Source: Candidatus Staskawiczbacteria bacterium RIFCSPLOWO2_01_FULL_33_13
GTDB taxonomy: Bacteria; Patescibacteriota; Minisyncoccia; Minisyncoccales; Staskawiczbacteraceae
Length of the DNA stretch: 64,000 nt
Direction of reading: 5' to 3'
Assembly: GCA_001820215.1 (NCBI GenBank)
Contig: MHOW01000006.1
Location: 47,039-111,038, forward strand
In this document: piece by piece, positions 1 through 64,000 of the stretch
How positions within the stretch are numbered: the stretch's first letter is position 1
Layout: every line of letters begins with the position of its first letter
The notes under the pieces: model-generated
The model's input: only the letters and a program-made list of their open reading frames with translations
Databases searched by the model: none
Told to the model about the DNA's origin: nothing
Program-made: the position numbers and the translations under genes

Positions 1-8
1 ACAAGCAA

Positions 9-650
9 TTGCCTTTATTAAAAAAATTAAATAGCAAACAAGAAGTAAAGCTTGAATTTACTGGCAAGCTAAAAGATAATTGGTTTGTTTCGCCTTCGGA
101 TCAAAATAATGCCCAGATAAAAAATAAGGTAGAAGTATTGGATATTTCGGAAGAATTTTTAACTAAAGTTAATTCAAAAATAGGCTTATCCCAAAAAGCA
201 TATTATTCAACACAAAATGGCATTGAAAATTCAGGACCTATTCCCCCAACTGTAGACAGTATTACAACCTACACAATGGTATGGCAAGCAACAAATTATT
301 TTAATGATGTTAAAAATATAAAAGTTAAAGCAATCTTACCAGCCAATGTTTCCTTAAGCGATAATATATTTCCCGAAGACCAAGCCTCTAATTTTTCTTT
401 TGACAGCGCGAGCAGGGAAATTGTATGGGTAGCCGGAAGCCTTGCTTCTGGGTCTTCGGCCTCACTATCTTTTCAGATTGCAATTGTGCCAAGCTCTTTT
501 CAAAAAGGAACAATTGCAGATTTAATAGGCCAAGCATCAATTTTTGCAGAAGATCAATTTACAGGAGCGGTGACCAAAAGTTCGGCTCTTGGCTTAGATA
601 CCAGCTTACCCGATGATTCAAATAATTCGGGCGGAGGAATAGTTCAATAA
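9..650 (+). CDS. hypothetical protein, 5'-truncated by window edge
   Basis: Open frame running from the window start. Ser/Gly-rich C-terminus. No recognisable motif. Confidence 0.35.
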   Translation: MPLLKKLNSKQEVKLEFTGKLKDNWFVSPSDQNNAQIKNKVEVLDISEEFLTKVNSKIGLSQKAYYSTQNGIENSGPIPPTVDSITTYTMVWQATNYFNDVKNIKVKAILPANVSLSDNIFPEDQASNFSFDSASREIVWVAGSLASGSSASLSFQIAIVPSSFQKGTIADLIGQASIFAEDQFTGAVTKSSALGLDTSLPDDSNNSGGGIVQ

Positions 651-671
651 ATTTAAAAATTATAATTTACA

Positions 672-704
672 AAACCAAATCGGGTTAAAACCCGATTTTT
701 GGTT
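672..704 (+). terminator. Rho-independent terminator-like hairpin
   Basis: Stem aaccaaatcggg ... cccgatttttggtt followed by a T-run, directly after the ORF that ends at 650. Confidence 0.45.
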
Positions 705-732
705 GAAAGTTTTCTGTTTCAAATGTATTATT

Positions 733-779
733 AACCTTGAATTATGAAAGACCTCGAAAGCATTTCATAATTCAAGGTT
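733..779. repeat. MITE family 1, minimal copy (terminal inverted repeats only)
   Basis: Palindrome aaccttgaattatgaaa ... tttcataattcaaggtt. Same gaaagcatttc core as the TTGAATTACGAAATGC family. Confidence 0.5.
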
Positions 780-916
780 ATCAAAGTACAAAATGAACTC
801 AAATAAAAATGATTTAATGGAAAAAATTTACCCAGTTAAATATTTATGCTTTTTTAAAAAAGCATAAATAAAATCCTTTTGGGATTTTATTTAACGGGGT
901 TAATTTCCCCTTAATA

Positions 917-2221
917 ATGAAGGATAAAACAGAAATTATGTCAAATAATATGATGGATAAGATAATCAGTTTATGCAAAAGGCGGGGTTTTGTGTTTCCC
1001 GGATCAGAAATTTATGGAGGATTAGCTAATTCATGGGACTACGGGCCACTAGGAGTTGAATTAAAAAACAATATTAAACAGCTTTGGTGGAAACGATTTG
1101 TGCATCAGCGCGATGATATGGTTGGCATCGATGCGGCATTAATTATGAACCCAAAAGTGTGGGAAGCTTCAGGACATTTAAAAGAATTTTCTGATCCGTT
1201 AGTGGAGTGTAAAAAATGCCATAAAAGATTCCGCATAGATCAAGTTGAATCAAAAAAATGTCCAGAATGCAGGGGTGAATTATCAGAAGCCAAGCAATTT
1301 AACTTAATGCTTAAAACATTTTTGGGTCCTGTAGAAAATGAAGATTCTATAGTATATTTTAGACCAGAAACTGCGCAAGCCATGTTCGTGGATTTTAAGA
1401 ATGTATTGGAAACTTCACGAAAAAAATTACCGTTTGGGATTGCTCAAATCGGAAAAGCATTTAGAAACGAAATAACTCCTGGAAATTTTATTTTCCGCAC
1501 ACGAGAATTTGAACAAATGGAAATTGAATATTTTATCAAAGAAGAAAATTGGGAAGAAGTTTTTGAACACTGGAAAAAAGAAATGCAATCTTGGATGAAA
1601 AATATTCTTGGGTTGCAAGAGAAAAATATTTCTGAATTATCCGTACCAAATAAGGAACTCGCACATTATTCTAAAAAAACTATTGATTTTGAATATAATT
1701 TTCCTTTTGGCAAAAATGAGCTTTACGGTCTTGCATACAGAACAGATTTTGATTTAAAAAATCATTATAAAGAAGAGCCGTATTTAGACATAGAAAAGAA
1801 TGAAAAGCTTTACCCACATGTGATTGAACCGACTTTCGGTGTAGATAGATCTGTTTTAGCAGTGCTTTGTGATGCTTATATAGAAGAAGCCGAAAGAGTG
1901 GTATTAAAGTTAAAACCGGTATTGGCACCATATAAAGTTGCGGTATTTCCTTTGTTGAAAAATAAGCCTGAGTTAGTGGAAAAAGCAAAAGAAATTTATA
2001 ATAATTTGAAAAAAGAATTCACCGTAGCTTTTGACGACCGTGGTAATATTGGCAAACGATATTATAGTCAGGATGAGATTGGAACACCATATTGTGTAAC
2101 AGTGGATTTTAATACTTTAGAAAAAGATGAAGTAACAGTAAGAGATAGGGATACTATGAAACAAGAAAAAGTAAAAGTGAGCCAATTAATTGATTATATA
2201 AAAGAAAAAATATATGTTTAA
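917..2221 (+). CDS. glyQS: glycine--tRNA ligase (class II, alpha2-type)
   Basis: N-terminus LCKRRGFVFPGSEIYGGLANSWDYGPLG is typical of GlyRS. Length 434 aa. Confidence 0.9.
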   Translation: MKDKTEIMSNNMMDKIISLCKRRGFVFPGSEIYGGLANSWDYGPLGVELKNNIKQLWWKRFVHQRDDMVGIDAALIMNPKVWEASGHLKEFSDPLVECKKCHKRFRIDQVESKKCPECRGELSEAKQFNLMLKTFLGPVENEDSIVYFRPETAQAMFVDFKNVLETSRKKLPFGIAQIGKAFRNEITPGNFIFRTREFEQMEIEYFIKEENWEEVFEHWKKEMQSWMKNILGLQEKNISELSVPNKELAHYSKKTIDFEYNFPFGKNELYGLAYRTDFDLKNHYKEEPYLDIEKNEKLYPHVIEPTFGVDRSVLAVLCDAYIEEAERVVLKLKPVLAPYKVAVFPLLKNKPELVEKAKEIYNNLKKEFTVAFDDRGNIGKRYYSQDEIGTPYCVTVDFNTLEKDEVTVRDRDTMKQEKVKVSQLIDYIKEKIYV

Positions 2222-3485
2222 AAAAACTAAATTAAAAAATGGATTAAGAGTTATTTCGGTTCCAATGAAAAATGCTAATAGCGTAACAGTGCTTGTGTTG
2301 GTTGGAACGGGCTCTAAATATGAAACTAAAGACATAAATGGTATTTCCCATTTTTTGGAGCACATGTTTTTTAAAGGAACTAAAAAGCGCCCAACAACCC
2401 TGAAAATTTCAGAAACACTTGATATGATTGGAGGCCAATATAATGCGTTTACCTCAAAAGAAACTACTGGTTTTTGGGCAAAAGTTGATACAAAACATAC
2501 CGATGTAGCACTAGATTGGATTTCAGATATGTTTTTAAATGCTAAATTTGAAACAGAAGAAATTGATCGCGAAAAAGGGGTAGTAATTGAAGAGTTGAAT
2601 ATGTATTTAGATACACCCACTTCTTATGTGTCAGAGCTTTTTGAAGATTTGTTATATAAAGACCAACCTGCTGGTTGGCGCATTGTAGGAGAAAAAGAAA
2701 ACATTATGGCTTTTGACCGTGATAAGGTGGTTAATTATTATAAAACCCACTACTCAAACGAAAATACGGTTATTTGTATTGCAGGAAATATCAACACAAA
2801 ACAAATTGCAAAGAAAATAGAAAAATATTTTGGCGCTTCAAAAAATCAACAAGCCCTACCAAAGCTAGAGGTAAAAGAATTGCAAGAAAAACCTGAAATT
2901 TTACTGCACAATAAAAAAACTGACCAAACCCATTTTTGCCTAGGCGTAAGGGCCTACGATATGTTTGATAAAAGAAGGCACGCCTTAACTTTAATGTCGG
3001 TTATTTTAGGGGGGAACATGAGCTCGCGCTTATTTATTTCAGTCAGAGAGCGCAATGGATTGGGGTATTATGTGCACACTTCGGTTGATACAACTACTGA
3101 TACGGGGTATCTTGTAACCCAGTCAGGAATTAAAAATAATAGCCTAGAAAAAGCTATTGGCTTAGTATTAGATGAATACCGTGATTTAAAAAATAAAAAA
3201 ATCACCGCAAGAGAATTAAAAAAAGCCAAGGATTATATAAGAGGCAGTATGTCGCTTTCTTTAGATAGCACTGATGCCCAAGCTTCTTTTTATGCTAATC
3301 AAGAAGTAATGGGAAAAGAACTTTTAACTCCAGAAGAAAAAATGAAAATGATTGATAAGGTTTCTATACATGATATAAAGAAGGTAGCTGAAGATATATT
3401 TAAAAATGGAAAATTAAATTTGTCAGTAATAGGCCAATTTAATGAAAAAGACAAAGATCGTCTTTTGCAATTATTAAAAATATGA
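2214..3485 (+). CDS. M16 family zinc peptidase (insulinase-like)
   Basis: Inverted zinc motif HFLEH near the N-terminus. About 420 aa. The stop overlaps the next start (ATGA). Confidence 0.8.
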   Translation: MFKKTKLKNGLRVISVPMKNANSVTVLVLVGTGSKYETKDINGISHFLEHMFFKGTKKRPTTLKISETLDMIGGQYNAFTSKETTGFWAKVDTKHTDVALDWISDMFLNAKFETEEIDREKGVVIEELNMYLDTPTSYVSELFEDLLYKDQPAGWRIVGEKENIMAFDRDKVVNYYKTHYSNENTVICIAGNINTKQIAKKIEKYFGASKNQQALPKLEVKELQEKPEILLHNKKTDQTHFCLGVRAYDMFDKRRHALTLMSVILGGNMSSRLFISVRERNGLGYYVHTSVDTTTDTGYLVTQSGIKNNSLEKAIGLVLDEYRDLKNKKITARELKKAKDYIRGSMSLSLDSTDAQASFYANQEVMGKELLTPEEKMKMIDKVSIHDIKKVAEDIFKNGKLNLSVIGQFNEKDKDRLLQLLKI

Positions 3486-4504
3486 CAGAACAAACTCTAG
3501 ATATTTCTTGGAAAACCATACTTAAAATTTTAATTGCCGGTTTTATCTTGTATATGCTTTTTTTAGTAAAAGATATTGTGATTTGGTTTTTCTTTGCATT
3601 AATAATATCGCTTTTAGTTGAGCCGGTAATCAATTTTTTAAGAAGGCTGCACTTTCCAAAAGTAATAGCAGTCGTTTTGGTGTATCTATCAATTTTTGGG
3701 TTGTTAGGCTTGATGATTTACCTTACGGCCCCTATTTTTATTTTTGAAATAAATCAATTATCGCAAAACATTCCTGATTATTTTGAAAAACTCAATCCAG
3801 TATTTAAAAATTTAGGTATTGATGTTGCTAAAAATTTTGAAGATTTTAGCGCAAATTTAATTTCTGGATTGCAAGAAAGTTCTATAAATATTATCAAAGC
3901 CATTTCTGTTTTCTTTGGTGGATTAACTTCTACAGTTTTAATTTTTGTTTTTGCTTTTTATATTTCCTTAGAAGAAAAAGGACCAGAAAGATTCTTATCT
4001 CTTTTGGTCCCCAAAAAGTATGAAGGGTATATTGTAAATATTTTTGAGCGATCTCAATTCCAAGTTTCTGGTTGGTTTGGAGCAAGAATTCTGGCTTGCA
4101 TATTTGTGGGAATTGCCTCTTTTATTGTGTTCTTTTTATTCGGTATTAAGTATGCATTTATTCTTTCTTTAATTTCTGGAGTATTAACCCTTGTACCTTT
4201 CATAGGACCGCTTGTCACTGCTTTATTGGCGCTTTTATTTGTAGGAGCATCTAATTCTTGGTTTTTGGCAGCGTATGTTGTAGTTGCTTTATATATAATC
4301 CAAGTAATAGAAAATAATATTGTTACACCTTTGTTAATGAAAAAATTCTTAGATTTACCGCCTATTTTAGTATTAATATCATTATTAATTGGAGGAACTA
4401 TTTTTGGATTTTTGGGAATGATTTTTGCAGTTCCTGTGTTTGGAATTGTGTACCAGTTTTCAAGAGAATTTTTAATAAAAAAGAGAGAAGAAAATAATTA
4501 TTAG
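3482..4504 (+). CDS. AI-2E family transporter (PerM-like permease)
   Basis: Eight-TM-like hydrophobic profile. Conserved C-terminal IENNIVTPLLM-like segment. Confidence 0.7.
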   Translation: MTEQTLDISWKTILKILIAGFILYMLFLVKDIVIWFFFALIISLLVEPVINFLRRLHFPKVIAVVLVYLSIFGLLGLMIYLTAPIFIFEINQLSQNIPDYFEKLNPVFKNLGIDVAKNFEDFSANLISGLQESSINIIKAISVFFGGLTSTVLIFVFAFYISLEEKGPERFLSLLVPKKYEGYIVNIFERSQFQVSGWFGARILACIFVGIASFIVFFLFGIKYAFILSLISGVLTLVPFIGPLVTALLALLFVGASNSWFLAAYVVVALYIIQVIENNIVTPLLMKKFLDLPPILVLISLLIGGTIFGFLGMIFAVPVFGIVYQFSREFLIKKREENNY

Positions 4505-4506
4505 AC

Positions 4507-5022
4507 CTATTGATAACTTATTAGCACAATACTGATAAAAATTGCTATAGCCTGGGTTAAAATTCTGAAAGGAATGGAGACCAGAGCACTAAAAAGAATA
4601 TTTTTAGTGCTCGGCCGAGCACTCAATTCATTGAGTGCTCTGGTTTTTTTATACCTTAAAAAATGCACTTTTTGGATATGTATTTTATCGTGCAACAATA
4701 AAAATTTATTACTAAATAAAGAGCTTATTATAGTTAAACCGTCCGGTATTAAGGAAACAAAAACGCAAATATATATTATTAGTTGATTTTTAGAAAAGAG
4801 CAAAATTATTATTATGGCTAGGCAAAAATCTAAAAATACTTTTAAAATATCGGGTAGAGATTTTCTCCAATTTTTTTCTCTTATATTATCAATAGAATAT
4901 TCAATGTGAGGGAAAAGATCTAAAAAATAATGGCCTAACAAAGCCAGTATAATAGCTAAAAAAACATTATGAATTACACTTCCAATGGCTGCTCCAAAGA
5001 GCATATGGGCTAATAAGATCAT
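4507..5022 (-). CDS. membrane protein, possibly DUF457 / YdjM-like metal-dependent hydrolase
   Basis: N-terminus MILLAHMLFGAAIGS. Multi-TM. The 3' part overlaps a plus-strand terminator structure. Confidence 0.35.
   Translation of the reverse strand: MILLAHMLFGAAIGSVIHNVFLAIILALLGHYFLDLFPHIEYSIDNIREKNWRKSLPDILKVFLDFCLAIIIILLFSKNQLIIYICVFVSLIPDGLTIISSLFSNKFLLLHDKIHIQKVHFLRYKKTRALNELSARPSTKNILFSALVSIPFRILTQAIAIFISIVLISYQ
4584..4650 (+). terminator. tandem hairpins plus T-tract (terminator for the AI-2E gene)
   Basis: First hairpin gagcactaaaaagaatatttttagtgctc. Second hairpin gagcactcaattcattgagtgctc followed by tggttttttt. Lies inside the antisense ORF 4507..5022. Confidence 0.5.
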
Positions 5023-5063
5023 TGCAGATTTAAGATTTATGATTTAAGATTTACTAATCTATT

Positions 5064-6494
5064 ATGACAAAAAAATTCTACATTACAACTACCCTACCTT
5101 ATGTAAATGCATCTCCGCATATTGGTTTTGCGATGGAAATAATCCAATCAGATGTTATAGCCCGACATAAACATCAGCAGGGTTTTGAAGTTTTTTTTAA
5201 CATGGGTTCTGACGAACATGGCGTAAAAATATTACGCAAGGCCCAGGAATCCAACATGGAGCCCAAGGCCTATTGCGATATTTATGCCGCCAAGTTTGAC
5301 AATTTAAAAGAAAAACTTAATTTAACTTACAACAACTTTATTCGTACAACTGACGATCATCACATAAAAGCCGCGCAAGAATTTTGGTTGCGGTGCCAAA
5401 AAAATGGTGATATTTATAAAAAAAATTACAAAGTAAAGTATTGCGTAGGTTGTGAATTGGAAAAAACCGATTCTGAACTTGAAAATGGCAAGTGTCCGGT
5501 ACACCCTAATCAGGAAATTGAACTAATAGAAGAAGAGAATTATTTTTTCAAATATTCAAATTATAAAAAACCGCTTTTAGATTTTTACGAAAAAAATCCG
5601 GATTTTGTAGTACCGGCATCACGTTTAAATGAGATTACAGAATTTACCAAAAAAGGATTGGAAGATTTTAGTATTTCAAGATTAAAAGCAAAAATGCCTT
5701 GGGGAGTAGATGTTCCTAATGACCCAAACCATGTAATGTATGTGTGGTTTGACGCCTTAGTTGGGTATATTTCAGCGCTCGGCTGGCCCAATAACGATAA
5801 ACAATTTAATAATTTTTGGCCGGGCATACAGGTTGCAGGAAAAGATAATTTACGCCAGCAATCCAGCATGTGGCAGTCAATGTTGATGTCTGCTGGCCTA
5901 CCTAATTCAAAACAGATTTTTATCCACGGCTTTATTACCGTTAATGGACAAAAAATGTCTAAGTCGCTAGGAAATGTCATTGATCCCTTTGAATTAGTTG
6001 AAAAATACGGGGTTGATGTGATTAGGTATTATTTATTGCGAGAAATTACCCCCACAGAAGATGGTGATTTTACTATTGAAAAACTTGAACAACGATACAA
6101 TTCTGACTTAGCTAGCGGTATAGGAAATTTATTAGCAAGAACAATTACTCTCGCAGTAAAACCAAATTTTGAAGAAAAAAAACCAAGTGCAAAAATAAAG
6201 AAAGAAGCAACTAAGACAAAAAAAATCTGTGAACAATATTTAGAAAATTTTAAATTTAATGATTCTCTAAAATCAATTTGGGAACTGATTACTTTTTGCG
6301 ATAAATACATTAACCAAGAAAAACCGTGGATCGCCAGCAAAAAATCTTCCCAAGTTATTTCTGATATTTTATTTGCATTAGAAGAAATTTCATACCTATT
6401 AAAGCCATTTTTACCAGAAACCTCAGAAAAAATAAAAAATATGCTTAAAAGTAAAACATCAGAGATTTTGTTTCCAAGGCTGTTAAAATCCTAA
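5064..6494 (+). CDS. metG: methionine--tRNA ligase
   Basis: HIGH-type motif PHIGFAME. KMSKSLGN motif. Cys cluster CVGC...CPVH. Confidence 0.9.
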   Translation: MTKKFYITTTLPYVNASPHIGFAMEIIQSDVIARHKHQQGFEVFFNMGSDEHGVKILRKAQESNMEPKAYCDIYAAKFDNLKEKLNLTYNNFIRTTDDHHIKAAQEFWLRCQKNGDIYKKNYKVKYCVGCELEKTDSELENGKCPVHPNQEIELIEEENYFFKYSNYKKPLLDFYEKNPDFVVPASRLNEITEFTKKGLEDFSISRLKAKMPWGVDVPNDPNHVMYVWFDALVGYISALGWPNNDKQFNNFWPGIQVAGKDNLRQQSSMWQSMLMSAGLPNSKQIFIHGFITVNGQKMSKSLGNVIDPFELVEKYGVDVIRYYLLREITPTEDGDFTIEKLEQRYNSDLASGIGNLLARTITLAVKPNFEEKKPSAKIKKEATKTKKICEQYLENFKFNDSLKSIWELITFCDKYINQEKPWIASKKSSQVISDILFALEEISYLLKPFLPETSEKIKNMLKSKTSEILFPRLLKS

Positions 6495-6496
6495 GC

Positions 6497-7363
6497 ATGA
6501 TTATTGATACTCATAGCCACCTACAATTTAACGCCTATAAGGACGATGTGAATGAAGTAACAAAAAGAACCCAATCTAAAAATATTTGGTGTATTAATGT
6601 TGGGACCAACTATCCGTCAAGCAAAGACGGGATTTTATTTGCCGAAAAACACGGGGAAAGTTTTTTTTCAGCTATTGGCTTGCATCCGATGTATGCAGGC
6701 GCTGAATTTTTAAAAATCAAAAATGATGATAATGAAAGCAAGGAATTAGTTGAAGAAAATACTTTTGACACTCAAAAATACAGGGAATTGGCTCAATCAA
6801 AAAAAGTAGTGGCGATTGGCGAAATTGGACTAGATTATTACTACAAGCCGAAAACTGCCACGAAGTTAGCGGAGTTTAAAGAGAAACAAAAACAAATTTT
6901 TTTGCAACAACTAGATTTGGCAAAAGAATTAAATCTGCCCGTTATTTTACATTGCCGAATGGCGCACGAAGACATTTTAGAAATTCTTAAATCATATATC
7001 GTAAATCATAAATCAATGAATGGAGTGATTCATTGTTTTACGGGCACAATTGAGCAGGCAAAAAAATATATTGACCTTGGATTTAGTATTGGTATTAATG
7101 GAATTATTTTTAAGTTTAATATAGATGAAGTAATTAAAAATATTTCATTAAGCAACATGCTTCTTGAAACTGATTGCCCGTATTTAACCCCCCTGCCCGC
7201 TGTAGCTTTAGCGAAAGCGGGGCCTGATAGCCACATAAGAAACGAACCGATTTTTATAAAACACACTATCCAAAAAATCGCAGATTTAAAGGGAATTACT
7301 TTTGAGGAGGTTTGCAATAAAACTACTCAAAATGCTAAAAGATTATTCACCCTGGTTAAATAA
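6497..7363 (+). CDS. tatD: TatD family hydrolase
   Basis: N-terminal IDTHSHL. Conserved His and Asp residues characteristic of TatD. Confidence 0.8.
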   Translation: MIIDTHSHLQFNAYKDDVNEVTKRTQSKNIWCINVGTNYPSSKDGILFAEKHGESFFSAIGLHPMYAGAEFLKIKNDDNESKELVEENTFDTQKYRELAQSKKVVAIGEIGLDYYYKPKTATKLAEFKEKQKQIFLQQLDLAKELNLPVILHCRMAHEDILEILKSYIVNHKSMNGVIHCFTGTIEQAKKYIDLGFSIGINGIIFKFNIDEVIKNISLSNMLLETDCPYLTPLPAVALAKAGPDSHIRNEPIFIKHTIQKIADLKGITFEEVCNKTTQNAKRLFTLVK

Positions 7364-7440
7364 TTTTGACCGAAAGTCAAAATTAAAATCCAAAGGATTT
7401 TATTTAACTGGGTAAAAATTTAATCAACGAGGCTATTATA

Positions 7441-7468
7441 AAAAAGCGGTTAAAATCGCTTTTTTTTG
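7441..7468 (+). terminator. terminator-like hairpin after tatD
   Basis: Stem aaaaagcgg ttaaaat ccgcttttttt followed by a T-run. Confidence 0.4.
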
Positions 7469-7500
7469 TGTATAAATTATGATATGATACTTAAAAATAT

Positions 7501-9922
7501 GGCTAAATATAACCCTCAAAAAATAGAAAAGAAGTGGCAAAAGAAATGGTATGACGGAAGCCTATTTAAGGCTCAAAACCCTTCGGCTCGCTCAGGGCAA
7601 GATAGCTCCAAGAAGGAGAAATTTTATATCTTAGATGAATTTCCCTATCCTTCAGGAGATGGCCTTCACATAGGCCATTGCAGGCCCTATATTGGCTTAG
7701 ATATTATTGCCAGAAAAAGAAGAATGCAGGGCCAAAATGTGTTATTTCCAATGGGTTGGGATGCTTTTGGTTTACCCACAGAAAACTACGCCATCAAAAA
7801 GGGCGTGCACCCAAGCATTGTAACCAAAAAAAATACCGATAACTTTAGAAAGCAAATGAAAAATTTGGGGCTTTCTTTTGATTGGAGCCGAGAAGTAAAC
7901 ACTACCGATCCAAAATATTATAAATGGACACAGTGGATTTTTATAAAACTTTTTGAAAACGGTTTGGCATATAAAGATAAACTGGCAATTAATTGGTGCC
8001 CAAGCTGTAAAATTGGTTTAGCGAATGAAGAAGTTGTCGCAGGAAATTGTGAACGATGCGGTACTAAAGTTGAAAAAAGGGAAAAAGAGCAATGGCTTAT
8101 TAAAATTACAAAATATGCAGATAGATTAATTAACGATTTAGCAACCGTTGATTATCAGCAAAGAATAAAAGACCAGCAGATTAATTGGATTGGAAGATCA
8201 GAGGGATCAGAAATTGATTTTTCAATTGTTAATTCCAACGAAAAAATAAAAGTATTTACTACGAGACCAGATACATTATTTGGTTGCACATTTTTAGTAC
8301 TTGCTCCTGATCATGAAATTTTAAAAAAAATAAAAAATAAAATTAAAAATTGGCAGGAAGTTGAAAAATATATTAATCAGGCAAAAAATAAATCTGATTT
8401 AGAGAGACAAGAGAATCAAAAAGATAAAACCGGAATTGAGCTTGAAAGCATCAAAGCAATAAATCCGGCAAATAAAGAACGCTTACCTATTTTTGTGGCT
8501 GATTATGTAATGGTAAATTACGGAACTGGAGCTATTATGGCAGTTCCAGCGCACGACCAGCGAGATCTTGAATTTGCAAAAAAATACAACCAAAAAATCA
8601 TTGAGGTAATTGATAATAAAAAAATGCTGTTAAATTCGGGGGAGTTTAACGGAATGGAAAGCGAAAAAGGAAAAATCGCAATTACTGAACTTGTTGGTGG
8701 AAAAAAATCGGTCAATTATAAATTAAGGGATTGGGTGTTTTCACGCCAGCACTATTGGGGAGAACCAATTCCTATGATTAATTGTACAGCGTGCGGGTGG
8801 CAAACTGTACCAGAAAAAGAGTTACCAGTTGAGTTGCCTAAGGTACAAAAATACCAACCTACAGATACAGGAGAGTCTCCATTATCTGCAATTGAAAAGT
8901 GGGTGAATGTAAAATGTCCAACATGCAAGGGGCCTGCAAAAAGAGAAACTGATACCATGCCAAACTGGGCGGGATCAAATTGGTACTATCTTGCTTATTT
9001 GGCTGCAGATAAGCAGGGAAATTCGAAATTCGAAATTCGAAATTCGAAATTATTGAGCTATTGGATGCCAGTTGATTGGTATAATGGTGGCATGGAGCAT
9101 ACTACTTTGCATTTACTTTATTCGCGATTTATTTTTAAATTTTTGTGGGATATTGGAGCAATTCCAAAAAAAATTGGCAACGAACCTTATAAAAAAAGGA
9201 CTTCCCATGGTATTATTTTAGCCGAAGGCGGAGTTAAAATGTCAAAAAGCAAAGGCAATGTAATAAACCCAGACGATGTAGTAAAAAACTACGGTGGTGA
9301 TGCCTTAAGGGTGTATGAAATGTTTATGGGTCCATTTGAACAAATGATTCCTTGGGATTCAAAAGGAATTGTAGGAGCAAGGCGTTTTCTTGAAAAAATA
9401 TACAACCTTGCCCTAAAATTCCAAATCCCAAATTCCAAATCACAAATAAATCCAAAATTAGAAATTCAAAATCTCTTAAACAAAACTATTAAAAAGGTTG
9501 GGGATGATATTGAGTTAATGAAATTCAATACTGCAATTTCTTCGTTAATGATTTTAGTAAATGGTTTTTATGAAAAACCACAAGATATTACTAAGGAAAA
9601 TGTAAAAAATTTATTAATTCTATTAAGCCCTTTTGCCCCGCATTTGGCCGAAGAATTGTGGGAGAAACTAGGCTCAAAAGGATTGTGTTCACAGCAAAAA
9701 TGGCTAAAGTACAATGAACGCCTAATTAACCAAGAAAAAGTAGTGTTTATGATACAGGTGAATGGAAAAGTAAGAGATAAAATAGAAGTTAATGCAGGTT
9801 TGGATCAAAGCCAAATAGAAGGAATTGCACAAAAGGGATTAAGGATTACGCCATGGATAAATGGCAAACAAATTAAAAAGATAATTTTTGTGCCAAATAA
9901 ATTAATTAATATTGTTATATAG
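7501..9922 (+). CDS. leuS: leucine--tRNA ligase
   Basis: HIGH motif (HIGH at GLHIGHCRP). KMSKSKGN motif. Start placed at MAKYNPQKIEKKWQ, the typical LeuRS N-terminus. The ORF track begins at 7466. Confidence 0.9.
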
Positions 9923-9925
9923 ATT

Positions 9926-10540
9926 ATGGAAAAGATTTCACTGGCAATTATAATCGCAATCTGTATTTTGTTATCAATATTTATTGGATATAAATTCTTC
10001 CTTAATGGGAGTGTTGCCCATAATGAAACGCAATTTAACAACCCCATTCTCACTGAAGATCAGACACAACAAAATAATGAATACAATGAATATTTAGATA
10101 ACCTCAAGAAGGAAGTAGAAAATGAATTTAATACCTATTTAAAAAGTAAACTAGAAAATTGGTCTTTATATATCGCAGATCCAGAATCTTATGACAAGCA
10201 GTTTGGAAGTACTGATGGTTGTGGTGGTACTGTAAAAGTAAGTGATGACTTTGTTGATTATATTAAAAAGTCAGAAAAGGGACCGGTCTATAAATTACCT
10301 CTGAAATACAGATTATATCTTGTGTATACCCCTAATTATAACTATTGGTCAACAAAAAAGTTTTTATCTTTTACAAGCGACGATATGGGGATTTGTGGGG
10401 TGGGTGGACCCATGAGAATATCTGCAACTGCTGATAAAGTTTTATGGATCAATGGAATGTGTGGTGGAGCCGGAGGGCCCGATTGTGATCAAAATTATTT
10501 TCTTTTAGAATTAATAAAAGATTATTTTATCAAAAACTAA
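9926..10540 (+). CDS. hypothetical secreted/membrane-anchored Cys- and Gly-rich protein
   Basis: N-terminal TM helix. Motifs GCGGT, GICGVGGP, GMCGGAGGPDCD. Confidence 0.35.
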   Translation: MEKISLAIIIAICILLSIFIGYKFFLNGSVAHNETQFNNPILTEDQTQQNNEYNEYLDNLKKEVENEFNTYLKSKLENWSLYIADPESYDKQFGSTDGCGGTVKVSDDFVDYIKKSEKGPVYKLPLKYRLYLVYTPNYNYWSTKKFLSFTSDDMGICGVGGPMRISATADKVLWINGMCGGAGGPDCDQNYFLLELIKDYFIKN

Positions 10541-10541
10541 T

Positions 10542-11306
10542 ATGATAAAAAAAGTAGTGGTTGCGGTTGCCGGAACTGGAACCCGAATGCTAGACCTAGC
10601 AAAAGATAAACCAAAACATCTTATTACTGTTTTAAATAGGCCCTTTTTGGCATATTTGCTAGATAATCTTTTCTATGCGGGCTATAAGGATATTATTTTA
10701 GTGGTGGGGCACAAAGGCGAAATGATAGAAAATTTTAAGAATTCATATATTCCTCCGGTAACGGGCGAATTTAAAATACAAGCCATAAGCCAATACGACC
10801 TTTTAGGAACAAAAGAACAGGGAACCTATGGGACTGCTTGCCCCTTAATGTGCGTAAAAGATATTATCGATGAGCCATTTATATTTTTATATGGAGATAA
10901 TTTGTACTCGGTAAAAGATTTAAAAGCATTAAATATTGATGATAATTATAACTATATTGCCGGAATGCACCACGATGCACCAGAAAAATATGGGGTTTTG
11001 ATCTCTGATGAAGAAGGATTTTTAAAAGAGATTATAGAAAAACCGAAAGAATTTGTGGGAAACATGATTAACACGGGGCCATTCAAATTTACTCCAGAAG
11101 TTTTTGAAAAACTGCCTTTGATACAAAAATCTCCTAGGGGGGAATATGAAATTACTGATGTTATTTCTCTCTTAGCTAAAGAAAAGAAAGTAAAAATAAA
11201 AAAAATAGAAGATTATTGGATTGATTTTGGAAAACCCGAAGATGTAGAAAAACTCGCTGAATTTTTAACAAATGATCATAAAAATTTCGCCAAAAATAAT
11301 ACATAA
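10542..11306 (+). CDS. sugar-phosphate nucleotidyltransferase (NTP_transferase family)
   Basis: N-terminal GTGTRMLDLAKDKPKHL resembles the G1P-nucleotidyltransferase signature. Confidence 0.65.
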   Translation: MIKKVVVAVAGTGTRMLDLAKDKPKHLITVLNRPFLAYLLDNLFYAGYKDIILVVGHKGEMIENFKNSYIPPVTGEFKIQAISQYDLLGTKEQGTYGTACPLMCVKDIIDEPFIFLYGDNLYSVKDLKALNIDDNYNYIAGMHHDAPEKYGVLISDEEGFLKEIIEKPKEFVGNMINTGPFKFTPEVFEKLPLIQKSPRGEYEITDVISLLAKEKKVKIKKIEDYWIDFGKPEDVEKLAEFLTNDHKNFAKNNT

Positions 11307-11838
11307 AGTTTCTATATTTTTAAAAAAAGGAGGCCTGGTAATTTGTCCTACTGATACTGTGTATGGATTTTTAGCAGATGCTTCAAACAAAAAAGCTGTT
11401 GATAAAATTTTTAAGATCAAAAAGAGGTCGAAATCAAATCCCCTGTCACTGTTTGTGAAAAATTTTAAAATGGCGAATAGAATTGCTTTTATTAATGAGA
11501 AACAAGCTAATATTTTAAATAAATTTTGGCCTGGGAAATATACATTTAGAATAAAACGAAAACCTAAAAAAGATTTGTACGGCGTTGATAAAAACACTAT
11601 TGCGATAAGAATTCCTAAGTATAAATTCTTAAATGATTTATTAAATAAAATAAATAAACCATTAGTTCAAACATCGGTAAATATTTCTGGAAAAAATCCT
11701 CTTAATAAAATAAATGACATAATAAATACATTTGAGGGTTTAGATATTTTAATAATAAATGGAGGTAATATTAAAAAAGGCAAACCATCAAAAATACTAG
11801 ATTTAACTCAGAATACAATTAAAACCTTAAGAAAATGA
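11272..11838 (+). CDS. tsaC: L-threonylcarbamoyladenylate synthase (YrdC/Sua5 domain)
   Basis: KKGGLVICPTDTVYGF motif of the YrdC family. Confidence 0.8.
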   Translation: MIIKISPKIIHKVSIFLKKGGLVICPTDTVYGFLADASNKKAVDKIFKIKKRSKSNPLSLFVKNFKMANRIAFINEKQANILNKFWPGKYTFRIKRKPKKDLYGVDKNTIAIRIPKYKFLNDLLNKINKPLVQTSVNISGKNPLNKINDIINTFEGLDILIINGGNIKKGKPSKILDLTQNTIKTLRK

Positions 11839-13079
11839 AATTAAAAAAAAGCGATCCGCAAATTGCAAAACTTATTAAATTAGAAACCCAACGCCAAGAA
11901 GATTCCCTACAAATGATTCCTTCTGAAAATCATTGTTCTTTTGCGGTACGCGAAGCTTTGGGCTCAATTTTGACTGATAAATATGCAGAGGGTTATCCTT
12001 CAAAAAGATATTATGGGGGGAATGAATTTATAGATAAAGTAGAAAATTTAGCTATTGAAAGGGTAAAAAAAATCTTCAAAGTTGAGCATGTAAATGTCCA
12101 ACCACATTCAGGTTCGCCTGCAAACGCAGGTGTATATATGGCAATATGCGAGCCAAAAGACACTATTATGGGCATGGCCTTGCAAATGGGAGGCCACTTA
12201 ACCCATGGGTTTAAATTAAGTTTTTCTGGTAAATTTTTTAACGCAGTACAATACGGACTTGATGAAAAAACGCATCTAATAAACTATGATGAAGTTGAAA
12301 AATTAGCAAAAGAACATAAACCTAAATTAATTTGGGTGGGGGGAAGTGCATATCCAAGGATTTTTGACTGGAAAAAAATGGGCCAAGTTGCAGATTCTGT
12401 GGGCGCATATTTAGTAGCCGATATAGCTCATATTGCGGGATTAATAGCAGGAGGCATACACCCAAGTCCTGTGCCATTTGTACATATTATAACTACTACT
12501 ACTCACAAAACACTACGAGGACCAAGGGGAGGCATTATTATGGTAACAAAAAAGGGCATTGAAAAAGACCCTGATTTACCTAAAAAAATTGATAAAGCAG
12601 TTTTTCCTGGGCTTCAAGGAGGGCCGCACGAAAACGCGATTGCGGCAATTGCAGTTTGCATAAAAGAAGCCTCAACTCCAGCTTTTAAAAAATATGCAGC
12701 CCAGGTTGTAAAAAATGCCAAAACACTGGCAGAAGAGTTAACAAAATATGGATTTAACTTAATAAGCGGTGGTACAGAGAATCATCTAATATTAATTGAT
12801 TTACGAAATAAAAATATTACAGGAGCTGATGCGCAAAATTTATTAGAAAAAATAGGAATGTCTATGAATAAAAATAGCATCCCCTATGACCCAGCCCCAC
12901 CTTTTAAGCCTTCTGGAATTAGAATGGGAACTCCTGCAATTACAACTCGGGGAATGAAAGAAAAAGAAATGAAACAAATTGCAATCTGGATAAACGAAGT
13001 AATATCAAACCCAGGGGCAGTAAAAAAAATTAGAGAAAAAATTAAGAAATTCTGTAAAAAATTTCCGTTGCCAAAATAA
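11835..13079 (+). CDS. glyA: serine hydroxymethyltransferase
   Basis: SENHCSFAVREALGS...YAEGYP...RYYGG. PLP-lysine region THKTLRGPRGG. Confidence 0.9.
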   Translation: MKLKKSDPQIAKLIKLETQRQEDSLQMIPSENHCSFAVREALGSILTDKYAEGYPSKRYYGGNEFIDKVENLAIERVKKIFKVEHVNVQPHSGSPANAGVYMAICEPKDTIMGMALQMGGHLTHGFKLSFSGKFFNAVQYGLDEKTHLINYDEVEKLAKEHKPKLIWVGGSAYPRIFDWKKMGQVADSVGAYLVADIAHIAGLIAGGIHPSPVPFVHIITTTTHKTLRGPRGGIIMVTKKGIEKDPDLPKKIDKAVFPGLQGGPHENAIAAIAVCIKEASTPAFKKYAAQVVKNAKTLAEELTKYGFNLISGGTENHLILIDLRNKNITGADAQNLLEKIGMSMNKNSIPYDPAPPFKPSGIRMGTPAITTRGMKEKEMKQIAIWINEVISNPGAVKKIREKIKKFCKKFPLPK

Positions 13080-13096
13080 ATAAATTATAGATCTAA

Positions 13097-13633
13097 ATGG
13101 TAATTGATTCTTATATTTTTGAATTTATTAATAGTTTTGCGGGAAAATGGCAGTTTTTAGATTTATTGGGAATATTTTTTGCAAAATACTTTGAATATTT
13201 TTTACTGTTTGCCTTAGTTATATTTTTAGTTAAAGATTTTAAAAAATATTGGAAAATGGTGACTGGGGCAGTGTTAGTCGCTTTTTTTGTAAGATTTGTA
13301 TTGGTGGAAATTTTTTATTGGTTACACTTTAGGGCAAGGCCTTTTGCAAACGGCTATATAAAGTCCCTGATTGATTATGATCCAGAAAAAACGGCTTTCC
13401 CCTCAGGCCACGCTTCATTCTATTTTGCGCTATCAACTATTATTTACGGATATAATAAAAAAGCAGGAATCTTATTTTTTATTGGAAGCTTTTTAATTGT
13501 ATTGGCTAGAGTTTTTGTGGGTCTTCATTGGCCATCAGATATTTTAGCCGGAGCAATACTAGGAATTATAATGGGAATAATTTTAAATAAACTATTTAAA
13601 AAAATACTACTTAAAAAACACCTTGATCAATAA
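13097..13633 (+). CDS. PAP2 family phosphatase (undecaprenyl-diphosphatase-like)
   Basis: PSGHASF and HWPSD motifs. Membrane protein. Confidence 0.7.
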   Translation: MVIDSYIFEFINSFAGKWQFLDLLGIFFAKYFEYFLLFALVIFLVKDFKKYWKMVTGAVLVAFFVRFVLVEIFYWLHFRARPFANGYIKSLIDYDPEKTAFPSGHASFYFALSTIIYGYNKKAGILFFIGSFLIVLARVFVGLHWPSDILAGAILGIIMGIILNKLFKKILLKKHLDQ

Positions 13634-13636
13634 TTC

Positions 13637-13682
13637 CACATACGAAAAAAGAAGAGATTAATCTCTTCTTTTTTCGTATGTG
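13637..13682. terminator. perfect palindrome, bidirectional terminator
   Basis: cacatacgaaaaaagaagagattaatctcttcttttttcgtatgtg, between the PAP2 gene (+) and tRNA-Leu (-). Confidence 0.6.
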
Positions 13683-13764
13683 CCCGAGGTGGGAGTTGAA
13701 CCCACATGATATTGCTATCGCGGGATTTTGAGTCCCGTGCGTCTGCCAATTCCGCCACCCGGGC
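13681..13764 (-). tRNA. tRNA-Leu (anticodon CAA)
   Basis: Reverse complement folds as a cloverleaf with a 7-bp acceptor stem GCCCGGG/CTCGGGC. Anticodon loop CUCAAAA. Long variable arm. T-loop GGTTCAACTCC. Confidence 0.85.
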
Positions 13765-13800
13765 AATTTATGATAAATTTATCATAAATTGATATTCACT

Positions 13801-15843
13801 TCAAGCTTCTTCTTTCTTAAAGTCACAATCTTTACTTGAGCACTTCACTTTTTTAGATTTTGTTTCAACTAATATTAAACCACATGTCGGACAAAACTCA
13901 TTGATTGGCTTATCCCATGCCGCAAAATCACATTTTGGATAATCATCACAACCATAAAATATTTTGCCTCTCCTGGTTTTTTTAGCTACCACCTGCCCCT
14001 TTTTGCATTTTGGACAAATAATATCTATTTTTATTGCCTGCGCTCCCGGATTATCTTTTATAATTGATTCGGTGTGTTTACAATCTGGAAATCCAGTACA
14101 GGCGTAAAATCTACCAAATCGCCCCATTTTATCAACCATATCTTTACCACATTTTGGACATTTTTTATCGGTTTTAATAGTTAAATCTTCTTTTGGAATT
14201 TCATCATATTTTTCTTTCAAATTTTTAGCAAATGGACCATAAAAATCTCCAACGATTTTTTCCCATACATCTTTACCTTCGGCTATTTCATCAAGCCCTT
14301 TTTCCATTTTTGCGGTAAATTCAATATCCACAATTTGCGGAAAATTTTTCACCAGCATTTCATTAACAATAGTTCCCATTTCAGTAGGCGCAAATCTTTT
14401 TTGTTCGTTTTTTGCTATGTAATTGCGGTCTTGTATCGTAGATAAAGTTGGTGCGTAGGTTGAAGGCCTGCCTATTCCATGAGATTCGAGTGCCTTAATC
14501 AGCGAAGCTTCGTTATAGCGGCTAGGAGGCTCGGTATAATGCTGGCTTGGATTTATTTTCACTAATTCCAATATTTCTTTCTCTTGTAATTTTGGCATTT
14601 CATTTTCTGAAAATTTCATCGGATAGATTTTTAAAAAGCCGTCAAATTTAAGCATTTGCCCATTAGCTCCAAAAATATATCCATTTCCCCCATTAATTTC
14701 AATAGAAGTTGAATCAAATATGGCTGGCGTCATTTGCGAGGCAATAAATCTTTGCCAAATTAAAGTATAAAGTTTAAGCTGCGCACCCTCTAATTCACTT
14801 TTCATAGATTCCGGAGTTTTATCCGCATAAGTAGGCCTTATGGCCTCGTGTGCTTCTTGAGCATTACCCTTAGCTTTAAATAGAGTGCCCTTAAAATAAT
14901 CATTGCCAAAAGATTTTTTAATAAACTCTTCAGATGCAATTAAAGAAGATTGGGAAAGATTCAAAGAGTCAGTTCTATGATAAGTAATATGCCCCTGCTC
15001 ATATAGTTTTTGAGCAACCGACATGGTCATTTTTGCAGTAAAATGGAATTTATTAGCCGCAGTTTGCTGCATGGTGCTTGTAGTAAATGGCGGCAGAGGA
15101 TTTCTTTTTGTTTCTTTTTTAGTAATTTTTTCTATTTGATACTTTGCGTTTTCTAAACCGACTAAAATTTCATCAGCATGTTTTTTATTTTTTATCTCTA
15201 GTTTATCAATAATTTTTCCGTCTTTTTTAATTAAAAAAGCAGAAAAATTTTTATTTTCCTTATTAAAGATTGCCTCAATCTCCCAATATTCCTCTGCAAT
15301 AAATTTTTTAATTTCTTCTTCTCGCTCAACTACTAATCGCACCGCCACTGATTGCACGCGCCCAGCAGAAAGCCCTTTTGATATTTTTTTCCATAAAAAA
15401 GGGGATAATTTATACCCCACAATTCTATCTAAAACCCTGCGGGCTTGTTGAGCATCTACCAAGTGCATATCTATCTTTCCAGGTGTTTTTAGAGCCTCTG
15501 CAATAGCGCTTTTAGTAATTTCGTGGAATACAATTCTTTTTGGATCTTTTAAATTCAGGGCCTCCGCCAAATGCCATGAAATAGATTCTCCTTCGCGATC
15601 TTGGTCAGTTGCTAAAATAACCTCATCAGCTAGTTTTGCCTCCTTCTTTAATTCAGCAATAACTTTTTTGGCTTTTGTAGGAATTACATATTTAGGCTCA
15701 AAGTTTTTTTCAACATTCACACCAAGTTCGCGTTTTGGTAAATCGCGCACATGACCAAAAGAAGCCACTACTTTATAGTTTTTTCCTAAAAAGCGGCTGA
15801 TTGTGCGTCCCTTGGTTGGGCTCTCCACCACAAGTAAAATCAT
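13801..15843 (-). CDS. topA: DNA topoisomerase I
   Basis: Toprim N-terminus LVVESPTKGRTI. Several C-terminal C4 zinc ribbons (CPKCGK..., CPTCG...). Confidence 0.9.
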   Translation of the reverse strand: MILLVVESPTKGRTISRFLGKNYKVVASFGHVRDLPKRELGVNVEKNFEPKYVIPTKAKKVIAELKKEAKLADEVILATDQDREGESISWHLAEALNLKDPKRIVFHEITKSAIAEALKTPGKIDMHLVDAQQARRVLDRIVGYKLSPFLWKKISKGLSAGRVQSVAVRLVVEREEEIKKFIAEEYWEIEAIFNKENKNFSAFLIKKDGKIIDKLEIKNKKHADEILVGLENAKYQIEKITKKETKRNPLPPFTTSTMQQTAANKFHFTAKMTMSVAQKLYEQGHITYHRTDSLNLSQSSLIASEEFIKKSFGNDYFKGTLFKAKGNAQEAHEAIRPTYADKTPESMKSELEGAQLKLYTLIWQRFIASQMTPAIFDSTSIEINGGNGYIFGANGQMLKFDGFLKIYPMKFSENEMPKLQEKEILELVKINPSQHYTEPPSRYNEASLIKALESHGIGRPSTYAPTLSTIQDRNYIAKNEQKRFAPTEMGTIVNEMLVKNFPQIVDIEFTAKMEKGLDEIAEGKDVWEKIVGDFYGPFAKNLKEKYDEIPKEDLTIKTDKKCPKCGKDMVDKMGRFGRFYACTGFPDCKHTESIIKDNPGAQAIKIDIICPKCKKGQVVAKKTRRGKIFYGCDDYPKCDFAAWDKPINEFCPTCGLILVETKSKKVKCSSKDCDFKKEEA

Positions 15844-16949
15844 TTTGAAAATTTATTAATAATATTATATTTATGTATTCCCAGTGCTGAAGCTTTGTGC
15901 TGAATTTCTTGCCATTTTCTACCGGGAAATAGGGATAATAGTTTACTTTTCGGATATGTTCTATAAAACTTTCGTATAATTTCTTCCTCTTCTTTTGTGT
16001 AACCCTTTCTGTATCTTATTTCTACCAGAGAGGCTCTTTGGGCAAGTTTAAATTTCCTTTTAATGTATAGTGTAGAATTCGTGTAAAGATAATCTATTAG
16101 AGTTTTTGCTGAATTTGACCTATACGCTATATAAAAAAGAAACTGACTATTTTCATCTTTTTTTACGCTACATATTTTTGAATAAAGATTAAATGTATTA
16201 AGAAAATGATTCTGTATAAAAGTTATAGTATTTTTCCCTCCGCAAACACTTATGGTGGGGTGATTTCTTTTATCGAAATAAATGCTACCATCACCATCTA
16301 TAACACCTCGTATGAAATCTTTTATATATTCGCGGGGAACAATTGGAACATTTTCCCTTAAACTTTTCCTATATATAATACCCAATTTCTTAAGATCATC
16401 GACAATTATCTGACTAGTTATGCCGAGGTGAAAGGCATTTAGAGAAGGAGAAATTTTGTGGTTTGAAGATAATTCTTTTTTTATTTTTTCTAAAATATCA
16501 ATATCTCTTTTCTGTACTCCAAACTTCAAAGCATCACTATAACCCTTGTATATTCCTTTGACAATACATCCATCAGCCAGAATAAAACCAAGAATATAGG
16601 CCATTTCAGAAGACCATGTTTTAAAATAATTTTCATTAACCGCTAATCGGGGGTGGTTTCTGTTTTGTTTTAATCCCAATCTTTCTCCTTGTGCCCATAT
16701 AGCAGTTTTAGACCTTCTGGGTAAAAATTTTAAAAGTTCTTGTATGTTATGGGTGGGGAAATACTTGTGCAATATTTTATTATCTTTTAATTGCCATAAC
16801 TTTGCCGAAGGAAGCCTTAAGCTTAATGCCTTTGCAACAATGGTAGGTTTAGTTCGATCGGGAAACATTGTAATTAAATCACTTACCCTTTTTACTGGAT
16901 AATATTCTTTCAGGAGAGCAATTTCTTTTTGTGACCATATTCTACTCAT
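15840..16949 (-). CDS. free-standing LAGLIDADG-family homing endonuclease-like protein
   Basis: Two LAGLIDADG-type motifs (ILGFILADGCI and FIRGVIDGDGSIY). Repeated HTH-like modules at both ends. The stop overlaps the topA start (ATGA). Confidence 0.65.
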   Translation of the reverse strand: MSRIWSQKEIALLKEYYPVKRVSDLITMFPDRTKPTIVAKALSLRLPSAKLWQLKDNKILHKYFPTHNIQELLKFLPRRSKTAIWAQGERLGLKQNRNHPRLAVNENYFKTWSSEMAYILGFILADGCIVKGIYKGYSDALKFGVQKRDIDILEKIKKELSSNHKISPSLNAFHLGITSQIIVDDLKKLGIIYRKSLRENVPIVPREYIKDFIRGVIDGDGSIYFDKRNHPTISVCGGKNTITFIQNHFLNTFNLYSKICSVKKDENSQFLFYIAYRSNSAKTLIDYLYTNSTLYIKRKFKLAQRASLVEIRYRKGYTKEEEEIIRKFYRTYPKSKLLSLFPGRKWQEIQHKASALGIHKYNIINKFSK

Positions 16950-17026
16950 GCCCTCATTATACTATAATTTTGGGCTTTCTACTATCACTAAATCCATATT
17001 TTTTTAATTTGATATTTAAAAATTAT

Positions 17027-17890
17027 TTATACAATAGTATATACATTGCCGCCTAGGTTTCGTATCTTACCCGAAATTTCCATTAAGGCAAGTGAAGTTA
17101 CTACTAAAGAAGCATTTAGTTTTGTTTTCTCAATTATTTTGTCAATATATAACGCTTCTTCTTTTAGTGCGGCGAAAATAAGCTGTTCTTGCATATTTTC
17201 GGACGCAAAAATTTTTTGGGAAACTTTCTCTGCCTCAACTCCCAATACATCTAAAATATCTTTTGAACTTTCAACCAGTGTTGCCCCCTCTTTTATTAAT
17301 TTATTCGGGCCCTGTGAATTCAACGAAAAAATTTGGCCGGGTACCGCAAATAATTTCTTTTTTTGTTTTATTGCATAATTTGCGGTAATTAATGATCCTG
17401 ATTTCTGCTTTGCCTCAACGACCAAAACTCCCAAAGACAATGCTGATATTATTCTGTTTCTTTTGGGAAAAGAAAAAACAGATCCGTGTGTGCCAGGTGG
17501 TAGCTCCGAAATTAAACAACCATGATTTTCAATTATTTTTCTTGATAATTCTAAGTTTTGCTGGGGGTATATGCTTTTTTCATCTAATCCTGTGCCTAAC
17601 ACCGCAATGGTTATTTTCTTTTTTTCAATGCAAATTTTATGAGCAAAAGTATCTATGCCGGGCGCCATTCCTGAAACAATAACTAATCCTGCATCCACTA
17701 ATTCTCCTGTAATCTGTAAGGTTGCTTGCTGACCATACAAAGAAGGACGCCTTGTCCCAACAATCCCAAAACAATTTTCATTTTTTGGTAAACTTCCTCT
17801 ATGATACAAAACTTTAGGCGCATCAGGAATTTTTTTTAATAATTCCGGATAACTTTTATCATTTATTGAAATTTCCTGTATGTCTTCCAT
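17027..17890 (-). CDS. dprA: DNA processing protein DprA/Smf
   Basis: GIVGTRRPSLYG...SGMAPGIDT Rossmann-like DprA core. Confidence 0.85.
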   Translation of the reverse strand: MEDIQEISINDKSYPELLKKIPDAPKVLYHRGSLPKNENCFGIVGTRRPSLYGQQATLQITGELVDAGLVIVSGMAPGIDTFAHKICIEKKKITIAVLGTGLDEKSIYPQQNLELSRKIIENHGCLISELPPGTHGSVFSFPKRNRIISALSLGVLVVEAKQKSGSLITANYAIKQKKKLFAVPGQIFSLNSQGPNKLIKEGATLVESSKDILDVLGVEAEKVSQKIFASENMQEQLIFAALKEEALYIDKIIEKTKLNASLVVTSLALMEISGKIRNLGGNVYTIV

Positions 17891-17966
17891 TAATGAATTA
17901 TAACAGATAAACCTAAGTAAACAAAAAATGGCAAAAAGCCATTTTTATATATAATCAGCAAAATTA

Positions 17967-18935
17967 TTAAACCCTTGAAAATCTAGTAAAACCAGAACAA
18001 GCCACAATTTCAATTCCCTGTTTTTCTAATTCATCCATCAGTAAATTCATTCCCAAAGAATCCGAAGACATGTGTCCAGCAATTACAATATTAATATGGG
18101 CCATTTCCGCTTCTTTTTTATGCTCTTCTGAAATATGCATTCCAATTACAGTTCCAATGCCGGCTTGAGCTATTTTTTCGTAAAGCTTTGGAGAGCCTTC
18201 AGTGCCTCCAGTAATTTCAGACAATGCAATTTTGCCGCACCTATTTTCCAGAGAACCCGCAAAAACTTTAGGGCCAACACCTATTTTCATGGCTTCCTTA
18301 TATTCTGGAATTTCTTTTAATGCGTTTATAATATCAGAAACTCTTTCTAATTTTCTTGGCCTGAGTGGTTCTGAAGGGTTACCTTCAATAAAATTCCTTA
18401 AAAATTTAGCTGCTAAATTATCAGACGGGGTATGTGAATTCATTAAATTCACATTTAAAAGTCTTGCGGTATCAACAGTTCTTTGATGATTAGAAGAATT
18501 TACCCCTCTTGCAACCTCTGAAATTCTTTCCCTCATTAAGCCTTCAGCAACATTAATTGGCACTCCATAAAAATTATATACATCACACTGAAGTTCCATT
18601 ACATCTGCTAATTGAGCCAAACCCTTACCTACTGGATGATGGCCAATTACCAAGTCTATGTTTCCAAGTTCACGAGCCAATAAAATTTCTTCAGGTCCAA
18701 TATCAATACCCACTAATACTTTTTTTATTTCTTTATTATCAAAGATATTATAAACCCCAGAATCTAAATAAGGATTTTCTAAAGATTCTTTATCAAATTC
18801 TTCTTGTTCTTTTAAAGAAAGTCTTTGGAATTTTAATTTTTTGTAATCTAATATTTTTTGGACTCCGTCTTTTCCGCGAAAATCCGACTCCATTCCCATG
18901 GTAATAAATAAATTTTGGATATCTTGTATTTTCAT
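17967..18935 (-). CDS. Nif3-like dinuclear metal centre protein (DUF34)
   Basis: VLVGIDIGPEEIL...DLVIGHHP matches the NIF3 N-terminal pattern. C-terminal IVIAGHM. Confidence 0.5.
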   Translation of the reverse strand: MKIQDIQNLFITMGMESDFRGKDGVQKILDYKKLKFQRLSLKEQEEFDKESLENPYLDSGVYNIFDNKEIKKVLVGIDIGPEEILLARELGNIDLVIGHHPVGKGLAQLADVMELQCDVYNFYGVPINVAEGLMRERISEVARGVNSSNHQRTVDTARLLNVNLMNSHTPSDNLAAKFLRNFIEGNPSEPLRPRKLERVSDIINALKEIPEYKEAMKIGVGPKVFAGSLENRCGKIALSEITGGTEGSPKLYEKIAQAGIGTVIGMHISEEHKKEAEMAHINIVIAGHMSSDSLGMNLLMDELEKQGIEIVACSGFTRFSRV

Positions 18936-19037
18936 TCTACTTATTTACTTGCGAGTTCTTTTAATTTCTTGCCTCTGCTTTTTCTCCATCTTTTATTGAT
19001 TCTTCCATTATGTTTTGTTTGCCTAGTTTTCATAAAA

Positions 19038-19343
19038 TTATTTATTCTTAGCTGATTTTTTTATTGTTTTTTTAGGCTTCTTATCTTTTTCTTCTAGTTT
19101 TTCATTTTTCAACTCGGGTGCATCGCTAGGAGATTTTGTCTCTTTTTTATTTAATTTACTATACATTTGGGCTATCATTTCTTCCTGTTTTTTAAAATCT
19201 AAAAACTGAGTCCGTATTCGGGCTTTTTCTGATCTTATAAATCTTCTTGTTGAATTAGACAATTTTTTTGTATAGTTTTTTTCCATATATAAAAGTTTAT
19301 TAAAACAAAAAATGGTTCTTCTAAAACCATTCCTGTTTTGCAT
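19038..19343 (-). CDS. hypothetical Lys-rich basic protein
   Basis: Open frame. Highly basic K-rich C-terminus. The start may be at the internal Met. Confidence 0.3.
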   Translation of the reverse strand: MQNRNGFRRTIFCFNKLLYMEKNYTKKLSNSTRRFIRSEKARIRTQFLDFKKQEEMIAQMYSKLNKKETKSPSDAPELKNEKLEEKDKKPKKTIKKSAKNK

Positions 19344-19434
19344 TGTATACTAAAACAAAGTTTATATCAAGTATTCGCCGCAAAACAAAACTCTCTTTTT
19401 GTGATCCATTTTCTATATGCTTTTTATTGTCGAC

Positions 19435-19611
19435 TTTGAATTACGAAATGCTTTCTAGGCCTGCCTGCCGGCAAGCAGGCATTTTTTTCAAATTTGGAGG
19501 TGAAAATTTGATAGAATTATTTTACCTAGTAAACTAGGTAAAATAATTATTGCGAATTTTTAACCCAAATTTGGATAAAAGACCTGAAATATGCTTTTAT
19601 TGTGCATTTCG
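19435..19611. repeat. MITE family 1, long copy with nested GC hairpin
   Basis: Terminal repeats tttgaattacgaaatgc / gcatttcgtaattcaaag. Internal hairpin tacctagtaaactaggta. Extra GC hairpin gcctgcctgccggcaagcaggc followed by T7. Confidence 0.6.
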
Positions 19612-19637
19612 TAATTCAAAGCTATCGACAATATATT

Positions 19638-20666
19638 CTATCGACCCCTAAGCTTACTTTGAGTATTCACAATACTTATTTCAAGCGTCCTGATTTGAGT
19701 CGTCATATTTTGTAATTCAAGAGTAATACCAAATGACCTTCTATTAAGAGTAGCAGTTAATTCATCTATTTGTGATCTAATTGATTTTATTTTTTCTTCT
19801 TCCCTCAATCTATATTGTTTTTGTTTTGCGCTTTCTGAATCCTTCCCTTTTCCACTAGCATAATCCTCTTTGGCTCGTGAAACCGCGTTAGCACTCAATA
19901 AAGATTCAAGCTCTTTTAATTTGTTTTGCAATGACCTTTTTGTAAGACTATCGGCTAAGTCACCTATTTGTAATTTAGTTGATTCTATTTCTCTTTCTAT
20001 ATTTAATCTATCTTGTTTTTCTTTTCCTGATTCTTCGCTTCTTGTGGGAAGTCCACGAGCAGAATCCCCTATGGCTAATGCAACTGTGGTAGCACTCCAT
20101 AAAGATCTAAGCCTTCCTAATTCTTTTTGCATCGCGTTAATCTCTTTGCGCCCATTAAATATCGCTTCATTAAGATTAATATACAATCTCGTCCTCTCTG
20201 ATATTTGCTGGGCCAACCCCGACCTTAACTCTTGTTTTGTTTTTGGTCCTTCTTGTTTTTGTCCTTGTTGATTTTTATTTCCTTGCGCCTCAGTATTTCC
20301 AACAACACCAGCTAAAAAAGCTGTGGCAAGAATAGATCCTCCAATCTTTTTAAACAACCCCCCACCTTTTTTGGCCAATTTGGGTTTTGATCTTTGTTCT
20401 CCTTGTAATATTTCTACCGCCCCCATATTTTTTTTAAAACTAGAACCTTCACCCTCTTGCCCCATTATTTCTTTTAATTCTGTAGCTAATCTTTCTGCAT
20501 CTGCCATAATTTGATCAGGATTTAAATCTTCGCCTTCAGCTCTAATGTCACCCGCTTCCACCCCACCCCTCAAACTAAAATCGTCTTCATGCAAATCTGA
20601 ATTTGGTAAATCTTTGTTATGCTTTGGCAATTCTTCTTCTGATTCTATTCTCCTTTCGTTAAACAT
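19638..20666 (-). CDS. hypothetical acidic / coiled-coil protein with one TM segment
   Basis: Acidic N-terminus. GGGLFKKIGGSILATAFLAGVVG hydrophobic segment. Long heptad-like C-terminus. Confidence 0.35.
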   Translation of the reverse strand: MFNERRIESEEELPKHNKDLPNSDLHEDDFSLRGGVEAGDIRAEGEDLNPDQIMADAERLATELKEIMGQEGEGSSFKKNMGAVEILQGEQRSKPKLAKKGGGLFKKIGGSILATAFLAGVVGNTEAQGNKNQQGQKQEGPKTKQELRSGLAQQISERTRLYINLNEAIFNGRKEINAMQKELGRLRSLWSATTVALAIGDSARGLPTRSEESGKEKQDRLNIEREIESTKLQIGDLADSLTKRSLQNKLKELESLLSANAVSRAKEDYASGKGKDSESAKQKQYRLREEEKIKSIRSQIDELTATLNRRSFGITLELQNMTTQIRTLEISIVNTQSKLRGR

Positions 20667-21939
20667 ATTTTTTATTTTTTAATAATATTTCCTCTTTTAT
20701 TATTTCTTTATCGCTCCAAGGAATCTTTCTTCCCCCATCAACACACATCCATACTTCCGATCCCTTACCTGTGATTATAACTGTATTTTCATCTTTTGAC
20801 AAGCCTAATGCCTTTTTTATAGCTTCTTTCCTGTCTAACACTATATGATAGTCGCGGTTATTAATACCACTGGCAATTTGTTCCATAATTTCTAATGGAT
20901 CTTCATCGTAAGGGTCTTCATTAGTAATAATTATTTCCTTACAATATTGTTCTGCTATTTTACCCAAAACGGGCCTTTTCCATTTATCTCTTCCGCCCCC
21001 ACAAGAACCAAAAACACAAACCAAATTCTTACCAGGTAAAGACTTATAAACTTGCTCAAGTTGTTCTGGCGTATGAGCGTAGTCTACGATTATTAAAGGA
21101 TTTTTTGACACTATCTCCATTCTACCAAAAATACCCCTAACTTTTTCTAATGCTTTCTTGCAAATTTCTAGAGAAATTCCCTGCGATAGACCAACCGAAA
21201 TTGCAGCCAGAGTGTTGTATATATTAAACTCACCCATTAAAGAAATATTGAATCTGGTATCTTGAATCTTGAATAGTAAACCATCTTTAATAATTTCAAC
21301 ATTATCTGCTTCTATTATTTTTGAATCTTGGGTTGTGTTTTTGAGTTTTGAGTTTTGAGTTTTGAGTTTAAAACCTATTTTTTCTTTTGCCGAAATATCC
21401 CAAAAATATTGTGCGTTATCATCTGCAATATTTATAATATGAATATTTTTTGTCGCTTTAAATAATTTAAATTTCTCATTTCTATAATTTTCAAATCCTC
21501 CATGCGACTCTATGTGTTCGGGGCTTAAATTAGTAAAAACAACTGTATTAAAATTTATAAACTTATGGCGGTATTGTTTGATACCCTCTGAAGTAACTTC
21601 TAAAACAGCATATTGGCATTTTTCATTTACTGCTTCCCTTAAAAATTTGTGAATCATAAATCTTCCAGGCATTGTCATTTTCAGCTCATTTTTCCATTCT
21701 TTGGCCTTAATTTTAAACCTAATAGAAGAAAGAGAGGCAACACTATTGCCATTTTCTTCCAATATTTTTGTTATAAAGTCAACCGTGGTTGATTTACCAC
21801 TAGTTCCTGTAACTCCGATAACAATTAATTTATTTCCCGGAAACCAAAAAACAACAGTGCCTATTAATGCCAGCCCATAGTGGTAAAAATTCAATAAAAA
21901 AGCAGGGGCTAAATTTTTAATTGATTTTTTAATATTCAC
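20659..21939 (-). CDS. Mur ligase family protein (MurE/MurF/cyanophycin-synthetase-like)
   Basis: P-loop IGVTGTSGKSTT. DYAHTPE-like segment. Contains an in-frame 7-bp tandem repeat. Confidence 0.65.
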   Translation of the reverse strand: MNIKKSIKNLAPAFLLNFYHYGLALIGTVVFWFPGNKLIVIGVTGTSGKSTTVDFITKILEENGNSVASLSSIRFKIKAKEWKNELKMTMPGRFMIHKFLREAVNEKCQYAVLEVTSEGIKQYRHKFINFNTVVFTNLSPEHIESHGGFENYRNEKFKLFKATKNIHIINIADDNAQYFWDISAKEKIGFKLKTQNSKLKNTTQDSKIIEADNVEIIKDGLLFKIQDTRFNISLMGEFNIYNTLAAISVGLSQGISLEICKKALEKVRGIFGRMEIVSKNPLIIVDYAHTPEQLEQVYKSLPGKNLVCVFGSCGGGRDKWKRPVLGKIAEQYCKEIIITNEDPYDEDPLEIMEQIASGINNRDYHIVLDRKEAIKKALGLSKDENTVIITGKGSEVWMCVDGGRKIPWSDKEIIKEEILLKNKKYV

Positions 21940-21972
21940 TTTTCTAATAAAACTTTTGATAATAAATAAGAC

Positions 21973-22371
21973 CTACACCACACCAATGTGTAATAATTTA
22001 AATTTTTGACACAAAGGACAAATTTCATTCTTGTGTTCATTGGGCCACCCAATTACATCTAAACCCTCTCTTATACAAAAAGCTTTACACCCCTCACATC
22101 CCACCATAAATCTTCTAGCGCCCCTTTCTTTTTTGCCCCATTCTTCTTCGACTTTATTAAAAATTTTTGAATAATTTTCTATACGCCTAGTCTCTAATTC
22201 TTGAGCCTCGTTTATGCGTGTCTTTTTCTCGCGTATAAAGTATGACTTTGGGAGAACATTATCTTTATTTGGAATTCCTTCAACTCTGCGTGTCTGTTTT
22301 TCACGAATAAAATACGGCTTTTTTGGAACATCGCCTTCGCTTGGATTTAAAAACTCTGGACTATTTGACAT
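21973..22371 (-). CDS. hypothetical protein with internal duplication and C-terminal zinc ribbon
   Basis: Duplicated PKKPYFIREKQTRR / PKSYFIREKKTRI segments. CEGC...CPLC motifs. Confidence 0.35.
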   Translation of the reverse strand: MSNSPEFLNPSEGDVPKKPYFIREKQTRRVEGIPNKDNVLPKSYFIREKKTRINEAQELETRRIENYSKIFNKVEEEWGKKERGARRFMVGCEGCKAFCIREGLDVIGWPNEHKNEICPLCQKFKLLHIGVV

Positions 22372-22389
22372 TTTTTGAAATTTTTAAAT

Positions 22390-22551
22390 TAGACCTAGTG
22401 CATAAAGGTCTTCTTAGTGAAATGGTTAGATTTCGAGCTGCACATTTGATAGAATTTTTAGTTTTACCCTATGGGTAAGACTAAAAATTATAGCGAATTT
22501 GTGGCCGAAATATAGCCGTTGCAGTAGAAAGACCTTTATGCGCTGGGTCTA
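22390..22551. repeat. MITE family 2 variant carrying a family-1 internal module
   Basis: Terminal repeats tagacctagtgcataaaggtc / gacctttatgcgctgggtcta. Internal tttgatagaatttttagttttaccctatgggtaagactaaaaattat is homologous to the family-1 core. Confidence 0.5.
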
Positions 22552-22718
22552 TTTAATAAAAATAATTATCTATGGGCTTACGCCCATAGTATTAAGCAGT
22601 AATTTTATATATCCTGATATAGTATAACTTCTGCGGCTGCAGAAATTACACTATAACAGGATGCTTTTCATCCCTTGTGCTTACGCGCGGGGAATTTCGG
22701 AGGAAAATTAAACCCTAA

Positions 22719-23288
22719 TCAAACTTTTCCTAAACTTTTTAAAGCAATTTTTATCCTTTCTTCCACATTTTTTATATTAGGGGGAACGCTTCTTAAAGCT
22801 TCTTGTGCCTGCTGGCTTGAAAAACCAAGTTGAGTTAAGGCACTTTCTGCATCATCTTTTGGTTTTTTAGATTTCAAACTACTAAGCATTTTAATTTTCC
22901 CTGTGAGTTCTAAAATAATCGTCATCGCTTTTTTTGCGCCAATTCCAGGAATACCTTCAAATATTTTTTCATCTTGGGACAAAATCCTGTCTTTTATTTT
23001 TTCTAATGAACCAAGCGCCGCAATATCTAAAGCGGATTTAGGCCCAACGCCCCTAATATCCATTAATAATTCAAAAAAATCAAGCTCATCATAAGTTAAA
23101 AAGCCATACAGATCTGATGCCTCTTCTTTGACATTGTGAAAACAAAATAGTTTGATATTGTCTGTTTTTTCTGCTACTTTTAATAAAGTTTGGCTGGATA
23201 AAAAAACCTTATAGCCGATTCCGCCCACTTGAACAATAACAAACTTATCTTTTTTTAAAATAATATTGCCTTCTAAATAGCTTATCAT
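22719..23288 (-). CDS. ruvA: Holliday junction branch migration protein RuvA
   Basis: N-terminus MISYLEGNI...VGGIGYKV. HhH region GIGAKKA. Confidence 0.85.
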   Translation of the reverse strand: MISYLEGNIILKKDKFVIVQVGGIGYKVFLSSQTLLKVAEKTDNIKLFCFHNVKEEASDLYGFLTYDELDFFELLMDIRGVGPKSALDIAALGSLEKIKDRILSQDEKIFEGIPGIGAKKAMTIILELTGKIKMLSSLKSKKPKDDAESALTQLGFSSQQAQEALRSVPPNIKNVEERIKIALKSLGKV

Positions 23289-23302
23289 TACTACATAATA
23301 AC

Positions 23303-23470
23303 CTTAAATTACAAAATGCTCAAATAAAAACGAGTTTCTGGTCTTTTATTCAAATTTTAGTCGAAAACTCGCAATAATTATTTTATGTAGTAAACTACAT
23401 AAAATAATTCTATCAAATTTTCAATATAAAATTTGAAAAAAATACCTAGAAAGCATTTTGTAATTCAAGG
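23303..23470. repeat. MITE family 1 copy, opposite orientation
   Basis: Terminal repeats cttaaattacaaaatgc / gcattttgtaattcaagg. Internal modules are the reverse complement of those in copies 19435 and 46602. Confidence 0.6.
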
Positions 23471-23477
23471 TAATAGC

Positions 23478-25445
23478 ATGAAATTCCAACTAATATCCAA
23501 ATTTACGCCTAAAGGCGACCAGCCGCAGGCAATTAAAAAACTGACCGAAAACTTAAAATCTGGCAAAAATCACCAGGTTCTTTTAGGTGTTACGGGTTCT
23601 GGTAAAACATTTACTATGGCTTCTGTAATTGAAAAATGCCAAAAACCAACGCTAATCATTTCGCCAAATAAAACACTTGCGGCCCAACTTTACCAAGAAT
23701 TTAAAGAATTTTTTCCCAATAATGCGGTTCATTATTTTGTTTCTTACTATGATTATTACCAGCCCGAAGCCTATATTCCCCAAACAAACACTTATATAGA
23801 AAAAGATGCAAAAATAAACCAAGAAATAGACCGACTAAGGCATTCTGCGGTGCAAGATATTGTTTCGCGCAAAGATGTAATTGTGATAGCTTCAGTATCT
23901 TGCATTTATAACATTGGATCTCCTGTAAATTACCAATCAGTTTCGCTAATCATAAAAGCAAAACAGAAAATAAAACGCAAAGATTTTATTTTGCATCTTA
24001 TTGCATTGCAATACAAAAGAAATGATATTGAGGCAAAACCAGGATCATTCCGTGTGCGTGGGGATACTATTGAAATATATCTTGTAACAGGAGAAAAAAT
24101 ATTAAAAGTAGAATTTTCTAACAATGGCATAGAAAAAATCCTTGAATCTCCTGCCGGCGTAAATACCAAATACCAAATACTTAATACTAAATACACAATC
24201 TTCCCCGCCACATTCTGGGTAGCTCCAGAGAGTAAGATAAATATTGCGCTTGAAAATATCAAATTAGAATTACAGGAAAGATTAAAAGTGTTAAAAAAAC
24301 AAAATAAATTAGTTGAATATCAAAGATTAGAAGAAAAAACAAACTACGACTTAGAAATGTTGAAAGAAAATAATTGGTGCCAAGGCATAGAAAATTATTC
24401 AAGCCAGTTAGAATTTAGAAAACCAGGCTCGGCTCCCTTTTCACTTGTTGATTATTTTAACCATTTTAACCCTTCGGCAAGCTCAGGGCAGGTTCCCTCT
24501 GATTTTTTAATATTCATTGATGAATCACACATTTCTATTCCCCAAATAAGAGCAATGGCAATTGGAGACAAAATAAGAAAAGAAACGCTGATTAATTACG
24601 GATTTAGGCTTCCGTCTGCTCTAGATAATCGCCCATTAAAATTTCAAGAGTTTCAAGAACGCCAAAAACAAACAGTATATGTTTCGGCAACTCCGGCTGA
24701 CTACGAAAAAGAAAAATCGAGTAGTGACATTGTAGAACAATTAGTAAGGCCTACGGGATTGTTAGAACCATCAATAAAAATTAAAAAAACTGAAAACCAA
24801 ATAAAAGATTTAATAGAAGAGATAAAAAAAGAAGTTGCAAAAAACCATAGAGTTTTGGTAGTAACCTTAACAAAAAGATTGGCAGAAGAAATTTCAGACT
24901 ACTTAGCCGATAAAGAAATTAAAGCTCAATATATGCATTCCGAAATAAAAACAATGGAGCGACCAGAAATTTTAAAAAATTTCAGAGAAGGAAAGTTTGA
25001 TGTGTTAGTAGGAATTAACCTTTTAAGAGAGGGTTTAGACTTGCCCGAAGTAGCCCTAGTTGCTATTTTAGATGCTGATAAAGAGGGTTTTTTAAGAAAT
25101 AAAACAACTTTAATACAAGCTATGGGTAGAGCCGCCCGGCACATACAGGGGCGCATTATTTTATACGCCGATAAAACCACTTTCTCAATGCAAGAAGCCA
25201 TAGATGAAATTAATAGAAGAAGAAAAATACAAGAAAATTACAATAAAAAACACGGCATTACCCCCACGGCAATTATAAAAAATATTAAAAACTGGAGCCT
25301 GTCAAAAAAAGAAGATACTCTTTCTGAATTTTGGATGATCAATGATAAAAAATTACTAGAAAAAGAAATGAAACTTGCCGCCAAAAATATGGATTTTGAA
25401 AGAGCCGCAGAACTTCGTGATTTAATTGAAAAATTAAAAAAATAA
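23478..25445 (+). CDS. uvrB: excinuclease ABC subunit B
   Basis: FTPKGDQPQAI...GVTGSGKT helicase motifs. C-terminal UVR domain (ERAAELRD). Start moved to MKFQLIS because the ORF-track start lies inside the MITE. Confidence 0.9.
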   Translation: MKFQLISKFTPKGDQPQAIKKLTENLKSGKNHQVLLGVTGSGKTFTMASVIEKCQKPTLIISPNKTLAAQLYQEFKEFFPNNAVHYFVSYYDYYQPEAYIPQTNTYIEKDAKINQEIDRLRHSAVQDIVSRKDVIVIASVSCIYNIGSPVNYQSVSLIIKAKQKIKRKDFILHLIALQYKRNDIEAKPGSFRVRGDTIEIYLVTGEKILKVEFSNNGIEKILESPAGVNTKYQILNTKYTIFPATFWVAPESKINIALENIKLELQERLKVLKKQNKLVEYQRLEEKTNYDLEMLKENNWCQGIENYSSQLEFRKPGSAPFSLVDYFNHFNPSASSGQVPSDFLIFIDESHISIPQIRAMAIGDKIRKETLINYGFRLPSALDNRPLKFQEFQERQKQTVYVSATPADYEKEKSSSDIVEQLVRPTGLLEPSIKIKKTENQIKDLIEEIKKEVAKNHRVLVVTLTKRLAEEISDYLADKEIKAQYMHSEIKTMERPEILKNFREGKFDVLVGINLLREGLDLPEVALVAILDADKEGFLRNKTTLIQAMGRAARHIQGRIILYADKTTFSMQEAIDEINRRRKIQENYNKKHGITPTAIIKNIKNWSLSKKEDTLSEFWMINDKKLLEKEMKLAAKNMDFERAAELRDLIEKLKK

Positions 25446-25462
25446 ATTTAATTTATATACAC

Positions 25463-25490
25463 CAAAAAAACAGCCCGCGGGCTGTTTTTT
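25463..25490. terminator. Rho-independent terminator (bidirectional)
   Basis: aaaaaaacagcccgcgggctgtttttt. GC stem flanked by A- and T-runs. Confidence 0.7.
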
Positions 25491-25500
25491 GATGTATAAC

Positions 25501-25725
25501 TTATCTATGTTTTTCAATGTTTGCTATATTGTGCTTAACTTTTATTATTTCATCACTGATTTTTTCAAATTCTTCTTGTTGCTCTTTACTGCGATGCATA
25601 AGAAATAAAAGTTTTTTATATCTTTCTTCTTTTTCTTTCAATTTTTTTATTTCATCCTTTAATACTTCTTCTAAATTTAAAACTGGCATTTCTTGGGTTT
25701 TTTCTGAATCAAAATTTTCTTCCAT
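25501..25725 (-). CDS. hypothetical small coiled-coil protein
   Basis: 74 aa, charged, K/E heptads. Last gene of the 28780->25501 minus-strand operon. Confidence 0.3.
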   Translation of the reverse strand: MEENFDSEKTQEMPVLNLEEVLKDEIKKLKEKEERYKKLLFLMHRSKEQQEEFEKISDEIIKVKHNIANIEKHR

Positions 25726-25750
25726 ATTTTTATGTATTGTGTATAAATTT

Positions 25751-28123
25751 CTATTTTGGTATTTTTACTCTGCGTTTTTTAACTGGTTTTTCTGCTGCCC
25801 TTAATTCATCTCCCCCCAACCAAATTAAGGGGTTTTTATTTTTGGAAGCATGCTCTTTAGAACTCTTCCAAGCACCCGACCAAAATCCTTTAGTAGCTAC
25901 TTTTTTTATCTCTTGGCGCGCTTTTTCATTTTCATATTCTATATTCAATGCAACTTTTTTAACTGTATACCAACTCCCTTTTGCGAAACCCGAAATCTTA
26001 CCCCAAACTCCTTTTGGCGGATTATCTTTTTGTTCTTTTTTATATTCTTCAATTCTCTCAAGTTCAGATTCTATCCCATACAACACCTCATTTTCTTGAT
26101 GTGTATCTACTATTATCTTTTGCTTCTCAATTTTGGCTTTTTGTTTTCTTTTAGCGTATCTGTCTTCATCAATTTTAATTTGCCTTTTTATGAAAGCTCC
26201 CTTTTCTTTGTCCGACATTTTGTTATATTCTTCCTCGGTTATCCCCATAAAAATTTGCATTAACATTTCATCTGTAATTTCAACACCAATCTCATCTTCG
26301 TCCTCTTCATTTTTTAATTTTTTAGGCGCCGTCTTTTTTGCATGTTTATCTTTTACTTTTTCTAATTTTTCTAATAGAAAATCATGCATTTCTTTTTTCA
26401 ATTCTTCAGGCAATCCCCATGCTTTATATGTCGACTCAAATGAATCCTCAAAAGCATTTTTAATTTCCATCCATTCTATGCCCTGATTTAAAGCATCTTT
26501 TGTATCATCTCTTGCAAACTCTATAGCTTGATTGATTGTTTTTGCTATCTCTTCGGATTTGGCTTTAGAAAGGTTATTTGATTTTAAATGCCAACCTGTA
26601 TTCTCATCTCTTTCTAACCATACTTTTGCTGGTTTTAATTCTTTTTTTTCTAAATCGTCTTTTTTTCTTGATGGTGATACCGATTCTGGTTCTACTAAAT
26701 CAGTTTTTGTATCACCCTCACCACTTTCTTTAATTTCCCTTATTTTTGATCTCACTCCCGTTGTCATTGCTGTCACTTTTTTAAATCTTTCTTGATCTTT
26801 TTCTTCACGACGCCGTATCATCATAAGCCTCATAGATTCTCCATCTAAATTTTTCAATATAATTTGCAATTCTTCTACAGTATCTGCATTTTCTATATCT
26901 TCTTTGGTAATTAGTTTTGTTCTTAAGACCTCAATTAACTCTGATTTTGTAGAGTCTATTTTATCTTGTGATACTGACTCATCCATTACTTGTGGCACTA
27001 CTAATTCTGTTTCTGAGGCATCTTTAGAATCGGGCTTTTTCTTGTCTACTTTGTCACCCGAAGGCTCTGTTAATTCTAATAATGGCCTCTCTTTAGTTTT
27101 TCTGGCGTAACCAACTACCCCATCATCATCTACATATTCAACTATCTTACTCCTTAATAATGTTGAAACTGGTTTATTATCAATTTTACCTTTAAAATAA
27201 AAATGGCTATCTATTTTATCAGAATCTCTTGAAACCTTACACTCAATAAATTCCCCATTTTCTCTAAACATAGCAAGACTTTCACCACGCAAAGAATCAC
27301 CATTACCAACTTCTTCATCTGGTTCAACTTCCTCATAATTTCGATATTTTATTGTCTCAATTCTTTGTGGTATTACTTTTTGTTTTCCATCTTTATTATA
27401 AACAAAGGATCCGTCTAAATTAAAGACTGCAAAATTCAATAATTGCTCTCCCATATTATCAGCCCCTATCTTTATTTTTTTATCTTTTTCAACAACAAGC
27501 TGTAAATATTGCTGTTTCCCAGCTTTAGAAAAATAGTAAACTTTCCTGCCCTGCAATTGCTCAAGAAGTTTTTTAGTTCTTTCTTGCCAATCTTTTTTAG
27601 TTTCCTCTTCTCCATTCTCCCGTACTTGTCTTTTTAAAGCATCTAAAAGACTCTTCTTCCCAGGTTTTGGTGATTTTTCTCCTGATTCTATTTCGGGTTT
27701 GGAATCTAAAACTGTTTCAGTGGGCATCTCGGGATGGGTTGTTGATTCTAACTTTTCTCTTCTCTTTAAATCTTCTAAACCCTGTCTCGCTGCATCAATA
27801 GTAGCTTCAGTTCGTTGTTTTTCTTTATCTGCTTCAATTAATCTTTTTAAAATTTTAACTTTTTCCTTTTTTGATTGTCCTGACATCTCAAGTAGTATTG
27901 CACCGACTTCATCAAATCTCTTTATTTCATTGGCGCTAAAATCAACCCTGTTGTGTGTATCTAAATACTCTTGGTTAATTCCCTTTAGGGCAACTATCAT
28001 TTCTTCTATTGTTAATTCTTTGGGTTTTCCAAAGTATCTCAAAATACCTAAAATACTTGTAATATTTTCTGGCTCCTGGTCTAGATATATCTCTGTTATT
28101 TTTGGTTCTTCTCCCCCTCTCAT
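25751..28123 (-). CDS. hypothetical large acidic protein (790 aa), no recognisable domain
   Basis: Long open frame. Very Lys/Glu/Asp-rich. Repeated ITxEDIxNAxTxEEL-type motif shared with the upstream 161-aa ORF. Basic C-terminus KKRRVKIPK. Confidence 0.4.
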   Translation of the reverse strand: MRGGEEPKITEIYLDQEPENITSILGILRYFGKPKELTIEEMIVALKGINQEYLDTHNRVDFSANEIKRFDEVGAILLEMSGQSKKEKVKILKRLIEADKEKQRTEATIDAARQGLEDLKRREKLESTTHPEMPTETVLDSKPEIESGEKSPKPGKKSLLDALKRQVRENGEEETKKDWQERTKKLLEQLQGRKVYYFSKAGKQQYLQLVVEKDKKIKIGADNMGEQLLNFAVFNLDGSFVYNKDGKQKVIPQRIETIKYRNYEEVEPDEEVGNGDSLRGESLAMFRENGEFIECKVSRDSDKIDSHFYFKGKIDNKPVSTLLRSKIVEYVDDDGVVGYARKTKERPLLELTEPSGDKVDKKKPDSKDASETELVVPQVMDESVSQDKIDSTKSELIEVLRTKLITKEDIENADTVEELQIILKNLDGESMRLMMIRRREEKDQERFKKVTAMTTGVRSKIREIKESGEGDTKTDLVEPESVSPSRKKDDLEKKELKPAKVWLERDENTGWHLKSNNLSKAKSEEIAKTINQAIEFARDDTKDALNQGIEWMEIKNAFEDSFESTYKAWGLPEELKKEMHDFLLEKLEKVKDKHAKKTAPKKLKNEEDEDEIGVEITDEMLMQIFMGITEEEYNKMSDKEKGAFIKRQIKIDEDRYAKRKQKAKIEKQKIIVDTHQENEVLYGIESELERIEEYKKEQKDNPPKGVWGKISGFAKGSWYTVKKVALNIEYENEKARQEIKKVATKGFWSGAWKSSKEHASKNKNPLIWLGGDELRAAEKPVKKRRVKIPK

Positions 28124-28189
28124 ATTAGTTTAAAATTTAATGATAATTTTCTATTTATCCTAACCAAACCTATTATTTATTTTTTATAA

Positions 28190-28292
28190 TAGACCCCCTG
28201 CGTAAAGATTTTTCTAGCTCAAAACATTCCTTGATCAGCAGAGCATCCCGAAGGCTGATTTTCGTAACGAAAACCTTTACGCGGTAGGTCTA
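28190..28292. repeat. MITE family 2 copy
   Basis: Terminal repeats tagaccccctgcgtaaag / ctttacgcggtaggtcta. Internal hairpin tcagcagagcatcccgaaggctga. Confidence 0.6.
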
Positions 28293-28294
28293 AC

Positions 28295-28780
28295 CTAGTT
28301 TTTTTCCGTTTCTTTTCTTTTAATTTCATCTATCTTTCCAAAAGCCATCTTTTCTATTTTTACAGATTCGTTAAGCCTTTTTTCTTGAGTCTCACTGGCT
28401 ATACCATTGCCAATAGTTTGATAAATTGCCTCAACCTCCCTCCTTAATAAATCAATCATTTTTTCAAGCTCTTCTATTGTAGTGGCGTTTTTTATATCAT
28501 TTTCTGTAATTTGATTATGTTCCTTCAATTCCAAATTTATTTTATCACTTATTTTTTTTGCTATTTTCTGCCCGATAATTATCATTTCTCCAATTTCCTT
28601 AAGCCTATCTTCTTTTTGCTGGCTTTCGCCAAGATTCTTAATGAGTGCATTCATTTCTAATTGTAGTATTTCAAACATTCTATCAATTTCTTTTATAGTT
28701 TTAGCTTTACCCAAATCTTCTATGGTAATTAGTTTTTCTGACCCTGGCCAAGACTCTGATTCTCTTATTATGTCTATCAT
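28295..28780 (-). CDS. hypothetical coiled-coil protein paralogous to a domain of the 790-aa ORF
   Basis: EKLITIEDLGKAKTIKEIDRMFEIL and ITENDIKNATTIEELEKMIDLL repeat motifs. Confidence 0.4.
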   Translation of the reverse strand: MIDIIRESESWPGSEKLITIEDLGKAKTIKEIDRMFEILQLEMNALIKNLGESQQKEDRLKEIGEMIIIGQKIAKKISDKINLELKEHNQITENDIKNATTIEELEKMIDLLRREVEAIYQTIGNGIASETQEKRLNESVKIEKMAFGKIDEIKRKETEKN

Positions 28781-28915
28781 ATAATTTAAAAATTACTTTA
28801 AACTACAAAATACTTTTAATGTTCGTTAGTAATTTAGAACGAGTGAATAAAATTAAGAAATACACCAACTTAACTATTTCTTAATTATAACATATATAAA
28901 TATAATGTCAAGTCC

Positions 28916-28944
28916 TTGCAAAACCAACAATCATTTGCTATATT
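28916..28944 (+). promoter_or_regulatory. sigma70-like promoter candidate for rpsT
   Basis: TTGCAA, 17-nt spacer, TATATT, about 80 nt upstream of the rpsT start. Confidence 0.35.
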
Positions 28945-29024
28945 TTATCATATTATTGTAAACTGTTAAACAAGTATTAGTCGTTATATTCTCTGTCTAG
29001 CCCCTAAACATTGTACCCAATAAA

Positions 29025-29285
29025 ATGGCAATCATAAAATCAGCTAAAAAAGCTATCAGACAAAATAAAAAAAATAGGATTCACAATCTTATTTATATCA
29101 ACAAAATAAAAAGCCTTGTAAAAGAAACTAAGTCTTTAGTTTTACAAAAGAAAAATAAAGAGGCAAAAGAGCTGTTGCCTAAAGTATATGAGGCTTTAGA
29201 TAAAGCAGCAAAGATTGGAGTTATTAAAAAAAATAATGCTTCAAGAAGGAAGTCTCGAATGGCTAAAGCCATAGGGCGACTCTAA
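29025..29285 (+). CDS. rpsT: 30S ribosomal protein S20
   Basis: MAIIKSAKKAIRQNKKNR... Basic, 86 aa, typical S20. Confidence 0.85.
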   Translation: MAIIKSAKKAIRQNKKNRIHNLIYINKIKSLVKETKSLVLQKKNKEAKELLPKVYEALDKAAKIGVIKKNNASRRKSRMAKAIGRL

Positions 29286-29324
29286 TTTATAAATCACACA
29301 CTAATATACTAATTAAAAGAGTTA

Positions 29325-29723
29325 TTAATCTAAATTAATAACTCTTTTTGGTTTTAAATAGGTGCTACGAAAATTGACTATTAAACCAAGATGTAATTTC
29401 GAAAATTTTAAATATCTTATCATTTGAAAATAATCTTCTTTTGTAATAAATTTTTTAGACTTTATATCAAGTAAAATCTTATCGTCAATACAAAAATCTA
29501 CTTTATTGCTTGCATCTTTTTTGTTAATAATTTCAATTGGTAATATTTTTTCTCTTTCAAAAAAAATATTAGCCTTTTTCAATTCTATTTCTAAAAGATC
29601 TCCGTATTGGATTTCTCTACAAAACCTACCTAACTTATTATGAACCTTAAATAAAACTCCAGAAATCTTATAAGATAGTTCCGGATGGATTAGTTCGATT
29701 TTATTAGTAAATTCGTGTGTCAT
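29325..29723 (-). CDS. GxxExxY family protein (PD-(D/E)xK-like fold)
   Basis: Pattern ...YGDLLEIELKK...IDDKILLDIKSKK...GLIVNF matches the GxxExxY family layout. Confidence 0.55.
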   Translation of the reverse strand: MTHEFTNKIELIHPELSYKISGVLFKVHNKLGRFCREIQYGDLLEIELKKANIFFEREKILPIEIINKKDASNKVDFCIDDKILLDIKSKKFITKEDYFQMIRYLKFSKLHLGLIVNFRSTYLKPKRVINLD

Positions 29724-29740
29724 TAGTAAATTGGTGTCGC

Positions 29741-30742
29741 CTAGATTTCTGATACCAGTAAATCCAGCGCTGTTTCCATTTCTATTTTTCCTGTTTTAAT
29801 ATCTAAGTCAGTTTGGTATATTTTTTTATATATTTTTTTTAATTCTTCGAATGAAAATTGATTGCATGTAAAATAATTCTTTTTGACTACAAAAGGGTGC
29901 AAACCACTTTTTTTTACAATAGAGGCATACATTAACCCCTGTTCTGATAACTCTTTTATTACAAGTAAATTTTTAAATTGATAAGCTATCATTGAAAAAA
30001 GATACAATGGATTATCTCCTCCATCAATGTGCTTATGCAATAAAGAAAGTGCCTGCGGTTTATTTTTTTGAGCTAAAGAATCAATGGTTTTAAAAATATC
30101 GGTTTCAATTTTTGGCTTTGTCAACAAAACCACATCTTCTTTTTTTACCACAAGCCCATTTTTAAAATTTGATAATTTTTTGATTTCACCTGAAAGCCTC
30201 CAAAGATCGTTGCCAACATATGACAAAAGCAAATCTAAGGCATCAACATTTACCCGATTAAATTGTCTCGCATCGCGAGACACCGTTTCGCTTTGCGAAA
30301 CGGATTTAACCGGGTGAATTTTTGTCTTATATTTTTCAAATTCTTTTACTGCCCACAACTTTACATTTTTATTATCTAATAATCCAAACTCTTGGCTTTT
30401 ACATTCTTTTATTAACACCTTAAATATTTTTAATCTTTGATCAACCGTTTCTGATTCGTACACCACAATAATATCCTTTAATGCCTGTAATTTTTTTATT
30501 TCACCCAAAAAGTTTTCTTGAAATTTTTTATTTGAAAAAACATTTTTTAAAATAATAAGCTTTGTTTCTCCAAACATTGAAGAAATAGTAAAATTGCCAT
30601 GAAATTCTAAAAAGTCGGCTTGGTTGGCATCCATATAAACCAAATTCAATCCGCTTTTGCGGATTTTTTTATAATGGTCAACTATTTCATCTAATTTCTC
30701 TTTTGACCTATATGAATCTTCACCATATAAAAATATAATCAT
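29741..30742 (-). CDS. holA: DNA polymerase III delta subunit
   Basis: N-terminus MIIFLYGEDSY is typical of HolA. Start trimmed from the ORF-track 30841 to the third Met. Contains a 39-bp GC-rich double hairpin in frame. Confidence 0.6.
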   Translation of the reverse strand: MIIFLYGEDSYRSKEKLDEIVDHYKKIRKSGLNLVYMDANQADFLEFHGNFTISSMFGETKLIILKNVFSNKKFQENFLGEIKKLQALKDIIVVYESETVDQRLKIFKVLIKECKSQEFGLLDNKNVKLWAVKEFEKYKTKIHPVKSVSQSETVSRDARQFNRVNVDALDLLLSYVGNDLWRLSGEIKKLSNFKNGLVVKKEDVVLLTKPKIETDIFKTIDSLAQKNKPQALSLLHKHIDGGDNPLYLFSMIAYQFKNLLVIKELSEQGLMYASIVKKSGLHPFVVKKNYFTCNQFSFEELKKIYKKIYQTDLDIKTGKIEMETALDLLVSEI

Positions 30743-30810
30743 AATGTAATTCGTTTTCATTAATTTCCAATTCATTAATTTCCAACTGAAAAACCAACAA
30801 CAAGATCCGA

Positions 30811-30829
30811 CGACGCCCGACGTCGTTCT
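30811..30829. repeat. REP-like palindrome (copy 1)
   Basis: gacgacgcccgacgtcgtt, immediately downstream of the RAYT gene. Confidence 0.6.
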
Positions 30830-30849
30830 TAATAAGCACATTGTCTATT

Positions 30850-31614
30850 TTATTCAAGCAAAACATCGCCATATAAAGATGGATCTTTTTTGTACGAAAC
30901 CCATTCTGTCATATTATTTATTATGCCTTTTTCTTTACCCATAAATTCTGTTACGAAAATCCTCTCTGTTACAGAGGGGAAATTTTTAATACCTACATAA
31001 TCCGGAAAACTTGACCACCGATGACCTGTTTTCAAAAAATTAACAACTTCTTCAATCGAATGTTTTTTAATTCCCTGCTCTTTAAAATTTGGCTCGATTA
31101 AGGAAATGGGATTAGCGTGAATATAATTAATCACCATCATTAATTGATTATCGTCTTTAATAATTACAGAGCGAAACCTGTTTTGAAAAACATACCCCTT
31201 GCGCTGATGCTTTTGATTAAAATATCTTCCATATCCACTTCCTAATTTTACCATAAAATCATGTAATCCATTTTCGGTAATTTGCTTTAATAATAAATGG
31301 ATATGGTTAGGCATAAAACAAAATGCTAAAATATCAACCAATTTTTCCCTTATATCTATTTCGAGTTTTTCTATCTCTTCCAACAAATCAACCGACGACG
31401 CCCGACGTCGTCTTATTTGTAATGATATTTTTTCTTTTTGACGCTGTTCTCTGCGCTTCATTATACTTACTGGATTAGAATTATTAAATTCATATATAGA
31501 AAAAATTCCACGGTAAAAATCATCCTTATTTTTAAATATAATATTATTATCTATACCTCTTAAAATAATGTGATAAATATCACCATTAATAAATTCTTCT
31601 TTTCTGTATGGCAT
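30850..31614 (-). CDS. REP-associated tyrosine transposase / IS200-like Y1 transposase
   Basis: HUH motif (MPNHIHLLL) and catalytic Tyr (NYIHANP). About 250 aa. Flanked by inverted GC-rich REP palindromes. Confidence 0.7.
   Translation of the reverse strand: MPYRKEEFINGDIYHIILRGIDNNIIFKNKDDFYRGIFSIYEFNNSNPVSIMKRREQRQKEKISLQIRRRRASSVDLLEEIEKLEIDIREKLVDILAFCFMPNHIHLLLKQITENGLHDFMVKLGSGYGRYFNQKHQRKGYVFQNRFRSVIIKDDNQLMMVINYIHANPISLIEPNFKEQGIKKHSIEEVVNFLKTGHRWSSFPDYVGIKNFPSVTERIFVTEFMGKEKGIINNMTEWVSYKKDPSLYGDVLLE
31391..31409. repeat. REP-like palindrome (copy 2, in-frame inside the RAYT gene)
   Basis: gacgacgcccgacgtcgtc encodes RRRRASSV on the minus strand. Confidence 0.6.
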
Positions 31615-31624
31615 AATTAAGTCG

Positions 31625-31670
31625 ACGTCGGGCGTCGTCTTCGTCGTCTTCCGTCGTCTTCTTTGTCTAT
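31625..31670. repeat. REP-like palindrome (copy 3, inverted) plus 3x cgtcgtctt tandem
   Basis: gacgtcgggcgtcgtc is the reverse complement of copies 1 and 2, followed by ttcgtcgtcttccgtcgtctt. Confidence 0.6.
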
Positions 31671-32638
31671 TTTAATTGTTTTTTTGGTTTAAAATACAAT
31701 GGATCACTTAATATAGTTTTATATTTTACTGGCAAAACTATTCTTGGAATTTTCACATCACTACCTCCTTTGCGACCCATTGTAACAGGAGGCATATCTT
31801 TACCTTTTCGTAAATTATTAATAAAATCTAATTTTCGTGAATAAAGTTTTTCTGGATTCGTTAATGCGACCACCGCGCTTTCGCAAAGATCTTCTCGTGG
31901 ATCAACTTCTCGGGCATACTTAGAAACACATATTTCTGGCATAGTGGTTTCGTATAATGTAGAATCGCCACCGTCAAGGTTTCTAGACACATCTGTAAAT
32001 CTCCAGCCAAATTTTTTTGACCAATTAGCTATAACCAAATCCACTGCACCTTCAACTTTATGAAAAAATTCATGAATAAGGGTTCCCAAAAAATTTGATA
32101 CTCCCTGAAAATTTGGATTTTTTTCTTCTGACCTATAATCATTGTTTAAATCTGTTCCTTTTGGATAAATTCTAACCACATCATCATTGTACTGAACATG
32201 CCCCCTCATTTCTTCGCCAGTATTTTTATTTATTGGTTTTTTATCATCAATAAGTATATATTTTACCCTTCTTAGCGGCTCACCCTCTACTGTAGACAAA
32301 AGTTCTACTGCTCTTTTTAATTCTTCTAAATGTTGCCGCTGTAATTGTTCATTAAAGTTATACAAAGAAATTTCATGCTCTCCAATCTTTATATCAATTT
32401 GTTCTTTTGGCAAACCCTTTTCCTGCCAATATTTTTGTAACCACCAATTTTGTTGAATTAATTTTTCTCTAACAAACTTTTCTATATCAATCTGCAATGT
32501 TTTTGACGAAAAAATTACTGCCTCAAAAGCATCGCCATATCCAGGTTCTCCCTTAAAAACTTCTGTAAGACCTATGTCCTTGGCAGATTGATATTCTGGA
32601 TTTATTCCTTGATTTGGATCTTTTTCAAAACCTTCCAT
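31667..32638 (-). CDS. hypothetical protein with HExxH metallopeptidase-like motif
   Basis: LIHEFFHKVEG. No signal peptide seen. Confidence 0.35.
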   Translation of the reverse strand: MEGFEKDPNQGINPEYQSAKDIGLTEVFKGEPGYGDAFEAVIFSSKTLQIDIEKFVREKLIQQNWWLQKYWQEKGLPKEQIDIKIGEHEISLYNFNEQLQRQHLEELKRAVELLSTVEGEPLRRVKYILIDDKKPINKNTGEEMRGHVQYNDDVVRIYPKGTDLNNDYRSEEKNPNFQGVSNFLGTLIHEFFHKVEGAVDLVIANWSKKFGWRFTDVSRNLDGGDSTLYETTMPEICVSKYAREVDPREDLCESAVVALTNPEKLYSRKLDFINNLRKGKDMPPVTMGRKGGSDVKIPRIVLPVKYKTILSDPLYFKPKKQLK

Positions 32639-32664
32639 AGTAATTTAAAATTTAATCTACACAA

Positions 32665-32853
32665 TAGACCTACTGCGTAAAGATTTTTCTGGTGCAAATT
32701 GAATCTTTTGGCTATAAATTACCAAAATCTTCGTGGCTTATCCAGAGGATAAGCCTTGTCAATTTTTGAAATTTCTAGATCAAAACATTCCTTGATCAGC
32801 AGAGCATCCCGAAGGCTGATTTTCGTAACGAAAACCTTTACGCAGTAGGTCTA
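32665..32853. repeat. MITE family 2 copy with nested insert
   Basis: Perfect 18-bp terminal repeats tagacctactgcgtaaag / ctttacgcagtaggtcta. Same core as 28190 plus an about 90-bp insert containing hairpin ggcttatccagaggataagcc. Confidence 0.65.
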
Positions 32854-32861
32854 ATATATTT

Positions 32862-33737
32862 TTATATCTTTTGGCAATTTGGGCAAAAAAATGCGCTTCT
32901 GCCACCAAATTTTAAACGGACAATAATTGTTTTACAACGAGAACATTTTTCCTTTTCCCTTTTATAAACTTGTCTTTCATTATCAAAATGCCCCTTTTTG
33001 CCATCAACATTCCTATAATCAGAAAAACTTTCGCCACCCAATTTAATTCCAGCTAATAATACTTTTTTTATTGCATTATAAAGCGATTGTAATTCTTTTT
33101 TGCTCAGTTTTGAAATATCTTTTTTTGGGTGTATGCGAGACCACCATAATGCTTCACTAGAATAAATATTGCCTATTCCGGCAATTATTTCGGGTTTCAT
33201 TATAATCTGTTTAACAGTGCCCTTTTTACCCTTAAATAATGCTTCAAATTTTTTAAAGGTAAAACTTTTTTGAAGCGGCTCGGGCCCCCAACTTTTAAAC
33301 TCTTTTGAATTTAATAAATCTTTTGTCTTCCATAATTCCGCTTTAGCAAATTTTCTTACATCAGACAATGCAATCATTTTTTTATTATCCAAAAAGAATA
33401 TTAAATGCAAAAAAGTATTTATTTTTTCTTCAAGAGGCCCTGATTTTAATGGCTTCCACATATTGTTTTCCATTTTCCATTCTGCAACCATTAAGTGGCC
33501 TGTCATTTTTTGGTGAATTAATAAAGAATATCCTCCAGATAAATCGAAAATAACATTCTTTGCTCTGCGATAAATCTTTTCTATTTTTTTACCTTGTAGT
33601 TCTTTTTTAAAAACTTCAAAGTCTTTTGGTTTTTTAACTATTTTTTTCCAATCCGACCACACATCAATAAAGGTCCTTTGTAGGACCTTTGAATTTAAAC
33701 CGTCTACGGTTGTTTGAACTTCTGGTAATTCTGGCAT
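32862..33737 (-). CDS. mutM: formamidopyrimidine-DNA glycosylase (Fpg/Nei family)
   Basis: MPELPEV N-terminus. C-terminal zinc finger CSRC...CPNC. Confidence 0.85.
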   Translation of the reverse strand: MPELPEVQTTVDGLNSKVLQRTFIDVWSDWKKIVKKPKDFEVFKKELQGKKIEKIYRRAKNVIFDLSGGYSLLIHQKMTGHLMVAEWKMENNMWKPLKSGPLEEKINTFLHLIFFLDNKKMIALSDVRKFAKAELWKTKDLLNSKEFKSWGPEPLQKSFTFKKFEALFKGKKGTVKQIIMKPEIIAGIGNIYSSEALWWSRIHPKKDISKLSKKELQSLYNAIKKVLLAGIKLGGESFSDYRNVDGKKGHFDNERQVYKREKEKCSRCKTIIVRLKFGGRSAFFCPNCQKI

Positions 33738-33766
33738 TACTATACCTTGAATTATATTACCCTAAC

Positions 33767-34396
33767 TTACTTTTCCCAGTCACTTTTTGACCACACTGGT
33801 GGCTCTTTTTCAGTAAGCTTAGAAACTTTTTTATTTTTCCCCTTGTTTAATTCTTCTTTTAATTTATTTACCTGGTTTTTTAATTCTGTAGATTCCATCT
33901 CTCTCAATTTGGTTTGTTTTTGTAATTTTTCTAATTCTGTAGATGTTTTTTGAATTTCAAATGTCCTGTTTCTTATCTTTTGCTCTAAGGCATCTATCGT
34001 TTCTTCTAGTGGCTGGGTTCTTGCTTGAACTTTTATGTCAACTGATTTTTCCATCATCTCGGTTTCAGAACGGCTTTCTTGAAGGTTATCAGCTATTTTA
34101 TTAAAAACCCTAGCCAATTCTCCCAACTCATCTTTACTTTCTAAATAAAATCTGCTTTTTAAATCACCCTTACTTAAACTATCGGCTGATTTTAGTAATT
34201 TTCTTACGGGTGAAGAAAAATTTTGGCCGGTGGCAAAACCAAATAAAAATATATAAACAATAAGAAGGAAAAAAATAATATAAAAATCCCTGGTTAAAGT
34301 TCCGTAATTAAATGCCACAAAGGCAACGATTACAAAAAGTCCGGCGATAATTATAGGATAGGCTATTTTTAAAGAAAGTTTTGGCATCGTCAACAT
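33767..34396 (-). CDS. membrane protein with HAMP-like and coiled-coil region
   Basis: Two N-terminal TM segments, then a segment ending ...RKLLKSADSLSKGDLKSR and heptads. Confidence 0.35.
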   Translation of the reverse strand: MLTMPKLSLKIAYPIIIAGLFVIVAFVAFNYGTLTRDFYIIFFLLIVYIFLFGFATGQNFSSPVRKLLKSADSLSKGDLKSRFYLESKDELGELARVFNKIADNLQESRSETEMMEKSVDIKVQARTQPLEETIDALEQKIRNRTFEIQKTSTELEKLQKQTKLREMESTELKNQVNKLKEELNKGKNKKVSKLTEKEPPVWSKSDWEK

Positions 34397-34520
34397 GAAA
34401 ATTAATTTAATAGTTACTTTGAATTTAATTTTACACTAAACAATTATTTTAATCCAGTTAAATAAAATCCTTTGGATTTTAATCTCGCCATTTTATAAAT
34501 GGCGAGATTATTTAACCGGA

Positions 34521-35408
34521 TTAATCAAAAACTAAGCTAGGCAGCCTATCTATAAGGCTTGCAAACCCCATGTTATTAAAAATGGTTTTTACTTTTTCTT
34601 GATCAAATGTGGTAAATTTGCAATTTTCTAAATTAAAATCTAATTCTAAATCTTTTACGGTTTCTACTAATTGCAGGGATAAAAAAGCGCTTTCCTTATT
34701 TTGTTTTAATGCCTCTTTTATTTTTGGTTTTACCACGGCGGTATCTGTTGAAAGCTCGTCATAAAGATTTTTTACACTACCAAATCTTTGTATTAAGTCT
34801 GCTGCTGTTGTTTTGCCAATACCCGGCACACCGGGTATATTATCTGAACTATCTCCCGTTAATGCCTTAAAGTCGTTCATTTGCAAAGGGCTAACCCCAA
34901 ACCTTTCAACCACCTTGTTTTCATCATATAGTACTGCATCTTTTATGCCTTTGCCTAAGGTGTATACTTTTATTTTTTCATCAACAAGTTGTAAATTGTC
35001 TAAATCTCCACTTAAAATATAAATTTGGGCATAAGCCTCATTTTTTTTAGCAATAGTAGCTATTAAGTCATCTGCTTCAAAACCTTCCTTTTCAAAAATG
35101 GGTATATTAAAACTTTTTAACACTTCTTTGATAATGGGTATTTGAGAGATAATATCATCTGGGGTTTTTGGCCGATGAGCCTTGTAATCATCAAATTTTT
35201 CGTGGCGGAATGTTGGCTTTGGTGTATCAAAACAGGCAACAATATAATTAGCCCTTAAATCTTTTATAGCTTTAAATAAAATCAGCAAAAAGCCATATGC
35301 CGCTCCGGTTGCTTGGCCATTTTTATTAGTTAACGGAGGCAACGCATGAAACGCGCGATACAAAAGCGCACTGGAATCAATAATAATTAACTTTTTTTCG
35401 TTTGCCAT
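34521..35408 (-). CDS. 5'-3' exonuclease (Pol I N-terminal / FEN-like domain)
   Basis: LIIIDSSALLYRAFHALP... Conserved acidic clusters. HhH region GIPGVPGIG. Confidence 0.8.
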   Translation of the reverse strand: MANEKKLIIIDSSALLYRAFHALPPLTNKNGQATGAAYGFLLILFKAIKDLRANYIVACFDTPKPTFRHEKFDDYKAHRPKTPDDIISQIPIIKEVLKSFNIPIFEKEGFEADDLIATIAKKNEAYAQIYILSGDLDNLQLVDEKIKVYTLGKGIKDAVLYDENKVVERFGVSPLQMNDFKALTGDSSDNIPGVPGIGKTTAADLIQRFGSVKNLYDELSTDTAVVKPKIKEALKQNKESAFLSLQLVETVKDLELDFNLENCKFTTFDQEKVKTIFNNMGFASLIDRLPSLVFD

Positions 35409-35424
35409 ATTTTATTTTATCATT

Positions 35425-35916
35425 TTATTTATCCATTGTCAGTTCTCTTTTATTTTCGCCCTGAGTGGAGTCAAAAGATTCTTTTGAGCGTTTGAATTTA
35501 ATTACTATTGCATTTTTAAGCATTATTTTTTTTATTTTCTCTGGCCATTCAATGGCAACTATATTTTCTGGATTTAAAATAATTTCCCTAAAACCTAAAT
35601 CTAAAATCTCTTCAGGCTTGTTTAATCTATAACAATCAATGTGGTAGAAAAAATTGAAGCTTGAAGCTTGAAGTTTCAAGCTTGAAGTTGGAATCTTAAA
35701 TTTTTTCATAATAACAAAGGTTGGACTATTTACTTTTTCTTTAATACCTAAACCTTTTGCAAATCCTTGCAAAAAGGTTGTTTTTCCGGCGCCAAGCTCT
35801 CCCTGTAAACCTAAAACTGTCGCAATGTTACCTAAATTTTGCTTTAAAATTTGTTTTGCCAAATTTTCCCCTATTTTTTGTGTCTGTTGAAAATTATAAG
35901 TGGTATTTTTTTTCAT
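35425..35916 (-). CDS. tsaE: tRNA t6A biosynthesis ATPase TsaE
   Basis: Walker A GELGAGKTTF. Conserved SPTF and Y..HIDCYRL motifs. Carries an in-frame heptamer repeat. Confidence 0.8.
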   Translation of the reverse strand: MKKNTTYNFQQTQKIGENLAKQILKQNLGNIATVLGLQGELGAGKTTFLQGFAKGLGIKEKVNSPTFVIMKKFKIPTSSLKLQASSFNFFYHIDCYRLNKPEEILDLGFREIILNPENIVAIEWPEKIKKIMLKNAIVIKFKRSKESFDSTQGENKRELTMDK

Positions 35917-35922
35917 TTTGTA

Positions 35923-36042
35923 GTTGACTCTTCACCCAAAATGACGCTGATATTATTTACTCTCTAAGCTTTTTGTTAAATTTAAATTAAATAAAATGGG
36001 TTACACCTATACTTCAAATGTCATTTTGAGTGAAGAGTTGAC
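35923..36042. repeat. inverted-repeat element (about 120 bp)
   Basis: Arms gttgactcttcacccaaaatgac / gtcattttgagtgaagagttgac in the divergent tsaE / 36088 promoter region. Confidence 0.45.
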
Positions 36043-36087
36043 TTTTGCATATAAATGAATTAGCTTGAAATAAAGTAAATAAACCCC

Positions 36088-37212
36088 ATGGAATCATTAC
36101 AAGAAGCAAAAAAATGTATAGCTGAAGCTAATAATATTTGCATAATTCCATCACAAACTAATGAGCCAGAAAGCTTAACTAGCGCCTTGGCTCTTTTTTA
36201 TACATTAAAAGAATTACATAAAAATGTAAACCCAATAATGGAGGATTTGCCTGAAAAATTAAGTTTTTTAACTCCTTCTTTAGACTTTATATCTTCTCCA
36301 AAAAATTTTGTGATTTCAATACCAAGAGCTCAAGCCGATGTGTCGCAGATTTATTATGAAAAAAATGAAGATAATTTGAAAATATATTTAACTTTAGACA
36401 AAGGAACTCTAAAAAAAGACCAGATATATTTTTATTTTTCAGAAGCAAAACCAGACCTTGTAATAACTTTAGGAATACAAGACTTTCAAAAAGAATTAGA
36501 GGGCAAATTAGACTCATTTGGATTTTTACTTGGTTGTCCTATTATTAATATTGATAATAATGAACAACCCTTCGGCGAAACTCAGGGTAAAAATAAAAAA
36601 TTTGGAACTGTTAATATTATAGAAAACACATCTCTCTCGGAAATAGTATTGGGGTTGATAACATCAATTGATGAAAATGTAATCAAAAAAAATATTGCTA
36701 ATTGCCTTCTTTCGGGTTTAATTATGTATTATAAAAATTTTACAAGTATAAAAACTAATGACCAAGTTTTTAAAATTTCCTCAGATTTAATAAAGAAAGG
36801 GGCAAATCACCAAGAAATAATTGATAATATATACAAAACAAATCCAATAGAACTCCATTTTTTACAAAAAATATTTCAAAACCTAAAATCAACAGATAGT
36901 AATAACACCTCTTTTTCAATATTAGATTCCGATGATTTTCAATATTTTTCAGAAAAAGAAGCTGAATCAACCGTAGAAAAAATAAAAACTATGGGAATGC
37001 AGGGCGACTTATTAGTGTTATGGAAAAGTCATACTTCGCCCAAGATGGTAAAGGGATTCTTCTGCTCAAAAAAGCCACACTTATTAAATAAAATTGCCGA
37101 TAACCAGGCAGGTACCACTAAAGACGGCTGGGTATTTTTAGAAATAAACGAAACAGATATTGATTTGGCAAAAAATAAAATACTGCATTTAATTAATATG
37201 GCTAGTAATTAG
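36088..37212 (+). CDS. hypothetical protein, possibly degenerate DHH/NrnA-like fold
   Basis: Size and N-terminal layout resemble NrnA, but the DHH motif is absent (IPS in its place). Confidence 0.25.
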   Translation: MESLQEAKKCIAEANNICIIPSQTNEPESLTSALALFYTLKELHKNVNPIMEDLPEKLSFLTPSLDFISSPKNFVISIPRAQADVSQIYYEKNEDNLKIYLTLDKGTLKKDQIYFYFSEAKPDLVITLGIQDFQKELEGKLDSFGFLLGCPIINIDNNEQPFGETQGKNKKFGTVNIIENTSLSEIVLGLITSIDENVIKKNIANCLLSGLIMYYKNFTSIKTNDQVFKISSDLIKKGANHQEIIDNIYKTNPIELHFLQKIFQNLKSTDSNNTSFSILDSDDFQYFSEKEAESTVEKIKTMGMQGDLLVLWKSHTSPKMVKGFFCSKKPHLLNKIADNQAGTTKDGWVFLEINETDIDLAKNKILHLINMASN

Positions 37213-37223
37213 AATATTTATTA

Positions 37224-38573
37224 TTGATAAAAAATTACATGGAAGAAAATGCTAAAAAAATATTAGGCTCGGTAGCAATTCCGCCTGAAATAATTGAAGA
37301 AATTAAAAAATCTGTTGCCAATATTGCCGACTTTGGAAAAAAAATTGAAGATCACATAAGCCAAAATACCACCAATCTTTTGGATGTGGTTTTATTTGGA
37401 GCCATAAGCCTTGGCGCTTCTGATATTCATATTGAACCTCAAGAGAATCAAATAAGATTACGAATAAGGCTTGATGGAGTTTTGCAAGATGCTGTTTTTT
37501 TTAACCAAAACATATACCATAACCTTCTTTCAAGAATAAAACTCTTATCAAAAATTAAATTAAATATTACCAATACTCCCCAAGATGGAAGATTTACTAT
37601 TAGCATAGAAGATTTATTAATTGAAATAAGAACATCCAGCTTGCCGGCTGAATATGGCGAATCAATCGTGATGAGAATTTTAAACCCTAAAAATTTAGTT
37701 GGTTTAGAATCGCTAGAATTAAGAGAAGATTTATACAAAATTTTTCAAAAAGAAATAAAAAAACCCAACGGAATGATTATTATTACCGGCCCCACAGGTT
37801 CTGGAAAAACTACCACTCTATATGCATTCTTAATGAAAATACAAAATCCGGAAATAAAAATAATCACCATTGAAGACCCGATTGAGTATCATATAAAGGG
37901 GGTTTCGCAAACCCAGGTGGCGCCAGAAAAAGGATATGATTTTCCAGAAGGACTAAGGTCTATTGTAAGGCAAGATCCTGATGTAATATTGGTTGGTGAA
38001 ATTAGAGATGCAGAAACTGCTTCAATTACGCTACAAGCTTCGTTAACTGGCCACTTAGTATTATCAACAATCCATACCAATGACGCCGCTGGCACTATCC
38101 CAAGGCTAGTTGACTTAGGAATGGAAACTTCGTCTATAGCTTCTTCTTTGAAAATGGTTATTGGGCAAAGATTGGTAAGAAAGGTGTGCAGTAAATGCTC
38201 AACGCTAGCATCTCCTTTGAAAGAAGAATTATTAGAAATAGAAAAGGGACTACAAAATCTTCCAAAAGAATTATTAAAAACTCTACCCGCCGTCGCTGAA
38301 GCTATGGCGGGCAAAGTAAAAATTCCAAAAATATCCGCCAAAGGATGCAAGGACTGTAATTTTACAGGATATAAAGATAGGAGAGGATTGTTTGAAGTAT
38401 TTTTAGTTGAAGAAGATATGGAAAGATTTATTTTAACCAACCCCCCCGTTTCCGAAATTAAAAAAAGAGCCATAGAAAATGGCATGATTACTATTTACCA
38501 ATCTGGATTAATTGAGGTTGTACTAGGTCGCACCACTTTAGAAGAAGTTAAGAAGGTAGTTGAAGAAGACTGA
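37224..38573 (+). CDS. GspE/PilB-family secretion ATPase (type IV pilus / T2SS assembly ATPase)
   Basis: Walker A GPTGSGKTTT. VGEIRD motif. His box SLTGHLVLSTIHTN. Tetracysteine CSKC...CKDC. Confidence 0.8.
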   Translation: MIKNYMEENAKKILGSVAIPPEIIEEIKKSVANIADFGKKIEDHISQNTTNLLDVVLFGAISLGASDIHIEPQENQIRLRIRLDGVLQDAVFFNQNIYHNLLSRIKLLSKIKLNITNTPQDGRFTISIEDLLIEIRTSSLPAEYGESIVMRILNPKNLVGLESLELREDLYKIFQKEIKKPNGMIIITGPTGSGKTTTLYAFLMKIQNPEIKIITIEDPIEYHIKGVSQTQVAPEKGYDFPEGLRSIVRQDPDVILVGEIRDAETASITLQASLTGHLVLSTIHTNDAAGTIPRLVDLGMETSSIASSLKMVIGQRLVRKVCSKCSTLASPLKEELLEIEKGLQNLPKELLKTLPAVAEAMAGKVKIPKISAKGCKDCNFTGYKDRRGLFEVFLVEEDMERFILTNPPVSEIKKRAIENGMITIYQSGLIEVVLGRTTLEEVKKVVEED

Positions 38574-38615
38574 AAAAGCGCTTTTCAAAAAGCGCCTAGC
38601 GATTACAAAGAGAAA

Positions 38616-38757
38616 TAAAAAAATAGCTCTGGAGTTGGAGGTGTCATTATATCTGGGATATAAGTAAGAGTTTGTCCGAGGAGTAGTTGAGCCGGAGCAA
38701 AACTATCCAAACTAAGACAAATTCATATAAAACCTCCAACTCAAGAGCTATTTTTTG
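38616..38757. repeat. inverted-repeat element with 25-bp terminal repeats
   Basis: aaaaaatagctctggagttggaggt / acctccaactcaagagctatttttt with 1 mismatch. Confidence 0.5.
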
Positions 38758-38809
38758 TATAAATAGTAAAAATTAATCGATACATCAATTATATCACCTA
38801 ACAATATAT

Positions 38810-39823
38810 ATGTCAAGTACTATTATAGAAAACCCAGGTACGGGCAATGATATTTTAGATTCTGCCTTAAGGCCCAAAAAATGGCAAGATTATGTGGGCC
38901 AAGAAAAAATTAAGGACAATTTAAAAATTATTTTAACCGCAGCAAAACAAAGAGATCAATCTCCTGATCATTTATTGTTTTATGGCAATTCTGGGCTTGG
39001 CAAAACCACGCTCGCCCACTTGGTAGCCCTAGAAATGGGAAAACAAATTAGAATTACCACAGGGCCTGCTATTGAAAGAGCTGGGGATTTGGCGGCAATT
39101 TTAACTAATCTTCAAGAAGGCGATGTACTGTTTTTAGACGAGATACACAGAATGCACAAAAGCGTAGAAGAATATATTTACCCTGCAATGGAAGACTATA
39201 AGCTAAACCTGATTTTAGGCAAAGGCCCAATGGCACGCACCATGGAGTTAAAATTGCCCCGATTTACTTTAATAGGAGCTACCACACGGCCCGGCCTTTT
39301 ATCAACTCCTCTAAGAAACCGTTTTGGCGCCACTTTTCAGCTTAATTTTTACAAACCTGAGGATATTGAAAAAATAGTTGAAAAATCCGCCCAGATTTTA
39401 CAGATACAAATTGATGCTGAGGCAATTAAAATAATTGCCAAAAGATCTCGTTTTACTCCAAGAGTAGCAAACAGATTATTAAAAAGAGCACGCGACTTTG
39501 CTCAAGTAAAAAACCAAGGTATTATCACAAAAGAAATTGCAGAACAATCTTTACATTCACTGGAAGTTGATAGGATGGGTTTAGAACCAGGGGATATAAA
39601 AATTTTAATGGCTTTAATAGAAAAATTTGATGGGGGGCCCGTAGGATTGCAATCTTTAGCCGCCGCAGCAATGGAAGAAGAGGATACTATTTTAGACATC
39701 TACGAGCCGTATTTAATGCAATGCGGACTTATAGAAAGAACTCCCAAAGGCAGAATTGCCTCCCGACTTGCCTATGAACACCTGGGATTAAAATATAAAA
39801 AAGCACAGAATAATTTACTGTGA
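38810..39823 (+). CDS. ruvB: Holliday junction DNA helicase RuvB
   Basis: [13 protein letters not shown]...[11 protein letters not shown]. Sensor motifs. Confidence 0.9.
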
Positions 39824-39847
39824 ATTACGAAAGCATTTCGTAATTCA
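39821..39847. repeat. MITE family 1 minimal palindrome
   Basis: tgaattacgaaagcatttcgtaattca is a perfect palindrome overlapping the ruvB stop. Confidence 0.5.
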
Positions 39848-39858
39848 AGGCAAATAAC

Positions 39859-41034
39859 ATGAAGTGTAGTAGTTTATTAATATTTTTTGTCATTTTAATT
39901 TTGCCCCTTAGCGCTTTTTCAGTTGAAACTCCTAGTGTTGTAATTAACGAAATTGCCTGGATGGGAAGCGTTACTTCGGCAAATGATGAATGGATAGAAT
40001 TAAAAAACAATACTAATGAAGATATAAACCTAGAGGGATGGTTTTTAAAAACAACTGATGAAAAAATAAAAATATATTTAACAGGAAAAATACCCGCTAA
40101 TGGATTTTACCTACTAGAAAGAACCGATGAAAATTCTGTAATGAATATTAAGGCAGATATTATTTATACTGGGGCGCTTAGTAATAGCGGACAATCCTTA
40201 GAATTATATCAAAACTCAAGCATATTAATTGATCACTTAGGATTTAGCTCAAAATGGCCATCAGGAGATAACACTACAAAACAAACCATGGAAAGAATTG
40301 ATAATAGTAATTGGCAAACTAGCAAAAATCCCGGGGGCACTCCTGGAGGCGAAAATAGTATTATCCAATTAATAGAAATTTTAGAAATAAAACCAGTAGT
40401 GCCAGAAGAAATAAAAAACTTAAAAGAGCCAACCACATACCCTGATGGAATTTTTATTAACGAAATAATGCCGGCTCCCGAAGGCCCCGATGACACAAAC
40501 GAATGGATTGAATTATATAATAACAATAACTTTGCTGTTGATATATCTTACTGGAAACTACAAGATACAAAGGGCGCAATAACAAATTACACGCTCCCAA
40601 AAAATACTATATTACAAAGTAATGGGTACTTGGTTTTAAAAAGAAGCCAAACAAAAATAACACTAAACAATGATGAAGATGTTATAAATTTAATTTTACC
40701 AAATGGGAGAATAGCCGATTCAACTTCTTATAAAGAAGCTTCTAAAAACCAATCTTATAGCAAAACACTGTCTGGCTTTACATGGACCGAAAATACAACT
40801 CCGGGATCAATAAATAATATATCAGCAAGCTCTTTTGAAAAAATAGTATTGTTAAATAAAGAAAAACCTGATAATAGTAAAACAAATACTAACTTTAACA
40901 CCGCAAGCATTACCGATGGAGTTACATCTTTAACCAAAACAAACCCTTGGTTTTTATTTTTGACTGCCCTCGCAGTTGCTATCGTTTCTGGAATAATAAT
41001 TCTTGTAGTAAAGTTGAAAATATTTAAAAAATAG
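39859..41034 (+). CDS. lamin tail domain-containing surface protein
   Basis: Signal peptide. Two lamin-tail-like modules (VVINEIAWMGS...NDEWIELKN and IFINEIMPAPEG...NEWIELYN). C-terminal TM anchor. Confidence 0.55.
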   Translation: MKCSSLLIFFVILILPLSAFSVETPSVVINEIAWMGSVTSANDEWIELKNNTNEDINLEGWFLKTTDEKIKIYLTGKIPANGFYLLERTDENSVMNIKADIIYTGALSNSGQSLELYQNSSILIDHLGFSSKWPSGDNTTKQTMERIDNSNWQTSKNPGGTPGGENSIIQLIEILEIKPVVPEEIKNLKEPTTYPDGIFINEIMPAPEGPDDTNEWIELYNNNNFAVDISYWKLQDTKGAITNYTLPKNTILQSNGYLVLKRSQTKITLNNDEDVINLILPNGRIADSTSYKEASKNQSYSKTLSGFTWTENTTPGSINNISASSFEKIVLLNKEKPDNSKTNTNFNTASITDGVTSLTKTNPWFLFLTALAVAIVSGIIILVVKLKIFKK

Positions 41035-41094
41035 TATAACCAAGCACAAAAATAGTAAACTATTTTGTGCTCGGTGAAAATTATTCTAATTTTC

Positions 41095-41814
41095 ATGTCA
41101 GGACATAGTCATTTTAAAACTGTTGCAGCCACCAAAAACGCTAATGACGCCAAAAAAGGAAAAATATTTTCTAAAATGGCACGGGTTATTACTATTGCTG
41201 TAAAAGATAAGGGCCCTGATGTAGCGAACAACATCCAACTAAAAGCGGCTATTGAAAAAGCTAAAGAATTTAATATGCCCAAAGAAAATATTGAAAGGGC
41301 TATTAAAAAGGGTACTGGGGAATTGGCTGGAGAAAACTTAGAAGAAGTTTCTTTTGAAGCATTTGGACCAGGCGGCATTGCAATTATAATAGAGGGTATT
41401 ACCGATAATAAAAATAGAACCCTTGGCGAAATAAAGGGTATTTTAGGCCAATACGAAGGGAAAATGGCCGGCGAAGGATCGGTGAGGTGGATGTTTGATA
41501 AAAAGGGTTCTATATCAATACACTGCCAAGATACACCAAAAGAAGAATTAGAAATGTTAGCAATAGAAGTTGGAGCAACAGATTTTAACCACCATGACAA
41601 TATGCTTGATATTTATACAAAGCCTGAAGATTTAGAAAAAACAAAAAAAATACTAGAAGAAAAAAATATAAAAATTGAAAGCTCTTCTTTAGATTTAGCC
41701 GCAAAAGAGGAAGTTGTGGTATCGGATAAAGAAAAGGAAAGAATACAGAAACTTTTTGAGGCATTAGATGAAAATGATGCCATACAAAATATTTATTCTA
41801 ATCTAAAAACATGA
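41095..41814 (+). CDS. yebC: YebC/PmpR family DNA-binding regulator
   Basis: MSGHSHFKTVAATKNANDAKKGKIFSK is the canonical YebC N-terminus. Start trimmed to this Met. Confidence 0.8.
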   Translation: MSGHSHFKTVAATKNANDAKKGKIFSKMARVITIAVKDKGPDVANNIQLKAAIEKAKEFNMPKENIERAIKKGTGELAGENLEEVSFEAFGPGGIAIIIEGITDNKNRTLGEIKGILGQYEGKMAGEGSVRWMFDKKGSISIHCQDTPKEELEMLAIEVGATDFNHHDNMLDIYTKPEDLEKTKKILEEKNIKIESSSLDLAAKEEVVVSDKEKERIQKLFEALDENDAIQNIYSNLKT

Positions 41815-42329
41815 TTATTTTAGGCATAGATCCAGGAACTGCAACTACCGGATATGGTGTTATTTCAACAAAAATCCCAAAACATTTACAACAAAATAGA
41901 AATGAAAAACCAATAGTTATTGATTTTGGATGTATTTCCACCACAAAATTTGATTCTGCGGGAGAGAGATTAAAAATAATCCACAATGAAATTAATGTAT
42001 TAATTGATAAGCACAAGCCAGATTTAATTTCAGTTGAAAGTCTTTATTTTTTTAAAAATCTTAAAACCGCTATGCCAGTGAGCCAGGCTAAGGGGGTTAT
42101 TTTATTTACTGCGGCCAATAGAAATATACCTATTTGTGAATTCACTCCCTTGCAAATTAAAATGACCGTAGTTGGTTATGGAAGGGCAGAAAAAAAACAA
42201 GTACAAAGCATGACTAGGCAATTACTTGATTTAAGTAATTTCAATTTAAAAGAAAAAAGTAGAAAAAAAGACGATGCTTCAGATGCGTTAGGGGTAGCCC
42301 TTTGTGCAGTTTTGAAAGGTTTTAATTAA
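41811..42329 (+). CDS. ruvC: crossover junction endodeoxyribonuclease RuvC
   Basis: IILGIDPGTATTGYGVI RNase-H-like N-terminus. Overlaps the yebC stop. Confidence 0.85.
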   Translation: MIILGIDPGTATTGYGVISTKIPKHLQQNRNEKPIVIDFGCISTTKFDSAGERLKIIHNEINVLIDKHKPDLISVESLYFFKNLKTAMPVSQAKGVILFTAANRNIPICEFTPLQIKMTVVGYGRAEKKQVQSMTRQLLDLSNFNLKEKSRKKDDASDALGVALCAVLKGFN

Positions 42330-42345
42330 TAAATCTACATAGCCC

Positions 42346-42373
42346 TTGACAATAGTTTGTGAAAAAATATAAT
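42346..42373 (+). promoter_or_regulatory. near-consensus sigma70 promoter
   Basis: TTGACA, 16-nt spacer, TATAAT. Followed by a leader full of 7-bp tandem repeats. Confidence 0.45.
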
Positions 42374-42503
42374 AGGAACAAGATAATAAAATAATTATCA
42401 ATTATCAAATTATCAATTATCAATCAAACTTTAATTAACTAATTATCAATGACAAAATTATCGTTGATAATTAACAAATTGAAAATTCATTGAAAATTGG
42501 TCA

Positions 42504-42686
42504 TTGAAAATTGAAAATTCATTAAAAACTATGGAGGAGGATTTTTTAAATAATCTTATAAGCCAATCTGATGATACTGACGATGATAGTGTTGTATCAG
42601 ATATAGATGACGAAGAAGGTGAAGACGAGAAAGACCCAGATGCAGAAGACGATGACGACCAAACACCTGTTGAAGAGGAAGAATAA
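42504..42686 (+). CDS. hypothetical hyper-acidic small protein (60 aa)
   Basis: About 50% Asp/Glu (DDTDDDSVVSDIDDEEGEDEKDPDAEDDDDQTPVEEEE). Flanked by a strong promoter and terminator. Confidence 0.4.
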   Translation: MKIENSLKTMEEDFLNNLISQSDDTDDDSVVSDIDDEEGEDEKDPDAEDDDDQTPVEEEE

Positions 42687-42700
42687 TATTGATTATTATA

Positions 42701-42731
42701 AAAAAACAGCCCATCGGGGGCTGTTTTTTTA
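42701..42731 (+). terminator. Rho-independent terminator
   Basis: aaaaaacagcccatcgggggctgttttttt. Confidence 0.7.
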
Positions 42732-42742
42732 TTACGAATTAC

Positions 42743-42923
42743 CTTAAATTACGAAATGATTTTTAGTTATTTATTAGGGAATTTTGTTTCTGGTGAAGGA
42801 AAAATATAAAAAGGTAACTACGCTTACCTTTTTACATTTTTACAAAGCCAGAGACAAAATTAACAATAAATAGCAAAAACTTGCATTTTCTATGGTCATT
42901 TCGTAATTTAAGGTATTATGCAT
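42743..42923. repeat. MITE family 1 copy (divergent interior)
   Basis: Terminal repeats cttaaattacgaaatga / tcatttcgtaatttaagg. Confidence 0.5.
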
Positions 42924-42954
42924 AATAAGTACTTTAAAGTATAATAAGTAAAAT

Positions 42955-45177
42955 ATGCAAAAAAATAAATTTAAGGGACTGCTAAAAAAATATCTTGTTT
43001 TTGTGAAAAAAACAAAAAAGTATTTTCACAAAATAATAACCCTAAAAAACAAAAGGGGCAAATTATTTGTTGTTATTATTGCTAAATACATGCTATTTTT
43101 GTTTTTAGCTTTTTGTATTTTCATATTATTTTTATTTTTTTATTATACCTATAATCTGCCTCGTCCCGAAAAATTCACCGAAACTCCTTTTATACAATCA
43201 ACTAAAATTTACGATAGAACAGGAGACACTCTTTTATATGATATTTATGGAGAAGAAAAAAGAGCAATCGTTGCCTTTGATAAAATTTCAGATAATTTAA
43301 AGCATGCAGTATTGTCTTCGGAAGATGCAAGATTTTACCAGCACAAAGGAGTAGACTTAAGATCAATTATTCGATCAGTGTTGGTTAATTTAAAACTACA
43401 GTCAGTAAGTCAAGGGGGGTCAACTATAACCCAACAACTTGTGCGTTCGGTGTATTTAACAAAACAAAAAACACTATCAAGAAAAATAAGGGAATTAGTG
43501 TTAAGCATAGAATTAGAAAGAAGATATTCTAAAGATCAAATTTTTGACTGGTATTTAAATAAAATCCCTTTTGGAGTAAACACCTATGGCGCCGAGTCAG
43601 CCAGCCAAACTTATTTTAATAAGTCCGCACTTGAACTTTCTTTAGCAGAAGCCGCTGCCTTAACAGCGCTAATACCAGCTCCAAGCTACTATTCGCCATA
43701 CGGGAGACACAAAGATCTGCTTTTACAAAAGAAAGATTATATTTTAGAAAGAATGGAGCAATTGGGATATATTAATAACGAACAATTATTAGCGGCAAAA
43801 CAGGAAGAATTAAAATTTTCTGAAAATCTTGTTTCAATAAAAGCTCCCCACTTTGTAATGTATGTGAAAAAATATCTGGAGGAAAAATATGGAGAAGATT
43901 TTTTAAAAGAAAAGGGATTGAAAGTGTACACAACCCTAGATTGGGAATTGCAAGATTATGCTGAAAAAACAATAAAAGAAGCAGATAAAACAAATGTGCA
44001 ATTTAATGCAAACAACACTGCGCTCGTAGTGATAAATCCAAAAACAGGAGAAATACTATCTTTAGTTGGATCAAAGGATTATTTTGAAAAATCTTATCCT
44101 GAAGGATGTGATCAAAAAACAGGTAAAACTTGTTTATTTGAAGCAAAATTTGATGTTGCAACTATGGGTTTTAGACAACCAGGATCTTCTTTTAAGCCTT
44201 TTGTGTACGCAACCGCATTTAAAAAGGGATATACGCCAGATACAGCACTATGGGATGTGAAAACAGAATTTAATCCAAATTGCAGTAAAGATGCCAGCCA
44301 ACAAAAAGACAGGTATGGTTTAGCTTGTTATCATCCCCAAAATTATGATGGATTGGAAAGAGGTATGGTTTCTTTAAGATCTTCTTTGGCACAATCTCTC
44401 AATATACCTTCAGTAGAGCTTCTTTATTTAACCGGATTAAAAGACAGCCTCAAAACAGCTCAAGATTTTGGCATTACAACCCTAAACGAACCTGAAAGGT
44501 ATGGCTTATCTTTGGTGCTAGGGGGAGGCGAAGTAAACTTATTGGAATTAACCTCTGCGTATGGAATTTTTGCCACAGAAGGGCTTAAAACACCTCCTGT
44601 AAGCATTTTAAAAATAGAAAATAGCAATGGTGACATTATTGAAAAAAATACCAAAGAATCAACTAAAGTGTTAGACACTCAAATAGCTAGGCAAATTAAT
44701 AGTATTTTATCAGATAACAACGCAAGAGCCCCTATTTTTGGAGTAAATAATGCTTTGCATTTTGCTAATTATCAAGTTGCTGCTAAAACAGGAACTACCC
44801 AATATTTTAACGATGCCTGGACAATGGGATATAGCCCCTCTTTTGCAATTGGTGTTTGGGTGGGTAATAATAACAATGCCTCTATAAATAAAAAAACGGG
44901 TATTGGATTGGCGGCTCCAGTTTGGAGAAAAGTCATGGAAAAAGCGATTACCTCTTTACCGAAAGAAAATTTTACAAAACCCGCAGCCGTAAAAGATATA
45001 AACCCTGTGTTATTAGGCCAATTTCCAAAAACAGATGAACCTCACAGTATTTTACACTACATTAATAGAAAGGACCCACTAGGTCCACCACCACAAGATC
45101 CTAATAATGATCCTTTGTATCCTTTCTTTGAAGAGGGCATTAAAAATTGGTTATCATTATCAAAAACTACACCTTAA
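42955..45177 (+). CDS. class A penicillin-binding protein (transglycosylase + transpeptidase)
   Basis: GT51 motifs EDARFYQHKGVD and RKIRE. Transpeptidase SSFKP (SxxK) and KTGT motifs. N-terminal TM. Confidence 0.85.
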   Translation: MQKNKFKGLLKKYLVFVKKTKKYFHKIITLKNKRGKLFVVIIAKYMLFLFLAFCIFILFLFFYYTYNLPRPEKFTETPFIQSTKIYDRTGDTLLYDIYGEEKRAIVAFDKISDNLKHAVLSSEDARFYQHKGVDLRSIIRSVLVNLKLQSVSQGGSTITQQLVRSVYLTKQKTLSRKIRELVLSIELERRYSKDQIFDWYLNKIPFGVNTYGAESASQTYFNKSALELSLAEAAALTALIPAPSYYSPYGRHKDLLLQKKDYILERMEQLGYINNEQLLAAKQEELKFSENLVSIKAPHFVMYVKKYLEEKYGEDFLKEKGLKVYTTLDWELQDYAEKTIKEADKTNVQFNANNTALVVINPKTGEILSLVGSKDYFEKSYPEGCDQKTGKTCLFEAKFDVATMGFRQPGSSFKPFVYATAFKKGYTPDTALWDVKTEFNPNCSKDASQQKDRYGLACYHPQNYDGLERGMVSLRSSLAQSLNIPSVELLYLTGLKDSLKTAQDFGITTLNEPERYGLSLVLGGGEVNLLELTSAYGIFATEGLKTPPVSILKIENSNGDIIEKNTKESTKVLDTQIARQINSILSDNNARAPIFGVNNALHFANYQVAAKTGTTQYFNDAWTMGYSPSFAIGVWVGNNNNASINKKTGIGLAAPVWRKVMEKAITSLPKENFTKPAAVKDINPVLLGQFPKTDEPHSILHYINRKDPLGPPPQDPNNDPLYPFFEEGIKNWLSLSKTTP

Positions 45178-45186
45178 AAAACAAAT

Positions 45187-45216
45187 TAAAAACCCTGTTA
45201 TTTTTACAGGGTTTTT
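45187..45216. terminator. bidirectional terminator hairpin
   Basis: aaaaccctgtaatttttacagggttttt between PBP (+) and dnaN (-). Confidence 0.55.
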
Positions 45217-45255
45217 AATTTGTTTTAAATATAAATTTCTAACTGCTTTTGATTT

Positions 45256-46380
45256 TTATATAGACTTAATGGGCATCGCTACATATACATAACTAGAATC
45301 TCCAACTGGCTTTAAAATACATGGCCCCTCTTCTTTGCTTATATTAAATGCAACTTCTGAACTTTTAATATTTGAAAGCCCTTCTATTAAGTAGCGATAA
45401 TTAAACGAAACCTCTATTGCGTCTCCTTCAATTTTTGCTTGCACACTTGACCTATTTTCTCCAATATCGGTGTTTTTGGCAAAAATTTCTACCTCTTTTT
45501 TCTCTGGTTTAACTGAAAGCCTAACTTCATTAGTTTTATTTGAAAATAACGAAGCCGTTTTTATTTGATTTAAAAATTCATCTTTTTTTAATACGATATT
45601 TGTTTTAAATTTATTAGGAATAATTTCTTGATAATTAGGATATTCCCCCTCAATTAAACGAGAAATAATTTGCACCTGAGGATGTTTTATCTCTTCCATA
45701 GGAAATTCAAACAATGCTTGATTGCCAGAAAAGTATATTTTTAACACGCCTTCTTTATCTTCTAAAATACTCATAATTTCTCTTGAGGGCCTTTGGGGTA
45801 AAATAAATGAATACTCTTTTTTTACAGGACTTTCTAATACTATATTTTTTTCTGCTAACCTAAAACTATCTGTTGCAACGATTTTAATATTATTTTTATT
45901 AAAATTAAAATAAATACCAGATATTTCGGGTCTTGATTGTGATGGCATTGCAATATCAATTACCTGTGAAAGACCTTGGCAAAATTTCTTATTATCAACT
46001 TCTAAATATTCTAAATTTGAAAACTCAGGTATTATAGGAAATTCTTCAGGATTATATCCTTGTATTTGGGTTTTAAAATTACTGCATTCAATATAGAGAT
46101 TTTGACTTTTTTCTTCAATAGTAATTTTTTCGTTTGGCAAAGAAGAAACATAATTAGAAAGGAATTTTGCAGGAATTACCACTTTACCTTTTTTAATAAT
46201 TTTAGTTAAAATCCATAACTTAATAGTAGTTTCTAAATTAGTAGAAATTAAATTTAAAAAACTATCTTCGGTAGTTATTAAAATATTATCTAAAATAGGC
46301 AAAGATATATTTTTACCAATAATTCTTTCGGTAATATTAAGCCCCTTTTTTAAATTTTCCTTTAAGATTTCTATTTTCAT
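45256..46380 (-). CDS. dnaN: DNA polymerase III beta subunit (sliding clamp)
   Basis: MKIEILKENLKKGL... Three-domain length. Immediately downstream of dnaA. Confidence 0.85.
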   Translation of the reverse strand: MKIEILKENLKKGLNITERIIGKNISLPILDNILITTEDSFLNLISTNLETTIKLWILTKIIKKGKVVIPAKFLSNYVSSLPNEKITIEEKSQNLYIECSNFKTQIQGYNPEEFPIIPEFSNLEYLEVDNKKFCQGLSQVIDIAMPSQSRPEISGIYFNFNKNNIKIVATDSFRLAEKNIVLESPVKKEYSFILPQRPSREIMSILEDKEGVLKIYFSGNQALFEFPMEEIKHPQVQIISRLIEGEYPNYQEIIPNKFKTNIVLKKDEFLNQIKTASLFSNKTNEVRLSVKPEKKEVEIFAKNTDIGENRSSVQAKIEGDAIEVSFNYRYLIEGLSNIKSSEVAFNISKEEGPCILKPVGDSSYVYVAMPIKSI

Positions 46381-46776
46381 AATAATATATAATATATTAA
46401 ATATCTTATTGTTATTAGGGTAGTGATTTTTGTTAATTTTTAAATTTTTATTATATTGTCGTATGTGTAAATTTTTAAAAAATAAACTGTGAATAAAATA
46501 GTCTAAAAATATATTAATAAAATATGTGAATTATTTTTATAATTTTTTATAGATAGTTTGTTATGTGTTTTATCCACCATATATTCTATTTTTTTAATTA
46601 CTTTGAATTACGAAATGCTTTCTAGGTATTTTTTTCAAATTTTAGAATGAAAATTTGATAGAATTATTTTACCTAGTAAGCTAGGTAAAATAATTATAGC
46701 GGGTTTTCAACTAAAATTTGGAGAAAAGACCAGAAATTTGCTTTCCAAAGGGCATTTCGTAATTCAAAGTAATATT
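46381..46776. other. oriC-like AT-rich region with DnaA-box-like 9-mers
   Basis: Very AT-rich stretch 46381-46560. ttatccacc at 46570-46578 and ttatccact at 46777-46785. MITE copy embedded. Confidence 0.4.
46602..46769. repeat. MITE family 1 copy
   Basis: Terminal repeats tttgaattacgaaatgc / gcatttcgtaattcaaag. Internal hairpin tacctagtaagctaggta. Lacks the GC hairpin of copy 19435. Confidence 0.6.
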
Positions 46777-48132
46777 TTATCCACTATACACTTTTTGTTT
46801 TATAAGGTTTAATTCTTCTGTTAATTTATTATTTTCTTCACTTTCTTGTAGTATTTTTTTGTATGCGTATATGACTGTAGTATGATCCTTGCCCCCAAAT
46901 TTTCTTGCAATTGCAGGAAATGAATATTTTAATTCTTTTCTTAATAAAAACATTGCTATTTGTCTTGGTCTTACAATTTCTTTGCGTCTTGTTTGGTCAA
47001 AAAGATTTTTTTCATCTAAATTATAAAATTTAGCAACCGTTTCAATTATTTTTTTATAGTTTGCAACATCAAAGGGAGAAAATACAAAACCTCGTAATAG
47101 CTTTTTTGCAACTTCTAAATTCAACACATTGTTGTTGATTTTATGGTAAATTAATAAGCTATTTAAGGCTCCCTCTAAATCTCTGATATTCTTTTTAACA
47201 TTTGAGGCGATGTATTCTAAAATATCTTCTGGTAATTCCATATTTTTCTCTTGAAGTTTGGTTTTAAGTATTACAAGCCTTGTTTCATAATCAGGTAGGC
47301 TTACATCAATAGTCATCCCGCCTCCAAATCTTGATTTAAGCCTTTCTTCTAACTCTGATATGGCATTGGGGGGCCTGTCAGACGAAAGGATGATTTGTTT
47401 ATTTTTTTCATATAAAGAATTAAACACATGAAAAAATTCTTCTTGGCTTTTGTTTTTTCCCGATATAAATTGTATATCATCAATAATGAGCACATCTATA
47501 GGGGTAAAACTAGCCTTAAAGCTTTCCATGCTATTGCTCCTAATAGCTGAAACAATATTAGAAACAAGTTTTTCAGAAGGAATATATTTTACTTTATTTT
47601 TTTTATTATTACTGGCTATTTTATTCCCAATTGACTGCATTAAATGGGTTTTGCCTAATCCAACTCCTCCATATATAAATAAGGGGTTGTAGGTGTGTCC
47701 TGGGTTTTCAGATACTGCTAAAGCTGCCGCGTGAGCCAATTCATTAAATCCACCTACTACAAAATTTTCAAAGGTATAACGAGGGTTAAGATTTGTTTCT
47801 TTGTTAATTTTAAACTCATCAAATTTTAACTGTTCTATATTTATATCACTTTCTAGTTTTTCTTTTGTTTCAAAGTTTTTTGATGGTTGTGGGTTAATTT
47901 TAAATTCTAATTCTTTGATAGTGTTGTCTATGTCATGCATTGTTTTAAGTATTAACTTGTAATACTTATTATTCAGCCACTCTTTAGAAAAGGCATTTGG
48001 AACCGAAATTACTATTTTTCCATTTTCTTTAGATGTTATTTCAGTGTTTTGAAACCAGGTTGCAAAATTTGCCTTAGAAATAAAAAGTTGCATTTGCGCC
48101 AAAACTGATTGCCAAAGCTCACTATTGTCCAT
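46777..48132 (-). CDS. dnaA: chromosomal replication initiator DnaA
   Basis: AAA+ Walker A GGVGLGKTHL. C-terminal DnaA-box-binding domain. Confidence 0.9.
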   Translation of the reverse strand: MDNSELWQSVLAQMQLFISKANFATWFQNTEITSKENGKIVISVPNAFSKEWLNNKYYKLILKTMHDIDNTIKELEFKINPQPSKNFETKEKLESDINIEQLKFDEFKINKETNLNPRYTFENFVVGGFNELAHAAALAVSENPGHTYNPLFIYGGVGLGKTHLMQSIGNKIASNNKKNKVKYIPSEKLVSNIVSAIRSNSMESFKASFTPIDVLIIDDIQFISGKNKSQEEFFHVFNSLYEKNKQIILSSDRPPNAISELEERLKSRFGGGMTIDVSLPDYETRLVILKTKLQEKNMELPEDILEYIASNVKKNIRDLEGALNSLLIYHKINNNVLNLEVAKKLLRGFVFSPFDVANYKKIIETVAKFYNLDEKNLFDQTRRKEIVRPRQIAMFLLRKELKYSFPAIARKFGGKDHTTVIYAYKKILQESEENNKLTEELNLIKQKVYSG

Positions 48133-48222
48133 AATTTTTTGATTAAATATTTAATAGTCTATTTTTTCTTTTTGTTGTTTATTTGTCAAATATAAACAAA
48201 ATATACACATATGTTATTAAGT

Positions 48223-48231
48223 TGTGGATAA
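48223..48231 (-). promoter_or_regulatory. perfect DnaA box (TTATCCACA on the minus strand)
   Basis: tgtggataa, 90 bp upstream of dnaA. Confidence 0.45.
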
Positions 48232-48440
48232 ATTGTGTGATATTTTAAATACAGACGCACAATATATTTAATTAGAAATTTTAAATTTGTAATTAAAACG
48301 CTATTTGACCAAATGTGTTTTTTTTGGTAAGTTAACAATATTATCCTTGAGTTATAAAATACTTTCACAGTCTTTTTATAGAGTATTTGGTGATTTAAGG
48401 ATTTATACTACACTATACAATATTATTAATATAAAAAACA

Positions 48441-48575
48441 ATGAGTTTCACTTATAACCCAAAAAAGAAAAAGAGAAAAAGAACACACGGTTTCTTAAAG
48501 AGAAGCCAAACAAAAAAGGGTCAACAGGTTATTCAAAGGAGAAGGGCTAAGGGAAGGAAGAAATTAAGCGTGTAA
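48441..48575 (+). CDS. rpmH: 50S ribosomal protein L34
   Basis: [44 protein letters not shown] (44 aa). Not in the ORF track because it is under 60 aa. Canonical position before rnpA. Confidence 0.8.
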
Positions 48576-48638
48576 TGAGCTGGTTACAAAACTCCATATT
48601 TATCCTCAAAAGCGAGTTTTGTAACCATCTCAACTTAA

Positions 48639-48980
48639 GTGTTGCCAAAAATAAACAGGTTAACCAAAAAAAAAGATTTTGACTCGGTTTTTAAGAAAGG
48701 AAAAAGCATAAAAGTTGATTTTTTAATATTTAAAATATTAAAAAATGATCTAAAAGAAAGCCGTTTCGGTTTTGTGGTTAGTAAAACTATTTCTAAAAAA
48801 GCTGTTATAAGAAATAAAGTTAAAAGAAGGCTGCGAGAGGCAGTTTTTAAAGGATTAAAAAATCAGGTTACTAATACGGCTAAACCATCAGATATTGTTA
48901 TTATAACTTTGCCAGGAATTGAGAAAAGAGAATTTTTGCAACTACAAGAAGTTGTCGATAAATTTTTAAATAAAATATAA
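48639..48980 (+). CDS. rnpA: ribonuclease P protein component
   Basis: LPKINRLTKKKDFDSVF. Basic, 113 aa. Position rpmH-rnpA-yidC. Confidence 0.75.
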   Translation: MLPKINRLTKKKDFDSVFKKGKSIKVDFLIFKILKNDLKESRFGFVVSKTISKKAVIRNKVKRRLREAVFKGLKNQVTNTAKPSDIVIITLPGIEKREFLQLQEVVDKFLNKI

Positions 48981-48994
48981 TAATTTTTTACACT

Positions 48995-49723
48995 ATGTTT
49001 GGTTTTTTAGTAGATGTCTTTAATATTCTTTTATACCAGCCTCTTTTTAATGCATTGGTGTTAATTTATAATTATCTGCCTGGGCATGATTTTGGTATTG
49101 CAATTATCCTTCTTACAATCATTATAAGAGTTATTATTTATCCCCTTTCGGTAAAATCCCTTAACTCACAAAAAAATCTTCAAAAACTGCAACCACAATT
49201 ACAGGAAATACAAAAAAAATATAAAAATGATAAAGAAAAACAAGCTAGGGAAACCCTAGAACTTTATCGTAAAGAAAAAATAAATCCATTTAGCGGATTG
49301 TTTTTAGCATTGATTCAGCTCCCTATTTTAATTGCATTATATAGTGTGTTTAATAATGGATTAAAATCTATAGAGCTTAATAATTTGTATAGTTTTGTAT
49401 CAAATCCAGTTAATATTAACCCAATATTCTTGGGTGCTATAAATTTATCTTTGCCAAATTTATTTTTTGCCTTCCTTGCGGGTATTGTTCAATTTTTTCA
49501 AACAAAAATGATTATGCCTAAATTGGATAAAAATCAGGCAAAAGAAAATCAAATGACCGCCATGATGCAAAAACAAATGGTTTATTTTTTTCCTTTTATA
49601 ACAGTAATAATCCTTTTAAAATTACCCTCAGCTTTAGGCCTTTACTGGATTGCAAGCGGATTGTTTTCTATAGCACAACAGTATTTTATTCTTAAAGATA
49701 AACCAAATAAGCCTTCTTTGTAA
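48995..49723 (+). CDS. yidC: membrane protein insertase YidC (short form)
   Basis: Five-TM Oxa1-like core. IIIRVIIYPL motif region. Confidence 0.8.
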   Translation: MFGFLVDVFNILLYQPLFNALVLIYNYLPGHDFGIAIILLTIIIRVIIYPLSVKSLNSQKNLQKLQPQLQEIQKKYKNDKEKQARETLELYRKEKINPFSGLFLALIQLPILIALYSVFNNGLKSIELNNLYSFVSNPVNINPIFLGAINLSLPNLFFAFLAGIVQFFQTKMIMPKLDKNQAKENQMTAMMQKQMVYFFPFITVIILLKLPSALGLYWIASGLFSIAQQYFILKDKPNKPSL

Positions 49724-49737
49724 GTCTATTAATAAAA

Positions 49738-50271
49738 ATGGAAGAACAAGATTTAGTAATAATTAAAAAAACTATTGAAGAGTTGTTTGAAAAAATGACT
49801 GTTGTGGTTAGTAGTTTGGAATTAAAGCAAAGCTCTCAAGAAAAAAAAACCGAAAATTTTGATTCGCTTAATAGTATCAATGAAACTGTTTTACCTTTAC
49901 AAAGCGAACCTAGAGAAATAATTCACATAAATATAAATTTAGAAGAACCTCAATTTTTAATAGGCCAGAATGGCCAGACTTTATTTGAACTAGAGCGTAT
50001 TGTAAAGATAATATTAAATAAAAAAATCCAAAAGTTTTTTTATTTGAATTTAGATATTAATAATTATAAAGACAAAAAAGTTGAATATTTAAAAAACTTA
50101 GCAAGGGATTCAGCCAACGAAGTTGCGTTAACTAAACAAGAAAAAGCGTTAAGTCCTATGTTAGCTTATGAAAGAAGAATTATTCATACCGAATTAGCTC
50201 AAAGACAAGATGTTATTACAAGGAGCCAGGGCAATGGAGAAAATAGATGCGTGGTAATATGCCCTCGCTAA
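49738..50271 (+). CDS. jag: Jag/KhpB-like RNA-binding protein (KH + R3H)
   Basis: C-terminal R3H YERRIIHTELA. Follows yidC as in many bacteria. Confidence 0.7.
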   Translation: MEEQDLVIIKKTIEELFEKMTVVVSSLELKQSSQEKKTENFDSLNSINETVLPLQSEPREIIHININLEEPQFLIGQNGQTLFELERIVKIILNKKIQKFFYLNLDINNYKDKKVEYLKNLARDSANEVALTKQEKALSPMLAYERRIIHTELAQRQDVITRSQGNGENRCVVICPR

Positions 50272-50284
50272 AAGGCGTAACAGT

Positions 50285-50322
50285 AAACTAAAAAACGGAT
50301 TTTTAAATCCGTTTTTTAGTTT
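50285..50322. terminator. bidirectional terminator hairpin
   Basis: aaactaaaaaacggatttttaaatccgttttttagttt. Confidence 0.6.
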
Positions 50323-50332
50323 AGGAAGATTT

Positions 50333-51952
50333 TTAATAAGTAGGAATAATATTTATCATGTATATGTACCTTTCTTTTTCTGGATCAAGGATATTATCAA
50401 ATATCAAGCTTATTTTCTTTTTACCGTAATAAATTTTACATTTTTTGTCATCAAGATTACGCCTAAATCTAGAATAAAGAACAATCATATAACTCCTTTT
50501 ATTTTCTACAAGCCCTATACTTCTTGCGCATGTTTTGTCGTTACTAGTACAGTGATTAAACTCTGGTGCATCAGAAGTAAATTGTGTTGAGGGTGGGTCC
50601 GTGCCTATTGGCGATGCTGTATGATCAACGCTCCATAGCCAATAATCAAGTATTCCCAATCTACTTCCATCGGGTGGACTATTCTCGCCATTTCTATGTG
50701 CCCAAAGTTCTCGATCTATAGTACTACTCGATAAAAAATATTTAAAATTTTTGCTTAAAAAGATAATTGCAGGGCTACTAGAAGGCGTTTGGTTTCTGTA
50801 GTGGAAAATGGTTCCATATTTAGGATTAAAATATCTATCATCAAAAGATGTAGATGTGCTTGGGGCTACGGACAAACATATGGTACCCTCGTCCCGTTTA
50901 ATTAGCGAAGGATTTGATGTTGCTAAATTCACTCCCCCTTGTAATTCCGAACACATACCACTTCCGTTTTGTAAAATAACTCCATAGCGGTCTTTTGGAT
51001 CGGCACCACTAATAATTTTTACTGATCGAGTTATGTTGGCAGTGGGAGTTTCATCGGAATCATAGGGTGGTATTAGGCCACTTTCTTTTTGTACATAAGA
51101 GCTTATTCCGGTGCAGTCCTCTGTTAAATAATAATAAATACCAGATTCTTTGATTTTTGATATATAAGAATATATTGTAGAAGAAGAATCATTTGGGCTG
51201 AATGGATCAAAAAGAAGCATTATGCTTGCTGGTTGAATATTATTTAAATCGGGGCTTGTACATGGTAATTCCCAAACTCTTAAATTGCCCAATCCAGATG
51301 CATTTCTTGTTCGGTCTATTTGAAAATATGGTTGATCATATACCCAAAGTAAAAGGGGTTTACCACCTCGACTTGAATCGCAAATATAAACAAGAGCATC
51401 AGTTCCAGGAGGCGCACCATCAAAAATATGACCCGGATCCAAATCAGCACCAGTATCCCAAATATCATCTTCTCGTTCGTTTGCTGCTTGATAATCAATT
51501 ATGGTAGTAACTATGGGTCCAGGCGTGCTAGTGCGAGTTCTATACCAAAGCTGTCCACCTTGACTTCCATAACTTGCCACGCTTGGGTTTATAAAATCTG
51601 GGCTTATTGTCTGAAATACTATCACGGAAATCATTAATAAAACTATTCCTAAAATACAGTCAAAAATCTTTTTTCTTGCATTTCCAATCGCAACCGGGCT
51701 TCCCATAGAAGCCATTATTAAAATGCTATTTATTACTATAGTTATGACACCAATTACACCAGCTGATACTACTAAAAACCAAAAGATATAACCAATATAT
51801 GTTTCTAAAGAAATTCCTACTCCATCTCCTATAGTTGGCCCACCCGGAATATTAGGGTAAGTTAATTCAAGGGCAAAAGCGTATTGGATTGCTAAAAAGC
51901 ACAGTATTATTATTGCAATGATGATAATTGGGTATTTGTATTTTTTGTTCAT
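50333..51952 (-). CDS. pilin-like (VirB2/TrbC-type two-TM N-terminus) protein fused to a large Pro/Ser/Thr/Gly-rich extracellular domain
   Basis: Signal/TM helix, then a second long TM (GYIFWFLVVSAGVIGVITIVINSILIMASMG). About 420-aa C-terminal domain whose DNA is visibly GC-richer than its surroundings. Confidence 0.4.
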   Translation of the reverse strand: MNKKYKYPIIIIAIIILCFLAIQYAFALELTYPNIPGGPTIGDGVGISLETYIGYIFWFLVVSAGVIGVITIVINSILIMASMGSPVAIGNARKKIFDCILGIVLLMISVIVFQTISPDFINPSVASYGSQGGQLWYRTRTSTPGPIVTTIIDYQAANEREDDIWDTGADLDPGHIFDGAPPGTDALVYICDSSRGGKPLLLWVYDQPYFQIDRTRNASGLGNLRVWELPCTSPDLNNIQPASIMLLFDPFSPNDSSSTIYSYISKIKESGIYYYLTEDCTGISSYVQKESGLIPPYDSDETPTANITRSVKIISGADPKDRYGVILQNGSGMCSELQGGVNLATSNPSLIKRDEGTICLSVAPSTSTSFDDRYFNPKYGTIFHYRNQTPSSSPAIIFLSKNFKYFLSSSTIDRELWAHRNGENSPPDGSRLGILDYWLWSVDHTASPIGTDPPSTQFTSDAPEFNHCTSNDKTCARSIGLVENKRSYMIVLYSRFRRNLDDKKCKIYYGKKKISLIFDNILDPEKERYIYMINIIPTY

Positions 51953-52030
51953 TTTTACTAAATTACTAGCTTAAAAATTATTACCTTTATTCTTTAATAC
52001 TACTATATTTTAATCGCCAGTAAAACTATA

Positions 52031-53824
52031 TTATTTTAATTTTCTTCTTGCTTCTTTTATTTTTTCAACTTCTTGGGGGCTGGTAGTTATTATTTGATCT
52101 TCTGTATAGCTGGCTTTTATATTAATATATACATGTTTTTTACCCGCAAAAAACAACCCTTCTCCAACAGGAGCACTTAATAATAATTCTTCTTCTTGCT
52201 TGGTTAAATCAAATATTTTTTCTAATACATCAATAGCCGCAGTGGATTGTTTTAACAGCATTTGCAAAGATGAATTGGTGATAATAGCCTTTCCATAACC
52301 TGAACCCATAAAATCTTCCACATCTTGGGTAATAGTGGTTACTCCCATCCAGTATTTTCTGCATCTTTTTATTAAGCTGAATAAAAATGAAGCTCCGTCT
52401 TCTGATTGCATCAGCCACCAAGCCTCATCAACCACTAAAATTCTCTTTTTTATTTTTGTTCTTACAATATTCCATATGTATCGCATTACAATAAACAAAG
52501 CAATGGGTTTTAAAGATTCTTCCATGTCTCTTATTCCAAATACAATGAATTTTTTATCAATAGTAATATTAGATTTTTGGTTAAAAAATCCAGCAAAAGT
52601 CCCTTCGGTAAATTTTTTAAGGCGTCTTGCTAAAGATTCTGCTCCTTCCATATTTTCTAAAATTTCTCCAAAATCAGACATTAGTGGTATTTTTTCCTCC
52701 CAGGTAGCAGGGTCACTTTGAGGTGTAATATCTCTTATTGCGTAAGTTTCTGTGAGGGCTTGGTCTAAAATACTATCTTCTTCAGCAGTTAATCCTCCAA
52801 GCATTATTCTTAAAAGTCCCACCAAATTTATAATATTTGACCTTAGTATGTCTTCTGGATTATCATCTGGGCCTGGGGTAGGAAGGTCAAAAGGATTTAC
52901 ATGGTTTCCAGAAGACAAAGATATTTTAAAGAAATTACCCCCTATGCCATCGGCTAAAAATTCATATTCATTTTCGGGGTCAATTACAATTACATCAATA
53001 TCCATCATCAAGTATCTTAAAATTTCTAATTTAACCGCGTATGATTTACCCGATCCGGATTTTGCAAAAACAACCATATTGGCGTTTTCTAAGGTGAACC
53101 TATCAAACAATACAAGTGAATTATTGTGCCGGTTAATGCCATATAAAATTCCTTCATTAGAGCTTAAGTCAAAAGAAACAAATGGAAACGCAGTTGAAAG
53201 CGGCTCTGTGTTCATTGGAACATTAATGCCAATTAAGTCCATTCCATAAGGGCTGGCTGAAATAAAGCCTTCTTTTTGCTTAAATAAAGCTGGTTTTATA
53301 TAAATTAAACGAGGTTCAAAAATTGACCTTAGGGTAGTTTCAACTTCACGCATTTCTTCTTCTGAATTTTGATATACGGTAATATAAAGCCCAAATCTAA
53401 ACATTTTTTCTTGGGCGGTTATTATTTTATCTCTAAGGTTTTCAATATCTTGGTAGCCGGTTTCAAGAGCTGGATCGCGAATGAGTCCCTTTTCTTGTCT
53501 TTCCATTAATTCTGAAGATACTTGGGTAACTTTTGACCGTAATTTTTTTAAAATTAATTCACTGCTTACCGGATGTATAAAAAAAGATATATCCATTGGT
53601 ACATTTAGGTTTATTGCGGGAGAAAGCCAGCCGGTATTTAAATATCTTGGATAAGAAAATATAAAAAAAGATTTGGCGATTTTTTCTCCAAGCTTTATAT
53701 AGTTTTGATTTATGCCAACATAAGAAGGCGCTATAACATCCTTTATATTAAGAATTTCTTCTTGAAATATTTTATCATCAATATCAATATTTCTTTTATT
53801 TTTATTTAAAAAATTAAAATTCAC
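52031..53824 (-). CDS. VirB4/TrbE/CagE-family conjugal-transfer-type ATPase
   Basis: Walker A FAKSGSGKSYA. DPENEY and VVDEAW (Walker B) motifs. Confidence 0.8.
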   Translation of the reverse strand: MNFNFLNKNKRNIDIDDKIFQEEILNIKDVIAPSYVGINQNYIKLGEKIAKSFFIFSYPRYLNTGWLSPAINLNVPMDISFFIHPVSSELILKKLRSKVTQVSSELMERQEKGLIRDPALETGYQDIENLRDKIITAQEKMFRFGLYITVYQNSEEEMREVETTLRSIFEPRLIYIKPALFKQKEGFISASPYGMDLIGINVPMNTEPLSTAFPFVSFDLSSNEGILYGINRHNNSLVLFDRFTLENANMVVFAKSGSGKSYAVKLEILRYLMMDIDVIVIDPENEYEFLADGIGGNFFKISLSSGNHVNPFDLPTPGPDDNPEDILRSNIINLVGLLRIMLGGLTAEEDSILDQALTETYAIRDITPQSDPATWEEKIPLMSDFGEILENMEGAESLARRLKKFTEGTFAGFFNQKSNITIDKKFIVFGIRDMEESLKPIALFIVMRYIWNIVRTKIKKRILVVDEAWWLMQSEDGASFLFSLIKRCRKYWMGVTTITQDVEDFMGSGYGKAIITNSSLQMLLKQSTAAIDVLEKIFDLTKQEEELLLSAPVGEGLFFAGKKHVYINIKASYTEDQIITTSPQEVEKIKEARRKLK

Positions 53825-53860
53825 TTTAGTATTTTTTTAATATTATTAAAAAATTAATTT

Positions 53861-53895
53861 CAAAATTCAAAAACCTAAATTCTAAACAAATTCAA
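53861..53895. repeat. left arm of 34-bp inverted repeat bracketing the four-helix-bundle ORF
   Basis: caaaattcaaaaacctaaattctaaacaaattcaa. Confidence 0.65.
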
Positions 53896-53931
53896 AATCC
53901 AAATTTTCTAAATCCAAAACTATTTAATATT

Positions 53932-54294
53932 TTATTTACTATTCTCTAAAATAGATCCAAATATTTTCATTAGTTCAATGCATTCTTTAATGAGCGATTC
54001 TTTGTCTTGTTGATTTTCTTTTAATGGTTCAGATAAATTTAACCACAACCTGCTTTCTTTAGATTCTTTTCTGCAAATCTTTATTCTCATTAGAAAGTCT
54101 TTTTTGCCTAGAGATTCATTTGCTTCAATATAATTGGCTGCCTGTGAACCGGAGGATCTAACGAGTTGTTTTCCGTATTCTATATTTGAAATTGTTCTGA
54201 GAAGAGCCTTAACATACTCTCTTGTTTTTTGAGCAAATAGATAAGTTCTATCTTCTAAATCATATTGCGGTTTTGAATTTTGGATTTCATTCAT
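53932..54294 (-). CDS. four-helix-bundle protein (23S rRNA intervening-sequence protein family)
   Basis: ...YLFAQKTREYVKALLRTISN...QLVRSSGSQAANYIEANESLGKKDFLMRIKICRKESKESRLWL matches the four-helix-bundle pattern. Confidence 0.6.
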   Translation of the reverse strand: MNEIQNSKPQYDLEDRTYLFAQKTREYVKALLRTISNIEYGKQLVRSSGSQAANYIEANESLGKKDFLMRIKICRKESKESRLWLNLSEPLKENQQDKESLIKECIELMKIFGSILENSK

Positions 54295-54328
54295 TTGAAT
54301 TTGTTTAGGATTTAGGTTTTTGAATTTT
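54295..54328. repeat. right arm of inverted repeat (33/34 match to the left arm)
   Basis: ttgaatttgtttaggatttaggtttttgaatttt. Its reverse complement equals the left arm with 1 mismatch. Confidence 0.65.
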
Positions 54329-54361
54329 GGATTTTTGTTGAAATAAATTTCAAATTAGGAT

Positions 54362-55024
54362 TTATTTCAATAATTCCGGTGATATTTTTGGCGAATAACC
54401 TATTTCAGCTTCGTTAGGGTGGTGTATAGTCCAAAATAGTTCAATTAATTCGGGGGTGGTTAAGGGTATTACATCTAAACCACATCTTTTTAATCCCATT
54501 GCTAAAAATTCCATTCTTTGCCAAAGTTGATTTTTTGATTTTTCAAAGTCATCATCTTTAAATTGTTGAATTTTAGCTTTATCTTTACTAAATAAATTCA
54601 AAAAATTAAATTGTTTTGTAACGCCCCCTACACCGAATATTTCCACTAAACTGTAAGGGACTACCACATAAAAATTCTTTGTCATAATTGAGTCCCCTTG
54701 CACCAATTCTTTTATGAATTCCCGATAAGAACCCGTTTGGGCTTTTAGTAATTCATTATCCTGTTTTTCTTCTAAATTTTTAATGCTATCCAAATATGGG
54801 GTGATATTTATCTTTCTTGATTGAATGATAATTTGGCATGAAAAATCTAATGAATTTAAAAAGCTTTGAAAAGAATAAATAATGGCGTTTTGTTCGTCGT
54901 CTGATTTTAATGCAAAATTCATAGAGGAAACCATTAGTACTCCCCTTATATTATTATTTTTTAAAATCAAAACACCTTCTTTAATGTCTTGAATTTCTAA
55001 AAATTCTTGTGTCGTAATGTTCAT
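54362..55024 (-). CDS. hypothetical protein in the T4SS-like cluster
   Basis: No TM, no clear motif. Confidence 0.3.
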   Translation of the reverse strand: MNITTQEFLEIQDIKEGVLILKNNNIRGVLMVSSMNFALKSDDEQNAIIYSFQSFLNSLDFSCQIIIQSRKINITPYLDSIKNLEEKQDNELLKAQTGSYREFIKELVQGDSIMTKNFYVVVPYSLVEIFGVGGVTKQFNFLNLFSKDKAKIQQFKDDDFEKSKNQLWQRMEFLAMGLKRCGLDVIPLTTPELIELFWTIHHPNEAEIGYSPKISPELLK

Positions 55025-55040
55025 AATTGTAAATATAAAA

Positions 55041-55487
55041 TCACTTCTTTGTTTCTATTTTTCTTTTAACTTCCTTCAATTTACTAGCTTGTAATATTGA
55101 AAAATGGGATGGTTTTGTAGTATTTATTTCTTGATTGTCATGCCTTGTAATCAATTTTTCTTTACTTTGTAAATTTGGGTTTAAGCTTTTATATGGATAT
55201 GGGGATTTTTTCTTCTCCCAAATATAGGTTTTATTTTCAAATAAAAATCCAAAAAAGTGTAAAAATACTGTTACTAAAGAAGCATTATCTATTTTTATAA
55301 AAGCTATTACTGAAACTATTCCCATTATTACTATTGAACAAATTACAAAAAAATAAAACGGCAAAAGATAATAAAATACTATAGCAGTACTTAGTCCTCC
55401 CACAAGCAAAAAAAACTGCTTGAAAGTTAAAAAGTAAATTATCTTTCCTTCTTGTTCAATAAATTGTGGAGTTGGATATTGGGCCAT
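55041..55487 (-). CDS. PrgI/VirB3-like small membrane protein
   Basis: 148 aa with a two-TM hairpin (FLLVGGLSTAIVFYYLLPFYFFVICSIVIMGIVSVIAF). Adjacent to the VirB4-like gene. Confidence 0.4.
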   Translation of the reverse strand: MAQYPTPQFIEQEGKIIYFLTFKQFFLLVGGLSTAIVFYYLLPFYFFVICSIVIMGIVSVIAFIKIDNASLVTVFLHFFGFLFENKTYIWEKKKSPYPYKSLNPNLQSKEKLITRHDNQEINTTKPSHFSILQASKLKEVKRKIETKK

Positions 55488-55509
55488 TTGTAATGCTCTT
55501 AATTATTAT

Positions 55510-56061
55510 TTATTCAATCGGTTCTCTATAAGTATCTGGCTTGCTTTCTAGCTTTGGTTGTGGTTTCGGCTCTTCTTTGGTCACTCTTTGTTGGGCATGT
55601 TGAATGTTTTCTGCATTTTCTTCTACATCCAAAATGTCTACTTTTTTAATATAAGAATCAGGTGGCATCTCTTTTGGCACAGGAATATTGCTATTCCCCC
55701 TTATTTTGTTTAACAATTCTTGCCTGTATCTTTCTTTTTGATCCACTTCTTTTTTAACTTCTATTTCTTCTTCTGGTTGGGCTAAGGAAACAACATTATT
55801 TTTTATATCGTGAGCCAATTTATCTGCTTTTTCTTGAGCGATATATAAATCTTTTTTCAGTATTTCTATTATATCTTTCATAGTAACTCCTTTTTCCATT
55901 GCTACAATTTTCTTAGCCACTTTAAATATAACAACTTCTGGATTTTCTTTTTCAAAATCCCAAAAATCTTCTTGGCTAAGAGTTAAATTATGTTTTTTAA
56001 CTAATTCTGAAATTGCTTGATCTATTTGGTCAGAAAAGTTTAACACATATTCTGTTTTCAT
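55510..56061 (-). CDS. hypothetical charged protein in the T4SS-like cluster
   Basis: No TM, charged. Confidence 0.3.
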   Translation of the reverse strand: MKTEYVLNFSDQIDQAISELVKKHNLTLSQEDFWDFEKENPEVVIFKVAKKIVAMEKGVTMKDIIEILKKDLYIAQEKADKLAHDIKNNVVSLAQPEEEIEVKKEVDQKERYRQELLNKIRGNSNIPVPKEMPPDSYIKKVDILDVEENAENIQHAQQRVTKEEPKPQPKLESKPDTYREPIE

Positions 56062-56090
56062 ATAACTTGCATAGAAATAATTTTATAAAA

Positions 56091-59000
56091 TTACCCTTTT
56101 TCTTTTAATTTTTCTTGCATAATTTCTCCCTTCATTTCATCGGCTATAACTTCATAAGCATCTTCAAGGCTCATATATTCTCTTCCTGTTTCTTTAATTC
56201 TTTTATTTAACTCTATCATTCTTTCTGCTATTTTTGCTTTTTCCATATCAGTGAATTCTTCCTTCCCTTCTATTCTAGCTTTTATTCTTTTTAAATATTC
56301 TATTGGATTTGTTTTAAAACCATATTTCCCTCCCCATTGTGCGATATCTTGAGCCTTGTCCTTATCTGTTGCTTTACTTGCTGCTCTTCTTTTTGCTGTA
56401 AGTTTTTCTCTTAGAATTTTTCTCTTTTCTTCTTCAAATCTTCCAGAATAATACTTGGGATCTTTATTAAAACTATTTGAATCTTCAAATACTGCCTTTA
56501 GTTCTCCAAAAGAAGGAAATGTTGGAGGAACTCCAGAAGCATCATATTGTTTTGCAGTTGATTTATTTGATTTTTTTAAATCAACGATTTTTTCTATTAA
56601 ACCATCCCTCTCATTTGTTGTAAGTTTTATGCCCTCTTGTTTCATCTTTTTTGCTTCAACATGATTATAAGCCTCTTTGTGGCTTATAAATGGTGTCTGT
56701 TCATCAATGCCGTATTCTTTTAATTCATCTAGGATTTTTATAGATTCATCTCTTTCTCCTGGAGATAGTTGACCTTCATCTACCCTCTTTTTTCTTAGTA
56801 TTTCTTTTCGGCGAACTTTTGCTCTTAATCCTGCCACTTCCCCTGCTAATTGCTTTTGTTCCTCTTCACTTAGATAGCCCCCACCTATTTTAGAAACTAC
56901 TCCCAAGGCTTCAGTAGTTTCATCTTTTTCTATTTTCGCTTCATCTACTGGGCTCATTCTTATTTCTCCAAAATTCCCCTTAACACCAACTATCTTAGAC
57001 CCTTCTCCTGGTCGCATTTGTGGATCATATGGCTTTGTGTCATCTGGTTTTGCTTCTTCTATGTTTTGTTCGGGTAATTTGTTTGCGCCAGTTACAAATG
57101 CTCTTAAATTTTCTGCTTCCTCAGAACTTGTGCCGACTCCTTGCACATATTTTTCTAGATCCTTAAATCCCTCCGGAGAATTACCGGCTCGATGTATTGC
57201 TTTGGTTGTATAAAATCTCTTTCTAATTTCTTCTTTAACTTCTTTAGTAGCCCCACTTATGGCATCTTCCATCATTGCGCTAGGAATTTGGGCTAAATTC
57301 TTAATGTATTCTGGATCGTCAACATCGGCAACCAAAGATGCATATACCGCTTTTTTTAATTTTGGACCTGCCTTGTCGTCAACAGCTCTCATTTGTTGTG
57401 GGCTATTTGCAATTTGCCTAGCGATTACTGCACCGTATTTTCCACCCAAAACCGAAGAGTCAAGGCGTTCTATATCATACGCGTTTAATGTTTCAGCTTT
57501 TCTTCTAACTACTTCTTCTTTAGCTGCACTGTCTTCGCCAAAAATATGAATACCATCAGAATCTGTTTCGCTCTGTATTCTTTTTACAGCTTCCTTGTCA
57601 AATGCATTCATTCTTATATCTTGTTTCTGATAGTTTCTCCTAGTACTTAAGCCATAATAATCATTTTCTTTCAATAGTTGGTCAATTTTATTTGGATCAG
57701 TTTCCTTGGTATGAAGAAGTTCTCTTCTTGTTAATTCATCTGTAGCCGCTGCTCCTCTCCAGCCACCCTCATCAACCATGGTACGCAAGTCTATATCTGA
57801 AGCCTCTGTTGCAAACTTTCTATCAGCAGTAGAAGCCGCTTGTCTAGTTACTATTTGTTCAGCTTGTTTTTTCATCATAGTGCCCAAAAGACTGTTTGGA
57901 TTAACTATATCGTCTTCGGTGTATTGAAGATCTCGGCCAGTTTTATTGTTGGCAAGATTAACACTACCAACAGCAGTTGTGCCAATAAGTTTTCTTTGCG
58001 CCTCTGCCATTGCCCCCTTATTTAATGTTGCATAATCAGGATCAAAACTTGCAATATCTCTAGCTGAAACCCCTTGGCTTACAGCTTGTTTTACTATTCT
58101 GTCACGCTGTGATTTATCTTTAATAGCATCAAGGGTGCCGTTTCTAGCTAACATTTCGGTGGCCACTGCGCTTTCGGCGGCGGTTCCATTTTCTGCTATG
58201 CTTGCAAGTTTTTTAACATCTTTTATGTTTTTAAATTGTTCTCTAACTGGATCCAATTCTTTTGCTTCTCTATCTTTTTTCACTGTTTCACTTTTGCCCT
58301 TGCCATAAATTTTATCTCTTCCCCAGCTAACTAAACGACTATCAGCTACTTTGTTTTTAACATCTTTTAGGCCATCGGTAATCCCGGTTCTTTTCATTCC
58401 AGCCATGGCGGTAGATGTACCACCCGTTATAATTGCCGATGCTATTTTTGTTGCAACGCTCATAACAGCGCTTGCTATGGGGCCGGATGATTTGTATGTA
58501 AGATGCATTCCTATTGCCAAAAATCCCACTACGATAATAAATTGAAATGTTAAATTTACTAATGCTGTTACGGTGTCTCCTGTAAAAACCCAATTATATG
58601 CCCGTAGCACATTTACCGATAAATTTAAGAAAAAAGCCGCTCCTAATCCAATAAAGCAATATTTTAAAAATTGACCCCACCAGTCTCCAAATAGTTTTTG
58701 GGCTTTTTCATAAGGGAATACATTTAAAGCAAAAGCTAGTGGGGACAATACAAACAAAATAGCTAAAAGCACATACCTTTGTATTAATAACAATGCAAAG
58801 CAAAATAAAATAAATGCCACAAAAAAATAAAGAGCATCAAAAAGCAAGTTAATGCCAAAATAGGCAAAAGCTTTATAAATATTTGTTTCGGCGATTGGTT
58901 CTAATTCCCAAATGGTTTCATTCCACACATCATCTATAATTAATACAATATTGGCTTCTTGATCGCCTCCCACCGTTAAACTTCTCATAATAATATTTGA

Positions 59001-59600
59001 TGAGTCAATAAACAATCCTACTAGCACCACGGAAAAATTAATTAAAATGGCGGTTATTATTATTTTAGGCAGTAAGGCTTTTGCCTTATCAACCATAAAT
59101 CCTAAAATCATCATGGTGCTGGCGGCTATAAATCCTAATACTATTAGCATATTGGCCCAGCTTTTTACCACATTCCATGCGGTGAGAAATTCGGCTCTCC
59201 TAGTTATTGAAAGGTCGGGGTTGTTTATCATTTGGTCTAATACAAACCTGAATAAAACCGCAGATCCATACGCTATATAGAAAAAGATAATAGAGATAAG
59301 ATTAGATATCAATACGACAATAGTAGCAGGCCAGTTAGTGCTTCCCGACATTGCTTCTGAAAATATTTCCCACCCTGTTGCAACAAGGTTTGCCATAAAT
59401 GCAATTCCTTGTGCGGTAAGAACTACGGCATTACCGCTACCAATAACAATATTGCCAAGTGTGGTGCTAAAATCAGTAAACCAGTTAGCTGAAGCTATAT
59501 TTGGCAGAGAAATTCCTATTAAAAAAGCAAACAAAAAAACAGAAAATAGTATTTTCTTTTGTTTAAATATTTTTAATATAGACCTAAAAAAATCAGGCAT
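56091..59600 (-). CDS. VirB6/TrbL-like polytopic membrane protein with about 750-aa charged C-terminal extension
   Basis: N-terminal about 400 aa with at least 6-8 TM helices. Long K/E-rich soluble C-terminus. Confidence 0.45.
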   Translation of the reverse strand: MPDFFRSILKIFKQKKILFSVFLFAFLIGISLPNIASANWFTDFSTTLGNIVIGSGNAVVLTAQGIAFMANLVATGWEIFSEAMSGSTNWPATIVVLISNLISIIFFYIAYGSAVLFRFVLDQMINNPDLSITRRAEFLTAWNVVKSWANMLIVLGFIAASTMMILGFMVDKAKALLPKIIITAILINFSVVLVGLFIDSSNIIMRSLTVGGDQEANIVLIIDDVWNETIWELEPIAETNIYKAFAYFGINLLFDALYFFVAFILFCFALLLIQRYVLLAILFVLSPLAFALNVFPYEKAQKLFGDWWGQFLKYCFIGLGAAFFLNLSVNVLRAYNWVFTGDTVTALVNLTFQFIIVVGFLAIGMHLTYKSSGPIASAVMSVATKIASAIITGGTSTAMAGMKRTGITDGLKDVKNKVADSRLVSWGRDKIYGKGKSETVKKDREAKELDPVREQFKNIKDVKKLASIAENGTAAESAVATEMLARNGTLDAIKDKSQRDRIVKQAVSQGVSARDIASFDPDYATLNKGAMAEAQRKLIGTTAVGSVNLANNKTGRDLQYTEDDIVNPNSLLGTMMKKQAEQIVTRQAASTADRKFATEASDIDLRTMVDEGGWRGAAATDELTRRELLHTKETDPNKIDQLLKENDYYGLSTRRNYQKQDIRMNAFDKEAVKRIQSETDSDGIHIFGEDSAAKEEVVRRKAETLNAYDIERLDSSVLGGKYGAVIARQIANSPQQMRAVDDKAGPKLKKAVYASLVADVDDPEYIKNLAQIPSAMMEDAISGATKEVKEEIRKRFYTTKAIHRAGNSPEGFKDLEKYVQGVGTSSEEAENLRAFVTGANKLPEQNIEEAKPDDTKPYDPQMRPGEGSKIVGVKGNFGEIRMSPVDEAKIEKDETTEALGVVSKIGGGYLSEEEQKQLAGEVAGLRAKVRRKEILRKKRVDEGQLSPGERDESIKILDELKEYGIDEQTPFISHKEAYNHVEAKKMKQEGIKLTTNERDGLIEKIVDLKKSNKSTAKQYDASGVPPTFPSFGELKAVFEDSNSFNKDPKYYSGRFEEEKRKILREKLTAKRRAASKATDKDKAQDIAQWGGKYGFKTNPIEYLKRIKARIEGKEEFTDMEKAKIAERMIELNKRIKETGREYMSLEDAYEVIADEMKGEIMQEKLKEKG

Positions 59601-59613
59601 AATTTCTTACTAC

Positions 59614-59719
59614 TTTGAGTTACGAAATGCTCAAATAAAAAATGGGTTTCTGGTCTTTTATCCAAATTTTCAACCTAAAATTTGAAAAAAATACCTCGAA
59701 AGCATTTCGTAACTCAAAG
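59614..59719. repeat. MITE family 1 short copy
   Basis: Terminal repeats tttgagttacgaaatgc / gcatttcgtaactcaaag. Interior nearly identical to copy 23303. Confidence 0.6.
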
Positions 59720-59768
59720 TTATTCGAAAACTAGCGCAAATTAAGGAATTATATCACATGTTATTTAT

Positions 59769-60593
59769 TTATGGATGTTGATAACTATTTGCTAGATTTT
59801 TCCAATCTTCAATAGAAAGAGTTTCTGCTCTTTGTTTTGGATTGGTAGTATTTTTTAATAGCCACAAATTTACTTTTTCCCTGTTTATTTTTAATGATTT
59901 AGAAAAGTTATTTGCTAATTGTTTGCGTGGCTGACTGAAGCCAGATTTTACAATTTTAAAGAATTTTTCATGAGAAATTTCTTCAGATTTTTTAAAAGGA
60001 ATGATTTTTATAATCGCTGAATCAACCTTTGGAGAGGGCCAAAAGCATTTTTTTGAAATATAGGAAATGATTTTTGGTTTGGCATAAAATTGTACAGATA
60101 CTGAAAGTAAGCTCATATTGGGCGGACTAGAACAAATTCTTTGGCCCACTTCTTTTTGAACCATCAATACCATGCTCTCTGGGGGATTTGCAGATTCTAA
60201 AAATTTTCTAATGATTGGTGAGGTTATATAGTATGGGATATTGGCAACTACCTTATAGTGAGTTGGTAGTGAATAGTTGGTATCAAGGAGAGCGTTTCCA
60301 TGGATAATTTCTACATTTTTGTAATCTTTTAGAGTTTCTTTTAATATTTGCACCATTGCGTTATCTTTTTCTATTGCAATGATTTTTTTTGTTTTTTGCG
60401 CCAATTCTTTTGTAAGACCTCCCAAGCCTGGCCCTATTTCTAAAATGGTGTCTTTTGGGTTTAATTCTGCTGCTTCAATAATTTTATTTAAAGTAAAATC
60501 ATCTATTAAAAAATTCTGACCCATTGTTTTTGAGGGGCTTGAGTCATACTTATCTAAAAGATTTTTTATTTCATTTACAGAAAGTAAATTCAT
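59769..60593 (-). CDS. rsmA: 16S rRNA (adenine1518/1519-N6)-dimethyltransferase
   Basis: MGQNFLID...LEIGPGLGGLT SAM-binding motif. Confidence 0.85.
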   Translation of the reverse strand: MNLLSVNEIKNLLDKYDSSPSKTMGQNFLIDDFTLNKIIEAAELNPKDTILEIGPGLGGLTKELAQKTKKIIAIEKDNAMVQILKETLKDYKNVEIIHGNALLDTNYSLPTHYKVVANIPYYITSPIIRKFLESANPPESMVLMVQKEVGQRICSSPPNMSLLSVSVQFYAKPKIISYISKKCFWPSPKVDSAIIKIIPFKKSEEISHEKFFKIVKSGFSQPRKQLANNFSKSLKINREKVNLWLLKNTTNPKQRAETLSIEDWKNLANSYQHP

Positions 60594-60690
60594 TAGTTTT
60601 TGAATTATTTTTTCATTATATCATAATGAATAGGTTGTAAGTGAATCTATTGACCAAGGCTTTTGAGGATGATAAGATTAATGTATTACC

Positions 60691-61833
60691 TTGTTTACAT
60701 TTTTCTACAAAAAATTCATCTATTTGAAGAGCTTTGTTAAAGGTGAATCTAAAACCAAAAAAACCTCATCTGGATTTGCGCGGCACCTAGAATTTAAAAA
60801 GGGATTTTTGAAGAACCCGTTTTTTTATTTCGGGTTTTTTTCTTTGTTTTTATTTGGATTATTGTTTTTTAGTTCGGATGGTTTAGTGGGAATTAGCCAT
60901 TCTAAAAACAATGCAGCTGGATTTTACAAAAATATAGATAATTCAGAAAATAATGATTTATTTTTCAATCAAAATAAATTACTTGCTGTTGAAACCCCGG
61001 ATTTAAAAATAATCCAAGATAATTTTGTGTATGGTATTTCTACGCCTCATATTGTAACAACACAAGTTTTAGGTTCTATGTTTGGTGAATCTTCCTTGGT
61101 TGATAGAAAGGAAATCATTGAATATTCTGTTGAATCGGGAGATACTATTAAGGGCGTTGCAGGGAAGTTTGGCGTTTCGGAAGATACGATAGCTTGGGCT
61201 AATAATATTTCTAAAAATTCAGCCCTTAAGGTTGGCCAGACTCTTGTTATTTTACCGGTTTCTGGTGTTTTACATATTGTGAAAGCAGGAGATACTATAG
61301 GTGCAATAAGCAAAACCTATAAGGCAAAAATGGAAGATATTATTTCTACTAATAGCCTTTCGGGAGAATTAGATATTTTTATTGGGGATATTTTAATTAT
61401 TAAAGGCGGATCAATGCCCCCAAAACCAATATCTTCTATTGTGAGCGCACCTTTAAATGAAAGTTTGTTTATCTATCCAGCAGAGGGGCAAATTACCCAG
61501 GGACTCCATTTTTATAACGCGGTAGATCTTGCTAATAAATGCGGAGCTCCTGTATATGCTGCGGCTTCTGGTGTAGTACAGCGAGTAAGATATGGTTGGA
61601 ATTTTGGGGGTGGAAATCAGGTTACCATTTTACATGCAGGTGGAATTGTAACTTATTATGGCCACCTTATGACTATTTTTGTAAAACCCGGCGATAGTAT
61701 TGATGTGGGTCAAAGGTTGGGGCTTATGGGGAGCACGGGGCTTTCTACGGGATGCCATGTGCATTTTGGTGTTACTGGTGCCAAAAATCCCTTGGCTAAA
61801 TTTTTCATTGGAAGTGTGATTAAATATAAATAA
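60691..61833 (+). CDS. LysM domain + M23 family metallopeptidase
   Basis: N-terminal TM. LysM (DTIKGVAGKFGVSEDTIAWANN). M23 HxH (GCHVHFG). Confidence 0.8.
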   Translation: MFTFFYKKFIYLKSFVKGESKTKKTSSGFARHLEFKKGFLKNPFFYFGFFSLFLFGLLFFSSDGLVGISHSKNNAAGFYKNIDNSENNDLFFNQNKLLAVETPDLKIIQDNFVYGISTPHIVTTQVLGSMFGESSLVDRKEIIEYSVESGDTIKGVAGKFGVSEDTIAWANNISKNSALKVGQTLVILPVSGVLHIVKAGDTIGAISKTYKAKMEDIISTNSLSGELDIFIGDILIIKGGSMPPKPISSIVSAPLNESLFIYPAEGQITQGLHFYNAVDLANKCGAPVYAAASGVVQRVRYGWNFGGGNQVTILHAGGIVTYYGHLMTIFVKPGDSIDVGQRLGLMGSTGLSTGCHVHFGVTGAKNPLAKFFIGSVIKYK

Positions 61834-61852
61834 ATATATGTCTTGGTAAACA

Positions 61853-61879
61853 TAAAAAACAGCGCATGCGCTGTTTTTT
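61853..61879. terminator. Rho-independent terminator (bidirectional)
   Basis: aaaaaacagcgcatgcgctgtttttt. Confidence 0.7.
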
Positions 61880-61911
61880 ATTGTATTTAAATATTACTTT
61901 TAATTTTTTAA

Positions 61912-63435
61912 TTAGTCTTTTAGTCTATACATTAATGCTTCTGCGATGTGGTCGTGTTGAATATTTTCTGTTCCCGCTAAGTCAGCGATAGTACGAGCTA
62001 CTTTTAAAATTCTATGGTAACCTCGCGCAGAAAGTTTTCCCGAATCAACAAATTGTTTTAACAATATTTGAGACTTTGCATCATGAGTACAATACTTTTT
62101 AATTTCGGGGATTTGCATTTCAGAATTTACTAAAATTTTATCGTTTTTGAAACGCTCTTTTTGAATCTCTCGCACCCTTTCTATTTTTGCCTTTATAATA
62201 CTGCTTTGGTTATCAGTTGAGTCGTGATCTGCCAGTTTTTCATATTTTACAGCAGGAACTTCAATAAAAATATCAATTCTGTCCATTAGGGGCCCCGAAA
62301 GCTTCCTTTTATACATTGAAACTTGTGAAGGCGAACAGATGCAGGCTTTTTCTGGGCTATTTAAAAAACCACACGGACAAGGATTGCTGGCACCCACGAG
62401 CATAAATCGACTTGGAAATGTGAGAGTATTTTTAGCGCGTGAAATAGTAATCTTGCCTTCTTCTATTGGTTGCCTGAGTGATTCTAATACATCTCGATGA
62501 AACTCTGGAAACTCATCTAAAAATAAAACCCCTCTATGAGCTAGTGTAATTTCTCCAGGTCGCAATGGCGTTCCGCCACCTAACAATGAAGCTTCTGAGG
62601 CAATGTGATGAGGGGCACGAAAAGGCCTCTGGTTTACCATTGTTTCATTCTCTTTCAGTAAGCCTGCTACACTATAAATTTTAGTAACCTCTAAGGCCTC
62701 GGTAAAGTTAAGTGCTGGCAAAATAGAGGGAAGTGCTTTTGCTAATAAACTTTTTCCGCCCCCAGGAGGTCCAGAGAAAAACAGATTATGTGCGCCTGCG
62801 GCCGTAATTTCTAAGGCGCGCTTGGCATATTCTTGACCCTTCACCCAACTAATATCAACCATATTTCCTACCTGCGAGGGCGAGTCTTGGTTTTTGACTG
62901 TATGTGGCTCAATCTTTAATCTTTTCTCCAAGTAAGCAAGGGCTTCTGATAAAGAGTCAACGCCGATAATTTTTACTTCTTTAATTAAAGCAGCTTCATT
63001 AGCATTTTGCTTAGGTAAAATTAACTCTTCAAATCCCTTTTTTGCAGCCAATAACGCAAAAGACAAAGCTCCTTTTATGGGTCTTAGTTTTCCATCTAAA
63101 GAAAGTTCTCCTAAAAATATTTTGTCTTCCGGGTTAAAATTAGTTTGTTTTGAAGCAATTAAAAAAGCCAATGCAATTGGCAAATCGTACAAAGAACCCT
63201 CTTTTTTTAAGTCAGCCGGCGCTAAGTTTACTAAAATTCTAAGAGTTCTACTATGAGGTGATAATAATTTAGAGCTTTTAATTGCAGATTCTATTCTCTC
63301 TTGAGATTCTACAATGCTTTTGTCGGGCAGTCCAACAATAGTAAAAGATCGCAATCCGTGTGACACATCAATTTCTACTTCAACTAACTGTGCATCTAAT
63401 CCTACAATGGCAGCTGAAAAAACTTTTGAAGGCAT
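61912..63435 (-). CDS. comM: YifB/ComM family Mg-chelatase-like AAA+ ATPase
   Basis: N-terminus MPSKVFSAAIVGLDAQLVEVEIDVSHGLRSFTIVGLPD. Walker A GPPGGGKS. C4 cluster. Confidence 0.8.
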   Translation of the reverse strand: MPSKVFSAAIVGLDAQLVEVEIDVSHGLRSFTIVGLPDKSIVESQERIESAIKSSKLLSPHSRTLRILVNLAPADLKKEGSLYDLPIALAFLIASKQTNFNPEDKIFLGELSLDGKLRPIKGALSFALLAAKKGFEELILPKQNANEAALIKEVKIIGVDSLSEALAYLEKRLKIEPHTVKNQDSPSQVGNMVDISWVKGQEYAKRALEITAAGAHNLFFSGPPGGGKSLLAKALPSILPALNFTEALEVTKIYSVAGLLKENETMVNQRPFRAPHHIASEASLLGGGTPLRPGEITLAHRGVLFLDEFPEFHRDVLESLRQPIEEGKITISRAKNTLTFPSRFMLVGASNPCPCGFLNSPEKACICSPSQVSMYKRKLSGPLMDRIDIFIEVPAVKYEKLADHDSTDNQSSIIKAKIERVREIQKERFKNDKILVNSEMQIPEIKKYCTHDAKSQILLKQFVDSGKLSARGYHRILKVARTIADLAGTENIQHDHIAEALMYRLKD

Positions 63436-63527
63436 TTTTCAAGCGACACTAATTACTAATCCCACGCTAATTTACCAATATGATATTCGTAAATTCGAGT
63501 GTTATTTGTATATTGGAGTCGCTATTT

Positions 63528-63890
63528 TTATTTATCTTCATTGCACTTCATACATAGCCTTGCTTCTGGGCATACTAGGAGTCTTTTTTCTTCTATATCT
63601 TTATTACATTTTTCACATTTTCCATATTCTTCTTTTGCAATTTTTTCCATGGCTAAATTCACATCTTTAAGCCTTAATTCAAGATTATGCTCTAGGCTGA
63701 TAAGATTGTCATATTCTTGTGATTCATCTGCTTCTTCCTCCATATTCCCTTTTTCTCGTTCAGAGTGGCGCACATCCCAATTATTTTTTATATTCTTATC
63801 CTCCTTAGCAAACATTTCCAATTCTTTTTCTAAGGCAGATTTTTCCTCTTTTAGCTGTTTTTTTAATTTTTCAATTAGTTCTTTTTTCAT
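63528..63890 (-). CDS. TraR/DksA-family C4 zinc-finger protein
   Basis: C-terminal CEKCNKDIEEKRLLVCPEARLCMKC with an N-terminal coiled coil. Confidence 0.55.
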   Translation of the reverse strand: MKKELIEKLKKQLKEEKSALEKELEMFAKEDKNIKNNWDVRHSEREKGNMEEEADESQEYDNLISLEHNLELRLKDVNLAMEKIAKEEYGKCEKCNKDIEEKRLLVCPEARLCMKCNEDK

Positions 63891-64000
63891 TTTTACAAGT
63901 ATCTGTAACGATAATAATTACCAATTGTGCTTCGATCCATAAAAACCATTAAAAGTTTCTCGCAAAATAGATAAATTAGAATCGCTATTATTATTCGCTC

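Follow-up and report, generated by a model that had tools for sequence, protein, structure and literature searches.

A RAYT-like HUH/Y1 gene with three matching hairpins, one of them in frame, in Candidatus Staskawiczbacteria and other CPR bacteria

Many dispersed genomic copies are the defining, "repetitive extragenic" property of REPs, and the role of the RAYT (REP-associated tyrosine transposase) enzymes for their hosts is still unsettled. The TnpA enzymes of IS608 and ISDra2 recognise DNA hairpins on single strands, and the stem-loops of IS200 hold expression of its enzyme low. In E. coli, TnpAREP is an HUH/Y1 enzyme whose gene is flanked by cognate GC-rich hairpins, a unit termed the REPtron (PDB 4ER8; subclass 2.2, Quentin et al. 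2018). A "Y---NP" motif is listed as the signature of class 2 TnpAY1 enzymes and Y---Q as that of IS200 (Table 1, PMC6006769). Subclass 2.4 (Bertels group 4), from Cyanobacteria and Bacteroidetes, is described there as having REPs in frame within tnpAREP, with the traits NH[IFV]H, WQ, YIxNNP and a variable insertion between beta3 and alphaC (PMC6006769). A housekeeping-like, low-copy, vertical pattern has been described for RAYTs by Bertels et al. 2017 (PMC5581495), and many other genes with REPs inside them are listed by Di Nocera et al. 2013 (PMC3733652).

We analysed a stretch of 64,000 nucleotides from Candidatus Staskawiczbacteria bacterium RIFCSPLOWO2_01_FULL_33_13 (contig MHOW01000006.1), referred to as the window. 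An earlier note on this DNA had described a RAYT-type HUH/Y1 protein with inverted flanking palindromes and a third, in-frame copy. All of these elements exist, but the coordinates given for them were 2-4 nt off. The features are as follows.

30808..30828, plus strand: downstream hairpin, REP-like (19-mer at 30809-30827, 1 mismatch; mismatch search and covariance model)
30850..31614, minus strand: RAYT-like HUH/Y1 gene, 254 aa (ORF, profiles, alignments, predicted fold)
31123..31125, minus strand: codon of the catalytic Tyr164, in NYIHANP, the class-2 "Y---NP" signature (alignment and sequence)
31297..31305, minus strand: HUH motif codons H104-I105-H106, within FCFMPNHIHLL (alignment; strand E104-111 in the AF2 model)
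31363..31464, minus strand: family-specific helical insertion, residues 51-84 (AF2 secondary structure, helices H51-71 and H74-84)
31393..31413, plus strand: internal in-frame hairpin (19-mer at 31394-31412, exact; mismatch search, repeat search, covariance model)
31620..31640, minus strand: upstream hairpin (19-mer at 31621-31639, 1 mismatch; mismatch search, repeat search, covariance model)
31633-31641, 31642-31650 and 31652-31660, plus strand: three tandem CGTCGTCTT units, each one hairpin arm plus tail (sequence)

The encoded protein matches Pfam Y1_Tnp at E 2.6e-10. Its best NCBIfam match is the RAYT model NF047646 (REP_Tyr_transpos), with 50.7 bits, below the cut-off of 80, ahead of the IS200 model NF033573, with 17.4 bits, below the cut-off of 55. 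Residues H104 and H106 (NHIH) and Y164, N168 and P169 (YIHANP) are invariant in alignments of 29 and 115 homologues. Sequence comparison with the PDB returned weak matches only (E 0.015-0.06), and a comparison of folds was therefore needed. The AlphaFold model built on the 115-sequence alignment has a mean pLDDT of 88, and its top Foldseek match in the PDB is 4er8_A, the E. coli TnpAREP with REP hairpin (E 1.1e-5), followed by the TnpA enzymes of IS608 and ISDra2. These results identify the protein as a RAYT-type HUH/Y1 enzyme, as the earlier note had proposed on the strength of the HUH and tyrosine motifs. Relative to the enzymes of 4er8, IS608 and ISDra2 it carries two additions. The first is the helical insertion at residues 51-84, which sits between helix A and the strand preceding HUH, and only past which the profile alignment to 4er8 begins; the second is a C-terminal extension. 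The hairpin-encoded peptide is predicted to form the turn between the two inserted helices, where pLDDT is 65-78. At the WQ position the protein reads FQ (YVFQNRF).

When the 64 kb are searched for the 19-mer GACGACGCCCGACGTCGTC with up to three mismatches, three sites are found, two on the plus strand and one on the minus strand; a fourth match is only the internal copy's own near-palindromic reverse strand. There is no further match in the window at this threshold, and 100 shuffles gave 0 matches. Each copy has a 7-bp stem, a CCCGA loop and a CTTAWT-like tail common to all three, and folds as single-stranded DNA with -7.3 to -9.7 kcal/mol (z = -2.6 to -3.8). The downstream hairpin (-7.3 kcal/mol) lies 23 nt past the stop codon and 65 nt ahead of the holA start, and presents the loop TCGGG on the sense strand of the gene. 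The internal hairpin (-8.2 and -7.9 kcal/mol on its two strands) has the orientation of the downstream copy and is translated through the codons AGA CGA CGT CGG GCG TCG TCG, that is, R68-R-R-R-A-S-S74. The upstream hairpin is inverted with respect to both other copies and leaves 6 nt between its stem and the ATG; together with the CGTCGTCTT units it occupies nearly the whole of the 52-nt gap to the stop codon of the upstream gene. The downstream and internal copies share an exact 20-nt direct repeat, CCGACGACGCCCGACGTCGT (30807-30826 and 31392-31411), and the internal and upstream copies an inverted repeat of 25 nt at 92% (31394-31418 and 31615-31639). The gene plus 150 nt on each side is identical in 10 independent assemblies from ENA, JGI and NCBI, including the Parcubacteria MAG GCA_001820135.1, and the locus is thus not an assembly artefact.

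Orphan arm repeats stand beside 12 of 154 hairpins in related loci, compared with 1 in a shuffled control, and the three CGTCGTCTT units of the window are of the same kind. Such arms may have been left behind by repeated rounds of cleavage and joining, or may result from slippage. A 12-nt direct repeat, TTGTCTATTTTA (30841-30852 and 31663-31674), brackets the upstream hairpin and the ORF and overlaps two stop codons; it was rejected as a target-site duplication because 12 nt is near the chance expectation for 2.5 kb of AT-rich DNA.

The gene downstream of the RAYT-like gene encodes DNA polymerase III delta (Pfam), and the order fpg-RAYT-holA(-rpsT) is preserved in 12 other species-level loci, where fpg is 56-71% and holA 50-66% identical to the window's. 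A 323-aa ORF between fpg and the RAYT-like gene occurs in the window only and lacks a counterpart in those 12 loci. Because its place between fpg and holA is fixed in 12 other species, the gene is a resident, vertically inherited one and not a hopping insertion sequence. The window holds one copy. Several genomes of the family hold 2-4 paralogs, which are divergent, with no near-identical copies seen. The gene therefore fits the pattern of Bertels et al. (PMC5581495) in its single window copy, its fpg-holA synteny and its divergent paralogs. No close relatives were found on viral contigs, where there are just two distant core matches with 28-30% identity, and searches with Rfam, PHROGs and PADLOC gave nothing relevant.

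The family to which this gene belongs is large. A word-indexed search yields 1884 matches, the best 120 of which are full-length with 52-71% identity, and an exhaustive search yields 4222 cluster representatives at E <= 1e-10. We compared 79 homologous loci drawn from a one-genome-per-species collection, all labelled as MAGs of the CPR/Patescibacteria type (Staskawicz-, Nealson-, Wildermuth- and Moranbacteria, Paceibacterota, and bins labelled Saccharibacteria). In the protein alignment, peptides such as RRRAS, GRPTS and RRRTS occupy the same place in most homologues, which is what would be expected of a translated GC-rich palindrome. A hairpin scan of the 79 loci shows that three GC-rich hairpins recur, one ahead of the ATG, one in frame and one at or after the stop codon. 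Median positions are -12 nt relative to the ATG for the end of the upstream hairpin, +198.5 nt into the gene for the start of the internal one (range 178-287) and +6 nt past the stop for the start of the downstream one. Within coding sequence, hairpins occur at 3.9 per kb in the linker region versus 0.048 per kb elsewhere. All deep branches of a neighbour-joining tree contain internal hairpins, and the internal site is therefore ancestral; several members scored as lacking one retain degenerate or AT-rich paired remnants. The earlier note had raised the absence of the segment RRRRASSV from RAYT homologues as a point to check, and had offered two origins for the in-frame copy, from within the gene or by insertion of a REP. 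An equivalent hairpin-encoded peptide in fact stands at the same place family-wide, and the copy is an ancestral, maintained feature instead of a single insertion event.

The hairpins follow no common strand convention. On the sense strand, loops are C-rich and G-rich in 19 and 16 cases upstream, 15 and 19 internally, and 11 and 30 downstream. Among the loci in which the loop could be oriented at both flanks, 16 have the upstream and downstream copies inverted and 8 have them in direct orientation. With loops turned either way relative to the gene, a fixed strand logic cannot be deduced, and this variation between sites and loci fits a DNA-level element better than a fixed RNA structure. Among 110 oriented hairpins there is no conserved tetranucleotide at the foot, the flanks being merely A-rich on the 5' side and T-rich on the 3' side. 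The GT[AG]G foot is absent from the window hairpins, which start GACG. GTAG or GTGG starts do occur in relatives (loci L027, L029, L036, L039, L057 and L064), and some of these have hairpins with a double foot, GT[AG]G...C[TC]AC (for example L064, L027 and L029). Two sequences were set aside. A second Y1 gene at L006 was left out, as the contig departs inside a terminator hairpin into a different, 5'-truncated paralog and may be a chimeric assembly; a 213-aa "partial" protein (P0001), considered as a rearranged form, proved to be a contig-end truncation.

A covariance model was built from 58 hairpins of other species' loci and applied to the window without filters. It picks out just the three known sites, the internal hairpin at 23 bits (E 1.6e-4), the upstream at 21.6 (E 4.6e-4) and the downstream at 19.7 (E 1.8e-3), with the next match at E 0.67. 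Because a model from other species recovers exactly these sites, the window hairpins belong to the family-wide class; the model detects no further hairpin of this class, of whatever stem, in the 64 kb. Among relatives, 523 kb of flank from 64 loci were covered, and 11 of these loci have copies at a distance of more than 300 nt from the gene. L037 has four distant copies, and its type is also present at L052 in the same genome. At L071 the copies are arranged in tandem and as doublets, and one of them falls within a 532-aa ORF; at L060 two copies fall within a 1609-aa ORF. Head-to-head, REPIN-like doublets are found at L013, L027, L038, L054, L071, L072 and L081, some of them in frame inside the gene. 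Where genomes with several paralogs were tested, the hairpin type was in most cases particular to the paralog, the pair L037/L052 being the exception. A metagenome scan with a 17-mer returned at least 120 stretches, in nearly all of which a GC-rich contig (median GC 67%) matched once by chance; the sole informative match (L151) places the same 20-mer within the seryl-tRNA synthetase gene of a different low-GC organism. The hairpins of the relatives are thus REP-like in behaviour, and their population is small and concentrated on the gene. The word "classic", which the earlier note had applied to the RAYT/REP arrangement, does not suit a protein that scores 50.7 bits against a RAYT cut-off of 80 and hairpins that have no GT[AG]G foot and no dispersed copy in 64 kb.

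Inside any one locus the hairpins are alike, and from locus to locus their stems are wholly different. L023, for instance, carries GCCCGAGC-TCGGG-GCTCGGGC three times, and L014 carries GCGGAGA-CCCGT-TCTCCGC three times. In a shared-word test on 77 loci, with a longest common word of at least 12 nt as the threshold, sharing within the same locus is seen for 44 of 77 internal/upstream pairs, 54 of 77 internal/downstream pairs and 61 of 77 upstream/downstream pairs (against 13 of 457 upstream/downstream pairs across loci). Cross-locus control pairs reach the threshold in 3-5% of cases, and the remaining gene shares such a word with either flank in 1-3 of 77.

Two pairs of sister loci bear on how this identity is kept. 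Between L014 and L021, whose proteins are 71% identical, AGA has become AAG, compensated in both arms, in each of the three copies. The other pair, L029 and L041 (82% identity), shares its flanking DNA and has two hairpin types; the internal site of L029 has the upstream type, and that of L041 has the downstream one, with the ACAGG loop that is derived in that lineage. Because the internal types differ, the in-frame site has been overwritten by a neighbour's copy since these two loci split. Sisters that change in step and an in-frame type that has been swapped together indicate that the hairpin copies are homogenised by copying, and the three sites evolve in concert. Only the L029/L041 replacement argues directly for copying, and it does not point to an agent; the identity of the three copies could in principle also be kept without the enzyme, through selection for pairing between sites or through recombination. 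Structure was assessed on a set of 58 hairpins, all different and all with a CCCG(A/T) loop, those of the window excluded; the set was selected on the inner five pairs and the loop and not on the G-A/T-C step or the outer pairs. In this set 94.6% of cells are paired and 8 of 8 pairs show double-sided changes; G5-A6 and T16-C17 are nearly invariant.

The explanation we prefer, to which we assign a probability of roughly two-thirds, is that the locus is a REPtron-like unit, composed of a resident RAYT-type HUH/Y1 single-stranded DNA nuclease-ligase and three cognate hairpins. By analogy with TnpAREP and IS608-type enzymes, the enzyme would recognise the hairpin on single-stranded DNA, cut near it and be able to rejoin the strands. 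The determinants that it reads would likely be the inner stem G-A...T-C and the CCCG(A/T) loop, leaving the outer stem free to vary. The three copies would then form one tiny REP population, kept alike through copying or replacement between sites, for which the simplest agent would be the enzyme's own cleave-and-rejoin chemistry acting near its gene. The internal copy presumably survives through its location in a variable, permissive helical linker ahead of HUH, where its translation into a short hydrophilic turn (RRRRASS here) would be tolerated by the fold. A stronger version holds that the gene and its hairpins make up a self-contained three-site module, in which the in-frame hairpin would be an indispensable cis-element and more than a passenger that the fold tolerates. 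The enzyme would act at the beginning, in the middle and at the end of its gene, either for autoregulation or because these sites are its true substrate, and the module would have been retained since this CPR family arose, in genomes with almost no other copies. We put this forward tentatively and consider it doubtful.

The same hairpins might instead serve expression control, the flanking copies insulating the gene and the internal one acting as an attenuator or autorepression operator, such that the nuclease is kept very low. The upstream hairpin, 6 nt from the ATG, and a 52-nt gap that leaves a promoter no room would suit such a role, as would the verdict of a simple scan that all three sites are terminator-like and the A-run/stem/T-run forms found in some relatives even within coding sequence (L019, L029 and L070). 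However, a sense-strand T-tail (at least 5 T in 8) follows only 4 of 45 upstream, 4 of 40 internal and 7 of 55 downstream hairpins, a rarity for which the classic terminator reading was rejected. The flipping of loop orientation among sites and loci is a better fit to a DNA element, and control of expression leaves unexplained why the three sites share one sequence per locus. As the principal account of the locus we regard it as improbable. It is nonetheless compatible with the REPtron-like explanation, and both could coexist, in which case the internal copy might limit expression of its own gene.

It is very unlikely that the outer hairpins are the left and right ends of an autonomous IS200/IS605-type insertion sequence and that the gene moves with them. 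The Y1 fold, hairpins hugging the ORF on both sides, and 2-4 paralogs in several genomes are features that such an element would share. Against this, the fpg-RAYT-holA position is kept though the neighbours are just 50-71% identical; the paralogs are divergent, mostly with their own hairpin type, and near-identical copies are not seen; viral contigs are without close relatives. The IS200 model scores far under its cut-off (17.4 versus 55 bits), the motif is Y---NP instead of the Y---Q of IS200, and the two ends are one and the same palindrome, mostly inverted, in place of a left end and a different right end on the same strand. The repeats also offer the geometry of a genetic switch, in which recombination among hairpin copies would invert the 5' end of the gene (through the 25-nt inverted repeat of the upstream and internal copies, 196 nt apart) or delete its catalytic part (through the 20-nt direct repeat of the internal and downstream copies, 585 nt apart). 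We find this most improbable. The ten assemblies are invariant, though their contigs were picked by exact protein match and this comparison is blind to rearranged forms, and relative orientations vary between loci, so that there is no conserved switch geometry.

A RAYT-like gene is thus held at a fixed place in some of the smallest bacterial genomes known, and a set of about three hairpins in the 64 kb, all on the gene itself, is hard to square with a repeat-spreading role alone. If the doubtful three-site module were true, an enzyme of the RAYT type could persist for reasons beyond the spreading of REPs. The family also supplies natural pairs of enzyme and hairpin by the dozen, with a variable outer stem and a fixed loop and G-A/T-C step. 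These form a data set for how HUH enzymes read hairpins, relevant to HUH tags and protein-DNA coupling. The sister loci, for their part, offer a clean case of concerted evolution in very short repeats, one of which is also coding.

Among the systems introduced above, the E. coli TnpAREP/REPtron has in common with the CPR locus the HUH/Y1 fold and Y---NP, a gene flanked by cognate and mostly inverted GC-rich hairpins, low copy number with divergent paralogs and vertical inheritance, and the REPIN-like doublets seen in the CPR relatives. In contrast to TnpAREP, to which it has ~12% sequence identity, the window protein falls under the NCBIfam RAYT cut-off, is ~90 residues longer owing to the helical insertion ahead of HUH and the C-terminal extension, and has FQ in place of the WQ/WE motif; unlike E. 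coli REPs, the window hairpins are without the GT[AG]G foot and have 0 other copies in 64 kb. With the TnpA enzymes of IS608 and ISDra2 the catalytic fold is shared, and a likeness in recognition of hairpins on single-stranded DNA may be supposed by analogy for the CPR enzyme. The IS200/IS605 features of Y---Q, multicopy mobility, distinct ends on one strand and lack of a conserved chromosomal position are absent here. Intragenic REPs and the Rickettsia palindromic elements (PMC3733652) are likewise short palindromes translated in frame; those elements, however, are scattered and lineage-specific, whereas in this deep family a single position, within the gene for the enzyme itself, is occupied throughout.

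In the presence of a REP inside the enzyme's own unbroken reading frame, and in an HuH motif of the NH[IFV]H type, the locus resembles subclass 2.4 as that group is presented in PMC6006769; the double-foot hairpins of some CPR relatives are a further likeness. A REP inside its own tnpAREP gene is therefore already published, at another position and in other phyla (PMC6006769). The window's NHIH fits subclass 2.4, but the protein has FQ and YIHANP, and its insertion at residues 51-84 precedes HuH, between helix A and strand 2. The subclass 2.4 proteins are also shorter, with a median of 194 aa (PMC6006769). In the sampled CPR loci, by comparison, the position of the insertion is fixed family-wide and the copy co-evolves with the flanking ones; co-evolution of internal with flanking REPs is not described in the main text of PMC6006769. 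The earlier note was right that RAYT/REP systems are scarcely documented in such genomes: apart from one KEGG annotation mention, our literature search found no paper linking RAYT, REPtron or TnpAREP to CPR. What differs here is the phylum, CPR, the insertion ahead of HuH, its constancy across a deep family, the co-evolution with flanking copies and the near-absence of dispersal in the 64 kb and the flanks of relatives. The motifs NHIH, FQ and YIHANP and the length (about 245 aa) match none of the subclasses listed in PMC6006769 exactly. We therefore file the system as RAYT-like in mechanism and architecture and as a member of no described subclass; the kind of system is known, the lineage is unexpected, and the form is minimal and unusually tidy.

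Between fpg and the RAYT gene lies a 323-aa ORF, and short direct repeats are found on either side of the RAYT gene:

30756-30785, 15-nt perfect tandem repeat (TTCATTAATTTCCAA x2), in the gap that separates the downstream hairpin from the start of holA (30742)
30841-30852 and 31663-31674, 12-nt exact direct repeat (TTGTCTATTTTA)
31667-32638 (-), 323-aa ORF

The ORF has no match in Pfam or PADLOC, and carries an HExxH motif (LIHEFFHKVEG). In 12 syntenic relatives fpg is directly 5' of the RAYT gene and the ORF is missing. Because of this absence, the ORF appears to be an insertion specific to the lineage of the window. The two copies of the 12-nt repeat bracket the upstream hairpin and the RAYT ORF, and overlap two stop codons, that of the RAYT gene and that of the 323-aa gene. 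The length of this repeat is near chance expectation for AT-rich DNA; its placement is odd nonetheless. The 15-nt tandem repeat might serve holA as a promoter or operator element.

The window also contains other inverted repeats:

13637-13682, 46-nt perfect palindrome with a 21-bp stem
25465-25490, 42698-42732 and 61852-61881, ordinary bidirectional terminator-type hairpins, intergenic

The three terminator-type hairpins are built of an A-run, a CAGCCC/CAGCGC stem and a T-run. They went unscored when the covariance model of the RAYT hairpin class was run on the window, and are unrelated to that class. The palindrome is near a switch in cumulative GC skew, which peaks near 13 kb and then drops steadily to about 37 kb. 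A replication origin or terminus may lie at this skew switch and palindrome (about 13000-14000).

An older scaffold of the same species (L006) diverges from the other nine contigs within a terminator hairpin. After the divergence comes a 5'-truncated Y1 gene (L006:13742-14275), whose motifs (DNHYH, YVNLINP) are those of another paralog type. The divergence reflects either strain polymorphism or a chimeric assembly.

In three comparison loci (L037:2635-2830 and 8159-8175, L033 and L071), the repeated unit has a conserved AGCT 2 nt beyond the foot of the hairpin (AGCTGACAGAGACC...), which may act as a guide or cleavage motif. The window lacks this motif.

The 20-mer AGACGACGTCGGGCGTCGTC, identical to the hairpin repeat of the window, occurs on a metagenome contig of 33% GC (Ga0315273_10302230; L151:460-482), where its codons are GC-rich and atypical of such an AT-rich genome. 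It is in frame within the N-terminal domain of a seryl-tRNA synthetase (Pfam Seryl_tRNA_N, E 2.6e-19), with the translation ...DLDDARRRLLTEVE... across it. It looks to be a REP copy inserted into a different gene of a related organism.

In seven comparison loci (L028, L019, L024, L039, L063, L065 and L084), tandem repeats of a single hairpin arm lie next to a full hairpin; the repeated piece often includes the first bases of the loop. At L028 the arm is repeated up to 4-5 times 3' of the gene's stop (TCTCCCAATAA...). Such repeats stand beside 12 of 154 hairpins, versus 1 in a shuffled control. This is the same pattern as that of the three CGTCGTCTT units in the window.

Follow-up and report, generated by a model that had tools for sequence, protein, structure and literature searches.

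The locus described here raises the question of what a set of type IV secretion system (T4SS) genes is doing, with no relaxase or coupling protein (T4CP) beside it, next to the replication-origin gene block of a chromosome. It lies in a 64-kb stretch of DNA (the window) from the Rifle aquifer Staskawiczbacteria species GW2011_GWA2_33_14. A sequence-only reading had reported seven consecutive minus-strand genes at 50333–59600 and had taken them for a T4SS with VirB4, VirB6, VirB3 and a pilin, probably non-conjugative in function. All seven ORFs are found at exactly these positions, flanked by rsmA and a jag-yidC-rnpA-rpmH-dnaA-dnaN block, and the functional proposal is supported by profile searches, structure comparison and the literature (PMC10633639, PMC12102498, PMC12857230). 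Six of the seven genes belong to one system, while the seventh is an unrelated gene of the four-helix-bundle (23S rRNA IVP) family. We consider it very probable that the cluster is a chromosomal, vertically inherited 'Patescibacteria-type' T4SS that descends from conjugation machinery of the Gram-positive (MPF-FATA) type and now serves a non-conjugative purpose. The genes and their neighbours are listed below, with the basis of each assignment in brackets.

45256–50271: oriC gene block of dnaN, dnaA, rpmH (48441–48575), rnpA, yidC and jag (profile annotation)
50333–51952, minus strand: VirB2-like T4SS_pilin domain fused to an ectodomain, 539 aa (family profile and relatives)
52031–53824, minus strand: VirB4 ATPase of MPF-FATA / CD1110 type, 597 aa (NCBIfam and Pfam)
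53856–54334: IVS-like cassette (IVP-family gene between inverted repeats)
53932–54294, minus strand: four-helix-bundle / 23S-rRNA-IVP gene, 120 aa (TIGR02436, 1e-15; PF05635, 5.7e-9)
54362–55024, minus strand: TrsD-like protein, 220 aa (NCBIfam; precomputed PF26593 TraC-like match)
55041–55487, minus strand: PrgI/VirB3-like protein with two TM segments, 148 aa (Pfam PrgI and orthologues)
55510–56061, minus strand: conserved unannotated soluble protein, 183 aa (local jackhmmer)
56091–59600, minus strand: extended VirB6/TrbL-like protein, 1169 aa (homologues and structure)
59769–60593, minus strand: rsmA/ksgA (Pfam RrnaAD, 1.8e-58)
60691–61833, plus strand: LysM-LysM-Peptidase_M23 protein (Pfam M23, 1.2e-25; LysM, 9.5e-21)
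61912–63435: comM, three genes upstream of the cluster

The position beside the oriC block was confirmed, and housekeeping genes lie on both sides of the cluster. On one side, the oriC block, with PBP1A beyond dnaN and DnaA-box matches at 46488, 46570, 46777, 48223 (perfect) and 48600, abuts the pilin-fusion gene convergently across a 61-bp spacer, and the same junction is present in ~25 related loci. On the other side, rsmA, on the same strand as the cluster and 168 bp upstream of the VirB6 gene, forms the upstream border and is kept directly upstream of VirB6 in 17 loci; the longer order comM-M23-rsmA-VirB6 recurs in 12. Domain searches of all ORFs of at least 100 aa in the window detected no relaxase domain, no T4CP/VirD4/FtsK-type ATPase, no integrase and no VirB8-11 domain or VirB8-like protein, as the earlier reading had stated. 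Its further statement that VirB1 is missing may be too strong, given the syntenically conserved LysM-M23 peptidase two genes upstream of the cluster. VirB1-type hits with M23/LysM domains are associated with virB4 in Paceibacteria (PMC12102498), and this protein could be a candidate cell-wall hydrolase that stands in for VirB1.

The cluster does not have the features of a genomic island. No integrase and no flanking tRNA was found, synteny is fixed across relatives and not patchy as for an ICE, the G+C content of the cluster (0.29–0.36) is inside the window's own range, and the sole tRNA of the window (13680–13764) leaves the cluster without any tRNA within 36 kb; no rRNA occurs in the window. 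The combination of VirD4, relaxase and integrase that would mark an ordinary ICE is not present in these 64 kb. Gene order is the same in ~25 Paceibacteria loci, and the VirB6-PrgI-TrsD-VirB4 core is retained as far as Magasanikbacteria, Kerfeldbacteria and Falkowbacteria. Since dozens of Paceibacteria genomes retain this arrangement, the cluster is taken to be inherited vertically rather than carried on an island, in agreement with the earlier view.

The assignment of the VirB4 ATPase is solid. The protein scores 3.3e-106 (356 bits against a cutoff of 325) with the NCBIfam model 'VirB4-like conjugal transfer ATPase, CD1110 family' and 1e-27 with Pfam P-loop_TraG, and both predicted catalytic motifs are intact: Walker A GSGKS at residues 257–261 (nt 53042–53056) and Walker B VVDEAW at residues 464–469 (nt 52418–52435). 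Its 597 residues cover profile positions 166–732 of the canonical 752-position VirB4. The adjacent 220-aa protein matches NCBIfam VirB4_plasma (1.4e-9, profile positions 104–233), a TrsD/TraD profile (1.7e-6) and the CD1110 VirB4 profile (2.2e-5, profile positions 5–119), and on these profile matches we identify it as TrsD, which is homologous to the N-terminal domain of VirB4 but encoded as a separate protein. The trsD gene adjoins virB4 in 80 of 83 loci, and only the IVP cassette separates the two here. Relatives of this VirB4 are encoded at 590 or more genome loci, and nearly all of the best 80 are from Patescibacteria MAGs; several MAGs among these 80 bear evidently wrong names. Judged from its sequence, the ATPase is related to the MPF-FATA class and would belong with the Patescibacteria clade.

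In close relatives the median identity is 76% for VirB4 and 70% for TrsD, near the 79% of DnaA, which suggests that the cluster is under selection. PrgI, VirB6 and the pilin fusion share 27–40% identity among relatives, as expected for envelope and host-facing parts. The PrgI/VirB3-like protein, with hydrophobic segments at residues 19–37 and 46–64, scores below the Pfam threshold on its own (1.1e-4, 23.1 bits, cutoff 27), yet all 17 syntenic orthologues match PF12666 (best 1.4e-8) and a homologue lies immediately upstream of trsD in 64 of 83 loci, so that the original two-TM PrgI/VirB3 call holds. Of the three proteins formerly listed as unknown, one is TrsD and another is the IVP-family protein, which is unrelated to secretion. 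The third is a conserved, cluster-specific protein of 183 aa that comprises a ~75-aa N-terminal helical domain, a charged low-complexity linker and a C-terminal D-x-Y-R-E-P-I-E motif, with no predicted TM segment and no match in Pfam or NCBIfam. Its sequence matches UR31_C0013G0023 of GW2011_GWA2_33_14 at 100% identity, and a local jackhmmer search recovered 37 homologues in related loci, each of them located between VirB6 and prgI and on the same strand as the T4SS genes; 18 of 35 members end in the YREPIE-type motif.

The 1169-aa protein has no direct match in Pfam or NCBIfam, and its 124 homologues are all CPR proteins annotated as 'hypothetical'. The sequence begins with a signal-like N-terminus, followed by a hydrophobic VirB6 domain (~70–370), a predicted all-alpha, weakly ARM/HEAT-like domain (~420–830) and a charged helical tail of low confidence (838–1169); in the AF2 model pLDDT exceeds 90 at residues 70–370 and is 78–96 at 420–680. 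The Pfam TrbL/VirB6 gathering score is reached by three homologues (P0035-37), whose E values against the query are 1e-25 to 1e-21, and the top three Foldseek matches in the PDB are all TrwI/VirB6 of R388 (8rt9_F, 8rtd_L and 7o3v_J; probability 1.00, target TM 0.50–0.54), with a weak E value of 0.04 and 14–17% identity over ~270 aligned columns at residues ~70–370. The predicted structure and the TrbL matches of the homologues together point to a VirB6 homologue, and by this indirect route the giant VirB6/TrbL-like assignment stands. Like other extended VirB6 proteins, it combines a hydrophobic VirB6 core with a large hydrophilic C-terminal region. This region had been described as a ~750-aa charged extension: residues 451–1169 are indeed 35% charged, with zero cysteines, but the ~420–830 part is predicted to fold and is not plain low-complexity sequence. 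Conservation over 80 loci is restricted to residues ~66–450, and homologues in relatives range from 600 to 1557 aa. The positive-inside count is ambiguous as to VirB6 topology, and VirB6 of R388 is located mostly outside the membrane.

The 539-aa protein was likewise assigned through its relatives. It has no direct Pfam or NCBIfam match, T4SS_pilin falling below the Pfam reporting threshold, but the pilin family profile matches it at 2.9e-40 and 57 of its 69 relatives match PF18895. Residues 1 to ~122 comprise a signal peptide and a helical hairpin whose two hydrophobic helices are joined by a positively charged GNARKK loop, and the remaining ~415 aa form a beta-rich ectodomain with 8 conserved cysteines. 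The conserved cysteines and the charged loop suggest that the ectodomain faces outward, consistent with the earlier description of a two-TM pilin fused to a large extracellular domain. The hairpin is present, but the 415-aa globular C-terminal fusion sets the protein apart from a short (~70–130 aa) mature two-helix polymerising pilin, and a VirB2-type helical filament may not accommodate a 45-kDa domain on each of its subunits. The window contains no short T4SS_pilin gene standing on its own, and a search for structural matches to the fusion family returned none. In relatives, pilin-domain proteins of 395–2057 aa sit after virB4. The long VirB6 and the pilin fusion, which had been called unusual, stand out against textbook T4SSs but are typical of this lineage.

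The seventh gene is enclosed in a cassette bounded by a 41-nt inverted repeat (arms 53856–53896 and 54294–54334, 93% complementary), and no such arm pair arose in 100 shuffles of the window. The RNA fold of the cassette is a long stem that closes the whole ORF (z = -4.5). The 10 intact IVP genes of the window and the related loci all had flanking inverted-repeat scores of 15–33, compared with a mean of 7.7 (sd 1.9) for 400 control ORFs, and the position of the IVP gene within the cluster varies among relatives. Classical 23S rRNA IVSs consist of an IVP/S23p-family ORF inside a long stem of flanking inverted repeats. The cassette resembles them in its IVP-family ORF and enclosing stem, but it is located in an mRNA operon spacer between two protein-coding genes and not in an rRNA helix. 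It is an insertion and no part of the secretion system.

The same species was scored VirB4-negative in a survey (PMC12102498) because public assemblies break virB4. Two public assemblies carry a broken virB4; these are older assemblies, in which the breaks fall on scaffold gaps (runs of N) or on gaps that were collapsed. All six T4SS genes are intact in the window and in independent assemblies (L001, L084 and L085). The broken copies, the unrelated cassette between trsD and virB4, and the missing VirB8, VirB1, T4CP and relaxase could be read as signs of a decaying, functionless remnant of an ancient integrated conjugative element. We give this reading a next-to-negligible probability, since the breaks coincide with assembly gaps, the catalytic motifs are intact, VirB4 and TrsD are conserved to a degree similar to DnaA, and a homologous system is essential in Saccharibacteria. 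With the window, a groundwater species that is well sampled but was scored as lacking VirB4 has a copy that is intact and correctly assembled, and surveys that rely on VirB4 will miss part of the occurrences of the system wherever an assembly is broken at the IVP cassette.

Genes encoded elsewhere in the genome bear on whether the machine could be conjugative. The earlier statement that there is no coupling protein holds within the 64 kb, but two T4CP-profile hits (KKP42383.1 and KKP43477.1) are listed outside the window for the same species, together with one VirB2-profile hit elsewhere in its genome (Table S3 of PMC12102498). T4CP genes are commonly distant from virB4, and the VirB4 described above scores over the curated threshold for a conjugative equivalog family; a machine that truly serves conjugation or mobilisation, with its relaxase and coupling protein encoded elsewhere, would fit these observations, and a coupling ATPase may exist outside the window. 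However, hits to the T4CP profiles appear at identical coverage in almost all genomes of that table, which may point to a housekeeping FtsK/HerA-like protein. The relaxase expected of a conjugative T4SS was not detected in the window, and the survey lists none for the genome; across the Patescibacteria genomes surveyed there are only 109 relaxases, in 103 genomes and rarely near virB4 (PMC12102498). The cluster also keeps the same chromosomal site across class-level divergence, unlike a mobile element. Taken together, we regard conjugation as highly improbable.

For a non-conjugative T4SS, we propose the following working model. PrgI and TrsD would dock the VirB4 hexamer onto the membrane, where VirB6 would serve as the central platform or channel, with its Cys-free ARM-like domain and charged tail probably facing the cytoplasm. 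VirB4 would act on the 539-aa protein by pulling its two-helix pilin domain out of the membrane, after which this domain could either assemble on VirB6 into a short fibre or act as a membrane-anchored stalk, and the disulfide-rich ectodomain would in both cases be displayed outward as a host-recognition module. The machine would transfer macromolecules between the ultra-small epibiont and its host cell; published proposals are uptake of nucleic acid or other macromolecules from the host, or export of effectors. The oriC-adjacent site may raise gene dosage.

Epibiotic growth of Southlakia epibionticum requires a homologous cluster, pilin genes included, and does so independently of ComEC (PMC10633639, PMC12857230); this requirement for host-dependent growth has been demonstrated in this one Saccharibacterium only (PMC10633639). 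In a cultivated relative, tube-like structures at the interface with the host have been suggested to be T4SS pili (bioRxiv 10.64898/2026.06.21.733656). A more specific alternative is a dedicated DNA-uptake (competence) T4SS, analogous to Helicobacter ComB or archaeal Ced, that feeds DprA, ComM and Ruv for recombination or nucleotide salvage. Export-type DNA-processing genes are absent, comM lies nearby, dprA (17027–17890), ruvA, ruvB and ruvC are also in the window, the T4SS of the ABY1 class co-localises with comF, recG and radA, and import of DNA or macromolecules is the hypothesis favoured by the survey (PMC12102498). However, transformation of S. epibionticum needs ComEC and type IV pili, with ComEC dispensable where the T4SS is essential; the comM/dprA neighbourhood is ordinary housekeeping synteny; and VirB4 most resembles Gram-positive conjugative types, with only short stretches of it matching CedB and CedD profiles (4.6e-12 and 1e-3). 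We therefore judge a competence machine to be quite improbable. Within the re-used, non-conjugative T4SS, a bolder version, which we put forward as speculation and consider improbable, is that Paceibacteria 'pilins' have ceased to be simple filament subunits and are a family of VirB4/VirB6-assembled surface proteins, with a disulfide-locked ectodomain of unrecognised fold as host-recognition or docking head. On the cytoplasmic side, the VirB6 ARM-like domain and the 183-aa protein with its C-terminal YREPIE peptide would recruit a substrate or partner in place of the coupling protein, and the whole would import host macromolecules.

The locus is a real and mostly ordinary instance of the T4SS described in 2023–2025, with a few undescribed details, and no new principle follows from the window. 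The pilin-ectodomain fusion family, the folded alpha-helical domain of the VirB6 extension and the IVP cassette within a T4SS cluster all seem undescribed, as does, in the portions of the published accounts available to us, the 183-aa family with its C-terminal YREPIE motif. Patescibacteria constitute a large share of bacterial diversity, and the T4SS is among the few machines known to be essential for their host-dependent lifestyle. The pilin-ectodomain fusions form a large family of candidate host-specificity determinants, and the predicted folded cytoplasmic VirB6 domain and the conserved small protein with its terminal peptide motif are flagged as further uncharacterised parts.

Compared with known systems, the cluster shares with the MPF-FATA T4SSs (CTn2 CD1110 of C. 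difficile, PrgH-PrgI-PrgJ of pCF10 and TrsC-TrsD-TrsE of pGO1) a VirB4 above the CD1110 cutoff, a PrgI-family VirB3 and a TrsD-like protein beside VirB4, and the absence of the outer-membrane core (VirB7, VirB9 and VirB10). It differs from them in lacking a relaxase, a T4CP, a PrgK/TrsG-type hydrolase and a VirB8-like PrgL, in having a VirB2-like pilin domain that is absent from the Gram-positive systems, and in not being on a plasmid or ICE. The VirB6 paralogues of Rickettsiales Rvh and the MPF-FA VirB6 proteins (700–900 residues) likewise consist of an N-terminal multi-helix hydrophobic domain followed by a large hydrophilic C-terminus (PMC12857230), whereas no sequence similarity to those proteins was detected in the extension, ~400 aa of which are here confidently predicted as alpha-helical (weakly ARM/HEAT-like) and not unstructured. 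TrwI/VirB6 of R388 (7o3v, 8rt9 and 8rtd), the best structural match to residues ~70–370, comes from a conjugative system of the diderm kind, whose tip protein, VirB5, is absent here. H. pylori ComB and archaeal Ced, being VirB4-driven and relaxase-free, are possible functional analogues for import, but ComB contains core parts of the diderm type, the matches to Ced profiles are confined to short stretches of the ATPase, and shared accessory genes were not found.

The closest counterpart is the T4SS reported Patescibacteria-wide without a relaxase, near dnaA, dnaN, rnpA, ksgA and rpmH (PMC12102498), for which a non-conjugative role in host interaction has been proposed (Wang 2023; Quinonero-Coronel 2025). 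Its hosts are monoderm, ultra-small and host-dependent, as here, its chromosomal site beside the same housekeeping genes is free of an adjacent relaxase or T4CP, and the present cluster has in common with the survey T4SS and S. epibionticum SEML1_0006-0019 the set of VirB4, TrsD, PrgI/VirB3, VirB6 and PF18895 VirB2-like pilin genes beside virB4. Unlike the published examples, the locus has a VirB6 of 1169 aa with a predicted folded alpha-helical domain, an IVP cassette that splits trsD from virB4, and a 183-aa YREPIE family that is unnamed in the available portions of both accounts. Saccharibacteria carry an array of 6 sequence-divergent, structurally conserved pilins, whereas the single pilin here is fused to a 415-aa Cys-rich ectodomain. 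The features that define the Patescibacteria-type T4SS, namely VirB4, TrsD, PrgI, VirB6, a PF18895-type pilin and a relaxase- and T4CP-free site near dnaA, are all present at this locus.

The seven consecutive minus-strand ORFs that a sequence-only reading had assigned to 50333–59600 were recovered at exactly these coordinates in the ORF check, and six of them are treated here as one type IV secretion system (T4SS). The cluster is real and was correctly read, and its kind is already known. From the rsmA side to the jag side, it consists of:

56091–59600, minus strand, 1169-aa extended VirB6
55510–56061, minus strand, 183-aa protein, sixth T4SS component
55041–55487, minus strand, 148-aa PrgI/VirB3 homologue
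54362–55024, minus strand, 220-aa TrsD-like protein
53932–54294, minus strand, 120-aa IVP-family protein, within a cassette at 53856–54334
52031–53824, minus strand, 597-aa VirB4
50333–51952, minus strand, 539-aa pilin fusion

The 597-aa protein matched the NCBIfam family 'VirB4-like conjugal transfer ATPase, CD1110 family' at 3.3e-106, its 356 bits exceeding the curated cutoff of 325, and also Pfam P-loop_TraG (1e-27). Both of its Walker motifs, A (GSGKS) and B (VVDEAW), are intact, in agreement with its earlier assignment as a VirB4 ATPase. The alignment covers only positions 166–732 of the 752-position profile. The 220-aa gene upstream of virB4 shows similarity to TrsD/TraD proteins and, over their N-terminal part, to VirB4 profiles; this separate TrsD-like gene provides the N-terminal domain that VirB4 lacks. 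The 148-aa protein has two transmembrane (TM) segments and scores below the cutoff on its own, while all 17 of its 17 orthologues match PF12666, which bears out its description as a two-TM PrgI/VirB3-like protein. Three further proteins had been listed as unknown; this still holds for the 183-aa protein, which has no Pfam family, and no longer for the 220-aa TrsD-like protein or the 120-aa protein, which belongs to the IVP family and not to the secretion system.

The 1169-aa protein has no direct Pfam or NCBIfam match. Its 124 detectable homologues (640–1557 aa) are all unannotated CPR proteins, and for three of them (E to the query 1e-25 to 1e-21) the TrbL/VirB6 score clears the Pfam gathering threshold. 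Precomputed PF19590 labels on the homologues were not reproduced with the current Pfam copy at E ≤0.01, and we therefore relied on PF04610. Residues 70–370 are modelled by AlphaFold with very high confidence, and the top three fold matches in the PDB are all structures of TrwI/VirB6 from the R388 T4SS (probability 1.00, target TM-score 0.50–0.54, E only 0.04). Fold comparison alone recovered VirB6; a VirB6-family profile searched against PDB sequences did not. Together, the homologues and the fold match uphold the VirB6/TrbL-like assignment. The long extension had been described as charged, and low confidence is indeed found at 838–1169 and confined to it; the extension is not mere charged filler, since residues ~420–830 are predicted to fold as an all-helical domain (pLDDT about 70–96) with weak armadillo/HEAT-like matches. 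The extension contains no cysteine, which would fit a possible location on the cytoplasmic side.

The 183-aa protein is soluble and fast-evolving, and has no Pfam or NCBIfam match; a Pfam search of 35 family members gave scattered chance matches only. Iterative searching found homologues in 37 related loci, where the gene invariably lies between those of VirB6 and PrgI and in their orientation. Shared across the family are a helical N-terminal domain (~75 aa) and a charged linker; 18 of 35 members also carry the motif D-x-Y-R-E-P-I-E at their very C-terminus. We treat the protein as a genuine sixth part of the T4SS. In place of this motif, more distant classes have their own larger and conserved C-terminal domain, ending ...LN.xLRF.

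Direct Pfam and NCBIfam matches are likewise lacking for the 539-aa protein. Its residues 1 to about 122 comprise a signal peptide and a hydrophobic hairpin of two helices; the ~415 aa that follow form a beta-rich domain. An N-terminal-region profile built from its relatives, with the protein itself left out, matched it at 2.9e-40 as the sole match in the window, and 57 of 69 family members match Pfam T4SS_pilin PF18895, in line with the proposed fusion of a pilin-like two-TM protein to a large extracellular domain. A word-indexed homologue search returned 2 relatives, against 1837 from a full HMMER scan, many of them 450–600 aa and alike over most of their length. The C-terminal domain has eight cysteines that vary little or not at all across the family, a pattern that speaks for an extracellular domain with disulfide bonds. 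It is doubtful that a pilin hairpin bearing a 45-kDa head polymerises; a tip protein or an adhesin anchored in the membrane is a possible alternative. Hypervariability of the ectodomain at strain level was ruled out, assemblies differing by 7–16 SNPs per 20 kb with none in this gene. In relatives (L004–L047), the virB4–jag interval is a variable slot holding zero to four pilin-domain proteins of 395–1520 aa, some with adhesin-type modules (InlB B-repeat, SpaA-like, Ig, fn3) and a few with Peptidase_C39-like domains.

Housekeeping genes flank the cluster, with PBP1A, dnaN, dnaA, rpmH, rnpA, yidC and jag on one side and rsmA, a LysM-M23 peptidase gene and comM on the other; DnaA-box matches cluster around dnaA. 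A Pfam scan of all window ORFs ≥100 aa (64 kb) found no relaxase, VirD4/FtsK-type, integrase or VirB8-11 domains, as had been claimed. Base composition of the cluster is unremarkable for the window, and the sole tRNA of the 64 kb lies 36 kb away. An island was ruled out because a composition shift, an integrase and a flanking tRNA are all absent. Promoter and terminator scans stayed at shuffle level and were uninformative on operon structure. Other features of the window are:

17027–17890, dprA
37224–38573, T2SSE/PilB-type ATPase gene
61912–63435, comM
22719–23288, ruvA
38810–39823, ruvB
41811–42329, ruvC
29325–29723, small PD-(D/E)XK (PDDEXK_3) protein adjoining dnaX/holA-like genes
30850–31614, 254-aa protein with an IS200-like Y1 transposase domain
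15840–16949, 369-aa ORF overlapping the topA start by 4 nt, with a weak LAGLIDADG_3 match (1.9e-4)
25751–28123 and 31667–32638, ORFs of 790 and 323 aa without a Pfam match at E ≤1e-5
39859–41034, 391-aa protein with two Lamin Tail Domain stretches (4.1e-31)

The first six are competence and recombination genes, spread over the window. The Lamin Tail Domain is frequent in CPR surface or DNA-binding proteins.

VirB4 relatives were found at no fewer than 590 genome loci, the closest among the matches listed belonging to Candidatus Staskawiczbacteria and other Paceibacteria. About 25 loci share the order rsmA – VirB6 (600–1240 aa) – 183-aa family – (small ORFs) – prgI – trsD – virB4 – pilin-domain proteins – jag – yidC – rnpA – dnaA – dnaN – PBP1A, with one to four pilin-domain proteins (395–1520 aa) between virB4 and jag, and the VirB6–prgI–trsD–virB4 core is kept in far more distant classes. 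VirB4 and TrsD (median identity 76% and 70%) are conserved about like DnaA (79%); the values are 40% for PrgI, 33% for VirB6 and 27% for the pilin fusion. The syntenic order, housekeeping flanks and ordinary composition confirm a position beside the oriC gene block and not on an island. On these comparisons, the cluster is a vertically inherited core feature, neither an island nor a decaying ICE.

The same species is represented by Rifle-aquifer GW2011_GWA2_33_14 (GCA_000989665.1) and Staskawiczbacteria RIFCSPHIGHO2_02_FULL_33_16 (GCA_001820135.1), whose contigs are ≥99.9% identical to the window across the cluster, with the cluster proteins annotated 'hypothetical'. The survey of Quinonero-Coronel et al. 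2025 scores both as 'Presence of VirB4: No' (Table S1) and enters no cluster gene for GCA_000989665.1 (Table S3; PMC12102498). Both scores are technical, because the assemblies are broken in trsD or virB4. Two short deletions in GCA_000989665.1 truncate trsD and split virB4 at sites where N runs stand in the sister ENA scaffold L087; the contig of GCA_001820135.1 terminates inside virB4; the genes are intact in the window and in independent JGI/ENA contigs. The breaks in the same-species copies (L086, L087, L088) are:

window 54323–54430, assembly break, deleted in GCA_000989665.1
window 52621–52688, assembly break, deleted in GCA_000989665.1

In several independent assemblies of the species (L089–L093, L002, L003), contigs begin or end in prgI–trsD–IVP (window about 54300–55500), a possible sign that strains differ locally or that a repeat there is hard to assemble. 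Table S3 also gives two T4CP-profile matches and one VirB2-profile match elsewhere in GCA_000989665.1 (PMC12102498). The absence of a coupling protein, which the Pfam scan supports for the 64-kb window, is therefore established for the window only. We suspect that the two T4CP-profile matches are FtsK/HerA-like, given their recurrence at identical coverage in many genomes. The VirB2 match (KKP41924.1) is not the 539-aa protein, which is KKP42906.1.

The gene separating trsD from virB4 (120 aa) belongs to the four-helix-bundle/23S-rRNA-IVP family (Pfam, NCBIfam), unrelated to secretion, and its cassette coincides with one assembly break. It is bracketed by a 41-nt inverted repeat, 93% complementary, that no window shuffle reproduced and whose predicted RNA fold is one long stem closing the whole ORF (z = -4.5). 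Relatives carry the gene elsewhere within the same cluster, again with inverted repeats, whose arm sequences are unrelated. All 10 intact IVP genes of the window and related loci had flanking complementarity of 15–33, compared with a mean of 7.7 ± 1.9 for 400 control ORFs. Such consistent flanking by repeats with differing arms and positions points to a cassette that may be mobile or processed by RNase III. Its architecture is that of rRNA intervening sequences, moved to an mRNA operon spacer. A diversity-generating retroelement tied to this Avd-like gene was rejected, as Pfam found no reverse-transcriptase domain in window ORFs ≥100 aa.

In the mechanism we infer, PrgI and TrsD would tether a VirB4 hexamer at the membrane, with VirB6 as the probable central platform. 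VirB4 would pull the 539-aa protein's pilin hairpin out of the membrane and place it on this platform, a dislocation that would leave the disulfide-rich head exposed towards the surface of the host. Macromolecules would pass afterwards in one direction or the other. The wall could be opened by the LysM-M23 peptidase, whose gene keeps its syntenic place in relatives.

Pilin–ectodomain fusions, the folded VirB6 domain and the YREPIE family (the 183-aa proteins) are not discussed in the main texts compared here on the Patescibacteria T4SS, and the modest interest of the cluster comes from its uncharacterised parts. For its epibiotic growth, the Saccharibacterium Southlakia epibionticum requires an unusual Gram-positive-like T4SS that includes pilin genes but lacks a recognisable relaxase and coupling protein (Wang et al. 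2023, PMC10633639). The survey describes a monophyletic Patescibacteria VirB4 clade related to MPF-FATA, with TrsD, PrgI/VirB3, VirB6 and PF18895 pilins widespread close to virB4, relaxases nearly absent and T4CP homologues seldom nearby; in Paceibacteria and Microgenomatia, the T4SS is sited beside dnaA, dnaN, rnpA, ksgA and rpmH, and the suggested role is import of DNA or other macromolecules (PMC12102498). A 2025 review gives the same account and lists 'extended VirB6' as a known, unexplained class (PMC12857230). The reading of a non-conjugative T4SS at oriC without relaxase or coupling protein was thus right and already anticipated, since it matches this published Patescibacteria system.

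Follow-up and report, generated by a model that had tools for sequence, protein, structure and literature searches.

A bimodular pilin-domain protein as a candidate host-contact element of the Patescibacteria type IV secretion system

[quoted passage not shown] The system is essential for epibiotic growth in one species tested, and the pilin array SEML1_0014-0019 of Southlakia epibionticum is essential (PMC10633639, PMC12102498). In archaea-parasitising Paceibacterales, genes with a T4SS-pilin domain are among the top-expressed genes of unknown function (PMC10936435). Patescibacteria T4SSs, found near dnaA, have VirB2-like pilins and no recognisable adhesins (PMC12102498); published surveys have found the pilins, not an adhesin or a VirB5-like tip protein. 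The present analysis concerns a gene of such an operon in a 64-kb window, the window being the whole stretch of DNA that was analysed. Its open reading frame was confirmed (539 aa, ATG start), and its product is identical to KKP42906.1 / UniRef100_A0A1G2HT99, labelled hypothetical there. We argue that this protein, which offers a concrete candidate for host contact by the T4SS, may be the missing host-contact piece of the Patescibacteria system. The features of the locus are collected in Table 1.

Table 1. Features of the T4SS locus, in positions of the 64-kb window
Feature	Positions	Strand	Remark
Hairpin AAAAAACGGATTTAAAAATCCGTTTTTT	50290..50317	.	between the convergent stops of the 539-aa gene and jag (R3H)
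Whole ORF	50333..51952	-	bimodular T4SS-pilin-domain protein, 539 aa
C-terminal beta-rich domain, residues 126-539	50336..51577	-	8 conserved Cys
Pilin hairpin, residues 49-116	51605..51808	-	two long hydrophobic helices, 49-81 and 86-116, with a short basic loop between
Predicted Sec signal peptide, residues 1-27 (MNKKYKYPIIIIAIIILCFLAIQYAFA)	51872..51952	-	cleavage inferred
VirB4-type ATPase without the VirB4 N-terminal domain, 597 aa	52031..53824	-	NF045971
Inserted 23S_rRNA_IVP cassette	53856..54334	-	four-helix-bundle gene 53932-54294, flanked by 41-nt inverted repeats
TrsD/TraC-like protein, 220 aa	54362..55024	-	VirB4 N-terminal domain as a separate gene; match weaker than that of VirB4
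PrgI/VirB3-like membrane protein, 148 aa	55041..55487	-	weak Pfam match, 23.1 bits vs cut-off 27
Soluble acidic protein, 183 aa, conserved in the operon	55510..56061	-	no assigned role
First gene of the operon, 1169 aa	56091..59600	-	polytopic N-terminal membrane domain, long charged tail

The proposal that the gene is part of a type IV secretion operon is borne out by its neighbours. It lies immediately downstream of virB4, across a gap of 78 bp, and the ATPase is matched by the CD1110-family VirB4 model with E 3e-106 and 356 bits (cut-off 325). Since this VirB4 is of the monoderm type, is accompanied by TrsD-like and PrgI-like proteins, and is encoded close to dnaA (46777-48132, about 2.2 kb from the 539-aa gene), the operon is the chromosomal, origin-proximal T4SS of Patescibacteria, which derives from MPF-FATA (PMC12102498). 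The 1169-aa protein, whose residues 14-370 contain about 7 hydrophobic segments, can be likened to VirB6 by position and topology only. At the other end of the operon, the hairpin AAAAAACGGATTTAAAAATCCGTTTTTT, which was read by eye and was not reported by the terminator scan, looks like a bidirectional intrinsic terminator; the 539-aa gene would thus be the last of the operon. The IVP cassette is missing from the related operons L001 and L002 and is positioned elsewhere in other relatives. Because its product is Avd-like, the idea that the 539-aa gene is the target of a diversity-generating retroelement was considered and rejected, as no direct repeat of at least 35 nt within the 64-kb window involves 50333-51952.

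What kind of protein, then, closes this operon? Hydropathy marks three hydrophobic segments in its N-terminal part (residues 3-32, 51-90 and 93-122), the first of which is signal-peptide-like, with AFA preceding L28, and AlphaFold2 places helices at 3-21, 49-81 and 86-116, with pLDDT of 86-94 across the hairpin made by the last two; the hairpin loop, as read from the sequence, is basic (R93 K94 K95). The AFA/LEL site and the A27-E29-Y32-P33-G37 motif are almost invariant across the family. The full-length protein gives no match to the T4SS_pilin family PF18895 at E <= 0.1, and its N-terminal 131 aa taken alone score 15.4 bits (E 0.02), under the gathering score of 26.6, in an alignment of residues 56-114 to profile positions 12-69 of 71. 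Homology to PF18895 is demonstrable transitively: the same 131 aa are 42% identical, over 125 aligned aa and with E 2e-28, to P0099, a stand-alone family member of 137 aa that scores 30.9 bits, above the Pfam threshold; PF18895 is matched by 66 of the 78 full-length relatives at E <= 0.01; and the homologue in L015 reaches 30.7 bits. The best structural counterpart of the hairpin found with Foldseek in the PDB, 8dfu, the conjugation pilus of Aeropyrum pernix, is not significant (E 5.2, probability 0.54, TM-score on the target 0.65, 77 columns). Hydropathy, the AlphaFold2 model and the homology to PF18895 members support a VirB2/T4SS-type pilin module at the N-terminus, made of a predicted signal peptide and a two-helix hairpin, as in the VirB2-like PF18895 pilins of Patescibacteria. 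The first-pass annotation, which had seen a VirB2-type pilin with two hydrophobic helices in this region, was right about the hairpin, as predicted by hydropathy, AlphaFold2 and the homology to P0099, but miscounted the hydrophobic segments, which are three.

The same annotation had taken the DNA behind the C-terminal part for a horizontally acquired, GC-richer adhesin module grafted onto a resident pilin. The rise in GC is real, as the composition along the window is not uniform: 50400-51600 has 37.6% GC against a window mean of 32.2% (SD of 1.2-kb windows 3.0), so that only 4% of windows are equally GC-rich. It is smaller than the estimate by eye, which had put the segment at 40-45% and its background at roughly 30%. 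Two regions, at 56.6-57.7 kb and 61.4-62.4 kb, are richer still (GC 39-40%). The excess of the 539-aa gene sits at the second codon position, where its GC2 of 0.449 is the maximum in the window (mean 0.305, SD 0.045), and its GC3 of 0.235 is close to the gene mean of 0.243 +/- 0.030. The gene has 36.97% GC against 37.22% expected from its amino acids and the codon usage of the window, a residual of -0.26 points where the SD across genes is 1.0. Given this agreement and the normal GC3, the GC rise is wholly an amino-acid effect, the protein being rich in Ser, Pro, Thr, Asp, Tyr and Cys and poor in Lys and Glu. The C-terminal part is indeed rich in Pro, Ser, Thr, Gly and Asp with several Cys, as had been described: S (11.4%), D (8.1%), P (7.3%), G (6.9%), T (6.9%) and C (1.9%) occur at 1.2 to 2.4 times their frequency in the window proteome, and K and E at less than half. 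The codon usage, which had been suggested as a check for foreign DNA, is host-like: codon fractions correlate at 0.934, where five control genes of the window give 0.878-0.906, and the fit of the gene to the host genome is as high as that of housekeeping genes. Horizontal acquisition is thus unsupported by GC3, by the comparison of observed with expected GC, and by codon usage alike. A more general caution follows, namely that in an AT-rich genome GC can rise locally through amino-acid composition alone.

The distribution of the protein points in the same direction. Word-indexed homologue searches returned two proteins only; it was an exhaustive profile search that revealed the family, in which both modules are present in 124 of the best 150 cluster representatives. 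The gene keeps its position straight after virB4 in eight divergent lineages, the window and seven others at about 30% identity; it is single-copy and strictly syntenic with virB4. Judging from this spread, the fusion of the pilin module with the C-terminal domain is old and widespread, and the protein is a native, vertically inherited core part of the Paceibacteria T4SS rather than a recent import. With the two-module layout conserved and the position fixed, the grafting of a recently transferred module, for all that the segment is in the top GC class of the window, is barely credible. The taxonomic range of the family is thinly sampled, as few true members came from pattern scans of GTDB genomes: patterns derived automatically from set A1 gave 599 matches and no true relative, and a scan with the degenerate pattern G[VI]Y[FY][YF]...[ND]CxG..[SA][ST] gave five stretches, two of them from true family members.

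If the N-terminus is a pilin module, on which side of the membrane does the rest of the protein lie? The C-terminal domain (414 aa past the hairpin, about 420) is beta-rich in the AlphaFold2 model and carries eight invariant or nearly invariant cysteines (191, 231, 280, 334, 359, 468, 475 and 505); the number of Cys in the C-terminal part is even (8, 10, 12 or 14) in 72 of 78 family members. Hairpin topology and the eight conserved Cys together support an extracytoplasmic location of the domain, in keeping with the extracellular part of some 420 aa described before. Its conserved core comprises residues 201-210, 261-290, 311-330 and 531-539, and its variable loops are found at 141-180, 231-260, 331-350, 361-370 and 421-470.

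No relative of known function is detectable for this domain by sequence or fold search. It matches nothing in Pfam, the PDB or viral structures, its profile finds nothing among PDB sequences at E <= 10, and the whole protein has no match in PHROGs. A beta/gamma-crystallin identity for part of the domain was suggested by three weak signals, among them the best Foldseek match, to the beta-B2 crystallin 9d1v (E 0.06, probability 0.60, rmsd 16.7), and a match to Crystall_3 in one of 20 members (E 0.023); it was not confirmed by hhalign, which gave the family profile a probability of 0.1% against an approximate sequence of human gammaD-crystallin. Could the domain be an enzyme, held at the membrane by the hairpin and breaking down cell wall or host envelope? 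Such a function would suit the position of the gene, as in S. epibionticum it is essential hydrolase genes, for a peptidase and a lysozyme, that come after virB4 (PMC12102498), and would also suit another protein, P0081, where a lytic transglycosylase (VirB1-like SLT domain) is joined to the pilin module. The (near-)invariant residues of the C-terminal domain are, however, Cys, Gly, Pro, Tyr, Ile and two Ser; Asp, Glu and His are absent from this set, and no hydrolase family or fold is matched, so that we regard an enzymatic role as highly improbable.

The manner in which the family varies is more telling. The hairpin is the best conserved part of the protein, with a median pairwise identity of 49% in the family, as against a median of about 27% for the C-terminal domain, and the variation clusters in the loops of that domain and in insertion hot spots. 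In some relatives the post-virB4 position is occupied by giants of 860-2057 aa, in which inserts of 400-1500 aa directly follow the equivalent of C359; the insert of the giant P0093 contains the prealbumin-like, adhesin-stalk domains SpaA_2 and SpaA_3. From the faster divergence of the C-terminal domain, its variable loops and the SpaA-bearing inserts, and from the topology considered above, we infer a surface-exposed, host-facing role of this domain.

The same protein could be seen as a static structural subunit, with the hairpin serving as an anchor beside VirB6, VirB3 and VirB4, and the C-terminal domain forming a wall-spanning cap or stalk of the channel in place of VirB8-, VirB5- or VirB9/10-like parts, with neither polymerisation nor adhesion involved. 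The strict synteny of a single-copy gene with virB4 would fit this, as would the conserved core of the C-terminal domain and the outcome of the Pfam and NCBIfam searches, in which nothing in the operon matched VirB8 or VirB5; the pilin-SLT fusion, too, suggests a general anchoring or targeting role for the module. A part packed into a channel would hardly be expected, however, to diverge so much faster than its own anchor or to tolerate the large inserts with adhesin-stalk domains, which fit an exposed, displayed domain better. We therefore consider a static subunit unlikely, though it is the strongest competitor of the reading that follows.

The reading that we prefer, with a probability of roughly 60%, is that of a bimodular T4SS pilin that shows a surface domain, probably as a minor or tip pilin contacting the host. 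Its predicted Sec signal peptide would be cut after AFA27, and the hairpin would sit in the membrane with its basic loop in the cytoplasm and both ends outward, an arrangement that would place the beta-rich, disulfide-stabilised C-terminal domain outside the cell. The VirB4/VirB3/VirB6 machine would then treat the hairpin as a pilin and pull it out of the membrane. As the bulky C-terminal domain probably blocks the formation of a homopolymer, the protein may be a minor, initiating or tip subunit on a putative pilus made of short pilins encoded elsewhere or, alternatively, form a short surface stub. In either case the C-terminal domain would be offered to the host cell or host envelope, and the protein would fill the role of VirB5 or of a surface adhesin, neither of which can be recognised among the products of the operon. 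The tip adhesin for host attachment that the first-pass annotation had proposed is a reasonable hypothesis.

Could it instead be the major pilin, with polymerised hairpins forming a filament coated by C-terminal domains? In its favour, the pilin termini are at the outer surface in solved conjugative pili such as those of the F type, and no further pilin-domain ORF or paralogue was found in the operon or in the 64-kb window, which leaves the 539-aa gene as their sole pilin-domain gene. A subunit with an additional 45 kDa or so, though, would be hard to fit into the spacing of a VirB2-type pilus, and a homopolymer is harder still to reconcile with the giants of 1400-2057 aa at the post-virB4 position. 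A separate, short VirB2 match, KKP41924.1, is encoded elsewhere in the near-identical genome GCA_000989665.1. A major pilin is, in our view, very unlikely.

A minor or tip pilin would differ in instructive ways from the systems with which it invites comparison. With the pilins of S. epibionticum it shares the setting, a T4SS cluster with virB4, TrsD and PrgI/VirB3 beside dnaA; those pilins, however, have 104-185 aa, within the roughly 100-190 aa of a precursor that consists of the pilin module alone, with no domain comparable to the 420-aa extension, and are encoded in an array rather than by a single-copy gene. Among the rows that a survey table lists for GCA_000989665.1, the 539-aa protein is not given as VirB2. 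VirB5 is a small, all-alpha protein without a pilin hairpin. The likeness to the VirB5/TraC tip proteins lies in the proposed role only, that of a minor tip subunit which starts assembly and contacts the target; the 539-aa protein is, like VirB5, a T4SS-encoded, predicted secreted non-ATPase, but the domain that it would display is beta-rich and linked covalently to the pilin module, and no similarity to VirB5 or TraC was found in Pfam, NCBIfam or PDB fold matches. Closest in design is PilB of Streptococcus sanguinis, in which a filament-forming pilin module is likewise joined to a displayed, adhesive globular module, there of the vWA type (PMC8179133). PilB belongs to type IV pili, with a class III signal peptide and processing by PilD, as opposed to the VirB2-type hairpin of a T4SS, and neither module of the type IV bimodular pilins is homologous to its counterpart here. 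PrgB of pCF10 and the SpaA-type sortase pilins are alike in being displayed on the surface for cell-cell contact, in the case of a monoderm T4SS. The 539-aa protein differs from them in its anchoring by a pilin hairpin: it has no LPXTG/sortase signal and matches no SpaA, PrgB or Ig-type domain, the SpaA_2 and SpaA_3 stalk domains being present at the same position in P0093 and not in the protein of the window.

We know of no VirB2-type pilin with a large globular domain, and both the polymerisation and the tip placement envisaged here would be without precedent. A bolder version of the preferred reading, which we put forward tentatively and with less than even confidence, is that the protein is the first VirB2-type pilin with a receptor-binding domain of its own, of a fold novel to the PDB and located at the tip of a T4SS filament, that it sets the host of the episymbiont, and that giant adhesins evolve at the same position. 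If so, the gene would supply the adhesin, or the counterpart of VirB5, that is missing from a system essential for the epibiotic lifestyle. As the C-terminal domain and the giant variants differ by lineage, they suggest a way in which host range might be predicted from genome sequence.

The T4SS-pilin module itself is used in a modular way, occurring alone, in tandem, with a lytic transglycosylase or with the 420-aa C-terminal domain, which changes how "VirB2 hits" in Patescibacteria genomes are to be read. In P0081 the module may serve as a membrane anchor or targeting unit only.

The minus-strand ORF delineated in the first-pass annotation was borne out as an ATG-initiated gene for a protein of 539 amino acid residues (aa). 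The identical protein is present on at least 23 public contigs, including GCA_000989665.1 (Parcubacteria group bacterium GW2011_GWA2_33_14), with others labeled Candidatus Staskawiczbacteria; its annotation does not go beyond "hypothetical" or "uncharacterized", and no description of it was found in the literature searched. [quoted passage not shown] The convergent jag-yidC-rnpA genes come next, with dnaA and dnaN farther on. This layout agrees with that of the published origin-proximal T4SS of Patescibacteria (PMC12102498). The slot directly after virB4 is retained in seven further lineages, with proteins of about 30% identity that include a giant of 2057 aa.

Coordinates of the T4SS operon genes and of selfish and repeated elements (window positions unless one of the related loci L009, L010 or L015 from other genomes is named)
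Feature	Position	Strand	Remark
Polytopic membrane protein, 1169 aa	56091-59600	minus	operon gene 1; VirB6-like by position and topology only
Soluble protein, 183 aa	55510-56061	minus	
PrgI/VirB3-like protein	55041-55487	minus	
TrsD/TraC-like protein	54362-55024	minus	separate VirB4 N-terminal domain
23S_rRNA_IVP gene	53932-54294	minus	inserted
VirB4 ATPase	52031-53824	minus	NF045971, 356 bits
Target gene	50333-51952	minus	operon end
IVP cassette	53856-54334		
IVP cassette, L009	4570-5036		
IVP cassettes, L010	4-485, 912-1393, 2061-2512		
IVP cassette, L015	5002-5486		
Intein-bearing VirB4 gene, L010	2539-6333		
Intein-bearing VirB4 gene, L015	1158-4955		
Intergenic repeat copies	721-785, 19422-19625, 23275-23474, 46586-46796, 59663-59734		

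The N-terminus had been read as a VirB2-type pilin with two hydrophobic helices. Hydropathy reveals three hydrophobic segments instead of two (residues 3-32, 51-90 and 93-122), the first of which is signal-peptide-like and ends with AFA before L28; the other two are long helices, and AlphaFold2 places helices at 3-21, 49-81 and 86-116. The protein scores 15.4 bits with PF18895 (T4SS_pilin), below the Pfam cut-off of 26.6. Despite this sub-threshold score, the module is clearly homologous to T4SS pilins, since residues 1-131 share 42% identity (E 2e-28) with the stand-alone protein P0099, which has 137 aa and passes the Pfam threshold, 66 of the 78 full-length relatives match PF18895, and one homologue reaches 30.7 bits. 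The predicted cleavage site and the motif A27, E29, Y32, P33, G37 are near-invariant across the family. The loop between the two helices carries R93 K94 K95, which fits the VirB2 topology, with the loop inside and both ends outside; the Foldseek match of the hairpin model to the Aeropyrum pernix conjugation pilus (8dfu) is suggestive, not significant (E 5.2). There is no second pilin-domain ORF in the 64-kb window. The supplementary table of the Patescibacteria survey lists a VirB2 match elsewhere in the near-identical genome GCA_000989665.1 (PMC12102498); that the target serves as the major pilin is less likely.

Ser, Asp, Pro, Thr, Tyr, Trp and Cys are over-represented in the C-terminal 420 residues, whose Lys and Glu content is low. 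This part is beta-rich both in the full-length AlphaFold2 model (pLDDT 78.9, pTM 0.74) and when modeled alone (pLDDT 72.3, pTM 0.77). Eight Cys residues (191, 231, 280, 334, 359, 468, 475 and 505) are invariant or nearly so, and 72/78 relatives have an even Cys count in this part, a pattern that fits a disulfide-bonded, extracytoplasmic domain. Beyond these Cys, conservation extends to Gly, Pro, Tyr, Ile and two Ser; the family alignment contains no conserved Asp, Glu or His in this domain that would hint at catalysis, and an anchored enzyme is among the less likely readings. No related family was found in Pfam, NCBIfam or PHROGs, a profile search yielded no relative among PDB sequences, and Foldseek of the models against PDB and BFVD gave nothing at E <= 0.001.

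The DNA of the C-terminal part had been taken for a horizontally acquired module with 40–45% GC. Sliding-window analysis confirmed a local rise, albeit to a lower value, 37.6% in 50400-51600 vs. a window mean of 32.2% (SD 3.0, 1.2-kb windows), which is within the top 4% of such windows; two other regions reach 39–40%. The excess sits at the second codon position, where GC of the C-terminal part (0.449) is the maximum of the window (mean 0.305, SD 0.045); GC3 is 0.235 vs. a gene mean of 0.243 +/- 0.030. Recoding with the codon usage of the window itself predicts 37.22% GC vs. 36.97% observed, a residual of -0.26 points against an SD of 1.0 (54 genes), and synonymous codon fractions correlate with those of the window at r = 0.934, as compared to 0.878–0.906 for five control genes. 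Since GC3, recoded GC and codon usage all match the window, the composition shift is an amino-acid effect that bears no sign of foreign origin. Horizontal acquisition is thus not supported, and a recent graft is less likely as well.

An exhaustive profile search over 1.84 billion cluster representatives produced 9724 matches at E <= 1e-3, 1124 at E <= 1e-10 and 74 at E <= 1e-30. When the top 150 representatives were sorted by separate profiles of the two modules, 113 had the architecture of the target (431–599 aa among 78 aligned sequences) and 11 matched the C-module in two or three pieces, namely nine giants of 860–2057 aa, P0118 (650 aa) and P0105 (531 aa); the remainder were plain short pilins (12), tandem arrays of two to four pilin modules (12) and C-module-only proteins (2). 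In 9/9 giants, the large insert follows the C359-equivalent residue, and in one of them, P0093, it holds SpaA_2 and SpaA_3 adhesin-stalk domains. Median pairwise identity is 49% for the hairpin vs. 27% for the C-domain, with the variability of the latter focused in loops and insertion hot spots. The hairpin occurs in two to four tandem copies in P0081, P0048, P0083 and P0098; P0081 (612 aa, a metagenome protein) combines four pilin modules with a VirB1-like SLT lytic transglycosylase, and its designation by one source as "succinate dehydrogenase hydrophobic anchor subunit" looks like a mis-annotation.

These data show the target to be a native, conserved two-module T4SS component, its first module being homologous to T4SS pilins and its second, judging from topology and the Cys pattern, lying outside the cell. 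It is best read as a bimodular VirB2-type pilin within a known secretion system; the pilin and extracellular-domain parts of the original observation are supported, unlike its horizontal acquisition. The secretion machine would treat the hairpin as a pilin, and the bulky C-domain would be displayed at the surface or the filament tip, touching the host or its envelope. In other T4SSs, host contact is the role of VirB5 or surface adhesins, neither of which was found in the Patescibacteria survey (PMC12102498); the target may fill the same role. A static structural role beside the translocon is the chief alternative, and the pilin-SLT fusion adds some weight to it. The T4SS pilins of S. epibionticum are essential (PMC10633639) and short (104–185 aa as compared to 539 aa), so that the bimodular pilin is a distinct variant.

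Several features of the surrounding locus deserve mention. The 1169-aa product of operon gene 1 has no match in Pfam, NCBIfam or PHROGs and features about seven N-terminal hydrophobic segments and a strongly charged, Lys/Glu-rich tail of 800 aa; GC in the window peaks within its gene, reaching up to 40% at 56.6-57.7 kb. VirB4 is encoded by two genes, for the N-terminal domain and the ATPase. This split is ancestral, judging from its presence in the related loci L001 and L009 and in the P0093 locus, all of which lack an IVP cassette between the two genes. In GCA_000989665.1, the ATPase gene is broken further (376 + 202 aa), which is probably why the survey scores VirB4 as absent there (PMC12102498).

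The small 23S_rRNA_IVP genes (PF05635, four-helix-bundle) in these T4SS operons are each flanked by inverted repeats of 27–52 nt, 73–93% complementary, with 343–400 nt between the arms. Which intergenic gap holds a cassette varies from genome to genome, and L001 and L002, two of the related loci, have none; arm sequences vary between cassettes, with complementarity retained. The cassettes look like rRNA "intervening sequence" stem-loops that came to lie in a protein operon, and may be mobile as well as RNase III substrates cutting the polycistronic mRNA. In L010 and L015, an intein bearing a LAGLIDADG homing endonuclease interrupts the VirB4 gene (product 1264–1265 aa), which in L015 also has a PDDEXK_3 nuclease gene directly upstream; the origin-proximal T4SS operon appears to attract selfish elements, both inteins and IVP cassettes. 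Finally, an intergenic repeat of 60–200 nt with the core TTGAATTACGAAATGCTTTCTAGG recurs in both orientations, its copies being 62–91% identical or complementary. One copy is found just upstream of T4SS operon gene 1 and another in the spacer between dnaA and dnaN. The repeat might be MITE-like or else serve as a shared regulatory or promoter element.
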